A stretch of DNA of 54,985 bases, the filler included, from Stramenopiles sp. TOSAG23-2 (Eukaryota): assembly GCA_900128395.1 (NCBI GenBank). It is 4 parts of 4 records of this genome, joined end to end, with 100 filler letters (N's around TTAATTAATTAA, not from the genome) between each part and the next. Parts side by side here need not be neighbours in the genome. Positions count along the whole stretch, not along the records: positions 27,597 to 41,259 come from LT649791.1; 3 more parts are not named here. One strand, written 5' to 3'. The position numbers and the translations under genes were made by a program. This document shows, piece after piece, positions 1 to 54,985 of this stretch. Numbering within the stretch: position 1 is the stretch's first letter; every line of letters starts with the position of its first letter. The notes beneath the pieces are model-generated. The model had not been told where the DNA came from and did no database searches. It saw only the letters and a list, made by a program, of their open reading frames with translations.

Positions 1-612
1 TGATATAGATGGATTGGTATGTGTGCGTGATCTTCTATAGATCTATCCATCTTCTTTCTATATAGAATATATGAGGAGGATAATAATAATAATTGTTGCA
101 ATGTGCCAATGCACCACCAATAATAAAAAAAAAAAAATAATAATAATTGTTGTTGTGCAACTTGTGTTGCAATTCTTCTATGAGGACGGATGATATACAA
201 CGCTACAACACATCATATGCTATTTGTTATTACTACCTGCTGTGATAGTGCTATATAATAGTACAATAACCTTAACCTTCTTCTCATAAAAACTCCTCTC
301 CTCCCCATAAGAACTCGTCTCTATGATGAAGATGGTTGAGCAGCAGCATCCATCTAGTCTAAAATAAACAACAACTTCACCACAACACCATCACATCATT
401 ACATATCTCCACCACACATCTAATATATGTCACATATTTTATTAGAAGTAATATTATTATATATACCTATTGAATAATTTGATTATATACGTACCGATGA
501 TGAACAATTGTATATATATAGACACAAATATATGAACTATTAAATAAGAATAATATAATAATAACAATTATCAAACGTGAAGAAAATATTATTACAACGA
601 TATTTAAAAAAA

Positions 613-2958
613 ATGGCAGCTATGGCAACAAATCAACCATGGAACGCAAATTCAGAAAAAGAATGTCATGGGGAAAGGTGGTCTAGACCAGAAGGTTATC
701 CAACAGGTATATTTGTTAGAAATAGTTTATGTACAATAGGTCAAGATGCAACAAATAGCGATATTGTTGAATTAGTCACGATGGAAAAAAACCATTTGAA
801 ATTTTATATCTGTGGACCAACTGTGTATGCATTATCACATTTAGGACATGCAAGAGCATATTTAACATTTGATATTGTTAGGCGTGTATTGGAAGATTAT
901 TTTGGTTTAGATGTCACAGTTGTTATGAATATAACTGATGTGGACGATAAAATAATTAAACGTGGCAGGGAAGGATATTTGTACAATAAATTTTGTACTG
1001 ATAATTCAATCAATACAGACAATGCGAATGTGGAAGAAGCAACGAAAACATTGACATTAGTCGGGGATCATACTTTGAAAGTTGCACAGAAAAAATATGA
1101 TGGTGCAGATACAGATGAGGAACGTGCTTTATATCAAAAACGTATTAATGAAGCAAAAGCAATTATTGCAAAGATAAATGATCTTGGTGCAAATGGTTCG
1201 TTGAAAGAGTTTGTACCATCGATTAAAGGGCAAATTGGAGAATATTTAGATGCTGTATATGGCAATGAAGTACGTGATAAAAAAATATTTGATAAATTAG
1301 CAAAAGAAAATGAAAAGGCATATTTTGAAGATATGGAAAATTTAGGAATACGACCACCAGCCATTATTACACGTGTATCAGAATATGTACCAGAGATTGT
1401 TGACTTTACACAACGTATAATTGACAATGGTTATGGCTATGAAAGCAACGGAAGTGTATATTTCGATACAAAAGCATTTAAAGATGCGGGGCATGTCTAT
1501 CGTAAATTAGTTCCACCGGCTGAAAATGCAGATGCAAAAAAAGATTTGGAATTGTTACAAGAAGGGGAAGGTGCATTATCAAAAGGTACATCGGAGAAAC
1601 GAAATGAATACGATTTCGCTTTGTGGAAAGCAGGTAAACCAGGTGAACCAACATGGGATTCTCCATGGGGTGAAGGTAGACCGGGATGGCATATTGAATG
1701 CAGTGCTATGGGATTATCCGTCTTTGGTAATGGCAATATGGACATGCATGCTGGTGGGATTGATTTACGATTTCCACACCATGACAATGAATTAGCACAA
1801 AATGAAGCATGTTTTTGCCACCATCAATCGGTTAATTACTTTTTACATGCTGGACATTTGCACATAGATGGTTTAAAAATGTCTAAATCATTGAAAAATT
1901 TCACTACTATCCGTGCTGGATTGGAATCATCGACTGCAAATCAAATCCGCATGTTGTTTTTATTAAACGCATGGGATAAATCCATGAATTTTAGCAACGA
2001 CCAATTTGAACAAGCAGTAGCATTGGAAAAACGCTTTAGTGATTATTTTCAAAATATTAAAGTATATTTGCGTGGTCAAAAAGCTGGCACACCTAAGAAA
2101 TGGTCTGCAAATACATTGGAACTCAAGTTGTGGCAAGAATATACACAAATTATGAAAAATGTTCGTGTACATTTACAAAATAATCTCAATACAAATGCTG
2201 CAATCAATGAGTTGCTTGAATTGGTTGGTAAAGTAAATACATATTTAAGCCAAGTCAAAGATTCTGCTCAAGGTTATTTGCTTTTGACGATTTCCCAATA
2301 CATCATGCGCATTTTGAAATGTTTTGGATTAACTGATGAAGCATTCGATAATTGGATGATTGGGGAATCATTAGGAAATGCATCTAAATTAGGTACTGGA
2401 CTTGGCAAAGCTGTTGGAAAAAAAGGTAGCGACGGTGACAACAACGGTTCAATGGATAGGGAAGAAGTTTTGACACCATTTCTTAACATTCTATCATCCT
2501 TTCGTGACTCTGTACGCGATGCTGCAGCGAAAGGTACAGATAAGCAAGCTTTATTTGCTTTATGTGATCAAGTTAGAAAGGAATTAATAGAAAAAGGTGT
2601 GAAATTGGAAGATCGCACTGGGCAATCTACTGCAATTAAGTTTGGAGATGCAGATGCCATGAAAGCAGAAGAGGCAAGAAAAGCTCAAGCAGCAGAAGCT
2701 AAGCGTAAGAAGAAAGAAGCTGCTAAATTAAAAAGAGAACAAGAAGCAGCTGCAAAATTAGCGCAGGCAAAGATACCCCCAAATGAATTCTTCAAAACTG
2801 TTCATAGCAAAGACTACAGTCAATTTGATGACGAAGGAATGCCAACACACGATGCAAAAGGAGAAGAGCTCAAGAAAAGTAAATTAAAAAAATTGAAAAA
2901 AATATATGCTGCACAAACAAAAGCATATGGAAAATATATGAAATCACAACAAGCATAA
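613..2958 (+). CDS. CARS1: Cysteinyl-tRNA synthetase, cytosolic eukaryotic type
   Basis: YICGPTVY..SHLGHAR (HIGH-like), NITDVDDKII, GRPGWHIECSAM, FPHHDNE and KMSKS motifs, plus a Lys-rich eukaryotic C-terminal extension. The ORF track starts at GTG 577; the first ATG is at 613. Confidence 0.97.
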   Translation: MAAMATNQPWNANSEKECHGERWSRPEGYPTGIFVRNSLCTIGQDATNSDIVELVTMEKNHLKFYICGPTVYALSHLGHARAYLTFDIVRRVLEDYFGLDVTVVMNITDVDDKIIKRGREGYLYNKFCTDNSINTDNANVEEATKTLTLVGDHTLKVAQKKYDGADTDEERALYQKRINEAKAIIAKINDLGANGSLKEFVPSIKGQIGEYLDAVYGNEVRDKKIFDKLAKENEKAYFEDMENLGIRPPAIITRVSEYVPEIVDFTQRIIDNGYGYESNGSVYFDTKAFKDAGHVYRKLVPPAENADAKKDLELLQEGEGALSKGTSEKRNEYDFALWKAGKPGEPTWDSPWGEGRPGWHIECSAMGLSVFGNGNMDMHAGGIDLRFPHHDNELAQNEACFCHHQSVNYFLHAGHLHIDGLKMSKSLKNFTTIRAGLESSTANQIRMLFLLNAWDKSMNFSNDQFEQAVALEKRFSDYFQNIKVYLRGQKAGTPKKWSANTLELKLWQEYTQIMKNVRVHLQNNLNTNAAINELLELVGKVNTYLSQVKDSAQGYLLLTISQYIMRILKCFGLTDEAFDNWMIGESLGNASKLGTGLGKAVGKKGSDGDNNGSMDREEVLTPFLNILSSFRDSVRDAAAKGTDKQALFALCDQVRKELIEKGVKLEDRTGQSTAIKFGDADAMKAEEARKAQAAEAKRKKKEAAKLKREQEAAAKLAQAKIPPNEFFKTVHSKDYSQFDDEGMPTHDAKGEELKKSKLKKLKKIYAAQTKAYGKYMKSQQA

Positions 2959-3107
2959 AAATTTATAGTAAATATAATAAAATATTATATTACATGATAA
3001 ATATTATAAAAATAGATGAGAAATCATTAAAACTCTATACGCGAATCGTATATTTTACACTCTCTAATCACACACCACACACATTTATAATAGTAATGCA
3101 TAAAAAA

Positions 3108-5645
3108 TTAACCTTTATAATCATCACTAAGATAAATTAACATGACTCTCCTCATATTTTCTTGTCCATTAATTTCCATCATCTTTTGATTTTTCGGACG
3201 CAATTGAACTTCACTTGATGCTACAAAACTGTTTTTTTTATTACCATCTCCAACGCCATTACCGGTGCCTTCAATAGGTTCATAAGTGTTTGTATACGTA
3301 AACACGCGTGAAAATACTTCTGCCAATGCAAATGCTGTTACATTATTAATTGCACTTTTCTCTAAAATTTCTTTCAAGTAAACTATAATATATACAAATA
3401 CATTATGATTCACAGGAGGTATTTTTTCCATAATCACTGTGCAAAGTTCTGGGGTTACATGATCTTCTTTGATATCCGCAAGTTCATTTGTTAATGGAAT
3501 AATTGGTGTGGCTAAGTTACCTATAAATTCAAGCAATGTAGTAGCAAATGCATGTGCAGATGTGCGACTATTGAATTCACTACCAGTATCTAATGCTTCC
3601 CTAACCGCTTCACATTCTAAAACATCACCATCTTCCAGAAATATATTTTTCACATCACTTGCCTTTACTTTAACAAGCGCATCGATCAACCGCCACAATT
3701 CCGTAGGAACGCTAACAGGTTTTGGTGTATAATTATTATCATTTGTCTTACGCATGCGTATTGCAGCTGAATCTTCCACTAATTTATTCATAGACATGCC
3801 AAAACAAGTTGGTAGCATATTTCCACGAATACTAATAAAAAAATCTGGCCCATTTGCAAATCTTAAAATTAATATATCATCCAATGTTTCCCTACCACTA
3901 TTGAACGCATGCATGGTTCTTCCATCTAAACATGCTGTTACTTCAAATGTCACACTTTCTCCAGGCAAGATCATACCATATGAAGGCCGCAATGAAATCC
4001 ACGATTTGCAAAATTCCAATTCTTCTAACTTTGGCACAAATCTATATGTAGCGCGAACACCGCCAATATTTTTCAATACAATAGTTTCCGTTTTTTGCAC
4101 TTTATAGTGTAAATCTTTGAATTCAACTTCACGATTTTTCATCTCTAATTTTGGCATTGCATCATTTTCCCATTTATCTAAAGTACGTACTATCTCTTTG
4201 TACACGGTAACTTGAGTATCACGCTGAATTGTCTTCGCTTGCATTGAAAAAACAGCAGTTACAGGTTTATGATCTGAAATTAACACTTTATCATTTTTAA
4301 TATATGTCAAAAGTTCTAACATTTTTTTCGTTTCACCATTCTTGTTATGTACCATTTTATCATTGCCACTTCGTACATGCCATAAAACACGATCGCACCA
4401 TGCTGGCACTCGCATTTTTTTCTCTTTACGATTATCATATTCCGATGTACCAGGTATAAATTTATAAGAAGGCTCGAACGATATTAAACCTTCCTCAAAA
4501 TCTTGAAAACATCTTCCTTCACGTCGTTCACGGTTTAATTGATCCCATTTCAATAAATATTGTATATCACCAACATTTAATTTTTTATATACCTCCTCTA
4601 AGCTAACAGCTTTTACTAATCTATAATTTAAATCACCTAGCCATATAACAATATCATGATCAAGGATACCAAACGTATCGTTTGCTTCATTACTATTGCT
4701 GTTGTTGTTAGAGCTGTTATTTTTATGATCTCCTTCATCCATTGATTCTCTGTATCGAATATCATGATGATGTGAATTTGATAAATCTTTCATATATGAG
4801 GTCATTATATTTTCACTATCATTATTATTTACATCTTCTTTAAATTTAGTTTTACTAAGTATGCTTGCATAGTCATGATTTCTTCCGGTAACATTTCCAC
4901 GGTGAGCAGCTAAATGCGAGCATACAAAACACAATGTAGAATCATAAAAACGAAAACGTATGGACGACCCACCTTTATTTCCAACGACACCAAAAATACC
5001 TGTTGCAGAATTAACCATTTGTATGTTTTTTATATGATTCCGATGTTTTCCCGCTACATATATGCATATCGCTATACCGACTAAATGTTTATACGCTATT
5101 AATTCATACGATGTATCTTTACCTTTTCCTATATCATTTAAATATAAACCTAACATTTTCCCCCATTCACAGGTTCTTTTTTCACTTTCGGTTTCTGAAA
5201 TGGCATTTGCAGCATTTAAATCGACAATTTCTTGAAATCCTATGACGTATATGTCTGGCAATGCAACATTATAATCATTATTCTCATATTTATTATTCAT
5301 ATTTAACCATTCACGTATACCAGTACTAGTTGGTTTTTTCCCATTCACATTAAATGTCCCGACAAATATAGATGAATTGTTATATATAGAGAACGATTCC
5401 TCTTTTTCCCTCATTTGCTTTCGTATCCAATCATCTCGTATATATGCTGTTATTAATTTCGATTTATTTTCCAGTGCTTTTCGTTCAGCTTCCTCTGATT
5501 GCGAGGAACTATTATTTGAAAACTGTGGCATATGTTCTAACATTCTTATTGTTTGTGGAACTAATCTAGTAAAAACATTTTTTTTTTGTCGTGGTGTGGA
5601 GGGTTTATTATTATCATTCTTATTACTTGATGCAAACGATGACAT
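3108..5645 (-). CDS. OCRL: OCRL/INPP5B-type inositol polyphosphate 5-phosphatase with ASH and RhoGAP-like domains
   Basis: GTFNVNG, GFQEIV, GNKGG, CSHLAA, WLGDLNYR, PAWCDRVLW and SDHKPV 5-phosphatase motifs, followed by an ASH region (LDDILILR) and a RhoGAP-like C-terminus (VPTELWRLID). Confidence 0.95.
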   Translation of the reverse strand: MSSFASSNKNDNNKPSTPRQKKNVFTRLVPQTIRMLEHMPQFSNNSSSQSEEAERKALENKSKLITAYIRDDWIRKQMREKEESFSIYNNSSIFVGTFNVNGKKPTSTGIREWLNMNNKYENNDYNVALPDIYVIGFQEIVDLNAANAISETESEKRTCEWGKMLGLYLNDIGKGKDTSYELIAYKHLVGIAICIYVAGKHRNHIKNIQMVNSATGIFGVVGNKGGSSIRFRFYDSTLCFVCSHLAAHRGNVTGRNHDYASILSKTKFKEDVNNNDSENIMTSYMKDLSNSHHHDIRYRESMDEGDHKNNSSNNNSNSNEANDTFGILDHDIVIWLGDLNYRLVKAVSLEEVYKKLNVGDIQYLLKWDQLNRERREGRCFQDFEEGLISFEPSYKFIPGTSEYDNRKEKKMRVPAWCDRVLWHVRSGNDKMVHNKNGETKKMLELLTYIKNDKVLISDHKPVTAVFSMQAKTIQRDTQVTVYKEIVRTLDKWENDAMPKLEMKNREVEFKDLHYKVQKTETIVLKNIGGVRATYRFVPKLEELEFCKSWISLRPSYGMILPGESVTFEVTACLDGRTMHAFNSGRETLDDILILRFANGPDFFISIRGNMLPTCFGMSMNKLVEDSAAIRMRKTNDNNYTPKPVSVPTELWRLIDALVKVKASDVKNIFLEDGDVLECEAVREALDTGSEFNSRTSAHAFATTLLEFIGNLATPIIPLTNELADIKEDHVTPELCTVIMEKIPPVNHNVFVYIIVYLKEILEKSAINNVTAFALAEVFSRVFTYTNTYEPIEGTGNGVGDGNKKNSFVASSEVQLRPKNQKMMEINGQENMRRVMLIYLSDDYKG

Positions 5646-5901
5646 ATTTCTTATTTCTAATATACTTTTTCTTGTTTATCTTTGTCTCTCTCTCTCTCTC
5701 TCTTGTTCTAGAATATATATATATATCTATATCTTCTACCTTCTTATAGGTATACTTCTATCATCTATTCATCTATTAATATATAGATATCGATTTAGAT
5801 TATGTGCCGCCTGAATGATAATATGGAGTGCTGGAGTGCTGGAGTGCTGGCACACACACAGGATGCACACAGTTGGCCACACACATACAGGGCCACAGCA
5901 C

Positions 5902-5910
5902 TACCTGGTA
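5902..5910. promoter_or_regulatory. Candidate upstream element TACCWGGTA
   Basis: Interrupted palindrome 257 bp upstream of the OCRL ATG, in a GC-richer intergenic island. Related copies lie at similar distances upstream of three other genes. Confidence 0.4.
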
Positions 5911-6580
5911 CAGCATGACCATAGCATTATCGATAGTGGCCCACAGACAGCACACAGACAGAGCACACAGATCTGGGTGGATCTCTATATATAGTCTCTA
6001 GGCCGATCTCCCTGTTGTGTGCTTGTTGTGGCTCGCGGCTGATGATACTGATCTCCAGATCTCCGGATGGCACGACAAAGACAATGCGTTCGACGTATTT
6101 TGACACCAATGCAAACGAATTTCAACCCAACTCAATTGCGTGATGATAATGGACCATTAACCCATTTCATGCAAAGTAGAAAGGAAATATTTATGAGTAC
6201 ACAAAAACATAAGAAAAACAAGTTGAAAGAGGAGAGACAGAAAAAAAATGCAGATAAAAATTTGTAAAAAATCTATAGCGAGCTAAATTTGAGAAGATAA
6301 ATAGAGAGGAAAAAGATTTTAATCGCCTGTATATGTGATCAAACTTAAATTTATGTCAAATATTATATATTATTTAATTTGTTTTACATTCACACACGCA
6401 TAATTTTTTATAAATTATAATATATACGAATATATTATAATAATAAAAATATTTTTTTAAAATTTACCTCTCTATGATAATTCCTACTCTTCAAAAAGAT
6501 TACGAACGTACTCGTATATTTTATATGATCAATAAATAAAATTATATTTTAAAAAAATAAAAATATCATTGTGACATTTT

Positions 6581-7612
6581 TTAATTCTCTTTCTTATTTG
6601 AATCAAGATATCGTTTTGCATACCCTTTAGCGACATAATCAAACCATATATGAAATGGTATCATAACAATTGCAATAATTGGCAACAAAAGTACCTCAAG
6701 AATAGGAAATGTACGTGGAGTAACACCAGTCATGCCCCATATTAATAAATTTTGTAAATAATCTGGAGATTGTATGTGATAATCATTATGTGATATGCCA
6801 TAAATTAATGATAATGCTACAGATTCAGAACTATATGCATCCCCAGGGAAACAATCTTTCGTTTCTTGTGGTTTCTTTTCATTTTCTAACTTGAATCCTG
6901 GTGTATCCGTGTCTGGTGGGTATGCCATTGATACTTGAATATTAAAACCACTCAATTCGTTACGTAAAGAGTCGGCAAGACCACGTAATGCAAATTTAGT
7001 TGGCGCATAAGAGCTATACCCAATAAAAGATACAACAGATGCTGCTGATCCAATAATGCAAATATTACCTTTTCTTTTAGCAACCATATATGGTGCGACT
7101 GCTTTAATTGCATGCACGTTTCCTAAATAATTTAACTCAATAGTAAATTTGAACGTCTCTACATCTTGATCTAGAAAATACCCTGGAACTGCTTGCCCAG
7201 CAGCTGTAATTAAAATATCTGGCTCCCCGATAGTAACAGCAGCTTCATCAATAGCATCTTTCACAGACTCAAATTTGGTAACATCCATAGAGACATAGAT
7301 AATCTGCTGCTCCTCATTTATTGTGCATTCTTTAATTTCTTTCACTGCTTTAATTAACTTTGATTCAGTTCGAGCAAATATGCAAATATTAGCACCCAAC
7401 TTCGCATACTCCTTTGCAACGGATAATCCTATGCCTGTTGAACCGCCAGTTATATATACAGATTTACCATTAGCTTTTTCTACTCGTGAGCATGTCCACC
7501 GATATAAAAATAAAAATGTAACAATTGTAACGTAAGATATAACTAGAAGTGTTGTATTATTATAATCGGTTAATAATTTTGTAGCTGTGGTTGTGAGAGC
7601 GTTCAGCGACAT
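6581..7612 (-). CDS. KDSR: 3-ketodihydrosphingosine reductase (KDSR/TSC10-like SDR)
   Basis: N-terminal TM helix, ITGGSTGIG Rossmann motif, YSSYAPTKFALRGLADSLRNE (YxxxK), family motif YPPDTDTPGF..EN, and a C-terminal hydrophobic segment. Confidence 0.9.
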   Translation of the reverse strand: MSLNALTTTATKLLTDYNNTTLLVISYVTIVTFLFLYRWTCSRVEKANGKSVYITGGSTGIGLSVAKEYAKLGANICIFARTESKLIKAVKEIKECTINEEQQIIYVSMDVTKFESVKDAIDEAAVTIGEPDILITAAGQAVPGYFLDQDVETFKFTIELNYLGNVHAIKAVAPYMVAKRKGNICIIGSAASVVSFIGYSSYAPTKFALRGLADSLRNELSGFNIQVSMAYPPDTDTPGFKLENEKKPQETKDCFPGDAYSSESVALSLIYGISHNDYHIQSPDYLQNLLIWGMTGVTPRTFPILEVLLLPIIAIVMIPFHIWFDYVAKGYAKRYLDSNKKEN

Positions 7613-7939
7613 ATCTATTGTATCTAGAATATATATCTTTGAATATATATTGTTGTTATAAGATTACATGTGTAATGAATGTATATTGCTTTCTTCTTGT
7701 GTTTCTATATTTTATACAACAATAATAATAATAAAAATGATGATGATTTTTTTGACGAAGAAAAAAAGATACCTGTAAAGATATATAGTAGAAGAATAAA
7801 AAACACATCATACACAAGAACAATAATAATATCAAACAATAATTGATAATAGATATACAGAAAACATATACATGAATACAAACACAAATACAAGTAGACG
7901 AAAGATAAAAAAGAAATTGCAACAAGTTGTGCCATAAAG

Positions 7940-8812
7940 ATGGCATTAATAGGACGGAACGCTGTTATATTTGGTGTGGCAAATCAATGGTCCTTAGCAT
8001 GGGCAGTTGCAAAGAAATGGCACCAATCTGGAGCAAATCTAGCATTAGTTTGTGCAAGTGATAGAATTGCAGGATCTGTAAAAGGGCTTGTTGAAAGGCA
8101 ACATATAGAATTAAACAATGGCGATAATCATAGTAGAAGTAGCAACGCTGTAGCATCGTCTGGAGGAACGATTTTTGACATGACTGTACATACCTGCGAC
8201 ATAACAAGTGACAAGGAGGTTAAAGATCTCATACAAGAACTAAATGATGAACGATTTTCAAATGGAAAATTACATAATGTATTACATTCAGTTGCATTTT
8301 CACCAACTGGAACATTAACGAAGCATTATACTGATATCAATTTTGATGAGTATTCAAAAACGCAAGATGCATCAGCGTTTTCATTAGTGAGAGTCTGTAA
8401 ACATGCAAAGTCAATGCTAGTTGCCGGTGGCCAAGATCTGGAAGGTGGGGCAAGCATTTTATCTCTTACATTCATTGGGAGTACACAAATTATTCCAAAT
8501 TATCATGTTGTCGGCGTTGCAAAAAGTTCTTTAGAAAGTAGTACAAGATATTTAGCAGCAGAGTTTGGTGAACATAATGTTCGTGTTAATACTATAAGTC
8601 CTGGACCAATAAATACAGCAGCAGCACGAGGAATACCTAACTTTCGTGATTTTGAAAAAAATGTAAAAGAAAAGACATTACTTAAAAGAAATACTATGCC
8701 AGAAGATGTTGCATCAGTAGCAACATTTTTAGCAAGTGATAATTCATCTTGTATTACCGGCCAAACATTGTATATAGATTGTGGTTTTAATGTTACATCA
8801 CCTGCAACATGA
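7940..8812 (+). CDS. fabI: Enoyl-ACP reductase, FabI type
   Basis: GVANQWSLAW N-terminus, HSVAFSP, SAFSL, NYHVVGVAKSSLE (Y-x6-K), RVNTISPGPINT and ITGQTLYIDCG. No N-terminal targeting extension. Confidence 0.9.
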   Translation: MALIGRNAVIFGVANQWSLAWAVAKKWHQSGANLALVCASDRIAGSVKGLVERQHIELNNGDNHSRSSNAVASSGGTIFDMTVHTCDITSDKEVKDLIQELNDERFSNGKLHNVLHSVAFSPTGTLTKHYTDINFDEYSKTQDASAFSLVRVCKHAKSMLVAGGQDLEGGASILSLTFIGSTQIIPNYHVVGVAKSSLESSTRYLAAEFGEHNVRVNTISPGPINTAAARGIPNFRDFEKNVKEKTLLKRNTMPEDVASVATFLASDNSSCITGQTLYIDCGFNVTSPAT

Positions 8813-9029
8813 AAATATTCGCGTATATTTTACACGCAGAAGAAGTATGTAAATCAATGGGTACAAAGTCGTATGATAGCGCTAGAGAATTTTTATTATA
8901 AAAAGATTTACATTTTTTTTTTACATTTTAAATGCATACACGCTTGTCGCCATTTACAACACGCGTTAATGGCATTATGATATGCCATATGCACATGATA
9001 TATATACGCGTACCAAGTCGTACTGATAC

Positions 9030-12000
9030 TCATTCATTTAAAACTTTCACACCTTTACCATATTTCACTTGCCCTTTACCATTGCTAACAATAATATTTT
9101 TATCAATTAACGCACGGAAAGAATTTCCTTCGAGATGAATCCCGTATGATTTATTATCTTTAACTCTTGACTTTGAAAGCACTAAACGACCATTGCTATT
9201 CCCATAAATTCCCGTACCAGCGTTCTCTGCAACGTTTGAGTTATTAATAACTATTTTACTACCATCTAAGATTTTTACTCCATCTGCATTCAACCCTTTG
9301 ACTTCGCTGTCTGTCACAAATGCTTCACTGTTTTTATGAATTTCCAAGCCAGTAGTTTTAATCTTGATAAATGGAGAATTTGTGCCAATTAGACTACAAT
9401 AATACATTCTAATTTTACAATTGTGTTCAAGCTTTAATATAGGAACGGCATCTACAGCATTATTCTTGCCTTTTTTCTTCGTAGTGGTGGTGGTGGTGGT
9501 ACTGCTACTACTACTACTACCATTATTTTCATCCACACCCTTTTCATCTTGACGTGCACGAGAAAATTGAACTCCAAGAAAAACACAACTGCTTTTATTT
9601 GTCAATTTATATGATTCATCATTCTTCAAAATGCAATTTACCAAAGGTGTTTTTAAAGCACCATCAATACTGACGCTTTTATATGAGCCAGGGTTGTCCT
9701 CTTCATTTAATGGGCGTATTCCATGATATATGTCACCTTCTCCATCACCAGCAATGAAGCGAACTTTCTTCGAAATTTCCACTGACCCTTCATTATAAGC
9801 ACCAGGTTCTATCGCGATAGCTTCACCATCAATAGCTTGGGCAAGTGCTTCAGTTATGGTATCAAAAATTCTATCTTTTACGGTAATATCAAATATACTC
9901 TTTTGAGAATGATGTGTTCTTGGCAAACCAATACCAGAATCCCCCATTCCATATTCAAAAAACCAATCATCACCCCATAATTTTGTCGATCTAAAATGGT
10001 TACCATCTCCAGGTGCAGCACGTAATTTATAATTTGGTATGACTCTTAGCCACATCGAGCGGTGTTGAACAACTGTGTACCAGTGTAAACATACCATGGA
10101 GGAGGATAAACGATCTTTAGTACCGCAATATAAAAGAATTAAACGTAATAAAGCTGGAGGAAAACCACCAAAAAGTAGTTGACGAGCATCTACTTGAGCA
10201 TCTCGAATTGCTAAGACCAGCGGTTTTGTCCATGTACATTTTCCTGTGCGCGAATTGAAATAATAATTTCTTTTCAATTTCTCGTCAAAATATAATGTCC
10301 ACTCACCACCACTTACACGCCTGCGCTTCTCTTCATGATCCCGTGATTCGCGCAAATTCAGAAACAATCGCTTGCTTCTACCGTAACCACGTTTACTTGG
10401 CGCTGCGCGAACATAATCGGTGGAAGTTTCTAATTCTTTTTCCTCTTTGATACGTTGAAGCTCAATTTGTTCGACTTCCCATTCTCTATTAGACGCTTCT
10501 AACATAACCTCTTTTCTCCATGCGTCCGCAGCTGCATTATTCCATATTGGTTCCATATCTTGTCTGTAATGAATAGCATATCGATCTATCGGCCGTAAAG
10601 CACTTTCTAGTGCTTGCATAGCATTGGATTCATCATTTCCTTGCCACAGTTTGATTAAATTTTGCTCTAGCATTTCATTTTCCTTCTCTGCGGCTTCTGC
10701 CATGGCAGCTGCTTGCGCTTTCTTGGATATTTTTGGTTTAGCAGCATCTTCCACCGCATCTACTTCCAGTTTTTTCGTTTCATCAAATTCTGCTACATCC
10801 TTCATTCTTTCCTTGGCAGTAGCAGCAATTGCTTTTTGATCATCATCATCTTCTGCGGCTGCCATTGCTTTTACGGCGTCTTCTTCATCTTCGTCTTCTC
10901 GAATTACTGCCCCTGTCCCTTCTAATAAATCCTTCATATCAGACGCTTTTGGCCCACCTGCTGATGATCCAGCGAAAAAATCAGTCGTAAATTTCCCTTG
11001 CTCAATCGATAGCATATTTAAATGTCTTTTTTGGTTAGCTTTCATAATAATGTTCTCCTCAACTGTATGTTCAGTAACGAGTCTATAAATATGGACATCT
11101 CTTGTCTGGCCAATACGATGAGCACGATCTTGAGCCTGGGCATCCATTGCTGGATTCCAGTCAGTATCATAAAATATTACAGTATCTGCACCAACTAAAT
11201 TGATTCCTAAGCCACCACTTCTTGTTGACAAAATAAAGGAAAAGATTTTAGGGTCTCTATTAAATCGTTCAGTCAAAGATTGGCGCTTTTCAACATGGGT
11301 AGCACCATCTAAACGAAAGTATGTATGTCCATGTAAACACATAAAATTCTCTAATACATTTAACATTTTCGTCATTTGTGTAAATATTAAACATCTGTGC
11401 CCCTCTCGCTTTAACCGATGCAAAAGCTTATCAAGTACTTGTAATTTCCCACAATCATATTGCACCAGCCATTTGTCTGGGAAAAGAACACGGCGCATCA
11501 TCATCGACACATGGCATGCTCTTAACAGATGATCATTTTCGGCAAATTTCTTTAAAGCCTTTCGTGTTCTGCGACGATTCACTTTCATCATTGGAAACTC
11601 TCGCGTACGATGCACATCTGGACGAGGAGCAGCTGCTGGAGGTATGTAAAGGATAAACTTTTCAACTGTTGGCATGATGCGAATAGTTCTCTCATAATGG
11701 GTCAAAATTAATTTTCTTAGGTATGAAGTGTAATTGAAGTATTCGCGTGGATTTTTAGCCTTTCGTATTGCATCATCTGCATCTCCCCTAACAAAACATG
11801 CATGGATCAACGATTTGTTATACATTGCATATGTGGATGTCGGACCAAAACATCGCATTCGATTGATTCGCAACAAAAGATTTCGCCTTTTATTTTTTTC
11901 TTTCTCCTTTATAAAGTGTATTGACTTACTTGTTTTTATCAAAGTATTTATTGCATTATTATTGCCATTTCCGTTTGTTTGAGGCAAAAAATTGCGCAAG

Positions 12001-13719
12001 CCTTCCACATCCATTTTTTCAATGTAATTTACTGTTTCTGGCAAATCAGTAGCAAGAGCTTTTACCCGTTGCATTACCCATGGATCATCATTTCCAAAGT
12101 TTCTCTCATTGCAAAAATTAAAATCAAAAATAGAGGTTGTACCCCATATTTCGTTACATGGATACATATATTGGCAAATGTATGGGACACTAATTTTTAA
12201 AGGCTTTAAAGTCATTGGAGACACAATAGGACGGGGTTCAAATAAATCGGGATGATTACAGACTTTTCGCAATGCCATCAACACACCCATTTGTCCCATG
12301 TAACCGCCCTGTGTTAGCTTGGCACGTGTGCTTGACCTTGACATGAAATCTTCATATAAGAATTGTTGCCTGCGTGCCAATGGAACTTTTACAATATGTT
12401 CATATTTTTTTGGCAATTGAGACTCTACATCAATTTTCAATCGGCGTAACAGAAATGGACGTATAACACCATGCAATCGGGAAACTAATTCATTACTTAT
12501 GCCTTTATTTCCTTGAACCATACTTGACATTGGATTGTTAAACCAATATTGAAATTCACTTTGGGATTGAAATACATGTGGCATCAAAAAATGCAGCAAC
12601 GACCACAGTTCCATCAAATGATTTTGTAAAGGTGTACCCGATAGTAACAAACGCCTTTGAGTATTTAATGTTAATAGCGATTGCCAACGTTGAGATTTAA
12701 AATTTTTAATATAATGGGCTTCATCGAGAATCAAGAAATACCACTTCTTTCGTTTAAAAACAGCTGTATCAATAACAGCTAATTGATAAGAAGTGATACA
12801 TACATGAAATGCATTTGGCTTTGTCCACCCTGTGCGCTTCTCTTTTCGCTGTTTGCTTGTGCCGTAATATGCCAATACTTTAAAAGCAGGGCAAAACTTT
12901 TTGAACTCAATTTCCCAATTTAACAAAACACTAGTTGGGACAATAACCAAGTGCGGGCCCCAAATCCCATATTCGGATGCTAAATGGGACAATAACGCAA
13001 TTGTTTGAATAGTTTTTCCTAATCCCATTTCATCTGCTAAAATGCCATTTAATCTACGTACACACATAGATGCTAGCCAATGCAAACCTTCGTGCTGATA
13101 GCTACGAAGTGTATATTCAGGATTCATCAAATATGGCAACCGAACGAGGTTTCTTCTTCCATTGTTTACTTCACTTCTGCTACTTTGGTTCCCACCTGAC
13201 TGATTCGAGGAAGGCATCATCATCATTTGACCATTTGGTTTTGGTTTTCCCCCACGCAATCTTTTCTGACCTGTTGTTGGCATATTAATTGGTTGAAGAA
13301 GCTCATTGGTTAAATTAGTAACGCCAGTAGGATTGTCATCGTCGTCATCGCTGGTTTCTGCGTTATTACTTCCATTACCACCATATCCACCATATCGTTT
13401 CATGAGCTCTTCTATTGGCATTTCAGACTCATCTTGTAAAGCATTTACTTCATCATCAATACGTTTTTTCTCATCTTTATTATTGCTAATTAATGCTTCT
13501 TCCTCCAATAACGTAGAATTATCTTCCTCCTCATATGTATTTCCATCATCTTTATAATCTTCATCATCATCGCTAGTAACATCCATTTTTTTACTGCTGC
13601 TACTGCTATTACTGTTGCTATTACTATTATTATTATTATTATCATTATTATTATTATTACGATCGTCATCGTCGTCATCGCTGGTTTCTGCGTTATTACT
13701 TCCATTACCACCATATCCA
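9030..13719 (-). CDS. SWR1: SWR1/SRCAP/PIE1 chromatin-remodelling ATPase with C-terminal WW, F-box and right-handed beta-helix domains (5' partial)
   Basis: NGILADEMGLGKTIQTI, LDEAH, LRKVCNHPDLFE, split-ATPase insert, YDCGKLQ and DWNPAMDAQAQDRAHRIGQTRDV. The frame stays open upstream of Met 13586 to the gap at 13720 (reads GYGGNGSNNAETSDDDDDR...SSKKMDV), so the N-terminus including the HSA domain is missing. Confidence 0.93.
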
Positions 13720-13819
13720 NNNNNNNNNNNNNNNNNNNNNNNNNNNNNNNNNNNNNNNNNNNNTTAATTAATTAANNNNNNNNNNNNNNNNNNNNNNNNN
13801 NNNNNNNNNNNNNNNNNNN
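13720..13819. other. Artificial contig linker (N44-TTAATTAATTAA-N44)
   Basis: Exactly 100 bp with a six-frame stop 12-mer at its centre. The same structure occurs at 27497 and 41260. Confidence 0.95.
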
Positions 13820-13991
13820 TCGTCCTTTTCATATACTAAGTAGATTTGTAGTGTTTGATATATTTGATAGGCCATATTAGGTATTTTTTGTACTTGAGAG
13901 AAGGGGTAATAGAAAAATCTATTTATTTACGATATCCTTTTCATATACTTAGATTGCAACTACAATATGCTAGCCAGCTATTATAGCAACT

Positions 13992-15509
13992 CTAATTCCA
14001 ATCGTGTTTTTTCTTTAACAATTTCTTTAATTCCTCAATTTCGTTTGCATCAGTATAGTTTAATCTCATTATTCGAGATCCTGTAGATTGACTATTTTTT
14101 GCTGAAAGTCTAACTTCATTTAAAACGATTTCCTTCTTTTTACTGGTCCATTTGGTAACATTATCCACGTTATTCTTCACAGTATCCGCCGATGGAACTT
14201 TAAGACACATATAATTACGTAACAAGCGACCAGTTTCACGTTGAAAATACCCACCTCGAACATATTGTCTTAACTCATTTGCCGTTATAATTAAAAGTTC
14301 AACACCTGTATCAGCATGGACAGTGACAGGTGATGGGACTAATGTACCATTGCTCAGTATCGCTAACTCTCCAAAAACGTCACCTGGACCAAGAGTAGAA
14401 ACGACTACATCTTGATAAGTACATTGTTTTTCCTTTTCACGTTGTTTTTGCAATGCTGCTGCACCTGGTTTAGCCATTTTACTTTGTTTTTCTAGGACAT
14501 TGCGAAACTCATTCTTCCATAGCATAGTACTAGCAAAGCCATGTGTCTTTCGTAAATTATTAATTCGACGTGTAACTTTACATGTACCACGTTGTATAAC
14601 ACAAAACCTATCTACAAATTCACCTTCTGCTATTAATTTTGTACCAACAGATTTTTCAATGAATTTGCCACTCCGTGCTATGTCATATATCATCTCCTCC
14701 AACATGGAATGGAATACATAAGAGGATTTCAATAACTTTACACGTTTACCGACAAACATTTCATATAATAAACTTTCTGGTTCAGAAGAATTATGCTCAG
14801 CAGCATTATTTAACAAACTTTCTGTCCTCTGTAGCAGGATATTGCTACTGCTAGTTGTCTTTTGATCAACACTTGTTGCATCAGTCTCAGCATCGTTGCC
14901 GACCGCTTTAATAATGGAATCTTTCGTTATATGTTTATCATAATTAGTACTTTTCAATATTTTTCGCATCTGGTTTCTGCTATGGGGACGACTTTTCCCA
15001 TCATCTTTTTCTGTATCGGTGTACCGCAAACGTCTTTTTGGATCGCGTATATATCGTTTAATACACATAACTTCACAAGTAGATTGCACATATATTGAAT
15101 TGTTTTCTTGTCTTTTTAAACTTAAAGTGCCAAACCAATCACCTTTATGCAAAGTTTTTGTTGTAACTTCAATTGTTTGATGCCCTGGTCTTGTCATGCA
15201 GTACATCAATCGTACAACACCTGATAAAACTATATATATTTTTCCAACACTATCTCCAGGCTTGTATACATATGAGCCCCCCTTAAATATTTTTGTCTCT
15301 GCTTGTTGGCAATATTTAAACAATATATCGCGTGGCACATCTAGTAAGCATTTCAATTGGCCAATTCGATCTATTAGCACATTTACTTTATCATCTGGTC
15401 TTTCGTTAGGATAACCAGCAGAGCGAAACATTTGCTCATATTTACTACTGACAACATTTTTAAATTTACGTCTCGCACGAATTCTTTTGTCGTCATATTT
15501 TTTTTTAAA
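13992..15509 (-). CDS. Tandem cyclic-nucleotide-binding domain protein; probable 3' part of one TPR-cNMP gene
   Basis: Two CNB-like domains (VYKPGDSVGKIYIVLSGVV...LHKGDWFG and IAEGEFVDRFCVIQRGTC...LGPGDVFGELAIL). The frame opens at 15509, right at the A9 run, 26 codons before the annotated Met. Confidence 0.75.
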   Translation of the reverse strand, partial: FKKKYDDKRIRARRKFKNVVSSKYEQMFRSAGYPNERPDDKVNVLIDRIGQLKCLLDVPRDILFKYCQQAETKIFKGGSYVYKPGDSVGKIYIVLSGVVRLMYCMTRPGHQTIEVTTKTLHKGDWFGTLSLKRQENNSIYVQSTCEVMCIKRYIRDPKRRLRYTDTEKDDGKSRPHSRNQMRKILKSTNYDKHITKDSIIKAVGNDAETDATSVDQKTTSSSNILLQRTESLLNNAAEHNSSEPESLLYEMFVGKRVKLLKSSYVFHSMLEEMIYDIARSGKFIEKSVGTKLIAEGEFVDRFCVIQRGTCKVTRRINNLRKTHGFASTMLWKNEFRNVLEKQSKMAKPGAAALQKQREKEKQCTYQDVVVSTLGPGDVFGELAILSNGTLVPSPVTVHADTGVELLIITANELRQYVRGGYFQRETGRLLRNYMCLKVPSADTVKNNVDNVTKWTSKKKEIVLNEVRLSAKNSQSTGSRIMRLNYTDANEIEELKKLLKKKHDWN

Positions 15510-16756
15510 TCATCTCCAGCATGTTTAAAAAATCCTAACTCACGCTGTACAAATGCCTGCGCTAAACGATATATTCTCCGTTTCTCCAATGTCTTTGTCC
15601 GCTTAACAGCATCACTCAAGTCTTTATACGCCGATGCATGACATAATAAACTTCTAAAAACTAATGCTCGATTGTAGTATGCTTCTGAATATGTATTGTC
15701 TATCTCTAAACATTTTGAAAAATCATTTAGTGCGTCTTTTAAATTATTTACTTGTGCATGTGCATATGCACGGGAAAAAAATGCTTTAAAACGTGAAGCT
15801 TTCGTTTTCGAAAAAGTACCATTATTTTGCCCACGTAAGATGATACCATATTGTATAATCTGCTTATGGTAGTAATTGGCATTTCTATGTATGCCACGTG
15901 CACTTAATTCTTTCCCTCTAGTATCAAACATTTCTATATTTTGTAATAAAGAATTCTTACTATTAATACGATCTTTCAAGGTACGTTCACCTCGTTTTCC
16001 ACCATAAATTTTATTCACCGATTCATGTATTCTTGCATTCTCTTCAACTAAATTTTTACTTTCTACAGCTTTGAATTTTCTAAGTGCGTCATTTGTATTA
16101 TTATATTGCAACATTTTTGATACAACGGCGTTTTGATTTATAATTGTGTCATGCTCTAAGTTTATACCGTTATGATTGTCCTCAAACATGCGGTTCATAT
16201 TATTGTTCCTAACAACGCTAGGAGTTATGTTATCTTCATCCTCACTAAATACAGTGCTCGGAGTCACCAATTGAAAAAAATTACTACCACTTTTTGCTGA
16301 TACTGGTTTTTCTTTGTTGTTATCTTTATTTCGTTTTTTAATGATACTGTCTAATGTTAACGTCGGTGGTGCTTTGGAATTTGTAGAAGTATTACTATAA
16401 TTATTTACATTTAATACATTGTCTTCTTGTTCTTTTACACTTTGTTTATTTCGGGAAGGCATAAAACGAGGTATTATCGAGCCCTTTGATGTCGGTAAAT
16501 ATCTAGAGGTTGGAGCCTTATTTATGCAATTTTCCTGAAACTTGTGGCTATTGATAAATTGAGCTGCTGTTAATGGTTCTATCAAGCTCTTCGTTATTGG
16601 TGATTTTCGTCTTAATCTCTTAAATTTAGGCTTTTGGGAATAGATTTCCAATATACGTGGGTCACTGCCAATGACACTCATAAACGTAAAACCATGTCGA
16701 GCAACAGATCGCTTTGCTTGTTCAACCGACACTCTAAATATTTCTTCAGTCTCCAT
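15383..16756 (-). CDS. TPR-repeat protein; probable 5' part of the same gene
   Basis: TPR consensus AFFSRAYAHAQVNNLKDALNDFSKCLEIDNTYSEAYYNRALVF. It overlaps the cNMP ORF in the -1 frame. Confidence 0.75.
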   Translation of the reverse strand: METEEIFRVSVEQAKRSVARHGFTFMSVIGSDPRILEIYSQKPKFKRLRRKSPITKSLIEPLTAAQFINSHKFQENCINKAPTSRYLPTSKGSIIPRFMPSRNKQSVKEQEDNVLNVNNYSNTSTNSKAPPTLTLDSIIKKRNKDNNKEKPVSAKSGSNFFQLVTPSTVFSEDEDNITPSVVRNNNMNRMFEDNHNGINLEHDTIINQNAVVSKMLQYNNTNDALRKFKAVESKNLVEENARIHESVNKIYGGKRGERTLKDRINSKNSLLQNIEMFDTRGKELSARGIHRNANYYHKQIIQYGIILRGQNNGTFSKTKASRFKAFFSRAYAHAQVNNLKDALNDFSKCLEIDNTYSEAYYNRALVFRSLLCHASAYKDLSDAVKRTKTLEKRRIYRLAQAFVQRELGFFKHAGDDLKKNMTTKEFVRDVNLKMLSVVNMSKCFALLVILTKDQMIK

Positions 16757-16953
16757 CGTTTAATTTTGCCTTGAATATATGTATATATATACATACATAA
16801 TCTGAATTATATTTTAAGAAAGTTATATCTTATTTCTTTGTTTATATAAATTTTAGTATTATTAATATTAATATATACAGTATTAATATCTTTTTCATAT
16901 TATTAAGTAACGGATCGACAACAACAAAGAAGAAGACCAGACCAGTAGACCTT

Positions 16954-17058
16954 CTCTGGACACCAGAGGCATTTCCTGGTCCAAATCTACGTTTTCCACA
17001 GTAGACCAGCAGACCAGAATACTGGCCCGCTGGCAAGGAAAATCTCTGGTGTCCAGAG
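16954..17058. repeat. Inverted pair of 15-bp interrupted palindromes in a divergent intergenic region
   Basis: CTCTGGACACCAGAG (16954-16968) and its exact reverse complement CTCTGGTGTCCAGAG (17044-17058), with several AGACCAG copies nearby. Confidence 0.8.
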
Positions 17059-17205
17059 TAAGCTGAGACCACTGTGACCAAAACGACAAAAAAAAGAGGT
17101 AGTGTTGTAAAAAATAACATCTATATCTTTCCAGCAAGCTGGGAAGACTCTGTGCCTGCCAGAGTAATTCAATTTTAGTAAGTATAGAAATACACAAGAA
17201 GTGGA

Positions 17206-20109
17206 ATGGCAAACAACAACGATCAACTGAATAATGCATTTATGCAGCTTGCTGATGATACGAAATCATTTTCATACCCACAAAATACTGTAGAAAAAAT
17301 AGATGCAAAAGATATTACACCAACTGAATTTTATAAGTCTTACATTTCAAAAAATCGGCCATGCATTATAAAAAATTTATGTAATCATTGGCCAGCATTA
17401 AAGAAGTGGAATGATGATGACTATATAATCGATGCGTGTGGAGATAAAGAAATTAGTGTGAACGTCACTCCAAATGGATATGCAGATGCATTGTATAATA
17501 TGAAAGGTGTGAGTCGAAAAGGTAAAACAACAAGAAAAGTGTTTGTTAAACCTTTAGAAGAAAAAATGACTATGAAAAGCTTTTTAACTCGTTTAAAAGC
17601 TAAGGATAACAAACCAGACGACCCAGTCTTATATTGTAGCCGACAAAATAATTCTTTAATTGATGAATTTTCCGCGTTATTGAAAGATGTTGAGCACAAT
17701 TTGTTATTTGCAAAAAATAGTTTAGATAATAATAATACAAATGTACAAAATGAAGCAACAAATGCAGAAGCAATAAATTTATGGATTGGTGATGAACAAT
17801 CTATTTCAACAACACACCAAGATCCATATGAGAATTTTTATGCAGTTGTTAGAGGCACAAAAATATTTACGTTGTATCCACCGTCGGATGTAGGATTTTT
17901 GTATGAGAAGGTATATCCAACAGCATCATATGTAAAAGATGCGAACAAGAATTTATGTATACAAATAGACAATGAAACAACATGCCCATGGATAACGATG
18001 GATCTCACACAAACGGATGATGAAATAAATGAGAACTTTCCAAAATTTAAATTGGCTCACCAAGTCGTTGCTACTGTTGAAAAGGGCGAATGTTTATATT
18101 TACCGTCACTATGGTTTCATCATGTACAACAAAGGGGATTGACGATTGCGGTAAATTATTGGTATGACATGATCTTTGATTTCAAGTTTTCTTTTTACAA
18201 CTTTGTGAGAACTAATTCTGGCTTACTATCATATGGTGAGAATTTTGCAAGTGAATTAAAAAGCACGATTATTTTTGATTTTGATTGGACGATGGTAAAC
18301 GAAAATACTGATACGTGGGTATTTAAAGTATTAGCACCAGATTTATACGATGAAATAATGACTATGCGCAAGAGTAACAAGAATGATAAATCAAATAAAA
18401 AATTAACATGGCAAGAACTAATGAATTATGGTTTAAAACAACTGAAAGTTAAGTACAATTGCGGACGTGAAGAGTTACAAAACGCATTAGGTACTATGCC
18501 AATCTTTGTTGAAATATTCAACATGATACGCATAATGCATGAGCAAGGCCATGAAATTATCATATTGAGCGATGCAAATGAATTTTATATTGATTACATA
18601 TTGAAAAAATATAATATACATGATGCAATCACGCAAATAATTACAAACAAATCGGCATGGACATCATCATCAAATGATTTATTGCAAATCATGGCATATC
18701 ATTCAGATGGGGAACATGCATGTAATTTATGTCCAAAAAATTTATGCAAAGGAAAGGTTGTTCAACAATTACGACAAGAAAATTTTAGAATGTATCGAAA
18801 ATGTTTTTATGTTGGTGATGGCGGCGGCGATTTTTGTCCATTTACAACGCTAAATCCAACTGATTACATGTATGTTAGGGAAGACTATTCTTGTCATCGT
18901 GAAATTGTGAGATGGAATACGACAAATGAATCATGGCCACAACCTAATGTTAAAACTTGGCAAAATGGAAAAGATGTGTATGACTATTTTCAAAACGATC
19001 TTGAAATTATAACTTCAATCGATCAATTTAGTGAAGCAATGTTACCAATTGAAACGGCAATAAACGAAGAAATTCAAGGTGAGAATGTTCAAATTGAATT
19101 ATGGTATCGTACATGGGGCAACAAAGCAAATGGCATACCAGTTTTATTTGTTCATGGTGGCCCAGGAAATTGTGTTGCTGATTATCAAAATATTAATTCG
19201 AAATTCTTTGATAAAAACAAATTTTATGTTATTGAGGTGGACCAAAGAGGGACTGGGAAAAGCAAGCCATCGGTACGTGATGATTATAATAATATGAAGT
19301 ATTATTTAGACATATCGATTAAACAAATGAGCAATGATTTTGAATTGATTAGGAAGCATTTAAAAATTGATCGATGGTTGGTATTTGGTGGAAGCTGGGG
19401 CTCAACACTTGGTCTGGATTATGCTGAACGATATCCATCGAAATGCTTGGGGCTGATTGTACGCGGCATATATTTAAACACAAAGGACGAGTTTGATGCA
19501 ATTTACTGCCGCAAATCATTTGAAAACAATGAAAGACGGTTGAAAGAGTTTGATATATTTTTTGAATTAGCGAAGGGGAAAGTGAAAGATCTTGATCCTA
19601 ATGATTCAGAACAATTTATTCAAATCTATGAAAAAATGATAATCAATGGGAATAAGGATGCTGCATGGAGATTTTATGTTTTTGAAAACAATCTAATGGA
19701 GGAAAATCCAGAGGAATTACTAGATCCATTTAATATATCTGAAAAACTTTTCCCGGAAGCATTATCTGTGTCATTTTTCGAGTCGCGATTGTTTTTGAAA
19801 GGTACATTTGAAAATCCAGAGCAATTAAATTTATTAACACGTGTGAAGGAATTGAAAAATGGATACAATGGCATTCCTGTAGATACATGGGTGGTTCAAG
19901 GCGTTGGTGATGAAGTGTGCCCTGAAATTTTTGCACAGCAATTAGTGAAAGAGTTGGAAAAACGTGAAATACCTTTTGTTGATCATTTTGTTGATGCAGG
20001 ACATAAAGCAAGTAGCGATGGTATTGGGATAGCGTTGATTGAATGTGTTGAAGATTTTTTGAGGAAATACACTAAAATAGAAACGACGGAGCAAACACAT
20101 ATACTATAA
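17206..20109 (+). CDS. Triple fusion: JMJD7-like JmjC oxygenase + PHOSPHO1/2-type HAD phosphatase + proline iminopeptidase (S33)
   Basis: JmjC: NLWIG, THQDPYENFY, YLPSLWFHHV, IAVNYWYDM. HAD: IFDFDWT, ILSDAN, CNLCPKNLCKG, YVGDGGGDFCP. PIP: FVHGGPG, DQRGTGKS, VFGGSWGSTL, GVGDEVC, DAGH. One uninterrupted 967-aa frame. Confidence 0.9.
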   Translation: MANNNDQLNNAFMQLADDTKSFSYPQNTVEKIDAKDITPTEFYKSYISKNRPCIIKNLCNHWPALKKWNDDDYIIDACGDKEISVNVTPNGYADALYNMKGVSRKGKTTRKVFVKPLEEKMTMKSFLTRLKAKDNKPDDPVLYCSRQNNSLIDEFSALLKDVEHNLLFAKNSLDNNNTNVQNEATNAEAINLWIGDEQSISTTHQDPYENFYAVVRGTKIFTLYPPSDVGFLYEKVYPTASYVKDANKNLCIQIDNETTCPWITMDLTQTDDEINENFPKFKLAHQVVATVEKGECLYLPSLWFHHVQQRGLTIAVNYWYDMIFDFKFSFYNFVRTNSGLLSYGENFASELKSTIIFDFDWTMVNENTDTWVFKVLAPDLYDEIMTMRKSNKNDKSNKKLTWQELMNYGLKQLKVKYNCGREELQNALGTMPIFVEIFNMIRIMHEQGHEIIILSDANEFYIDYILKKYNIHDAITQIITNKSAWTSSSNDLLQIMAYHSDGEHACNLCPKNLCKGKVVQQLRQENFRMYRKCFYVGDGGGDFCPFTTLNPTDYMYVREDYSCHREIVRWNTTNESWPQPNVKTWQNGKDVYDYFQNDLEIITSIDQFSEAMLPIETAINEEIQGENVQIELWYRTWGNKANGIPVLFVHGGPGNCVADYQNINSKFFDKNKFYVIEVDQRGTGKSKPSVRDDYNNMKYYLDISIKQMSNDFELIRKHLKIDRWLVFGGSWGSTLGLDYAERYPSKCLGLIVRGIYLNTKDEFDAIYCRKSFENNERRLKEFDIFFELAKGKVKDLDPNDSEQFIQIYEKMIINGNKDAAWRFYVFENNLMEENPEELLDPFNISEKLFPEALSVSFFESRLFLKGTFENPEQLNLLTRVKELKNGYNGIPVDTWVVQGVGDEVCPEIFAQQLVKELEKREIPFVDHFVDAGHKASSDGIGIALIECVEDFLRKYTKIETTEQTHIL

Positions 20110-20131
20110 AATATGTGTACAAAAAACTTTG

Positions 20132-21490
20132 TTATACCAAATAAGCCATTTTAGAAAATTTCTCTTTCAAAAGTGCTTCCTTTCTTAATTTTTCTTCTTC
20201 TGCCTCTTTTTCTAGTAATTGTAAATATCGTTCTTTGTCAAATTCTTCCATCGCTGTTCTTACTACCATTATTGAGGCTCGTTGCCTTTCAATAATTTCC
20301 TCTGTTTTACCCTTTTCCTCTCTCGCTACATCCATAGGAGTTCGATTAAATGAGTCAAGAGGCTCTAACTCTACTCTACATCTCCACACTAAATAAACAG
20401 TCACTTCTTCTCTACCAAATCGTAATGCAACATGTAAGGCAGTCATGCCCCCTAAGACACGAGGCATTTTCATATTTATCTTTTTAATAAATCCTTCTTT
20501 TTCGACTAATCTTTCAACAAGAATTTCATCTCCTGATGCAACAGCTGCAAACCATTTATTGTTATCCCTAGTTTCAGATGAATACCCATAATTTAGCATA
20601 GGATATCGTCTCCATCCACCACCAGATATGATAGAATTATCGACTATTTTATCGCCTTCCTCGTCTGTTTTATGTATAGATATAGAACTTTCATCTTTTT
20701 GATCCATAAGAATCGCATCTTTAAAGTAACCTTTAAATTTGGTTTGGTCGTTTAAATAATAGGTACCATTTCCGGTACATTCACCATCATGCACTTCCCC
20801 TTTGTAGCTAGTACTGTCAGCAAAATATACTGTACCAATACCATCTCTTCTACCATCTGCCCAGTCACCATCGTATAGCAAGTTTCCTTTCTTACTGTAG
20901 AATTGTCCTTTTCCATAAGGGATGGAGCCTAGTATATCCCCCTTATAAACTCCTTCTTCCCCGTTATCTACATAGATATATAATGTTCCGGTACCACTAC
21001 ATCCACCATTTTTCATTGTACCTCTATAATATAACCTACCATCAGGAAGATATACCGTTCCTTTTCCATTTTGAAACCCATTTACAAATTCACCTATGTA
21101 TGATGGTGTTTTAATGTATCCTTGCAATCGCATCGAACCATCACCATGAGGAACATTATTCTTGAATTGCCCGACATAATAGCCATTTCCTTTTCGTGTA
21201 TAAACTACCCCTTTGCCTTGTCCTTCCTTTAAATTAGTACCATTTATATTTTCAAAATGACCATCGTACATAAAAGTTGCTTTATCATCGTATAGCAAAC
21301 CCTTATCATACTTAAATTTCATTGCATTTTCTCCTTCCGTTTCATCTGAATATATTATTGTACCATGCATCAGAAGAAGAAGAAGAAGAAGTCTCATCAC
21401 CACTAGTAAATAAATATAAATGATCATTTTCATGATGAATAGTACAATGTAAGTCTCGTTCATGTCCACACGAATGACAGATTTCTTCAC
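20132..21490 (-). CDS. MORN-repeat plus ankyrin-repeat protein (start uncertain)
   Basis: Multiple YxGxFxNGxxxGxG MORN repeats, then ankyrin-like GMTALHVALRFGREEVTVYLV and DSFNRTPMDVA, ending in a coiled-coil tail. Confidence 0.85.
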   Translation of the reverse strand: MKKSVIRVDMNETYIVLFIMKMIIYIYLLVVMRLLLLLLLMHGTIIYSDETEGENAMKFKYDKGLLYDDKATFMYDGHFENINGTNLKEGQGKGVVYTRKGNGYYVGQFKNNVPHGDGSMRLQGYIKTPSYIGEFVNGFQNGKGTVYLPDGRLYYRGTMKNGGCSGTGTLYIYVDNGEEGVYKGDILGSIPYGKGQFYSKKGNLLYDGDWADGRRDGIGTVYFADSTSYKGEVHDGECTGNGTYYLNDQTKFKGYFKDAILMDQKDESSISIHKTDEEGDKIVDNSIISGGGWRRYPMLNYGYSSETRDNNKWFAAVASGDEILVERLVEKEGFIKKINMKMPRVLGGMTALHVALRFGREEVTVYLVWRCRVELEPLDSFNRTPMDVAREEKGKTEEIIERQRASIMVVRTAMEEFDKERYLQLLEKEAEEEKLRKEALLKEKFSKMAYLV

Positions 21491-21686
21491 GGCCTAGGAA
21501 AACACTGCAATTGCACCATGGTATAGAACAAACATTTAACTTTTCATGTAATAGTGATTCATCATCTTCATTCTTTACTTTATTGAATAATAAAAGTTTG
21601 TTAAAAGAACGTATAGCTTTTGGCGAAGTAATTGATGAAGGTCTATTTTTAATTAATAATGTTGGGGTTAATAATAGTTCTGCCAT
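21342..21686 (-). CDS. Cys/His-cluster ORF; likely true 5' part of the MORN-ankyrin gene
   Basis: CSIPWCNCSVF..EEICHSCGHERDLH is a metal-binding-like pattern, followed by a poly-Ser linker. It overlaps the MORN ORF in another frame. Confidence 0.55.
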   Translation of the reverse strand: MAELLLTPTLLIKNRPSSITSPKAIRSFNKLLLFNKVKNEDDESLLHEKLNVCSIPWCNCSVFLGREEICHSCGHERDLHCTIHHENDHLYLFTSGDETSSSSSSDAWYNNIFR

Positions 21687-22113
21687 TTATTATGCGATAT
21701 ATATGAATATTGGTATAGTTATTTATTATTTTCCATTTGCACATAATTTTGTAATAACATTTTACACAAACTGTATGTTTACCTATAATGTACTGTATAT
21801 CTAGATGAGAGTTGTCTTGTTTATAAATAAAAAAATATTTTGATGCATCATTATTGCTATTTATTATTTAATACGCAAATAAACGCAAAGTTTATTAATA
21901 ATATGTGCACATTAATTAACATGTGTTGTTTTTGATGAAGAAGAAGTAAAAAATGTGTCACATGATGTCATGATGTATGCTGGTATGCTGGTATGACCCA
22001 CCAGGTAGCAAAATATATAGAAAAAAATTTATACTTTAGACATTACGAAATGCACAAATGACGTCATGCTGCATGCAACACATGAGCTCCGCTAAATAAT
22101 GATTTATATGAAA

Positions 22114-23773
22114 TTATAAATCTTTTGATGAACCTACTTTTGCACCTTTCGTTTGTAGCAACGATTGAACGTCCTTTTTAAAATCACTTTCAACAAGTTT
22201 ATTTGCATAATCTAAAGGTGTCTCTCCGTTTTTATCTTTGCCATTGATCACATCACATGCTAATATGGATGAATTATTTAATAATAGTTTTATTAATTCT
22301 ATGCTTTTGTTTTCTGTTTTTAATGCAAAATGAAATAAATTCCATTTATCAACATCAACAATTGCAACATCAATGGATGGATTTTTCAATAAATAATCTA
22401 CAACATAAACACTTCCTTCCCAAATAGCAGCATGTAAACCAATCGTTTCTTCCCCAGTGCTATCTTTACCCTTTAAATTAATATCAATTTTACCAATCTC
22501 AATATATCTTCGAATATCTTTGATACGTTCCTCTTCACAAGCAACAATAAATGGCGTTCCGCTTGGAAATTCTATGGCATATTTTTCATTTAATTTAATT
22601 ATTAAATTTGAATCATCAGATGAGAAAGATTTTTTCCGACTTATATTTTTTTTTAAATCTTTTTCATTTTCAGTTGAAACAATATTTATCTTATGTTGCT
22701 TTCCAGGGGGTATGTTAAATGATGTTAGTTGTGGACTAAAAGACATACCATTACTATTATTATTGCTGTTGTTGTTGTTGTTATTATTATTATTATTGGC
22801 AGATTTTTGTTGCTGTGAAAATGTTTTTTTATTTAATGTAATAAAAGGATGTTCAAGTAATTGTACACTATTCCATCTTTTCGTTTGATCTCGCTGCAAA
22901 CAAATTTTTAAAAAGTCAATACCAATATCAGATAAATTTGATGGAATATAGGGCAATTCATTAGTACCTGTAATTTTGTTCATAATTGCAAATATATCCG
23001 ACGTGTTTGGCCATGGGCGAGTTGCTGTAGCCATCTCAATAATAGTACAAGCAAAACTCCAAATATCAGATTTACGACCAACATGTTGTTTGGCATGATT
23101 AATTGCTTCTGGTGCCATCCATGGTATTGTACCAAACATGTGACTATTTGTAGTTTCTGAAAGCGAAAATTTACCTTCAAACTGTTTTGAACATCCAAAA
23201 TCAGCTAATTTTATTATGCCATTTTCATTAACTAAAATATTTGCACATTTAATATCACGGTGTATAATGCCTTCTTCTTCAAGACCATGATAATTATGTA
23301 AATAGGAGAGTCCTTCTAAAATTTGTTTTGAATACTCTCGAATAATTTGTGTATTTATTGGCCCCCATTCGCAATACATATCTCTTAAAGATCCCCCAGA
23401 AACATATTCTAATAATATATACATTTGTACTTTATGATTAATATACCTAAAATCGGTTCCTAAATATTGTACAATATTTTTATGTGATAATTTTTTCATG
23501 ATTGTTATTTCTTTTTGTAAATGTGCAAATGATTCATATTTTAACGGTTGTTCTTTCCCAGATTTATTATTAAACAATGTTTGCGAAAACAAACTTTTTG
23601 AATCTAATTCTTTAATTGCTATTTTTGCGCCAGTTTCTGTATTCATACCAACAAACACTCTACCACTCCCACCTACACCAATTTGAGAGCCTATTTCCCA
23701 TTCAATTTTATTACTATTAGTGGAATTAAAATCCAGATTTGCATCATAATGCGTTGTATGGCTCATGCAATAT
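22114..23773 (-). CDS. STE11/MEKK-like Ser/Thr kinase with C-terminal ankyrin repeats (5' end runs into gap)
   Basis: IGVGGSGRV, AIKEL, LEYVSGGSL, HRDIKCANIL, LADFG, GTIPWMAPE and SDIWS kinase motifs; ankyrin repeats GTPFIVAC, IGLHAAI and GETPLDYA. Confidence 0.9.
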
Positions 23774-23960
23774 NNNNNNNNNNNNNNNNNNNNNNNNNNN
23801 NNNNNNNNNNNNNNNNNNNNNNNNNNNNNNNNNNNNNNNNNNNNNNNNNNNNNNNNNNNNNNNNNNNNNNNNNNNNNNNNNNNNNNNNNNNNNNNNNNNN
23901 NNNNNNNNNNNNNNNNNNNNNNNNNNNNNNNNNNNNNNNNNNNNNNNNNNNNNNNNNNNN
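23774..23960. other. Scaffold gap (187 N)
   Basis: Run of N with no linker. Confidence 0.98.
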
Positions 23961-24391
23961 TTTGTATTTGTTTTTTCTTTAAAGCGATGCAACTAATCAC
24001 CCCAGGCACCGGTAGACGGAAATGAAAAAGGTTATAGCTGCTATAAAAAGTAGTAAAGAGAGTGACGCTCTGATGCACCTCTCTCACACACTGGCTCACC
24101 ATAAAATTTCATAAAATATAGCAGGTAAATATCACCCAGTACAATTAGATAATTACAATAATATATAGTAGTTTTGAAATTCAATATTTATTTAAAAAAA
24201 AAGATTCATGTATATATCTAATATAAGATATAGATATAATAGATACAATATTATATAATATCTATTTTAATATAGTATTGATCGTTATTAGTACTCATAC
24301 ATACACACACACACATATACATACATATACAGATACATATATTGTTTCATTTCATTTTTTTTGATTGCTATAATATAAAATTTTTGAGACA

Positions 24392-27300
24392 ATGAGTCGG
24401 GTAATTGCACAAAAAATTTTATTATTAGAAGCAGAATTAGCAAAATTAAAAAAGGAACAAGAAAAAAGTTTAGCTGGTGACAATGTAAATGTATTAGTAG
24501 TTGGATCAGGTGGTAGAGAACATACAATTGCATGGAAATTATCTCAATCTAAACGTGCTGGAATTATTTACTTTGCACCTGGAAATGGTGGAACAAATGA
24601 TGAGAAAAATGACAATTCATCCAATAATGCTTCGATCATAATAAATATACCAAGTTTAAAAGTGACAGATATCGATGGTGTTGTAAAATTTTCACAAGAA
24701 AATAATGTTGGACTTGTCGTAGTTGGACCTGAGGTGCCTCTTGTAAATGGAATGGCGGATGAATTAAACAAAGTATCTATCCCATGTTTTGGACCACAAG
24801 CTATGGCAGCTAAAATTGAAGCTAGCAAAGCATTTTCAAAAGATTTCATGGCTCGTAACAACATACCTACTGCGGAATATAAAAATTTCACAGATTATGA
24901 TGCAGCTAAGGAATATATTGAAAATGCAAAATTTCAAGTGGTTATAAAAGCATCAGGTTTAGCAGCGGGTAAAGGTGTCTTAATGCCAAATACCAAAGAA
25001 GAAGCATTGAATGATCTGAAAAGCGTTATGTTAGAAAATGCATTTGGTGATGCTGGCAAGGAAATTGTTATTGAGGAACGATTGGATGGGGAAGAGGCAT
25101 CGTGTATGGCATTTACGGATGGAGTGAATGTAGTAGCATTACCAGCTGCACAAGATCATAAACGTATCTGGGATAATGATCGTGGGTTAAATACTGGTGG
25201 TATGGGTGCATACGCACCAGCACCACTTGTAACCCCAGCATTGACCAAATTAATTATGGAAAAAGTATTAAAACCAACGGTTGATTCACTGAGAAAGGAA
25301 GGACGGAAGTATGTCGGTGTAATATATCCAGGATTAATGATCAACAAAGCTACCAATACAATTAAAGTATTGGAATACAATTGTCGACTTGGAGATCCAG
25401 AAACACAAGTTTTATTACCGTTGTTAAAATCAGATCTGCTGGAGATCATGTTGGCATGTACAAACGATTCGTTGAACAAAGTGAATGTAGAATGGCATGA
25501 TGGTGCTGCAGTAACTGTTGTGGCAGCATCAAAAGGATATCCAAAAAAATATCCAAAAGGAATGAAAATTACAGGTCTTGAGAAAATACCAACATTGTTA
25601 GGTGGTGACAAAAATAAATTGTTAAAAATATTTCATGCAGGTACAAAATTTCAAGAAAGCGATTCATCGTATTATACATCTGGTGGACGCGTACTAGCCG
25701 TAACTGCACGTGGAAAAACATTGGAAGATGCTGTGAAATGTAGTTATCATGGTATGCGCCAATTACATTTCGATGGCATTCAGTATCGTAATGATATTGC
25801 GAAAAAAGGCGTACCTGGTAAACCTCCATTGAGACTAGGTGTCTTAGGTTCTACGCGCGGAACGGACTTACAAGCTATAATTGATGCGATACAAGGAGGA
25901 CGTTTAAATGCAACTGTGGAAGTAGTTGTTTCGAATAAAAAAAATGCTTACATTTTAACAAGGGCAAAAGAGCATCAAATAAATGCTTATTACGTACCTT
26001 GTAAAAAAGGTACGGAAAGAAAAATTTACGATGGTAACGTTAGTGAAAAGTTACAAAGCCATAATGTAGATTTAGTCTTGATGATTGGATATATGCGTAT
26101 TGTATCCAGTTCATTTTGTAATACATGGGCTGGAAAATTGATTAATGTTCATCCATCTTTATTACCAGAATTTGCTGGCGGGATGGATTTAAATGTTCAC
26201 GAGGAGGTCATTAAAAGTGGAAAGAAATTAACCGGTTGTACGGTTCATCTTGTTACTGAAGAAGTTGATAGTGGTCCTATTATTATTCAAAAAAGTTGTA
26301 CGGTGGATGAAAATGAAACGGTAGATACGCTGAAATCGAAAGTACAATATCTCGAAGGCGAAGCGATGATAGAATCTGTACGTTGTTTCATGGATGGTTT
26401 TTTCCCGAAGACAGCTAGTACTTCAACAATTACATATGCAGACTCGGGTGTCAATATTGCAGAAGGCAATGCCTTGATTGATGATATAAAACCACATTGC
26501 AAATCAACCAGACGACCTGGATGCAATGCTGATCTTGGTGGTTTTGGTGGATTATTCGATTTAAAGGAAGCAGGTTTTGTCGGCGATGACACAGTTTTAG
26601 TATCCTGTACCGATGGTGTTGGCACGAAATTGAAAGTTGCACAATCATTTGGTGTACACAATACAGTAGGTATTGACTTAGTAGCTATGTCCGTGAATGA
26701 TTTAATTGTGCAAGGTGCAGAACCATTGCTTTTCTTGGATTATTTTGCATGTGGTAAATTAGAACGCAAAGTAGCCTCTGAGGTAGTTTCTGGCATTGCT
26801 GCTGGTTGTCGTTTATCTGGGTGCGCATTGATCGGTGGCGAAACTGCAGAAATGCCTGGAATGTATGCAGATGGTGAATATGATCTTGCCGGCTTTGCTA
26901 CTGGTGCAGTGCAACGGAGCAAATTGTTACCGCATGAGGTTCAAGTTGGATATACACTTATTGGAATACCATCATCTGGTCTTCATTCCAATGGATTTTC
27001 ATTAGTACGCAAATTAATAAAAGCATGCGATTTAAGCTTTCAATCACCATGCCCATTTGATCCAACACGAAAATTTGGCGAAGTATTACTTGAGCCGACT
27101 GTCATATACGTAAAAGAATGTTTAAAACTGTTTAAATTGGAAATTATCGAAGCGTTAGCACATATAACTGGAGGTGGTTTAGTCGAAAATTTACCACGTG
27201 TTTTAACTGATAATGTTAGATGTGAAATTGATGCTGGATCTTGGAAACGTTTATGCCCAGAGATATTTCAATGGATTGCATCATTAAACAAAGTACCTAC

Positions 27301-27472
27301 AGATGATATGTTTCGTACATTTAATTGTGGAATTGGTATGGTATTATTTGTAAAAGAAGAAAATGTCGATAAAGTTTTAGGGCTAGTGAGTAATTCTGTA
27401 CGTATTGGAACAGTAGTTGAGAGACAAAATAATAAGGAGGAACAAATTCAGATTGTTGGTACACCATGGTAA
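24392..27472 (+). CDS. Trifunctional purine biosynthesis enzyme, domain order GARS(PurD)-GART(PurN)-AIRS(PurM)
   Basis: PurD: VGSGGREH, KASGLAAGKGV, QDHKR, NTGGMGAY, EYNCRLGDPE. PurN: GSTRGTDL, GYMRIV, INVHPSLLP, GCTVHLV, VDSGPII. PurM: TYADSGVNI, GGFGG, TDGVGTK, GGETAEMPG, SSGLHSNGFSL, HITGGG, RTFNCGIG. Confidence 0.96.
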   Translation: MSRVIAQKILLLEAELAKLKKEQEKSLAGDNVNVLVVGSGGREHTIAWKLSQSKRAGIIYFAPGNGGTNDEKNDNSSNNASIIINIPSLKVTDIDGVVKFSQENNVGLVVVGPEVPLVNGMADELNKVSIPCFGPQAMAAKIEASKAFSKDFMARNNIPTAEYKNFTDYDAAKEYIENAKFQVVIKASGLAAGKGVLMPNTKEEALNDLKSVMLENAFGDAGKEIVIEERLDGEEASCMAFTDGVNVVALPAAQDHKRIWDNDRGLNTGGMGAYAPAPLVTPALTKLIMEKVLKPTVDSLRKEGRKYVGVIYPGLMINKATNTIKVLEYNCRLGDPETQVLLPLLKSDLLEIMLACTNDSLNKVNVEWHDGAAVTVVAASKGYPKKYPKGMKITGLEKIPTLLGGDKNKLLKIFHAGTKFQESDSSYYTSGGRVLAVTARGKTLEDAVKCSYHGMRQLHFDGIQYRNDIAKKGVPGKPPLRLGVLGSTRGTDLQAIIDAIQGGRLNATVEVVVSNKKNAYILTRAKEHQINAYYVPCKKGTERKIYDGNVSEKLQSHNVDLVLMIGYMRIVSSSFCNTWAGKLINVHPSLLPEFAGGMDLNVHEEVIKSGKKLTGCTVHLVTEEVDSGPIIIQKSCTVDENETVDTLKSKVQYLEGEAMIESVRCFMDGFFPKTASTSTITYADSGVNIAEGNALIDDIKPHCKSTRRPGCNADLGGFGGLFDLKEAGFVGDDTVLVSCTDGVGTKLKVAQSFGVHNTVGIDLVAMSVNDLIVQGAEPLLFLDYFACGKLERKVASEVVSGIAAGCRLSGCALIGGETAEMPGMYADGEYDLAGFATGAVQRSKLLPHEVQVGYTLIGIPSSGLHSNGFSLVRKLIKACDLSFQSPCPFDPTRKFGEVLLEPTVIYVKECLKLFKLEIIEALAHITGGGLVENLPRVLTDNVRCEIDAGSWKRLCPEIFQWIASLNKVPTDDMFRTFNCGIGMVLFVKEENVDKVLGLVSNSVRIGTVVERQNNKEEQIQIVGTPW

Positions 27473-27496
27473 TCCTGGTAATTACGAACACACCGT

Positions 27497-27596
27497 NNNN
27501 NNNNNNNNNNNNNNNNNNNNNNNNNNNNNNNNNNNNNNNNTTAATTAATTAANNNNNNNNNNNNNNNNNNNNNNNNNNNNNNNNNNNNNNNNNNNN
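27497..27596. other. Artificial contig linker
   Basis: 100-bp N block with central TTAATTAATTAA. Confidence 0.95.
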
Positions 27597-28239
27597 TATT
27601 AATTAAAGTATAATGTTTGTAGATTAATAATATTTCAGTGATATAGGGATTGCTTCTTTTGGATTTTTGTTAAAATCGAGTTTTACACAAGAATAGCAAC
27701 GATTCGGGACTTTTTCATTAAAAAAGGTTGATTTACCTATATGGAAGGCCAATCAGTTGAACGCAGGGAGGGTGCTTAGTATATGAATTTTATATTTAGG
27801 TGAATTCCTAATAAGCATACATCCTATCGTTAGTATACCAGACCGACTAATTTACCACCACTTTAACAGCCTCACAGCACTGTGTTTATTTTGCAATTTG
27901 CAATTCGCAAAATATTCGGAGAGGTTATTAAGTCTTCTACCACCACTTTGGTGATAGGTACAAATCATAGCTACGCACCTTGATAGGACGGAGGTAATTC
28001 TAGACTCTAAATCACAACTCACAAATCTCCACAACCAGCACACTACTTTACTATTTTAATACATGTTGCACATCTACGTAGATTTTTAACACACTCGAAA
28101 TAAAATTAAACGTTTTATATATATATATATCATATAATCATATACGGAATATAAATAATTCTCTTATTTATAATTATTCATACGGAATATATATATTTTT
28201 ATAGAAAAATATTTTTTATTTTTTTTTTTTAAAATGTTT

Positions 28240-30914
28240 TTATATCTCTTTTACCATATACGTTCCAACTAATTTATAGCCTAACTTCTCACGGTAATAA
28301 TTTCTTACTCCTACACCACTAATATCAGCAATTTTATTATATCCATTCCTTTTAGCAATAATTTCAGCTCTTTTCATCAATTTGCGACCAAATCCAACAT
28401 GTTGTGAGCTATTTTCACCAACACCTCCACCAATTGCTAAGGCACGATATCAGCAATTTTATTATATCCATTCCTTTTAGCAATAATTTCAGCTCTTTTC
28501 ATCAATTTGCGACCAAATCCAACATGTTGTGAGCTATTTTCACCAACACCTCCACCAATTGCTAAGGCACGTCCATATACTTGCAGCCAGCGAACTATAG
28601 CAGCACCTTTGATTTCCTCGGGCAATTCTTCGCGTTCTTTTTCTCTGTTTGGACCATTATTAAACCGTAATTTCAAAAAACCATAGACGTATTTCCTATC
28701 TTTTGTTTCAAAAGATAAAAACCATTCTTCCCCGCGATTTGCATAGTATTTGTGCTCATGATACGTAGCCTCTGATATGTCAGTATAATTGGCATTGATT
28801 TCACGCGTTCTTAAACACATTGATTTTACTTTCATGCGATCATGTACAATTTGCTGTGCATTTGTTACATTTACCCCGGCAACAACATAATTTGCTTTGC
28901 CTTTCATTGGCGAGGCGGGTACATCTCTTATGATTCTCTCCACACGTTGGTAAGGTTTTACATATGTCATGAAATGTTCAATTACTCCATATAAACTTTC
29001 AGGGCCTTGGGATTCAAAATATGGAACAAATTTCTTTTCGTTATACCATTTTTTCAATTCACTAAATTCTAAGACCATTGTTGGGTATAATTTCCATCTA
29101 TCAAAATCAAAAAAGTAATACGCAACATGGCCATAATTTTGATCTATATATTTCACAACATTATACATTATAACGGCAAGTAAGTTAATAAAGATCGTGA
29201 TTAATAATAAATGAAAATGATTTTCTTCTAGGAACATATTATTGTAATTATTATTCAGTTTGTAATGATAAAAACAATACATAGCTATTGATATGGGAAG
29301 TGGTATTAAAACATTGTTTAACCAACGATAATCACCAACACGTACAATTTCTACACCATTTAAGACATCATCAATCATTTTTTTATCTTTTTCTGGGGAA
29401 CTTCCTGGTAAATCTGGCATTATATGTGCCAAAACTTTAAATCCAAATTCTTTGCATATCATTGCACGGTCGATTAATTCCGCTCTAGTGCAATCACGTT
29501 TAGTCAAGCGATGTACCGCATCATCAGTTGTTTGAACACCCATTTCAATTGCAGTGATTCCCAGATGCCTTGCCCATTTTAAATTTTTATAGGATATCAT
29601 TTTTGGATGATCCTCCACACAAATTTCAACGGCACGGCATATTGCGGATTCATTTATACGCTGTTCTTCCGCTAAGCTTAATTTTGCCCTCCCTAATGGC
29701 TTACCTACAGTGTTCAACGCGTAAAAAATATCTCGAATGAAACTTTCCTGACCTGGAGAAGTAAATACACTCCACGTACCCCCAACGCAACGCACAAACA
29801 CTTTTCCACATTCATGCCCCATTCCCATCAATGTTGTGATTCGATCATACACTTGTGACGTTGTACTGTAATCGTTTTGTACTGCGCGCCGAACACCTGG
29901 CTCGTGGGTCAAGTATGACTTTGGATTGATTTGATTACCCTCATCATCAACTTCATTTGGGCAATATACACATCCAAATGTACATGATTTAATGCCATAA
30001 TTTCCTTTGATTAACCCATTTACTGTTTCATCAATTGATAAGCCTTTTAAACCATTGACGTTTCCTTCATCAAGAGATACAATATCAAATATATTATTTT
30101 TTCGTCTTCTCTTTTTTTTCTTTCCTGCTTGTTCGCCATCATCATTAGAAGATATATTAATATCTTTACCAAATGTTATAAAACTTGGTTGTAGCGATAG
30201 TATGTCATATTGCCCATCAAAGGATAAATTTGCTGTTGTTGATGAATTATTATTATTATTATTATTATTTTTGTCTTTTTTTTTTTTTACATTGTTTTTA
30301 CCACAATAATCTAGATAGGAAAGAAGTGTATACACGCTTTTCCTTTCTACAACTTCTAACTGAAAAATAGTTTCGTCTACTTTGGTAAATTTGACGGACC
30401 ACATAGGCGCATTATGACCAGGCGGTAAAAATATACTTAAATTGACACCACCAAATGTACTTTTGCTTAGCTTTTTAATAAATAATTGTTCAATTTCAAG
30501 ATCAGCTTCAATAATTTTTTCTCGAACCAAATCACGATATACATGTATTACTTCACTTTTTCTAGTATTGCTATAGCCTCTTTTGTATATTGCACTAGTA
30601 GCACGGCTATAATCTACTAAATTCAAGCGTTGTGACGGTGTTTGTGCATGCCTTTTCACTTTCATTTCCTTCAAATAGTCAATAACTTCTATAACAAATG
30701 GTCGTAATTTTGGATTGCCTTTTTTTGGTTGAAATCCTTCCCACCGATTTGGATCATATTTCACTACATCTTCGATATCATCTAATGCCATTTGGATTGT
30801 CGTGTTACACCAATAAATCGTTATAATAAAATTTGGATTGCCTTTTTTTGGTTGAAATCCTTCCCACCGATTTGGATCATATTTCACTACATCTTCGATA
30901 TCATCTAATGCCAT
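28240..30914 (-). CDS. ELP3: Elp3-like radical SAM / KAT enzyme with internal hydrophobic insert; both ends duplicated in the assembly
   Basis: [71 protein letters not shown] and QHVGFG motifs. The canonical C-terminus [27 protein letters not shown] ends at 28240, past a 125-bp duplication that truncates the ORF-track version. Removing the 123-bp 5' duplication gives ATG 30791. Confidence 0.88.
28322..28571. repeat. Perfect 125-bp tandem duplication (probable assembly artefact)
   Basis: 28322-28446 = 28447-28571. It shifts the Elp3 C-terminus out of frame. Confidence 0.9.
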
Positions 30915-30954
30915 TTGGATTGTCGTGTTACACCAATAAATCGTTATAATAAAA
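30709..30954. repeat. Perfect 123-bp tandem duplication spanning the Elp3 start
   Basis: 30709-30831 = 30832-30954. It produces the repeated [27 protein letters not shown]. Confidence 0.9.
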
Positions 30955-31178
30955 ATATTTAAAAATAAATAAATAAATCTTATATTGTATATAATCGTAC
31001 ATAGACATATATATATGTGTGTGAGTTAACATTTAATTGTATACAGTTCCCCCGACCCCAACATCGAGAGAGAGATTATACACAGTTATCTCACATCATA
31101 ATTTCTTAATTTACAGGCGCGGCGGAGAGAGAGAGAGAAGATGGAAGATGGAAGATGGATGGCCATCGCCATCGATAA

Positions 31179-31212
31179 TACCTGGTAGAGCTACCTGGTA
31201 GTGTACCTGGTA
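31179..31212. promoter_or_regulatory. Triple TACCTGGTA cluster upstream of Elp3
   Basis: Perfect copies at 31179, 31192 and 31204, next to AAGATGG x3 and a GA tract. Confidence 0.5.
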
Positions 31213-31512
31213 ATAAAATATAATGGAGTTTTCAGCTCCCAGAGAGCCCAGAGAGGCTTAGAAACTGAAAAATGTATTACTGTATATTATTCTAATTATG
31301 TACTCGATTCCAATCGTTCTTCCCTGCTACCTGCTATACAACGCTACGAGGCTTCAGCATAATGCAACGTTTGAATATATTAGGTTGGATGAATAATTGA
31401 CAAACAGACCAGCAATCATTAACGAGAACAGCATCACCAACACACCGTCCCAACCTACGTGAGTGCAAAAGGTGATATTGACGTTTACGATTACTTTCCT
31501 TGTTTCTTTAAA

Positions 31513-32040
31513 TTATAGTAGAGACAACAGTGTAATCCCAACAAATATAAGAAAGCCAAAGCAAAGATGAGTCGTTGTGCCACTTGATGTATCTGGTTCA
31601 TTTGCTTTAGGTGATGGTGATGGTGATGAGCTGCAAAGATTGTATGCACTCCCGTCGAGTGTATCTTTGGCATGCATTACCTGCGTTCCATAGGTGTATG
31701 TATAACACTCGCCTTTAGATGCTTTAGCCCAGTTTTCAGCGGTCATGGTCATATTAATGACGCCTGTGCATACAGAACAATTCGAGTTGCAGTTGGTACT
31801 TTGTGACCATCTATTAATGCCACCCTCTACAAATGGGCAAGTATTCTGTTTAAAAATAGTGACACCAGGTATAGAAGAGCACAGAAAACCGGGTTCTACA
31901 TCTGCAGAGGGTAATACAACAATTGAGTGTATTGCTGTCACTGTTGTGCAGCTTGCTTCTGCATATGATGTTGAGTTATATGCTAACTCATTTGCGTTTA
32001 CTATGGTAAAAGTAGACAAAGCAATTATAAGCATCAACAT
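31513..32040 (-). CDS. Small Cys-rich, probably GPI-anchored surface protein
   Basis: Signal-like MLMLIIALSTFTIVNA, 8 Cys in the ectodomain, an SPSPSP stalk, small residues DTSSG, then terminal hydrophobic LCFGFLIFVGITLLSLL with no cytosolic tail. Confidence 0.7.
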   Translation of the reverse strand: MLMLIIALSTFTIVNANELAYNSTSYAEASCTTVTAIHSIVVLPSADVEPGFLCSSIPGVTIFKQNTCPFVEGGINRWSQSTNCNSNCSVCTGVINMTMTAENWAKASKGECYTYTYGTQVMHAKDTLDGSAYNLCSSSPSPSPKANEPDTSSGTTTHLCFGFLIFVGITLLSLL

Positions 32041-32393
32041 CTCAAGGTAAATTATAACACAGCAACTGCGTATGTTTATTCACCAAATTATAGAAAAACA
32101 ACAGGGATCGCAACACGCCAAATAAATAGTCACAGCGTTCACTTGCTTCAAAATAACGCGCACGTGAATGTTCAACACCGCAGCAAATTTTCTAACCGTT
32201 CGTTTGTTGTTTTAACTTTCTTTCGCTTTTCTTTCTTTTATTTTGACGTTTCCGTGTTTGCTGGTAAAGTTGTTCCTTATGTAAATATATATTTCTGTTA
32301 TCATTATTTAAAACAAGGTGTGCCGCGTGTGCATGCCGCACCACCATTCCCGGCATTCTTCAAAAACCTATACGGAGACAATCTTTCAACCAT

Positions 32394-32621
32394 TTAGAAA
32401 ACCTAGCAGGCGGGTATCACGCGCACATAGGCCGCAGGTGTCTTGACTCTAGGCAATATGCTTACTTGGGGCGGCAGAATAACTTTGCTCGTACAATGAT
32501 ATCACCCTGCTAAAAAATCCTTCACAAAATTAGAAAACCTAGCAGGCGGGTAGCACCGCACGCGCACATAGGCCGCGGGTGTCTTGACTCTAGGAAACAT
32601 GTTACTTGGGCGGCGGAATAA
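32394..32621. repeat. Two diverged ~90-bp GC-rich direct repeats
   Basis: 32394-32482 and 32530-32621 share TTAGAAAACCTAGCAGGCGGGTA...CACGCGCACATAGGCCGC.GGTGTCTTGACTCTAGG...TTACTTGGG..GGC.GAATAA, with indels and substitutions. Confidence 0.85.
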
Positions 32622-33195
32622 TCTTATCGAAGGCGGATTCTTTTTCACCGATTCGGGTTGTTGTTTGCAATAGACTATTTTTATGTTGTATATACAAAGT
32701 CTTTTTTTACGAATAGAAAAATTCTCGATACTGTGTGAGTGCTAATGAACCTGTTGCGGATATTTTTAAGCCGTCCAATATGATAGGCAAACCGGTGTTG
32801 TGAATGCTACAGCACGTTTTTGTACTTATTTTACTGTTTTAGGAGTTTTGTCCGTAAGCGTAATAGGATGCTAATATAGTGAGAGCCCGAAATTTGGAGG
32901 TAGGGGACACAGCACAGAAACATTAAGGTTTTGTGAATATCGACGAGGGCGCACAGTTTGTAGGCTGTACTGTACTGTCCTGTAGTCTAAGTGTAAAATC
33001 GTTATTTTTTTATAAGAAGCATCTTCATCATTTTCAAACTGAAAAATATATAAAGAAATAGAAAAAAAAGGTGATATGTATAGATGAACAAAACTGATTG
33101 ATTTCATTTAATTTGATTTTTGCACATAGTTATATATTTGTAAATTACAAGTAAAGAACACTTATATATATATTTGCACGTGGCCGTCTCTCTCT

Positions 33196-33226
<31 letters not shown>

Positions 33227-33246
33227 CCTTGACATTTATATCTAAC

Positions 33247-33278
<32 letters not shown>

Positions 33279-33284
33279 AACATT

Positions 33285-34076
33285 ATGAATAATGGTAATA
33301 ATCCAGTAGCGCCGTCTACAACAAATTTAGTAGAACCACCGTCAACCATAAAAACAAGTAATAATATGGAACAGAACCGTGATGATAGTAACGAGGATGC
33401 GTTATCCACACCGTCTACAACAAATTTAGTAGAACCACCGTCAACCATAAAAACAAGTAATAATATGGAACAGAACCGTGATGATAGTAACGAGGATGCG
33501 TTATCCACATTGGTAGATATTATGAAAGATTTGGATACCCACTACAAAGCTGATGATGATATTGAAGTGTTAAAAGAAATTGGAAATGTCAGTGGAAAAA
33601 TAGAAGCAGTTATTAAGGAAAAGGAAATAGGACCACGGGAAATGATAAAACAATTAACGGACGAAGTACATAATGCAACCAACCGGGCTTTGCGACCCGA
33701 ACCATCTCAACGCTTTCTCGAAAGACGTGCGTCACTGGAAAAAGATATCGAAGATGTAGCATTGCGTATACAAAAACATGCACAAGAGGAACGAGCGACT
33801 TTAACGTCTATCGAAGCACTTGAAGCGAAATTAACAGAAGTGAAGCGTCGTCAAGCAAAACTTCAAAATCAAGGTGCTGTAGATGCACCACGTGTGAAAT
33901 ATGCACTTAGTTTGTATGGAAATATTTCCAATATCGTCTGGGATTATACTTCTGATAACGTGAAAGGTATTATAACATCACCATATGGCGGCCCTGTAAC
34001 AAATTTTAATATTGATCCAAGTTCTTGTACATCATTTGAAATTACAAATAGGTTATGGGGATTAAGCAATTGTTAA
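33285..34076 (+). CDS. SPC24: Kinetochore Ndc80-complex subunit Spc24
   Basis: Long coiled coil, then an RWD-type C-terminus LSLYGNISNIVWDY..NVKG..FNID...SFEITNRLW. A 99-bp in-frame duplication lies near the start. Confidence 0.8.
   Translation: MNNGNNPVAPSTTNLVEPPSTIKTSNNMEQNRDDSNEDALSTPSTTNLVEPPSTIKTSNNMEQNRDDSNEDALSTLVDIMKDLDTHYKADDDIEVLKEIGNVSGKIEAVIKEKEIGPREMIKQLTDEVHNATNRALRPEPSQRFLERRASLEKDIEDVALRIQKHAQEERATLTSIEALEAKLTEVKRRQAKLQNQGAVDAPRVKYALSLYGNISNIVWDYTSDNVKGIITSPYGGPVTNFNIDPSSCTSFEITNRLWGLSNC
33312..33509. repeat. Perfect 99-bp tandem duplication
   Basis: 33312-33410 = 33411-33509. Confidence 0.9.
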
Positions 34077-34159
34077 TTTTATACGAAAATATATACATCA
34101 TTTGAAATTACAAATAGGTTATGGGGATTAAGCAATTGTTAATTTTATACGAAAATATA
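34028..34159. repeat. Perfect 66-bp tandem duplication spanning the Spc24 stop
   Basis: 34028-34093 = 34094-34159. Confidence 0.88.
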
Positions 34160-34724
34160 TATTATATATTTCCTACGACGAAAGAAAAAGTGTGTGTGTG
34201 TGTGTTATGCCTTAAAAGATTAGTTTTGTTACAGATTCTCCTCGTATTATATATATATATAATATTATACATGTGTACACAAAATCCTACAAACGCATCT
34301 CGCTCGAGAAAGAGAAGTATAATACATTTGCACTCACATATATTTTTTTGTTTGAAATTATTTCAATATAATAATACCAGTAAAAATAGGATAATTTTTA
34401 GTGCTATGACACTAATAAACATTTGTATTCTAATAAATATAATTACATCCTGATCATCGTTAAAATCCTTAAATGAAAGCCTTAAGGCCTCTGCCGCATT
34501 TTTGGTTGTTGTTGTTGTTCAAAATAGAACAATATACCCACTCTATTCTCTATTCTAACTATTGCAGCTATTATCATACATATAATACAAACTAATTCTA
34601 CTATAATATAATGTATATATTGCTCTGTGAGAACAATGGAAACTTATACTGCTAGCTATAACCATATGTTATTATCAACATTTGTATATATATATATGAC
34701 ATAGTAGATACATGTTGTATTAGG

Positions 34725-36635
34725 ATGGATCACCCATTCAATAGTATGATAGGCAAATTTATATGCCACTTCGATGCAGATTCATTTTATTGTGCATGTG
34801 AATGTATTCGTAGGCCTGAATTGAAAAAAAAGCCATTTGCTGTAACACAATTTAATTCTGGTGGCTTTGTATCAGTAAACAATATAGCACGATTAGCTGG
34901 TGTTAGGAAAGGTGATGGAATTGGTGCTGGTGGACAAAAAGCATTAGATCATTTTAAAAATCGCCCTGATGCTTTAATGGGAGAGGTTTTAAAAAGGTGT
35001 CCAGATTTGATCGTTTTACCTATGGATACAATATGGTATCGACAGGTTAGTTCAAATATTGAAAATGCATTGAAATTAGCAATAAAAAAAGAATTTTTAT
35101 CCTCCTCCGCGTCTTCGTTTACAACATCTATCACTACAGCTAATGACGGTAACAATAATAATAATAATAATTATAATAATGACGGTTATAATAATAAGAA
35201 GAACAACAACAACAATTATGGTGTTGTTGAAAAAAGTTCAATTGATGATTATTTTGTTGATATCACAAATCTTGTATTAAATAACTTATTGCATAATAAA
35301 ACGAATTACAACAATAATAACAATAATAGTAATATTAGTTACTATCAATATTGTAGTAGTAATAATAATAATAACAATAACCATGATGTCTTAAAGCATC
35401 ACACTATATCGAATTTAACAAAAAAGAATACTTGGATATATCTATTTGATGATGATAAAGCGGCATTCAACAGAATTCAAAATGAACGGATTTTCTCAAG
35501 CTTACCAATTCATTTACAATGTGCAGCAGAAATTGCATCAAAACTACGGAAGTATGTTGAGGAAACTGTAGGAGTAACATTGTCTGGTGGCATCAGTAAG
35601 AATAAGTTAATTTCACGCTTAATATCGAAGATCAAGCATCAAACAAATGTACAAACAATTATTGAAAACAAAAATGTTGAATATTTATTGAAATGTACTA
35701 AAATAAAATCTGTACATGGCTTAAAAGCTCAGTTTGGAAATCGCTTAATTAATGATTTCAACGTAGAATTTTTATCAGATTTACGTAAGATAAAATATAA
35801 TACTTTAGAACAAAAGTATGGAAAAAATAAAGCAAATTTAATCTATGAATATTCACGTGGGCAAGATTCATCAAATGTAGTCAACAGGCCACCAATTAAA
35901 TCATTATTATCAGAACAAAGTTTTGCGCCTATAGATATGATTAAACAAAATAATATATTGCAGCAAAAAGTCAATGAACTTGTATCTTTATTTATCGATC
36001 GTTTATTATTGTTGGAAAATAGGATACCCACTTTGTTTATAATAAAATTTCGACATTTATACGATCAAATAATTTCTAAATCAAAACCATTTCCTAAATT
36101 ACATTTATTCAAAATCAAAAATGGTAATAAAAAGGATGACAATGATAGCAATGAATGTAAGAAATATGATACTGATGATAGATCTAAAGATCGACAAAGA
36201 CTATTTGATATTATTTATCAGATTTTAAATAATTTTGGTAATAAAAAACTAAAATTATCACGATTAGCGCTAATTGCAGGGAATTTTCAAGAAATGAATA
36301 CAAATCAAAAGTCGATAATTCAAATGTTTAAGAAGAAACCGAACGCCATAACCACGCTGAAAAAAAAAATCATTGAAACTAATAATATAGTACGTCGAAA
36401 GGTACACAATGTACAGAATTATTATAAATGCCAATTGTGTGATAAAATGATTCATATAGATAAAAAGCAAGAGCATGAAGATTTTCATTATGCTTTAAAT
36501 GTGTCAAAGTTGGAAGAGCGCAACAATGAGCACTACAAGAAAAAGAAAAGAAAAAATGGGAATAATAATGATATTAGAAACTGGGTAATAAAAAAAAAAA
36601 AACGCCGGGGGAGAGGACTTGAAGAGAGAAAATAA
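34725..36635 (+). CDS. Y-family translesion DNA polymerase (pol eta-like) with C-terminal UBZ finger
   Basis: HFDADSFYCACE (motif I), AVTQ, IARLAGV, KSSIDDYFVD and SGGISKNKLISRL; PIP-like QKSIIQMF; UBZ CQLCDK....EHEDFHYA; basic NLS-like tail. Confidence 0.85.
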   Translation: MDHPFNSMIGKFICHFDADSFYCACECIRRPELKKKPFAVTQFNSGGFVSVNNIARLAGVRKGDGIGAGGQKALDHFKNRPDALMGEVLKRCPDLIVLPMDTIWYRQVSSNIENALKLAIKKEFLSSSASSFTTSITTANDGNNNNNNNYNNDGYNNKKNNNNNYGVVEKSSIDDYFVDITNLVLNNLLHNKTNYNNNNNNSNISYYQYCSSNNNNNNNHDVLKHHTISNLTKKNTWIYLFDDDKAAFNRIQNERIFSSLPIHLQCAAEIASKLRKYVEETVGVTLSGGISKNKLISRLISKIKHQTNVQTIIENKNVEYLLKCTKIKSVHGLKAQFGNRLINDFNVEFLSDLRKIKYNTLEQKYGKNKANLIYEYSRGQDSSNVVNRPPIKSLLSEQSFAPIDMIKQNNILQQKVNELVSLFIDRLLLLENRIPTLFIIKFRHLYDQIISKSKPFPKLHLFKIKNGNKKDDNDSNECKKYDTDDRSKDRQRLFDIIYQILNNFGNKKLKLSRLALIAGNFQEMNTNQKSIIQMFKKKPNAITTLKKKIIETNNIVRRKVHNVQNYYKCQLCDKMIHIDKKQEHEDFHYALNVSKLEERNNEHYKKKKRKNGNNNDIRNWVIKKKKRRGRGLEERK

Positions 36636-36732
36636 ATAATATATTAAAATCCTTTTAGATACATTAAAATATGTACTCTCTCGGTAAAATAAAAATAATT
36701 TTTATAAAATATGCATCATGTAATAAAAATCA

Positions 36733-36958
36733 CTCAAATTTTTCCATCAAATGCACTTTCCAAATCAAGCAATAAAGCAATTCTTTCGAAACGATTACCT
36801 TTACTACTTTCAGTTCGCAATAAAACTTTATTTTGATTACAAATGCTCAAATTTTTCCATCAAATGCACTTTCCAAATCAAGCAATAAAGCAATTCTTTC
36901 GAAACGATTACCTTTACTACTTTCAGTTCGCAATAAAACTTTATTTTGATTACAAATG
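36733..36958. repeat. Perfect 113-bp tandem duplication spanning a stop codon
   Basis: 36733-36845 = 36846-36958. Confidence 0.9.
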
Positions 36959-38367
36959 CGCCTTATGTCATCAGTCGAGACATATACAGCACGGATGTTA
37001 CCAGGCTGTTGAACATCCTCTAGTTTGTATTTAACACCATTATTTACTTCAGACACTACTCTATATACAGATACAATATTTTTCTTACCAGCCAATGTGA
37101 TTTCTTTTGGTGCCATTAATAAGCTGTGCTCATCACCCGCATCATAAGTACCCTTTAATAAATTTTCCTCCAGTGGATTATTTTGTTGTATTGGCGTTGG
37201 TAAAAACAAAGGGCTACCATTGTTGTTGTCATTATTATCATTATTATAATCGTCATTATCATTATTACTTAAACCTAACATACCGAGTGCGGTATCTAGC
37301 TTTTTTTCGACTGGAGTTTTCGTTTCCTCCGTCATTGCTCTCATTGGTGTTATTGGTGGTGCATACCCACCACCGACTCTACGCTGTTTCGTATTCGGTG
37401 TTGATACTCTTGATACAAATTCTCCAGCTGGAACACCTGAAGAACCAGCTTGGTTGATGCCTCTATGATACATTTCCTTTAGCATAACTTCCCCCCGCGT
37501 TTGCACTTTTGTTTTTTGCCTACGTTCTTTAACAACAGCAGGTAAAAGCCTAGGCGTACGGTTTCCTAAGGTCCATTCATAATCCGATATACGTTTTTTC
37601 TTTTTTTTCTTTTTTTTAGGCATAACCTTTCTCATTGCTTCGCGTAAACGCACATGCCTTCGCCAATGCTCCCGTTGATTTTTGTTACTATAGTACGGTT
37701 CTGCCTTTTGTAAAAAATGTAGTAGCTCCTGGTTATGTTTGTTAACAACGTCTAGCTCTACTTGACGGGCTACTCGCAAATGTTTTGTATGGTCTAATGC
37801 GTGTTTTAATTGTTTTTTTCTCCATGTTGGATCTAGAGTTTCAGAAATTTCAGTCTTTTCAAATTGTAAATTGGATATATTTTTTAACATATGTAAATTT
37901 TCACGTTGTAACTTTCTTTCATGCAATAGTCGCTCTCTTGCTCTAGCTTCCGTTGTATCAAATAATATTGCTAATTTATCGGCTAAAACTTCATGTTCTT
38001 CAACGTCTTCAACAACGTATGACTTTGCGTGTCTTATTAGTTTACAATGTACAGCACGCATTTCCTTTAACCACGAAAACGTTACTTTACTAACACCCAT
38101 ACCTTCTTGATCATTATAATCAGCAAACTGATGCTCACCAGGAATATTTTTATATCGCTCGAACCACCTTCTTTGTGCTTGATCCCTCCCACGTTGCCTA
38201 GCTCTTTTGACTCGTTCTTGTTGCGTCATGGGGCGCCTCTGAGATTGACGGCTACTAAGACCACTCCTAGATGTTTGCGAAGTTTTGAGTTTAGAACGGG
38301 CTGAGGAATTCGGCGAGTTATTCATCGGTGCTGTTTGTGCACGTATTGGTGGAGGTGAATCAGTCAT
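36847..38367 (-). CDS. Basic coiled-coil protein, CFAP97/KIAA1430 (Hemingway)-like
   Basis: ERKLQRENLHMLKNISNL and RQVELDVVNKHNQELLHFLQKAEPYY....EHW resemble the paired 'ENxxLLxRL..P.Y' motifs of this ciliary family. Recognised by eye only. Confidence 0.5.
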   Translation of the reverse strand: MTDSPPPIRAQTAPMNNSPNSSARSKLKTSQTSRSGLSSRQSQRRPMTQQERVKRARQRGRDQAQRRWFERYKNIPGEHQFADYNDQEGMGVSKVTFSWLKEMRAVHCKLIRHAKSYVVEDVEEHEVLADKLAILFDTTEARARERLLHERKLQRENLHMLKNISNLQFEKTEISETLDPTWRKKQLKHALDHTKHLRVARQVELDVVNKHNQELLHFLQKAEPYYSNKNQREHWRRHVRLREAMRKVMPKKKKKKKKRISDYEWTLGNRTPRLLPAVVKERRQKTKVQTRGEVMLKEMYHRGINQAGSSGVPAGEFVSRVSTPNTKQRRVGGGYAPPITPMRAMTEETKTPVEKKLDTALGMLGLSNNDNDDYNNDNNDNNNGSPLFLPTPIQQNNPLEENLLKGTYDAGDEHSLLMAPKEITLAGKKNIVSVYRVVSEVNNGVKYKLEDVQQPGNIRAVYVSTDDIRRICNQNKVLLRTESSKGNRFERIALLLDLESAFDGKI

Positions 38368-38377
38368 ACTTCTTGTT

Positions 38378-40060
38378 TTATATTCCTAAGATAATACCAA
38401 GTGATGTATTATGTACATAAATATCTTTGTATTTCTTGCGATTTTTTTTCTTCTTCCCTTTTAATTTTGTACTTATAAAACCATATCCACTTTTTTTCCA
38501 TACGCTTACTACACCAATCTCATATTTAGCAGTATCGCCATCATCATCGCTAACATTTTCATTATCAGCATTATCCATTTCATACGTATCGGAAACAATT
38601 TCTTGAGCAAGATTTTGCTTCTTTTGACTTTGTCGTTGTTGCTGCTGTTTAAAATGCTTTTTATGAGGAGATATGATTTTTTCTGGTATTAAATTGATAT
38701 ATTCCATTTTTTCACCATGTATGCGTCCTACATTTTTAATTTTAATATTATTTTCACGGCTATTTGCATTTATATTTTTACTACGAGAACTCCTTGAAAT
38801 TTGCATATGATTTTCTTTTTGTTGATGCTGTTCATCTTTATTCTTCTTCATCGTCTTAGTATTGTTATTATTTTTCAGATTTCTTGGACTTTTCATATGA
38901 TTTTGTTTTTGTTGAGGATGTTCATCTTTATTCTTCTTCATCGTCTTAGTAGTATTGTTAATATTTTTCATATTTGGATCATTACTGATCAAATTATTTA
39001 TTGGCATTTTCATCTTCACTTTGTTGATAATGTCTTCCCAAAATATTGAGTCTGTAGCAAATGAGGCTAATGTAGATGCTCCGCCTTCCTTTTCTCGGTG
39101 TATTATAATTGATTTAAATCCATAATCTTTAATCCTTTTTAAATCATTTGTAAAATCACAATCATTGGTAATAATTCCAATGCTAGTTTTAGTGACATCG
39201 GGAAAATCATATAATACATTGGATATATCATCAGAAATTAATTTATCTGCACGTTCACTTTTCTTTGAATTACCTATATCAACAACACGAACGCAACTAC
39301 GAATTAAATCGCGAATTGCATTTTTATTTACAGCACTACTATGTGAGCGTGGATTATGGTAACAACTTGTACGTATCATGGAATCATCATCAATAAATCC
39401 TTTTTCTTTAATCATTTCCTTTATTGTTACAAATAATTGAGAGGCATTTATTTTTTTCGGGATATTAATGTTTTCTATATCCCAAAATAAGAAAAAATAA
39501 TTTTGTTTCTTTCTTGGATTTGCTTCTTGTTCAAATATTTGTAACTTTGATTCGATTTGTTTATCAACTTGTTTTTTTCTTTTCTGTTTAACACGCTTTA
39601 TCATCATGTCATTAAATAAACTAAATTCAAGCAAGGGTTGAAATTCTTGAATTACCAATAGGACTGCAGTATTGTCGATGTCACTGTTATCATTATGTTG
39701 AAGTGGTGGTGATAATTTTATTAGTTTTGTATTGTTATTATTATTACTATTATTATTAGTACTATTATTACTTTCATTTGCAACTCTACTTTCAAATATA
39801 CGATAAAAACGGGATCTAGCAATTCCTAATGCTTCTAATCTAGTTGAAATAATATCTTCCGCAAATATTTGTATACGTTGAAAGGAATTGTGTTGGGAAA
39901 TCGTAAATGTCGTACCATCTTTAAACGCCTTGTTATCACTTAAACTATTATCATTCCAAGAGGTTTCCTCAATAGTTAAAGCATAATCCAATGCTTCTTT
40001 CCATGTATCGCCAGCAAGATATGAATGTAAAACTTCTACTGCGTATTTATCAGATATCAT
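38378..40060 (-). CDS. NYN-domain (PIN-like) ribonuclease with BART-like N-terminus and partial cold-shock domain
   Basis: NYN: FWDIEN, KSERADKLI, IITNDCDF. N-terminus resembles ARL2-binding BART (HNSFQ..AEDIISTRLEALGI...LLEFSLFNDMM). C-terminus GVVSVWKKSGYGFI...DIYVHNT matches CSD RNP1/RNP2. Confidence 0.75.
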   Translation of the reverse strand: MISDKYAVEVLHSYLAGDTWKEALDYALTIEETSWNDNSLSDNKAFKDGTTFTISQHNSFQRIQIFAEDIISTRLEALGIARSRFYRIFESRVANESNNSTNNNSNNNNNTKLIKLSPPLQHNDNSDIDNTAVLLVIQEFQPLLEFSLFNDMMIKRVKQKRKKQVDKQIESKLQIFEQEANPRKKQNYFFLFWDIENINIPKKINASQLFVTIKEMIKEKGFIDDDSMIRTSCYHNPRSHSSAVNKNAIRDLIRSCVRVVDIGNSKKSERADKLISDDISNVLYDFPDVTKTSIGIITNDCDFTNDLKRIKDYGFKSIIIHREKEGGASTLASFATDSIFWEDIINKVKMKMPINNLISNDPNMKNINNTTKTMKKNKDEHPQQKQNHMKSPRNLKNNNNTKTMKKNKDEQHQQKENHMQISRSSRSKNINANSRENNIKIKNVGRIHGEKMEYINLIPEKIISPHKKHFKQQQQRQSQKKQNLAQEIVSDTYEMDNADNENVSDDDGDTAKYEIGVVSVWKKSGYGFISTKLKGKKKKNRKKYKDIYVHNTSLGIILGI

Positions 40061-40201
40061 GTTTGATAATTTTTGTTACTATTCCTATACTATATCCAAT
40101 GCTTCTTTCCATGTATCGCCAGCAAGATATGAATGTAAAACTTCTACTGCGTATTTATCAGATATCATGTTTGATAATTTTTGTTACTATTCCTATACTA
40201 T
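39986..40201. repeat. Perfect 108-bp tandem duplication spanning the NYN gene start
   Basis: 39986-40093 = 40094-40201. Confidence 0.9.
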
Positions 40202-40832
40202 ATCGTGTAATCCGAGTTGTGATAGTTGATTGAAAAGAATTTTTGTTATTTCCCGATACAATTATTATTATTCTCTTTTTACTATCAACTCCCAACTTCC
40301 AAGATGAAATGTAAATGCACAAATAATTTCTCATTAAACCGTCTATCAGTATATTTGCATGTGCAGTTTTACCTTTCAATCCCATTCAAGGTGCTACTAT
40401 AACTACTCCTGGGTCTGTATACAGTTCAGTATACTAGATATATACATAGGATCGTCGTCTCATAGTAAGTTCCTTAAATTGTTTTTACTCCGCAAATATA
40501 GGGGATGGGGAATTTTAACACTACGTCTAAGTACGATAATGGGGAACTCCCGGAAAAGATCGAAATCATCCGTATAATATCATGATATGCACATATCGAA
40601 ATAAAGTTAATTAATAATTATTAATCTAATTTTTTACTAATGGTATCGTAAGGATCGTAGGTATATACACACATATTATATACACAAATAATATTACTTA
40701 TATTTTCTTCTTCTGTTTTTTCTTCAGTCATCATTTTTTATTAAGACTATTTGTGGATAGAGCGGATCCTCTTCTCTATATTTGTGCATGCCTGGCATGC
40801 ATTTAGATACTCAGTGTTTTAAAATCATATAA

Positions 40833-41116
40833 TTTTCTGTTTTAAAAAATATCATATGCTGTTTGTATTGGTATTATCTTGGGATCTTACAGGATAAAGA
40901 AAAAAATCATGAGAAGATTTATAATCTTTTTAACAAGAAAATTATTCAATCGCTCTTTTGACGTGAATTCCTCGTTTTCTGTTTTAAAAAATATCATATG
41001 CTGTTTGTATTGGTATTATCTTGGGATCTTACAGGATAAAGAAAAAAATCATGAGAAGATTTATAATCTTTTTAACAAGAAAATTATTCAATCGCTCTTT
41101 TGACGTGAATTCCTCG
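40833..41116. repeat. Perfect 142-bp tandem duplication
   Basis: 40833-40974 = 40975-41116. Confidence 0.9.
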
Positions 41117-41259
41117 CCATAGGTTTATATTTGCTACTTTCTCCACGACGATATTTGCTGCCTTCACCACTATTTCGATAAAGATAAGTAACGAGTAGAC
41201 CGCCAATTAAAAAATAACTAAAAGATGATTTTTCATAAAATCTGGCTTCACTAGTCCTG
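41088..41259 (-). CDS. 3' fragment of a probable single-pass membrane protein, cut by the linker
   Basis: Open frame from the gap: ...FSYFLIGGLLVTYLYRNSGEGSKYRRGESSKYKPMARNSRQKSD*. This is a hydrophobic segment followed by a short basic tail. Not in the ORF track. Confidence 0.45.
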
Positions 41260-41359
41260 NNNNNNNNNNNNNNNNNNNNNNNNNNNNNNNNNNNNNNNNN
41301 NNNTTAATTAATTAANNNNNNNNNNNNNNNNNNNNNNNNNNNNNNNNNNNNNNNNNNNN
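41260..41359. other. Artificial contig linker
   Basis: 100-bp N block with central TTAATTAATTAA. Confidence 0.95.
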
Positions 41360-42014
41360 AACAAGCCATATTTTGCAACGGGGCTTATATTTTCTCGCAT
41401 ATTAATATGTTTTGTACGAATATTTTAGGAAATGTAGGGAGAAGTGTGTGTGTACATTAATATTGATGGGTAAAAATCTAAGTTATATACGCTTCGTATG
41501 ATATCACATATCATATGATATTATAATAAACTCTACAAAGGCACATGTGTATATATATGATTATTTTATGATGTATCACATCATCATATATATAACAATT
41601 TTGAAGAAATTTACGGGGAAAAAAAGGAGAGAAAGAAAATTGTGTAATTACATATAGACTATAGACATTTCTCTTGGTCCATCATCCCTCTAATCCTATA
41701 TTTGTGTTTTTCCAATATTTTTTTTAAATTTAAATACGAAGTTCGTACAAATTTAAAAATCGTACGTATTAAATACAATATGGTCCACAGACCCACTCTT
41801 TTCTCTCTCTCACACACACACACACACTTTGTTTTAATATATATATATATAATATGTTTTCGTATATAAAAAGTTGGATATCTCTGTCTCTCATATAAAA
41901 AATACGAACCATCCAGTTTAAAAAACATCGATTCATCCACAGAATATACACATGGTATGCCATATATATTTTATTCTCTTTTTTTATATAAATATATTAA
42001 TATTATGAATGTTC

Positions 42015-43214
42015 TTACTTTTTCAAATTACTACCACTATTACTATTACGATTGTTATTATTACTTTTACTTGAATTGCCATTACGTTTTTCAATGCCTT
42101 GCAATGCTTTATCTCCTAAAATAGGTGGCCAATTTGAGTCATCTCTATGATGTTCTGGTATTAATTTTTCTGCCATCTCCGCAGTTACAAACCTCATCTC
42201 AGGGCCTTTGAAATTAAACAATGGTGGTGGATTATTTATAACAATACCATTTTCTAATTTTAATTGAAACTTGCTATCGCGTAATTCATCAAAAAATGGG
42301 CTGCACAATGCTTCCATCGGCGATACGCGATGCTTTGGTTCATACATCAAAATTTTAGCTACTAGCGTCACGGCATTTTCCGGGGTACGCGGTCGAAAAA
42401 CACGGTCCCATGGATTTTTTGGTAAATGTGGAAATTTAAATTCTGTATAATTCGGATTCATCGATTTAATTTGTTGTCGTGTTGGTGTACCTAATACTTT
42501 AATAATTTCAACTAATTGATCCACACCACTTTCACCAGGAAACAACGGTTGGCCAATCAAAAGCTCTGCCATGACACATCCGCTGGACCATACGTCTATT
42601 GCCGTGCTATAATCTGTTGCACCAAAAATTAGCTCCGGGGCCCTATAATACCTTGAACAAATATATGAAACATTTGGCTCGCCTTTTACTAATGTTTTAG
42701 CGCTACCAAAATCACATAATTTCAATGTACAAGTTTTTTCATTCACTAATAAATTTTGTGGTTTTATATCACGATGACATATACCCAATGAATGTATATA
42801 TGCTAATGAACGTAGCAACTGGTACATGTACATCTTCACCGTAAGATTGGGCAATATTGTTTTATTTTTTTGAGCATTTCTAGCGACACGATATACTGTG
42901 TCTGGTACATATTCTAATACCAAGTTTAAATATACTTCATCTTGTTTTTCACCTTGTGAATAAAAACAATGTTTTAAATCAACAATATTTGTATGTGATA
43001 ATTGCTTCATGATTGATAATTCCCTATTTTTAAACCGCTTATCTTGCAAGACCTTTTTAATTGCAACTATTTCCCCCGTCTGTACTACAGTCGCTTGGAA
43101 GACAACGCCAAATGAACCGTTTCCTATGATCCGTTCCGCATTATATGATATTGCTTGCCCGTCCGCACCTTTCACACGGGATGATAAACGGGACGCTTTG
43201 TTTGACGATGACAT
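42015..43214 (-). CDS. GSK3: Glycogen synthase kinase 3 / shaggy-like kinase
   Basis: [50 protein letters not shown] and [21 protein letters not shown]. Confidence 0.98.
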
Positions 43215-43694
43215 GTTGATGAAGAAATGGATATTATTATACTTATTACTTTATGTTATATATTATATATAGACTTTTTATTATACTATTTGTAATAAGT
43301 TGATATATATATCTTATGTATATATATATATCTTTACATCTATCTATCCGATCTCCTTGTACACGATTTACTAAGAAGAGATCTATCAACTTGGTATATA
43401 AATATAATAGATTTGATTTATTTTTCAGTCATTTTTGATCGATCTTTGTTGTTGGATTATTCAATTATTATTATTATTGAGCCTACCAGGATTATACCAT
43501 TAGGTATTATGGAACACATCATCACGATGTTTAGCGCCAGCTGGGCCAAGCTACTAGCCCAGCTAGCTACTGTACTAGCTACTGTACAATACAGTAGCTC
43601 GACTATGTTTAAGGTGGTGGTAAATCTAATGTCTGAGCACTCTCTGTCTGGGTTCTCTCGCTGGATTGCTGGGTGGAATTAGCTGGCCACCCAA

Positions 43695-43965
43695 ACACCA
43701 TCACTCTCTATCTTATACTACTAAGTATAAATGTATCCGATCAAACCCCATAAAACTAAGATAGTGTCTATATTATACTACTAAGTATAAATGTATCCAA
43801 TCAACCCCCATAAAACTAAGATAGTGTCTATATTATACTACTAAGTATAAATGTATCCTATCAACCCCCATAAAACTAAGATAGTGTTTATCTTATACTA
43901 CTAAGTATAATCATCCTATCAAAACCCATTAGATGGGATCAAAAACCAGTACTTTGTACACCATC
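43695..43965 (+). mobile_element. Putative non-autonomous element: 60-bp tandem units flanked by ACACCATC direct repeats
   Basis: Three near-identical 60-bp units plus a variant fourth, each with hairpin TTATACT-ACTA-AGTATAA. Terminal hairpin CCCAT-TAG-ATGGG. ACACCATC at 43695-43702 and 43958-43965. A second copy lies inverted at the window end. Confidence 0.6.
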
Positions 43966-43987
43966 TTCCACCGATAAATTGGAATAT

Positions 43988-44250
43988 ATGAAAACAAATA
44001 ACACTAGTAATGCTAGTAACTATGACAACGATGAAAATGATTATGACGATGAAGATGATGAAAATAGTATTTTTCGTGGAATGTGCCCGATATGTAGTGA
44101 GAATGTACCAATTGATTGTGTTTTTTTAGATTGTGGTCACAATATATATTGTTGGAAATGTGGGGTTGATGAATTTGATCGAAGGATTGCACCACATTAA
44201 AAATACATCGTACACTCAGATCTTAAAGGGTGAAATTTTTACTACTGCTC
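43988..44250 (+). pseudogene. Decayed RING-finger and protein-kinase fragments
   Basis: CPICSENVPIDCVFLDCGHNIYCWKC lacks the last CxxC of a RING-HC. After the stop the same frame reads KYIVHSDLKG* (HxDLK catalytic-loop-like), and LIEGLHH lies in an overlapping frame. Confidence 0.5.
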
Positions 44251-44350
44251 ATATATGTGTAATAAAAATAAAGTATGAGCGAGGTGTGAGTTGTATAAAG
44301 GGAAATTATATATATATGAAGAGATATAAAAAAATATCACATTACGAATC

Positions 44351-44381
<31 letters not shown>

Positions 44382-44382
44382 G

Positions 44383-44569
44383 TAACATATGAGTAAGAGA
44401 AAAACACATATATAGTCATACATATTATGACATATGATATATACGAGTATGATTAGTATGCATATATATATATAATAATATGATATATAATATGATATAT
44501 CATATATGTGTTTTTCTCTTACTCATATGTTATATATCATATATGTGTTTTTCTCTTACTCATATGTTA
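44383..44569. repeat. 31-bp perfect inverted repeat with duplicated right arm
   Basis: TAACATATGAGTAAGAGAAAAACACATATAT (44383-44413); reverse complement at 44502-44532 and again at 44539-44569. Confidence 0.85.
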
Positions 44570-45201
44570 TATAAAATTCTTTTACTCCCGTTTATTAACA
44601 TCTCAAATCAAAAATGATTTATAAATTTTAGTAAAAATTATTTAGTATTCAAAAGATTGTTCCTCTGTCTGTGATTCAGAGCTAAATGAAAGAGGTCCTC
44701 CTTCATAAAGTTGTAAATCACATTCTTTAATCAATCTAAATGTTTTCTCATTGTCGTTATCCAATTTAACTTTCAATTTTCCATCCTTACGGGATATATA
44801 TCATATCATATCATATGCATACGAGTATATATTGAAGTTACAAGAGTTATTGACACATTTTGTGAGATATCATAGATATGATATGATATCATATTTTTAA
44901 TATTTGGCTCAGGGTCACTCTTTAACTTGTATTCTTTTGAGAGTAAGAATTGTCATGGGTATTAGGAATATAAAAAATTAAAACATACCAAGTTAGGGTT
45001 ACATTTATTCAATTAATACATGTGAAGTTTTTAAAAAAATATAAAATACACGAAAGTATTGAGCATATTACTTAACACGAGAAGTGTAAAATTATTATAA
45101 CTTTTTAGATTTTAACTACATTAAATACGAATGTTCGCCTTGTACAAGTCGTATATATATTTTTTACGTATAATACGACACGACACTATGACTGAAACGT
45201 G

Positions 45202-48200
45202 TTATACTTTATTTTTTATGGAATCTTTTTTTGATGGATTTTTCTTTGTCAATTCCAACTTGAAAACAGGGTTTGAAACTTCTGTACGACTAATGTTGGT
45301 CTCTTGAGAATTGTTCGTTGTATCTTCTGATTCAGAATTTATGCTTGAGTTTGTTGTGCTTTGAAATGATCGCTGTGATCGCAACTTTCGTATCATTGAA
45401 TCGGTGCTTGGAATGCTTTTATTAATCTTTTTACATGATGAATTGACTACTTTTGCAACTTTTGGAAAGTAATAAAAAATTACTAAAACTGTGGTACTCC
45501 ACCATAGAGCCATTCCAAAAAATAAGTCAATGCTACTGCCATCACCCTCAAACCTTATAAACTGTAAAGATAACAACAATGGAATGGCCTGTGAAAACAT
45601 TATATTATATAAGGAAAATGCAACTGGCTTGCTACTATTAAATTCTTTTATATGGACATTTCGATTGGCCATAGCTAATTTAACGCCATAAAGTAATAAG
45701 AAAGCTTCCAAGCAAGTAATTATTGTTTTAAACCGATCAGTCTCATTAGGGCCTGTATAGACTTCACAATGTGCTCTGTAAATAAATATTTTTTTTCCGT
45801 CCACATCAAGAGTAGAAAATTTAAGCTGCGGTTCACTGGAATTATCCCACTCAACAATTGTCCAAACTATGCAATATATCATAGTAAATGATAAACCTAT
45901 TACCGTTTTATAAACCATGTACCTAGCTTCTCTTGCGCCACGATGCTTACTCATTCTTCTATTAGAAGCCATTAAAAGTTTGGTGATTGTACCTAAAATT
46001 ACAAACAGTGGTACTAGCGCAACAACTATACCCAAATGCAAACAAAACCTAGATGCAATGCAATGAATCGTACCAGGTGTTTTGTTCTTTGAATCATAAC
46101 TAGGTTCAGTCATTAACAAAAGTACATGGATATATATTAATATACAGCCACTCAAAATTACCATTGTATATAATGGTTGATTACGTTTGATTTCTTTATT
46201 TGTTTTTCTATTTTTCCAGACAAGGGTAGCTAATGCAATACAAAATACAATACCTAAAATAGCTAGAATTTGAAATATCAAAAACAAGTAATGAATAAAG
46301 TCAGTTCTCTCATAGAATGCTTCAACGTTAGGTGCTAAATATTTTTCATTCACTCCTTTCATCCATCCTTGGATCATAGTTAGTACATTGCGGGCAGAAA
46401 CTTCTTCTTTTTTGCCATCTTCAAGGTATGTATCCATTTCTATTCGAGCAACTTCGCATACAGCTTGATTTATTAAATATTGCTCCACGCTCTTTATTGG
46501 TTTACCGGAATCCAAAACCTCCTTTTTCATCTTCAAAAATTTCGTAATTATTTCTTCTAACAACTCGTCGTTGATCATAAAATGTTTTAAAAAGTCATAT
46601 GATGGTTTTGATACATTGTCATCATAATATAGAGCTCCTGCTAAATTTTTACCTTCCCTAATCAACAGATTTGATACGACTTTATCTAATGGATCTGCAT
46701 TGTAATCACATGAAGAATCTTTATATTTTATATCTATTATAGTCTTATTTTTTTCGACGTAGCATACACCTTTTATTTCGCCCTTTACCTTGTGTGCTGA
46801 TATTTTGCCCTGTTGCGCTCGGCATTTGGTTGTGCTAGGTGGGAACGCAACGCGTATCATTTCATGACTTTCTTTATTTAATTTTACCTCAAATGGCAGT
46901 ACATCTGGTTTCCACCACCACATAAAAAATGCTTCGTCATTTTCTGCAGATGCATATATTATTTGGTCTATATGTTTTAGTTTATAACCACCTCGTGTTG
47001 AGTTATTTCGACCTTTATATCCTATCGATATATTATTACCATGAAACATAATTTTCGAATATTCTGACCAACCGCACAAATCAATGGTTGTTAAATATCC
47101 AATATCATCATCGGCTACAAAGTATCCCCCATATACTATTTCATTTTTATCATTCCTTTTGTAATAATCGTCTTTATAATCTTTCATGTTAGCTGGTATT
47201 GGACATACACGTTCTACATTATCGACACTGCTACTGTTACTACTACTGTTGTAATAATTTACGCAATAATCATTCCAAGTAATTGGATACTTAAAGATTT
47301 TAGCATTTCGCTTTCTATACTTTTCCGTAAAACCTCTATATGATGCTAAATCGGGATACATGTCCACTAAATAACGTGGAATATAAAGCCCAATTTGACC
47401 TGTAATACCTAAAGGCATGGGTCTCACGTTGGATATATCCGCGGTAATTTCATGGTCTAGAGTTCTCCAAACTTCCATCATTGCATCTCCACAATTATTA
47501 TTCCTTGAATTTTTAGCGTCGTTACACATAACGATAGATTCCAAACTATACGTTTTGCTGATGTCGCGACTATACATTGGTTTATCTAGATAATCTTCAT
47601 AGAAACCTTTTGAGTGTATGATATTTGGATTTTTTGCATTAGGCTCATCATCATAATAATTTGTTGTTGCATCTGACTTTTTATAATTATTATTATCGAA
47701 AACAAATATTGTTGGTAACTTTAATATTTCAACAGCAAATATTTGAGCAAGTTGCCCCGTCAATTGAGTGGACAACCAATTCTGAGATAAAATTTTCAAA
47801 GTATAATTTTTATATATAGACACACTTGTATAATTAGTGCAGTGTTGTGTGTCCTCGGTACTGTCAAGACAAACACGGCATTTTCTGTTATGTTCTTTGT
47901 CATTGCAATTTCTATTTTTTAAGTCCTCTAGTTTTAATGGTAGACCTTCCTTTGCTTTTTCGAGTCTACTTTTGAACTCCAAGTCCGACATATATTCCTG
48001 TCTACTTTTGATCTCCTCATCCGACATATCAGGAGTCTGTGTCATTGCCTTCTCATAAGAGTATCCACTCAAACAACCATATTTACTAAAGGTATTTATA
48101 CACTTTCCATTTTCACCACACTCTGGCTTATAAGTCATTTTAAATGTTGTATTTATGCCAGTAAAAATTTGGCAATCATCATCTTTTTTACAAGGACAAA

Positions 48201-48303
48201 CGTTATTCTCAGTTGGTGCTAAACATGCAGATGTATATAAAGCAAAATATATAAAATTTAAGAAAATAGTATATTTTATTACGTAGCAAGCGTTGAACGC
48301 CAT
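45202..48303 (-). CDS. Class C (GABA-B-like, 7tm_3) GPCR with Cys-rich N-terminus and OpuAC/ProX-like solute-binding ectodomain
   Basis: Signal-like N-terminus and seven hydrophobic helices with class C features (EIKRNQPLYTMVILSG, CIASRFCLHLG, LLLYGVKLAMANRNV...FNSSKPVAFSLYNI). Ectodomain motifs NWLSTQL, DAMMEVW, LGITGQIGLYIPRY and FMWWWKPD. Confidence 0.8.
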   Translation of the reverse strand: MAFNACYVIKYTIFLNFIYFALYTSACLAPTENNVCPCKKDDDCQIFTGINTTFKMTYKPECGENGKCINTFSKYGCLSGYSYEKAMTQTPDMSDEEIKSRQEYMSDLEFKSRLEKAKEGLPLKLEDLKNRNCNDKEHNRKCRVCLDSTEDTQHCTNYTSVSIYKNYTLKILSQNWLSTQLTGQLAQIFAVEILKLPTIFVFDNNNYKKSDATTNYYDDEPNAKNPNIIHSKGFYEDYLDKPMYSRDISKTYSLESIVMCNDAKNSRNNNCGDAMMEVWRTLDHEITADISNVRPMPLGITGQIGLYIPRYLVDMYPDLASYRGFTEKYRKRNAKIFKYPITWNDYCVNYYNSSSNSSSVDNVERVCPIPANMKDYKDDYYKRNDKNEIVYGGYFVADDDIGYLTTIDLCGWSEYSKIMFHGNNISIGYKGRNNSTRGGYKLKHIDQIIYASAENDEAFFMWWWKPDVLPFEVKLNKESHEMIRVAFPPSTTKCRAQQGKISAHKVKGEIKGVCYVEKNKTIIDIKYKDSSCDYNADPLDKVVSNLLIREGKNLAGALYYDDNVSKPSYDFLKHFMINDELLEEIITKFLKMKKEVLDSGKPIKSVEQYLINQAVCEVARIEMDTYLEDGKKEEVSARNVLTMIQGWMKGVNEKYLAPNVEAFYERTDFIHYLFLIFQILAILGIVFCIALATLVWKNRKTNKEIKRNQPLYTMVILSGCILIYIHVLLLMTEPSYDSKNKTPGTIHCIASRFCLHLGIVVALVPLFVILGTITKLLMASNRRMSKHRGAREARYMVYKTVIGLSFTMIYCIVWTIVEWDNSSEPQLKFSTLDVDGKKIFIYRAHCEVYTGPNETDRFKTIITCLEAFLLLYGVKLAMANRNVHIKEFNSSKPVAFSLYNIMFSQAIPLLLSLQFIRFEGDGSSIDLFFGMALWWSTTVLVIFYYFPKVAKVVNSSCKKINKSIPSTDSMIRKLRSQRSFQSTTNSSINSESEDTTNNSQETNISRTEVSNPVFKLELTKKNPSKKDSIKNKV

Positions 48304-48993
48304 CCTCTATATACGCTTAATAATATCACACTAATCTCTGAATGTAAATATGATGCTAGAATATATTATGCTCTACGTGTGTATGATAAATTGCACATAC
48401 GATACACATAATATATATACATAGTGTAAAAGTGCAAAAGGCAAAGAAAAAAGCTGTGGGCAACGGCGTGCATCATGCCTGTGGTACTGGCTGAATTGAT
48501 TTTTGTTGTTGTATGGTTGTGGACAAAAGCCAGGAAAATATTATAGTATAAATATTAGTATATTAATAATAGAGATTTCTCTCTGACAAAAGGCTGGAAG
48601 GCGGCTGATGTCATTATGAGAGGATCCGATCCTCTCTAGATGTCATCCCGATTCTTGTTTTACCATTTATACCACATGACCCAAATAGGCATTACACAAT
48701 ACTTGTTATAATACTAAACGTGATAAAACAAGGATTCCTAACTGAAAAGATAAGATGGAATGAGAATGCCAGAATGTGATACGGAAAAAGTAAAATTTAA
48801 CGAAAACAAAAATTACCCCAGAAAAGCCCAGAAGAAAACATGTTGTGCCAAAAAACCAACAGAATGATTTTTAAATTACATCTCACATCTTACGTGTGTG
48901 TGTATATATATATATATACTAAAAAATATTTTCTTAAAAATGGAGTTTCATATGAAACTCGTACCAACGAACGCGTATATAATATATATACTT

Positions 48994-51900
48994 TTACTTT
49001 GTATCATCAGATACGGTAAAATTCTCAGATCGCCATTGATCATAATAATATACATCGCCTTCATTACTAAAATTAGTATGTAAAAAATTTTCAATATGTC
49101 TCATTGTTTCATCGACACGCAATGCACTTGGTGCCGCCAATAAGTCATGTGCAGATGGCTCCTCGTCGCTTGTACCAATTTTATAATATGAAAATAAATG
49201 TGGGTCTTCTTTCCATACTAAATGTTGTGACAGTGATTCAATTTCATCATTTAGTAATACTTCGTCAGCGGGGGTTGACATTACCAATGTTGGCTTTTTT
49301 AATACTAATTTATCAGCAACCAATTCATTCTGTACTTGTTTCACTGCATTCATCCATCCAGCTGTTACGTGCAAATCTTTCGTATTTTTCAACTCATCTG
49401 TAAAACCATACGTTTTATACAAATTTAATGAATATTCACTTTTTTCACCACCAGTGGAATTCATAATAGTCGATGGATCCAATGCACCAGCTTTCATACC
49501 ATCATCTAATTTATCCACTAAAAATTTATTATACCATGGCAAGTTCCAACTCCAAAAAGGCGAATTGAAAATATAACCATCAATTGCACCTCTCCATGAT
49601 CCATTTGAACTACTACCATCTGCGCCGTACATAGCAGCAACTAAACCACCTGTTGAATGTGCATAACATACAATGTTTTCATAATATTTACCACATCCAA
49701 TATTATTTGTAAGAACAGTTGATTTACCCCTGCCATAAGAAGCAACTGAAAGTGGGGTTGGACGTTTTAAAAAAGAAACTGTTGCATCTATTTCTTCTAA
49801 ATATTCACTAAAATCGTATGAATCATGCCCCAGTAATTCATCTGATATACATGGCGTTACACCGTCTATATCCATTTTAGAACGCCCACAACGCCTTAGA
49901 TCTAAAACAAACAAATCAAACCCAGCATTTAATACCCGATTTAATATATGTACATGAAAAAATGAATCATTTCTACCTGGAATCCACAATAATGCTTTGT
50001 CATTTCCAGGTAATTGTTTCATTGTCAACACAGCTCGTTCATTTTTTAAGCGCTTATTACTATGCAATGGTATCGATAATGATGTTAACCTTGCATTTTC
50101 AATGCTTTGCTGCGTTACACGTTGTGTACCTTCATAAAAGTCCATCGTTTCCTTTATTCGTTTTTCTTTGATTTGCGATATGTATTTTTCTGGATTTTGC
50201 CACCATCCCTCCAATTCAGGCGGTGAATGTTTATCAGCAAATGCACGTAAGTCACTTTGCAACTTACTTCGATCTGCCCGTAAATTATCCACAATGTTCT
50301 TGCTTAGCAATAGGCGCAAAGATCCTTTCATAGTCGTAAATGCAGTAACAAATGGACTTTGGTGTACAAATGTATAGCCAGAAATGGCAAATACCGGCAA
50401 GGTTGCTAAACCACTCATCACAGAGCTTGTATAGAGACCTACGCTTGTTGCAACAATTGGGTAGTATAATAAGATCCCAGCAAGTCCAGCTACTATTCGC
50501 ATAGTTGCCTCGACTGAACGATCGCCATACTCATCTACTCCCATTTTCGTACCAACAATTTGTGCTAATCCTAAGATTGGAGAGTGTAAAATGCCACCTA
50601 ACATCCCTATTGGCTGTTTCAAGAATGTTGTTAATATTTGTGTACGTGCTTTTGTACGCAATATAGTTAGACGCTCATTCAATGGGTCAGAACCTTTTGC
50701 ATACATTGCTACATATTTGTCAGTAACATCAATTTCATTTAATTTTCTGCCATATTCTTCGATTCGTTTATATAAACTTTGAAATTCTGGATCATCTAAA
50801 CGCCTGACAGCAACATTTGCAAACGAACGAGTCAGGTCAGCATATTGGCCTAATGTCAATTGTGCACCATATGGTTTATAAATATGTCGTGCTAAATGCA
50901 TAATATTTATAAAATCCCAATCTTCAGGTGTTGGTTGTATATTTGCTAAACCAAATAATGCCTTCCTCGCTGCATCACGTTGTAACTCTATATTTGGCAT
51001 CTCTTTCACTAATTGTGATGTCCGTGCCAATATCGTATCCGCCTTTGCTTTTCGTACTCGTTTTCTTGCTTCTGCAACTGTTTCATAATGTGCCACACTG
51101 GTAAATGTATATTCGCCAACTTTTATTTGACATTGTTCCTTTCTACGCTCCAGACGTATCATTTGTTCATATTCCTTTAAATTTAATGTATTTTCATCTT
51201 CTCCATCACCAGTAGAAAATTGATTTATCATTTTCTTTGCTTGTTCCGTTGTGACATTAGTATCCAATTTTTCATTTAATAGCTTTGCAAGCTCTTCAGG
51301 TGTTAACATACCATCTTTATCCAAATCATACTCATAAAATGTATTTCTATCAATGCCTTCATCTTTCTTATTACCGATACTTGATATACCTTGTTGTTCA
51401 TACCATTTTTTCTCTTTTCTTAAAACATCATATACTGGTTCTCCCAAACTACGGTGCTTACAAAATTGTGCTAATTCATTTCTCCAATCAGGAACACGAA
51501 CAGTTACTTCATTTAAATGTCTTTCGATTCTATTTGTCATCATTATCTCAGCGTTTTTTTGCGTGTTGCGATCATCGCTACTGTACATGTCCAATAGATT
51601 ATCTGTAACTTCGACTGGGCGTCCAATATCAATTAATACTTTTGCTCGAAACTGTGCACCGGATGGGACAGAATATGTAATACCAATAGGAAATATTGGT
51701 ATTCTCATTTGACCCTTTGATCCTTTGCTAACTTGCAATGCCATGCGTGCAGTTCCTACTTTCAACGCCTTGATTTGTGGAGTCGAATGGCATGTACCTT
51801 CGGGAAATATACATACATTAACACCATCAATTAGCCTTGATGTTACCGTGTCAAACATTTCTTGATTCATTAATTGACGTTCTTCTTTTGGCATTTGTTT

Positions 51901-52206
51901 TTCAGGTGGGAGGTCTGGATCATATGGTTGTGCTACCGGTACACTTTGCATAACTTTTAAAAAAAACGAGACAATTGGTGCTTTGAACAAGCCATATTTT
52001 GCAACGGTACTTATATTTGTATCAGGCAATGCAGTCATAACTGCCATGGGATCTAATAAACCAGACGGGTGGTTACCCGCAAATATTGCCCCATGCTTCA
52101 CATTGATTTTTTGTAAATTTCGCAAGCCTCTCACTTCAATTTCAGATATGTACAAACGTGTCATGAAATGGATGAAGTTTCGTATTATTGGTTTTAAATT
52201 CTGCAT
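48994..52206 (-). CDS. Fusion: glycerol-3-phosphate acyltransferase (Gpt2/Sct1-like) with dsRBD-like/EF-hand insert + alpha/beta-hydrolase
   Basis: Acyltransferase NHPSGLLD (HxxxxD) and IFPEGT; EF-hand DLDKDGMLTPEE; TM block. Hydrolase WIPGRNDSFFH, LDLRRCGRS, AHSTGG nucleophile elbow, FNSPF, DEVL and AHDLL. Confidence 0.85.
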   Translation of the reverse strand: MQNLKPIIRNFIHFMTRLYISEIEVRGLRNLQKINVKHGAIFAGNHPSGLLDPMAVMTALPDTNISTVAKYGLFKAPIVSFFLKVMQSVPVAQPYDPDLPPEKQMPKEERQLMNQEMFDTVTSRLIDGVNVCIFPEGTCHSTPQIKALKVGTARMALQVSKGSKGQMRIPIFPIGITYSVPSGAQFRAKVLIDIGRPVEVTDNLLDMYSSDDRNTQKNAEIMMTNRIERHLNEVTVRVPDWRNELAQFCKHRSLGEPVYDVLRKEKKWYEQQGISSIGNKKDEGIDRNTFYEYDLDKDGMLTPEELAKLLNEKLDTNVTTEQAKKMINQFSTGDGEDENTLNLKEYEQMIRLERRKEQCQIKVGEYTFTSVAHYETVAEARKRVRKAKADTILARTSQLVKEMPNIELQRDAARKALFGLANIQPTPEDWDFINIMHLARHIYKPYGAQLTLGQYADLTRSFANVAVRRLDDPEFQSLYKRIEEYGRKLNEIDVTDKYVAMYAKGSDPLNERLTILRTKARTQILTTFLKQPIGMLGGILHSPILGLAQIVGTKMGVDEYGDRSVEATMRIVAGLAGILLYYPIVATSVGLYTSSVMSGLATLPVFAISGYTFVHQSPFVTAFTTMKGSLRLLLSKNIVDNLRADRSKLQSDLRAFADKHSPPELEGWWQNPEKYISQIKEKRIKETMDFYEGTQRVTQQSIENARLTSLSIPLHSNKRLKNERAVLTMKQLPGNDKALLWIPGRNDSFFHVHILNRVLNAGFDLFVLDLRRCGRSKMDIDGVTPCISDELLGHDSYDFSEYLEEIDATVSFLKRPTPLSVASYGRGKSTVLTNNIGCGKYYENIVCYAHSTGGLVAAMYGADGSSSNGSWRGAIDGYIFNSPFWSWNLPWYNKFLVDKLDDGMKAGALDPSTIMNSTGGEKSEYSLNLYKTYGFTDELKNTKDLHVTAGWMNAVKQVQNELVADKLVLKKPTLVMSTPADEVLLNDEIESLSQHLVWKEDPHLFSYYKIGTSDEEPSAHDLLAAPSALRVDETMRHIENFLHTNFSNEGDVYYYDQWRSENFTVSDDTK

Positions 52207-52871
52207 AAGGCGGTGGTGTAAATCTTAACAAAGATATTTTGGGAATCGAAACAATAGGTGGTGGAATTCAACTTAATGAACCTGTTCTGAATGGCATAGA
52301 AATTTTAAAATAATTGCGTTAAAAGAAAAAAATTGCTCTTTTACTATAAATATTTTTTCCCACTCTATGTATATATATATATATATATATTAAAGAATAA
52401 AAAGAAAGAATACACAATGCGGTACACTATTTGTATGCATTTACACGTCCATATATATAATTAGATCTGGTCTATTCTCGTTTTCTTTTTTTCTTTTTTT
52501 TTTTTCTGATATACTATATTATTATTATTTTTACATGTAAATTATATTAACGACAGTTGTTGTTGCAGTTGTTGTTATTAAAATATAAATAATAATAATA
52601 TATACATGTGTGTTGTTGTTGTAAAAATGATGGGTGAATAATCACATAATACATGGAAATAATCGAGTAGAGAGTAAGAAATACTTCTAAAGCAGTTTTA
52701 ATATATATTGCATCTACTTCTGAAATATCAATATCTAAAATAGTACGAAAGAAAGAAAGAAAACAAACAACAATAGCAACGAAATTTTAATCAATTGTAT
52801 TTTTGTGTTTGTGTGTATATAATACATATATATATTAATTAATTAATAATAATTAATAACAATAATAAAAA

Positions 52872-53759
52872 ATGTCTTTGCAATTTAGTGAAAGTTCCAA
52901 ATCAGAACAATCAAATCCATTATTAGTGGGGGAAGTCATCAATAATTCAACAACAAAACCAGGAGAATTTACAATGTCACGTCTCTCAAATCCTCGCCGC
53001 AATGGATTAAAAATCGCAAATGTAAGACAACAAGATGTACCGTTGGTAGCTAAATGTTGTTCATTAATATGTTGTCCTTTAGCGTTTATGGGAACTGCAT
53101 ATACCGTAGATCAACAAACTGAAGCTGCTGTACTTCATTTAGGTGTCTTAACACATATTGAAAGAACCCCAGGCCTTCATTTTGCTTGGCCATGTTTTCG
53201 TGAAGTTAAAACAATATCAACAAAACATCGTACTGTATCATTGCCATCTATGAAAGTTGCTGATCAGTCTGGAGCACCCATTTTAGTCAGTGCAATATTA
53301 AATTATTATGTGGAAGATGCAAAACAAGCAATATTTAATGTAGAAAATTTTAATAGTTATGTTTTAAATAACGCCGAAGCTGTTCTCAAACAAGTTGTTG
53401 GACGTTATTCATATTATCAATTAAAAAGTGAGACTGAACAAATAAACCAAGCCATGTTAGATACAATTACCCCACTAGTCAAAGTCGCGGGTGCAAAAGT
53501 AACATCAATGTTATTAAATGAATTGAATTATGCACCTGAAGTTGCAAGTGGAATGTTAAAAACGCAACAAGCAGGAGCATTGCTTGAAGCACGAACGATT
53601 ATTGTTGAAGGCGCGGTAAAAATTGCTCTTGACGCAGTTAAAATGTTGGAACAATCTGGTTTAAAAATGACGGAAGAAGGCAAATCAAAAATGGTATCAA
53701 ATTTATTAACTGTTAGTGTTAGTGATGTTGATGCTACACCAACCATATCTATGTCATAG
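52872..53759 (+). CDS. SPFH/band 7 domain protein
   Basis: AAVLHLG...PGLHFAWP, KVADQSGAPILVSAILNY, LNYAPEVASGMLKTQQA.ALLEARTIIVEGAV and MVSNLLTV. The Cys cluster CCSLICCP may be palmitoylated. Confidence 0.9.
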   Translation: MSLQFSESSKSEQSNPLLVGEVINNSTTKPGEFTMSRLSNPRRNGLKIANVRQQDVPLVAKCCSLICCPLAFMGTAYTVDQQTEAAVLHLGVLTHIERTPGLHFAWPCFREVKTISTKHRTVSLPSMKVADQSGAPILVSAILNYYVEDAKQAIFNVENFNSYVLNNAEAVLKQVVGRYSYYQLKSETEQINQAMLDTITPLVKVAGAKVTSMLLNELNYAPEVASGMLKTQQAGALLEARTIIVEGAVKIALDAVKMLEQSGLKMTEEGKSKMVSNLLTVSVSDVDATPTISMS

Positions 53760-54335
53760 TATGAAATGTAAAATAATAGTTTTGGAGCGGGAAAATGATA
53801 TGAGAGGGTTGTAGGATAATATACTCTGTATGTGAAAGGAGATGTACATTTATGACCACGGGGAAACTAGAAAGTATTTGTTTTGTCACGCATGTTTTTA
53901 TGATATGACCATAAAATGGAAAATGTCTTCTATAACAGAGGATACGAAGTACACGAGATAAAAATATTTTTTATATTTTTTGTGTGTGTGATAGAGAGAC
54001 ACAGAATACGAAAACGTATAATATTTTTTATTTTTCAAAAATACATTAATATATACGTGTTAATATAATCACTCAAAAGACTCTTCTACTACTAATACAA
54101 TACGTGACGAAATGTAATATATATATACATTTTACATTTTATTTCCAGTATCAAACAGAGATGATCTTTTTTTTTTCTATTATCATTTATAAATAATCCA
54201 GAGTGAATTTTATACAAAACAACAATCAAACTGACTACACATGCGGTCCTATATATTTAATATGTACCATAAAACGTGCGCATAAATTGCATTTTATAAT
54301 TATAATCAAATTATCATCTAATTAAAAAAAATTGT

Positions 54336-54737
54336 TTATTTGCTACCATGTGCCATTTTCCAGTGTCCACGAAATAACAAAAGTGAGGCAGTTGTAAATA
54401 CAACAGCAGATATTGCATTAACCAAACCGTCACCTTTGCCTTTTAAATATGTTGGATTATCAGCACCATGCAAATGTGGATTTTGTTGATAATGTACTTG
54501 TTTTGATCCTACACTGTTTGCCTTGTTATTTAAGCCATCAACAATGGTACCTACATGTAGTATATATATTTATTAAAAAGTTTGTTAGTTTAAATTCCTA
54601 AAATAAATAATAATAAATAGTAGTTAAAAAAGTATAGCTATACATATATTATATAACTTACGTTTTTGTTGCATTTGTGCACGTTGCATTGCAGGTCTGA
54701 ATGTACGTTTAGATAAAAGTCTTAAAGCAGTCGACAT
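54336..54737 (-). CDS. COX7A: Cytochrome c oxidase subunit VIIa-like; two exons (54737-54662, 54550-54336), 96 aa
   Basis: 111-bp intron with GTAAGT donor, ACTAAC branch site and TAG acceptor. The spliced product MSTALRLLSKRTFRPAMQRAQMQQKRTIVDGLNNKANSVGSKQVHYQQNPHLHGADNPTYLKGKGDGLVNAISAVVFTTASLLLFRGHWKMAHGSK has a mitochondrial presequence, the NxVxxKQxxxQ..PxxLKG..D motif and one TM helix. Confidence 0.8.
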
Positions 54738-54911
54738 GTTTTAAACTATATTATTTCTCTGTTTTTTTATATTGTTCCTTTTACAATCTAATCAAATTAA
54801 TATAATAAATATAAATATAAATATATATATATATATAATTGTTATGTTCTGAATGATTGATTATGAATCTATCTATGTATCTGATCTATAACACTTCTAT
54901 TTCTATGGTTT

Positions 54912-54985
54912 GATGGTGTACAAAGTACTGGTTTTTGATCCCATCTAATGGGTTTTGATAGGATGATTATACTTAGTAGTATAAG
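54912..54985 (-). mobile_element. Second, inverted copy of the 43.7-kb repeat element (runs off the window end)
   Basis: 74 bp that are the exact reverse complement of 43892-43965, including the terminal ACACCATC. Confidence 0.75.

What the first reader, a model, noticed from the sequence alone, without database searches (positions are those of the whole stretch)
29110..29350. Elp3-like enzyme with a two-helix membrane-like hairpin inside the radical SAM domain
Seen: between [14 protein letters not shown] and DRWKLYPT, normally only about 15 residues apart, there is an insert of roughly 80 aa with two hydrophobic stretches ([15 protein letters not shown] and [21 protein letters not shown]). 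A second long insert with poly-Asn and KKKKRRRK precedes the Fe-S motif. Known: Elp3 carboxymethylates tRNA U34 and is soluble, except apicomplexan Elp3, which is tail-anchored to mitochondria. Inference: an independently evolved membrane-tethered Elp3 paralogue acting at an organelle surface.
Basis: partly seen in the sequence, partly recalled or inferred. Interest (0 to 1): 0.7.

Follow-up and report, generated by a model that had tools for sequence, protein, structure and literature searches.

The report
Membrane-hairpin Elp3 with rewired active site
Uncultured marine protists carry a second copy of the tRNA-modifying enzyme Elp3 that is probably tied to a membrane by two helices inserted inside its catalytic domain, and it has also replaced active-site residues that other Elp3s almost never change, so it may act on a different RNA or attach a different chemical group.

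Summary
A 79-aa insert lies between HIMPDLP and DRWKLYPT and is modelled as a beta-hairpin stalk tipped by two hydrophobic helices. All 19 clade members that span it keep a hydrophobic loop despite about 20-30% identity, including a Telonema transcript protein. Named members are Telonema, MAST-4, Picozoa (fragments) and one Megaviridae contig. The host genome also has an ordinary tail-anchored Elp3, so this is a paralogue. None of 24 loop-anchored proteins has a tail anchor. Giant-virus Elp3s gained a similar hairpin at the same loop, and a single clade of all loop-anchored proteins is rejected. The Fe-S/SAM and acetate-positioning residues are intact. Best reading: a membrane-tethered Elp3 paralogue with changed specificity (0.55); same reaction at another membrane (0.25). 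One correction: tail-anchored Elp3 is common in protists and giant viruses, not only apicomplexans. Earlier scan notes covered viral tail anchors on other DNA, not this internal hairpin. Membrane insertion and activity are untested.

The parts
28240..30791 (-). Divergent Elp3 paralogue CDS (true product about 808 aa; the window copy is interrupted by a 125-bp duplication near the 3' end)
   Evidence: (P0002, 808 aa, 100% identity); Pfam Radical_SAM and Radical_SAM_C; TIGR01211 311.5 bits, below the 350 cut-off
29115..29354 (-). 79-aa insert (about residues 480-559): beta-strand / helix / loop / helix / beta-strand
   Evidence: AlphaFold2 secondary structure E480-484, H489-511, H522-553, E555-559; alignment A1
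29259..29327 (-). Hydrophobic helix 1 (489-511); uncharged run 490-510; weak hydropathy in this member
29133..29228 (-). Hydrophobic helix 2 (522-553); uncharged run 524-546; KD19 2.48
29988..30419 (-). Clade-specific beta-rich inserted domain (about 125-268) before the Cys motif; holds the variable poly-Asn and KKKKRRRK loops; fold unassigned
   Evidence: best structural matches Z 4.2 or lower
29961..29984 (-). CxxxCxxC [4Fe-4S] motif (C270, C274, C277)
29772..29804 (-). [12 protein letters not shown]330 (human K164) and GGT kept; human E166->F, and M. infernus tunnel residue I154->R334
   Evidence: PMC13315578
29601..29630 (-). [12 protein letters not shown] segment: E393 (M. infernus E207) kept; human G217->E389 and ETRPD->EDHPK fixed in 20 of 20
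29550..29552 (-). A414 in place of human R242 (anticodon-loop and U33 contact)
   Evidence: PMC11096365
29079..29102 (-). DRWKLYPT: K567 and Y569 (M. infernus K302/Y304, human K316/Y318) kept
   Evidence: PMC13315578
28572..28592 (-). RWLQVYG in place of RELHVYG (human E474->W735, H476->Q737)
   Evidence: W and Q in 18 of 18 non-gap clade rows; E in 233 and H in 235 of 235 others
28512..28529 (-). QHVGFG acetyl-CoA phosphate-binding motif (human G496/G498), kept
28240..28321 (-). True C-terminus after the duplication, with the conserved YY pair (28294-28299); ends 11 aa after the YYREKLGY motif, with no hydrophobic tail
28322..28571 (.). Exact 2 x 125-bp tandem duplication: assembly artefact that shifts the frame
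   Evidence: single copy in L014 and L015
30709..30954 (.). Exact 2 x 123-bp tandem duplication over the start codon: assembly artefact

Best explanation
A stand-alone radical-SAM/GNAT enzyme of the protist and giant-virus Elp3 branch, tethered to a membrane and specialised after duplication. (1) Anchor, inferred, about 0.85. The loop before the DxxKxYP strand forms a two-stranded stalk tipped by two hydrophobic helices. Both ends return to the catalytic domain, so the helices enter the bilayer as a hairpin, fully spanning or re-entrant, and the enzyme stays on one, probably cytosolic, face. This replaces the C-terminal tail anchor of its sister paralogue. (2) Radical half, inferred from motifs, about 0.85. 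CxxxCxxC binds [4Fe-4S] and cleaves SAM. E393, K567 and Y569, which position acetate in M. infernus Elp3, are intact, so a small carboxylate radical can still be added to a base. (3) Substrate, inferred, about 0.8 for RNA. Five of seven anticodon-loop arginines remain (human R151, R361, R364, R367, R402). (4) Changed specificity, inferred, about 0.6. The acetyl pocket (E474->W), the U33-facing residues (H476->Q, R242->A) and the tunnel wall (I154->R, G217->E, ETRPD->EDHPK) are fixed to new residues across the clade, while CoA-handle residues (K164, K280, GxG, YY) remain. The enzyme most likely still carboxyalkylates an RNA uridine at a membrane surface, but for a different RNA set, acyl donor or trigger than the ordinary Elp3 in the same cell.
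For: Loop hydrophobic in 19 of 19 spanning clade members, against at most 1.27 elsewhere in the same proteins. AlphaFold2 gives strand-helix-helix-strand with pLDDT 70-93 by block over 481-560, and the core overlays D. mccartyi Elp3 at Z 36.9, rmsd 2.8 A, 389 residues. The Telonema subtile Trinity protein P0146 carries the insert. Anchors exclude each other: 0 of 24 loop-anchored proteins with a C-terminus have a hydrophobic tail, against 86 of 226 others. Among giant-virus loci, 24 have a bare beta-hairpin plus tail and 3 have a helical hairpin and no tail. The host holds a tail-anchored Elp3 with canonical residues and a bare beta-hairpin at the same loop. 68 of 85 near-invariant columns are kept, 10 are fixed to another residue and 7 vary. 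The roles of the changed residues are taken from PMC11096365, PMC6367351 and PMC13315578.
Against: No transmembrane predictor, localisation or assay could be run. Helix 1 is weak in this member (KD19 about 1.2). Some changes may be harmless or compensated: M. infernus H463A still hydrolyses acetyl-CoA, and M. infernus has Gln at the E474 position. Gains of R334, E389, E618 and D781 could replace the lost Arg and Glu residues. Anchor exclusion is not significant once kinship is counted (4 independent pairs, median p 0.25). One protein, P0380, scored for both loop and tail, though its hydrophobic stretch sits elsewhere and looks like a read-through intron. The clade sits on a long branch (1.1), so relaxed constraint may explain some changes.
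Confidence: 0.55

Rival explanations
1. Same reaction, different address: an ordinary cm5U34 synthase whose charged active-site residues moved to neighbouring strands, with the hairpin sending it to another membrane or tRNA pool than the tail-anchored paralogue.
For: All residues shown essential at the radical site in M. infernus (E207, K302, Y304) are kept, as are K150, K266 and Y517. Losses pair with gains in charge (R242->A with I168->R; E166->F with G217->E; E474->W with E618 and D781). Acetate can bypass acetyl-CoA in vitro (PMC13315578).
Against: Trp at the E474/Q461 site, where Ala already cripples acetyl-CoA binding or hydrolysis. Arg at a tunnel site where Trp abolishes activity. Giant-virus Elp3s moved the anchor to the same loop without changing these residues, so the rewiring is not needed for relocation.
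Confidence: 0.25
2. The helices are not a membrane anchor but a hydrophobic protein-binding or dimerisation arm of a soluble enzyme.
For: Helix 1 hydropathy is low here. The shortest member, P0019, has uncharged runs of only 16 and 21 aa. No topology predictor was available.
Against: The insert keeps hydrophobicity but not sequence (20-29% identity, pN 0.50-0.59 against 0.17-0.23 in the core), which fits a lipid-facing helix better than an interface. It never occurs with a tail anchor in 24 proteins.
Confidence: 0.09
3. A repurposed enzyme that no longer acts on RNA, for example on a lipid or membrane-bound small molecule, or an enzyme with one domain inactive.
For: Long stem branch, ten fixed changes, an extra beta domain and a membrane anchor close to the barrel.
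Against: Five anticodon-loop arginines are kept (human R151, R361, R364, R367, R402), and both cofactor sites are intact in nearly all rows that cover them.
Confidence: 0.09
4. The insert is an intron or an assembly artefact.
For: The window has many assembly duplications. Seven in-frame GT..AG pairs could remove 174-258 nt.
Against: The insert is identical in two independent assemblies. It is an open hydrophobic frame in 19 divergent genes, including a transcript-derived protein and a giant-virus gene.
Confidence: 0.02

Closest known systems
Toxoplasma gondii Elp3 (tail-anchored, outer mitochondrial membrane; PMC5749711, passages)
   Same: Stand-alone Elp3 without the other Elongator subunits, membrane-tethered, same protist branch (Theileria P0106 is among the hits).
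   Different: Here the anchor is an internal helical hairpin, not a C-terminal tail. The active-site motifs differ from those of the branch, and there is an extra beta domain. The host's other Elp3 (G000:C5530), not this one, is the TgElp3-like protein.
Methanocaldococcus infernus and Dehalococcoides mccartyi Elp3 (PDB 6IA8/6IAD, 5L7J)
   Same: Fold (Z 36.9, rmsd 2.8 A over 389 residues); CxxxCxxC; K150, E207, K266, K302, Y304 and Y517 equivalents.
   Different: Soluble, with a 22-aa loop. M. infernus Q461->W, H463->Q, I154->R, E152->F, ETRPD->EDHPK.
Human and yeast Elongator Elp3 (PDB 8PTX, 8ASW)
   Same: K164, K280, K316, Y318, Y478, G496/G498, Y529/Y530, R151, R361, R364, R367 and R402 equivalents.
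   Different: E474->W, H476->Q, R242->A, R384->Q, Y363->E. No Elp1, Elp4 or Elp5 found in the host (the genome may be incomplete).
Giant-virus Elp3s with a loop hairpin (L094, L096, L098; P0120, P0160, P0180, P0200, P0205)
   Same: Hydrophobic hairpin at the tip of the same beta-hairpin, and no tail anchor.
   Different: Canonical ETRPD and RELHVYG. A different beta insert, after rather than before the Cys motif (no profile match). Separate place in the tree.
CDKAL1 and T. gondii RlmN (tail-anchored RNA-modifying radical SAM enzymes; PMC7545696 and PMC5749711, passages)
   Same: Radical SAM RNA-modifying enzymes held at a membrane surface.
   Different: Unrelated chemistry; terminal anchors.

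Membership tests
Elp3 (TIGR01211) | Radical SAM domain fused to a GNAT domain with the Elp3 fold | tested here: met
   Pfam; phmmer to 9 Elp3 chains; Foldseek and VIA-align
Elp3 (TIGR01211) | Score above the curated cut-off of 350 bits | tested here: not met
   311.5 for P0002 and 314.8 for P0146; 354.2 for the viral member P0019; 415.2 for the host's other Elp3
Elp3 (TIGR01211) | Three Cys for [4Fe-4S]; GGT; acetate-positioning E207/K302/Y304 | tested here: met
Elp3 (TIGR01211) | Acetyl-CoA handle residues K164, K280, GxG, YY | tested here: met
Elp3 (TIGR01211) | R[EQ]LHV[YF]G acetyl-pocket motif (human E474/H476) | tested here: not met
   RWLQV[YF]G in 18 of 18 non-gap clade rows
Elp3 (TIGR01211) | ETRPD motif and U33-contacting R242 | tested here: not met
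   EDHPK and Ala in 20 of 20
Elp3 (TIGR01211) | Forms cm5U34 on tRNA | not testable with these tools
   needs an assay
Tail-anchored Elp3 (TgElp3 type) | C-terminal transmembrane helix | tested here: not met
   0 of 18 clade members with a C-terminus
Tail-anchored Elp3 (TgElp3 type) | Outer mitochondrial membrane location | not testable with these tools
   no localisation data
Elongator-complex Elp3 | Elp1-6 partners in the genome | tested here: inconclusive
   Elp1: only a sub-cut-off WD40 hit. Elp4 and Elp5: none. Elp2 and Elp6 not searched. Genome of 9146 contigs, completeness unknown.
Integral membrane protein | Predicted or shown transmembrane segments | tested here: inconclusive
   Hydropathy and modelled helices fit; no topology predictor available

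The most novel reading that the evidence does not exclude
This clade is a new radical-SAM/GNAT enzyme that writes an undescribed RNA modification (another acyl-derived group, another base position or a non-tRNA target) at an organelle surface in abundant uncultured marine protists, and a giant virus has captured it. The repeated move of the anchor from the tail to the same internal loop would then mark membrane placement as a general need of Elongator-independent Elp3s.
Probability: 0.33. Interest if true: 0.85.

Novelty: new variant of a known kind. Interest (0 to 1): 0.66.

Why it matters
Elp3's active site is among the most conserved in RNA modification, and how acetyl-CoA hydrolysis, U33 sensing and the acetate tunnel are coupled is still argued (PMC11096365 against PMC13315578). 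A natural clade that keeps the radical site but rebuilds exactly the acetyl pocket, the U33 contacts and the tunnel wall is a ready test of those models. It is also a candidate for a new RNA mark in picoplankton predators. Separately, why T. gondii Elp3 must sit on a membrane is unexplained (PMC5749711, PMC12674569). Several independent swaps between a tail anchor and an internal hairpin suggest that tethering itself is selected, and they show where an anchor can be grafted onto the barrel.

Tried and rejected
RNA support for this organism's insert: 21 of 22 listed runs hold part of the gene (11 on record as RNA; best share 0.57 among those). No reads were laid on it, so this is not counted and exon status in this organism stays open.

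Viral copies of the EDHPK clade: none in IMG/VR (31 pattern matches, 0 confirmed; 0 of 73 readable loci). A P0160 scan also found none. The only viral member is QFG74021.1 / L020, whose neighbours (UvrD helicase, collagen repeats, alginate lyase) show no link; no tRNA genes in 7 loci.

Identity of the beta insert: Pfam, PDB sequence and ESM Atlas searches gave nothing usable. Fold searches gave only weak six-stranded-barrel matches (Foldseek E 0.04 or worse; VIA Z 4.2 or lower). No profile match to the giant-virus beta insert.

Elongator and thiolation partners in the host: Elp4, Elp5, Ctu2 and Urm1 not found (two of these searches rang in no control genome). A Kti12-like hit lies on a 641-base, 53% GC contig, unlike the host's roughly 31-35%, and is probably contamination.

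Gene neighbourhood: rejected as informative. Neighbours differ between clade loci, and L014 has a JmjC gene where the window has an N-linker and GART.

pN/pS is near saturation and is used only as a contrast. Complex prediction was not run, as no partner is claimed.

Literature searches that showed no description of this clade or of an internal Elp3 hairpin in their listings: 0 papers; 0 papers. The library lacks most subscription journals; Stilger and Sullivan 2013 was seen only as a citation, and its supplements may list such sequences.

Full report
Observation. The window is intron-poor eukaryotic DNA of about 33% GC. The gene runs on the minus strand from ATG 30791. The loop from HxMPDLP to DxxKxYP is 101 aa against the usual 22, a 79-aa insert. 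Exact 123- and 125-bp tandem duplications at the gene's ends occur once only in two independent assemblies, L014 and L015. They are artefacts, and the real protein is P0002 (808 aa).

The insert is conserved as a hydrophobic hairpin. One search returned 19 proteins (P0002-P0020) far above the rest, and all carry the insert. In 19 of 19 members scored (P0146 in place of its shorter isoform P0018) the best Kyte-Doolittle 19-mer of the loop is 1.82-2.94, against 0.83-1.27 for the rest of the same proteins. The scale and the 1.6 threshold are recalled, and no topology predictor was available. Loop length varies from 67 to 101 aa, and insert identity to two relatives is 20-29% against 68-77% in the core. 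AlphaFold2 on the clade alignment (mean pLDDT 77, pTM 0.78) gives strand 480-484, helix 489-511, helix 522-553 and strand 555-559, and the core matches D. mccartyi Elp3 at Z 36.9. In this member helix 1 is weak (KD19 about 1.2). Seven chance GT..AG pairs could remove the insert in frame, but a Telonema subtile Trinity protein and a giant-virus gene carry it.

Distribution. Named members are Telonema subtile, a MAST-4 stramenopile (P0371), Picozoa (three fragments with EDHPK, not spanning the insert) and Megaviridae QFG74021.1. A profile search of 1.84 billion representatives found only a handful at clade level, so the clade is small and, as far as named, marine. The host is probably a marine stramenopile (inference from P0371). 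Its genome holds one other Elp3 (G000:C5530), with canonical motifs, a bare beta-hairpin at the same loop and a hydrophobic C-terminal tail. No Elongator-type Elp3, Elp1, Elp4 or Elp5 was found, but completeness is unknown.

Anchor swapping. I aligned 255 proteins: the hits plus P0146 and the host paralogue, leaving out P0018 and those under 430 or over 1000 aa. Loop anchors occur in 19 of 20 clade rows (the twentieth is truncated) and 6 of 235 others. None of the 24 with a C-terminus has a hydrophobic tail, against 86 of 226 without a loop anchor; 97 tail-less rows form one largely prokaryotic group. Of 80 giant-virus loci, 7 had no single frame. Three have a helical hairpin and no tail, a fourth (L095) is borderline at 1.51, 24 have a bare beta-hairpin plus a tail, 17 have a hairpin with the tail not parsed, and the rest have short loops. 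Alignment A3 shows the helices sitting at the tip of that beta-hairpin. In a 46-row IQ-TREE tree (rows chosen by hand, columns under 80% filled dropped) the EDHPK clade has support 100 on a long stem and is apart from the viral hairpin groups. Holding all 19 loop-anchored rows together is rejected (p-AU 3e-78), and parsimony needs 5 changes. Caveats: I had seen the FastTree result first; the test does not examine the clade against each viral group alone; the tree is unrooted for gain versus loss; and only 4 independent pairs exist (never the same direction, median p 0.25). Among 117 new relatives of the host's other Elp3, 100 have a tail and no loop anchor. One, P0380, scored for both, through a low-complexity stretch at a different position that looks like a read-through intron (inference).

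The active site is rewired. Using HMMER alignments to human and M. infernus Elp3, I mapped the tested residues. Kept: the three cysteines, human Y127, R151, K164, GGT, E221 (M. infernus E207), E244, K280, H284, K316, Y318, R361, R364, R367, R402, R473, Y478, G496/G498 and Y529/Y530. Of 85 columns at least 93% invariant in the 235 other Elp3s, 68 are kept, 7 vary and 10 are fixed to another residue: G217->E, T222->D, R223->H, D225->K, R242->A, L->H427, R384->Q, R->K707, E474->W and H476->Q. E166->F, I168->R and Y363 (Asn in most of the branch)->E are also clade-wide. In human Elp3, E474 lies by the acetyl group, H476 faces U33, and R242 binds the anticodon loop and U33. E474A and H476A cut acetyl-CoA hydrolysis 3-4 fold, and R242K lowers it (PMC11096365; passages, parts 3-4 of 9 and section 7 read). 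In M. infernus Q461A impairs acetyl-CoA binding, whereas H463A stays active (PMC6367351, passages). I154W and M156W block the acetate tunnel, and E207, K302 and Y304 are needed at the radical site (PMC13315578, parts 1-4 of 9 and passages of a supplementary review file). The changes therefore cluster at the acetyl pocket, the U33 trigger and the tunnel, and spare the radical site. The loop-anchored viral proteins keep all canonical residues, so rewiring and anchor are separate events.

How it most likely works. Shown: sequence, conservation pattern, paralogy and modelled fold. Inferred: the hairpin inserts into a membrane with both ends on the catalytic side; the Fe-S cluster cleaves SAM; an RNA stem-loop binds through the five retained arginines; a CoA thioester binds in the GNAT domain; and a carboxylate radical is added to a uridine. 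The refitted pocket implies a different RNA set, donor or trigger from the sister Elp3 (0.55). The main rival is the same cm5U34 reaction with charged residues moved between strands (0.25). Which membrane is unknown. The outer mitochondrial membrane is a lead by analogy with TgElp3 (PMC5749711, passages) and with Fe-S delivery there in Toxoplasma (PMC12674569, passages); the ER is a lead by analogy with CDKAL1 (PMC7545696, passages). The host's CDKAL1/MtaB-like, TYW1-like and RlmN-like proteins also have hydrophobic terminal helices. The clade's beta insert before the Cys motif folds as a small beta domain with only weak barrel matches; an RNA-binding or partner-binding role is a guess.

Known versus new. 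It works like a stand-alone, membrane-tethered Elp3. It fails three membership features of canonical Elp3 (HMM cut-off, RELHVYG, ETRPD/R242) and the tail feature of TgElp3. A second Elp3 clade in oomycetes is in print (PMC5112689, passages); the oomycete hits belong with the host's other Elp3. My searches showed no account of an internal hairpin or of this clade; PMC13255074 (passages) had nothing on it. Earlier scan notes hold nothing like this sequence and nothing on Elp3 in this genome; two notes describe giant-virus tail anchors, which bears out.

Verdict. Real, conserved and apparently undescribed: a new variant of a known kind, interest 0.66. The hairpin alone is a modest novelty, since membrane-tethered Elp3 has precedent. 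The repeated anchor swap and the clade-wide rewiring of tested catalytic residues make it worth an assay.

Noticed in passing
G000:C5530 (L003:281-2362, +): Second host Elp3, 672 aa, canonical motifs, bare beta-hairpin at the same loop and a C-terminal hydrophobic tail (KD19 2.32); TgElp3-like.
   Followed up: yes
L094, L095, L096, L098; P0120, P0160, P0180, P0200, P0203, P0205: Giant-virus and unassigned Elp3s with canonical active sites that carry a helical hairpin at the same loop and lack the tail; their close relatives have a bare hairpin plus tail.
   Followed up: yes
L094:4382-4675, L100:3318-3584 and relatives: Many giant-virus Elp3s have a roughly 90-aa beta-rich insert just after the CxxxCxxC motif, with no profile match to this clade's insert; fold not examined.
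   Followed up: partly
L177:829-2781 (+), L179:109-2787 (+), L181:847-2409 (-): Host CDKAL1/MtaB-like, TYW1-like and RlmN-like radical SAM proteins each have a terminal hydrophobic helix (KD19 2.16, 2.53, 2.07). A tail-anchored RlmN was reported for Toxoplasma.
   Followed up: partly
window 28322-28571, 30709-30954, 33312-33509, 34028-34161, 36733-36959, 39986-40204, 40833-41116: Exact two-copy tandem duplications of 66-142 bp; the two tested are assembly artefacts, the others probably too, and they can fake frameshifts.
   Followed up: partly
window 13720-13819, 27497-27596, 41260-41359: N-linkers with a fixed 12-base core join separate contigs. L014 shows a JmjC gene downstream of the Elp3 where the window shows GART, so neighbours across linkers are not real.
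   Followed up: partly
window 17188-20109 (+): 973-aa frame joining cupin/JmjC-like, HAD phosphatase and alpha/beta hydrolase domains; fusion or adjacent genes not checked.
   Followed up: no
window 48994-52224 (-): 1076-aa frame with acyltransferase, EF-hand and hydrolase domains.
   Followed up: no
window 9030-13763 (-): SNF2 helicase frame continuing into WW, F-box and beta-helix domains.
   Followed up: no
L178:892-2322 (+): B12-binding radical SAM-like protein in this eukaryotic genome (weak matches to cobalamin-dependent methyltransferase families).
   Followed up: no
L012 (G000:C4105): Kti12-like fragment on a 641-base contig of 53% GC; probably contamination.
   Followed up: partly
L006 (G000:C6962) and L010 (G000:C7816): Short contigs with slightly different copies of this gene's 5' and 3' ends; probably alleles or a co-assembled relative.
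   Followed up: partly
L019:4862-7734 (+): Clade member split into two frames by a short gap after the third conserved arginine, which looks like an intron; it explains the truncated P0014.
   Followed up: no

Follow-up and report, generated by a model that had tools for sequence, protein, structure and literature searches.

The window examined here, a stretch of 54,985 nucleotides joined from records of Stramenopiles sp. TOSAG23-2, encodes in one uninterrupted open reading frame (ORF; 48994..52206, minus strand) a protein of 1070 aa, in which a glycerolipid acyltransferase is interrupted by an insert of predicted dsRBD fold that itself carries an EF-hand pair, followed by a helical and hydrophobic region and an alpha/beta hydrolase. 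Sequence comparison strongly supports a history in two steps, with the family ancestor having taken up the dsRBD at the PDW junction of the acyltransferase and the clade of the window protein having gained the EF pair later. The nested insertion proposed in a first-pass annotation of this DNA was borne out: all motifs that it had quoted sit within this ORF, and extra residues are found at the PDW junction family-wide.

Host enzyme and insertion site

The acyltransferase core occupies aa 1-238 (51493..52206; this and all other features of the gene are on the minus strand) and matches Pfam PF01553 at aa 23-176 (E 2.4e-17), with motif I at H46-x5-D52 (52051-52071) and motif III, FPEG, at aa 134-137 (51796-51807). 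An HX5D motif I, which 23 of 35 family rows have (the remainder being N-terminally incomplete), is given as a fungal-type GPAT feature in the available text of PMC4207751, which also assigns QF and an invariant FPEGGSHD to fGPAT-A. With the fungal-type GPATs as described there (Sct1/Gpt2; fGPAT-A and fGPAT-B), the window protein shares the PF01553 core, HX5D, FPEG, the PDW junction and the helical domain, but it reads HPSGLLD rather than HxNQFxD and FPEGTCHS rather than FPEGGSHD, and it has the dsRBD insert and the hydrolase fusion. The earlier label "Gpt2/Sct1-like" hence holds loosely, HX5D speaking for it and the missing QF and FPEGGSHD against it. A genome search found a single full-length copy of the gene. 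The same genome also has two distant, insert-free acyltransferase paralogues, L002 and L003; the Sct1-like L002, a separate gene, does carry both the QF and the FPEGGSHD signatures.

The insert shows in the spacing of the host enzyme. The distance from FPEG to RxxYxP is 166-349 aa in 30/30 family rows (one row incomplete). Of the 96 relatives outside the family, 95 have 101-127 aa there and one has 148 aa; this count used 126 of 134 sequences, the other 8 being dropped for an absent anchor or too short a sequence. In insert-free relatives, PDW continues directly into the next helix, and in family members the host helix picks up again after a second D or DW. The annotation had described VPDW (aa 238-241) and PEDW (aa 427-430) as bracketing the insert where related proteins have a single such motif, which agrees with the one PDW...RRLYxP of insert-free relatives; its counterpart in the window protein is the second DW with the resumed host helix (aa 427-443; 50878..50928). 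The coordinates annotated for the insert were shifted by one base against the reading frame; in frame, it runs over 50944-51489. The twin DW is not demonstrably a target-site duplication, since the second site is variable (D in 32/35 rows, W in 17/35) and a dsRBD can itself start with DW (2a11). In L008, an apparent phase-0 intron (gt...ag; positions 2000-2151), as read from the sequence, lies just past the first DW, where module alpha1 begins.

Fold of the inserted module

In the window protein, the module begins at the first DW with alpha1 and beta1 (aa 240-262; 51421..51489; DWRNEL..EPVYDV at aa 240-261), which were placed by conserved residues and a weak alignment to the alpha1-beta1 part of RNase III dsRBDs. 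It resumes behind the EF-hand pair with a beta2-beta3 hairpin (aa 355-371; 51094..51144; CQIKVGEYTFTS at aa 359-370) that aligns to the compact modules of relatives, and ends in an alpha2 recognized by conserved residues (aa 406-421; 50944..50991; QRDAARKAL at aa 409-417), in which AAxxAL is present. Beta3 and alpha2 are separated by a basic linker of ~34 aa (aa 372-405; 50992..51093) that, according to the alignments, is missing from the compact relatives. This linker and the C-terminal hydrolase are two features beyond those annotated before.

The fold was examined on natural EF-free relatives, and the modeled structure is that of the compact relative L007, not of the window protein. The AlphaFold2 model of L007 (26-sequence alignment; pLDDT 93-98) predicts helices at 41-51 and 91-107 and strands at 58-64, 67-74 and 77-80, giving an alpha-beta-beta-beta-alpha arrangement. 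When this model was compared with 48,161 chains by VIA-align, the top match was the HYL1 dsRBD (3adg; Z 10.5, rmsd 2.1, 67 aligned), and 45 of the 50 listed rows were a dsRBD or a dsRBD protein; the others, namely three mitoribosome chains, a DHX29 complex and HEN1, carry dsRBD-like domains as well. Foldseek likewise placed dsRBDs in the top rows, with a best E of 1e-3 and none lower. At the profile level, four compact modules searched against 177,635 PDB sequences gave 3 matches at E<=10, 3/3 of them dsRBD proteins, and a 12-module profile gave ATP synthase b noise only. An hhalign comparison of 23 modules (of 26 rows) with 15 RNase III dsRBDs reached 88% (E 2.9e-6, 57 columns, score 31.9), whereas 100 column shuffles scored no higher than 16.8 and the reversed profile scored 11.8.

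The window protein is connected to this fold through its relatives. Its clade aligns to the compact modules (hhalign 95%, E 1.7e-8) and the compact modules to the RNase III dsRBDs (87%); the direct comparison of the clade with RNase III dsRBDs is weak (6%, E 0.006) and covers alpha1-beta1 only, and a single-sequence AlphaFold2 prediction of the window insert has a pLDDT of 40. Conserved positions, in window numbering, are W241 (34/34), L245 (35/35), P257 (31/35) and Y/F259 (32/34) in alpha1-beta1, F/Y368 (33/34) and S370 (31/34) in beta2-beta3, and A412 (30/35), A413 (31/35), R/K414 (35/35), A416 (33/35) and F418 (33/35) in alpha2, the best kept being W241, L245 and the alpha2 end (R/K414, A416 and F418). 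A dsRBD fold of the family insert is thus supported by the predicted structure, and we infer that the split module of the window protein is one dsRBD unit, from the profile alignment to compact relatives and the conserved core residues. The dsRBD-like fold suggested earlier was thereby recovered, on an EF-free relative, by the model and its Foldseek and VIA-align matches, with the window protein linked by profile alignment.

Single-sequence searches give fainter signals, and the dsRBD of this enzyme family escapes Pfam. No module reached the cut-off of 23 bits for dsrm (PF00035); the best match had 14 bits and E 0.076 (P0068; the E of 0.076 is also given for L007). In a Pfam scan of 11 single modules, L009 matched DND1_DSRM (E 0.051) and 9/11 had no match to the dsRBD clan; the window insert itself scored 13.3 bits for dsRBD2 (cut-off 25, E 0.092). 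Whole-protein scans gave no dsRBD-clan match in 13 relatives and one in 13 further relatives (DSRM_DHX29 on P0082, E 0.1). A PDB search with the whole protein returned EF-hand proteins and weak unrelated matches and no dsRBD, and phmmer with P0068 returned one match, unrelated. An Atlas search with the L007 module placed dsrm clusters on top (0.86 and 0.85, a lead only), and the P0015 module retrieved only unnamed clusters. An RNase III dsRBD HMM scored 5.8 bits or less across 224 proteins, with the best stretches clustering directly after PDW.

Compared with dsRBDs at large (PF00035; HYL1 3adg, TRBP, RNase III), the module shares the alpha-beta-beta-beta-alpha order, the L..L....l..P.Y start and the AAxxAL helix. 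It differs in residing inside a lipid enzyme, in falling below the Pfam cut-off, in lacking the alpha1 Glu, GPxH and KKxA, and in an alpha2 that is extended or split by the basic linker. Among the non-subscription papers searched, none was found to describe a glycerolipid acyltransferase with a dsRBD fold in it, nor one that combines a GPAT, double-stranded RNA binding and an EF-hand. The component parts are all known already, and EF-hand acyltransferases exist.

Family tree and order of events

Relatives were drawn from searches that returned 16 and 24 sequences, from 31 loci and from the best 150 of 9,366 representatives in a census. In trees built on columns outside the insert, the family forms a single clade (100/99) and the EF clade of the window protein is nested within it (100/100). 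The module is found family-wide and the EF pair in the beta1-beta2 loop is confined to this one nested clade, in line with the two successive insertions put forward in the first-pass annotation; its proposed search for homologues with none, one or both inserts did find relatives of all three kinds. The window protein is 68% identical to P0004, which suggests a MAST-4-like source organism.

The hydrolase domain (aa about 738-1040; 49087..49995) matches Pfam Hydrolase_4 (PF12146; E 2.9e-6) at 27.2 bits, just past the cut-off of 27. With serine aminopeptidase S33 and lysophospholipase-like hydrolases it shares the HSTGG nucleophile motif and a candidate Asp and His, and alignment motifs point to S851, D981 and H1020 as a candidate triad; it differs from these enzymes in being fused behind an acyltransferase, and its NCBIfam PldB score is 17.4 against a cut-off of 362 bits. 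Hydrophobic segments upstream (aa about 533-614; 50365..50610; Kyte-Doolittle windows 1.5-1.9) are probably membrane-associated. P0246, which together with P0095 forms the earliest branch, has the module and neither an EF-hand nor the hydrolase motif. The dsRBD is therefore likely to have joined before the hydrolase, and only likely, because this early placement is moderately supported (80/92), long branches converge at the root and P0246 may be incomplete.

The module has also been lost in part. P0074 (/L010) has no strands left but retains alpha1, or what remains of it, and the last part of alpha2, and this sequence is nested among full modules (99/98); it is a secondary reduction. The family hence presents a natural series, from no insert through module only and module plus hydrolase to forms with EF-hands (three sites in all) and a form that has shed the strands, which opens two questions to testing: the domestication of an RNA-binding fold and the addition of calcium control to an enzyme.

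Source labels assign the P0004 cluster to MAST-4 stramenopiles, P0072 to the bolidophyte Triparma laevis and P0230 to the choanoflagellate Acanthoeca spectabilis. P0230 falls in a clade with stramenopile-labeled members (94/87; taxon labels are few), a placement that may reflect transfer. P0083 combines an unrelated N-terminus with a C-terminal part nearly identical to P0010 and is probably a gene-model chimera. A contig scan of genomes gave 6 loci, in all of which the match is limited to the N-terminal acyltransferase part. Searches of the organism's own, incomplete genome for donors returned no match to dsrm or to the compact module, and distant pairs only for the EF-hands.

RNA binding, calcium and rival explanations

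The available text of PMC11309768 gives the canonical RNA-binding regions of dsRBDs as the alpha1 Glu, GPxH and KKxAK. At region 1, the window protein has Q247, and Glu occupies this alpha1 column in 5 of 35 rows. At region 2, GxxH (not GPxH) occurs in 1/35 modules as opposed to 14/15 RNase III controls, and in the window protein the GPxH loop between beta1 and beta2 is filled by the EF pair. At region 3, KKxA is found near alpha2 in 1/35 (P0095, out of register) as opposed to 15/15 RNase III controls; the window protein has no KKxA and no lysines at this place. The net charge of its module is -1, with compact modules ranging from -4 to +7. Because all three canonical regions are missing, RNA binding by the window module is unlikely as judged from its residues; what had been annotated as uncertain is disfavored instead.

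The EF-hand pair in the beta1-beta2 loop (aa 287-352; 51151..51348) is matched by Pfam EF-hand_7 at aa 288-351 (E 7.1e-7; 29.9 bits, just under the cut-off of 30). Its first hand has a 12-residue loop, DLDKDGMLTPEE (aa 294-305; 51292-51327), with ligands at positions 1, 3, 5, 9 and 12 and Gly at 6, and this canonical pattern occurs once in each of P0001, P0003, P0004 and P0142 (4/4 clade members scored). The second loop (aa about 334-345; 51172-51207; TLNLKEY at aa 340-346) is degenerate and of variable length in the clade, and no second canonical loop was found in the window protein, P0003, P0004 or P0142. EF1 identity is 42-50%, compared with 78-80% for the core of full-length relatives, and the EF region is no better kept than the rest of the insert. 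Ahead of the pair, the clade alignment shows a basic-aromatic motif, RKxKKWYEQQG (aa 263-273; 51388..51420), in the EF-bearing clade only, with 10/11 residues the same as in P0003, P0004 and P0142 each. It is better conserved in the clade than the adjacent EF-hand, and we take it to resemble a calmodulin-target segment.

A canonical EF loop is missing from the majority of the family (22/35 rows), so calcium control is dispensable for the enzyme. Relatives do have EF-hands at two other sites. P0095 (aa about 198-260 and 421-432) carries a different EF pair in the same dsRBD, between beta3 and alpha2 (Pfam E 4e-14; 26% identical to the window pair), and further downstream a single EF loop. Its sister P0246, 63% identical, is without both elements, and an AU test marginally rejected grouping P0095 with the window clade (p 0.043). 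In P0005-P0012 (8/8), a 10-residue insertion ~65-70 aa past RxxYxP, between two host helices, forms a single canonical EF loop with no partner hand evident; EF-hands in general pair with a partner hand. This third-site loop, present in P0005-P0012 and in P0095, requires two changes when mapped to the tree. As many as four independent EF gains are suggested by these data, P0095 being a single sequence and losses being possible, and the use of two other sites suggests repeated recruitment of calcium sensing in the family.

We favor, with moderate confidence, the reading that a domesticated, non-RNA-binding dsRBD carries a calcium sensor that tunes the enzyme. The gene product would be a membrane-associated HX5D acyltransferase fused to a serine hydrolase, with glycerol-3-phosphate, DHAP or a lysolipid as the probable substrate of the acyltransferase. 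As sequence, trees and the predicted fold show, a family ancestor took up the dsRBD between the catalytic core and the helical domain that follows, and the EF-hand pair later entered the beta1-beta2 loop in the clade of the window protein; the hydrolase probably joined after the dsRBD. Having lost its usual RNA binding, the dsRBD may have turned its two helices into enzyme architecture that packs on the enzyme, as the loss of strands and retention of helices in P0074 suggests, and the former RNA-binding face may have become a tolerant mount for additions. Ca2+ at loop 294-305 could tune either the acyltransferase itself or how it is balanced against the hydrolase, in an LPCAT1-like manner, with coupling possibly via the basic-aromatic motif or the basic linker. 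This reading suggests that an RNA-world fold found a second use, as the mount of a calcium control over lipid synthesis; a counterpoint is that no structure shows a sensor at the module tip with a path to the active site. If calcium regulates the protein, Ca2+ signaling would be linked to the turnover of membrane or storage lipids in marine heterotrophic flagellates. LPCAT1 and LPCAT2 are likewise acyltransferases with an EF-hand, and LPCAT1 is inhibited by Ca2+ through it, according to the available texts of PMC3439698 and PMC4280512; the LPCAT1 hand, however, is located in the carboxyl-terminal domain, whereas the window protein belongs to a different acyltransferase group and has its pair nested within a loop of the inserted dsRBD.

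A less probable but serious alternative is that the dsRBD and then the EF pair are passengers tolerated at permissive sites and kept only for folding, so that Ca2+ may bind yet regulates nothing. Consistent with this, identity is 32% in the module as opposed to 56% in the core and 54% in the hydrolase, module length runs from 33 to 217 aa across the family with low-complexity loops, P0074 has dispensed with the strands and P0072 has a shortened alpha1. This genome also has many EF-hand pairs in its long ORFs (11 further matches at E<=0.1), so each single EF gain carries less weight. Passengers would not be expected, however, to keep D294, D298, G299 and E305 of EF1 invariant in the clade alignment amid variable neighbors and motif 263-273 nearly invariant, or to show canonical EF loops at three sites on different branches.

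Doubtful, though with precedents, is a type-B-like dsRBD whose surface serves protein-protein contact (a self-dimer, docking of the hydrolase or another partner), opened or closed by Ca2+. If EF-hands need partners, the single loop of P0005-P0012 would have to find its second hand elsewhere, and protein-binding dsRBDs of this kind (8igd, 4x8w and 5cff) are among the structural matches of the L007 model. As far as the available text of PMC11309768 goes, TRBP-like third dsRBDs serve protein-protein interactions, and type-B domains (the third domains of TRBP, PACT and Loqs, DRB7.2:DRB4 and Staufen dsRBD5) have, like the module, the fold without the full RNA-binding surface; they differ in residing beside type-A domains in RNA-pathway proteins, the window module being in a lipid enzyme. 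Against such a contact, conservation falls on residues of the core or of helix ends, with no conserved exposed sheet face apparent, P0246 has the module without the hydrolase motif, and P0074 does without the sheet.

It is rather improbable that the dsRBD, mounted on a bifunctional acyltransferase-lipase, is a working ligand binder, for RNA or a partner, with a rebuilt basic surface, to which Ca2+ switches were added independently in marine flagellates so that calcium and ligand together set the balance of lipid synthesis and hydrolysis. We consider it more improbable still that the module binds RNA, or another polyanion, with the basic linker replacing KKxA and Ca2+ gating RNA access. The same slim chance applies to the accompanying idea that lipid synthesis is tied to RNA or ribosomes through gating by the EF pair. 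Non-canonical binding retains some probability from a basic E[ST]xxxxRxR-type linker past beta3 in 17/35 family rows, and from lysines clustered two residues away from where SKK canonically sits, in the earliest-branching pair P0095/P0246. On the other side stand the three regions missing from the window protein and the negative charge of its module, and insertions land in regions 2 and 3 themselves.

RNA contigs cover the gene in 4 runs from 4 studies, DNA in the libraries being possible. They bridge the module start (X6, 51390-51716), the start of the EF insert (X11, 51352-51502, and X5, 51294-51449), its end (X6, 50978-51199) and the module end (X5, 50289-51094); the junctions are bridged by separate pieces and the whole insert by none, and no joint skipping the insert is listed among the contigs of these runs. 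An artefact (an intron, an assembly chimera or a chance pattern) can practically be dismissed: each dsRBD sequence signal is weak by itself, but relatives that were assembled independently, and that show 52-63% identity, have the EF pair in frame at the corresponding position, both flanks align cleanly in insert-free and module-only relatives, and the junctions are bridged.

Scaffold gaps in the window lie within 13720-41359 (seven N runs, 451 bases), with none in or near the gene. By eye, the gene order around L005 and L007 includes no neighbor like those of the window gene, which are a class C GPCR-like protein (45202-48303, minus strand; Pfam 7tm_3, E 2e-28) and an SPFH/band 7 protein (52872-53759, plus strand; Pfam, E 8e-21).
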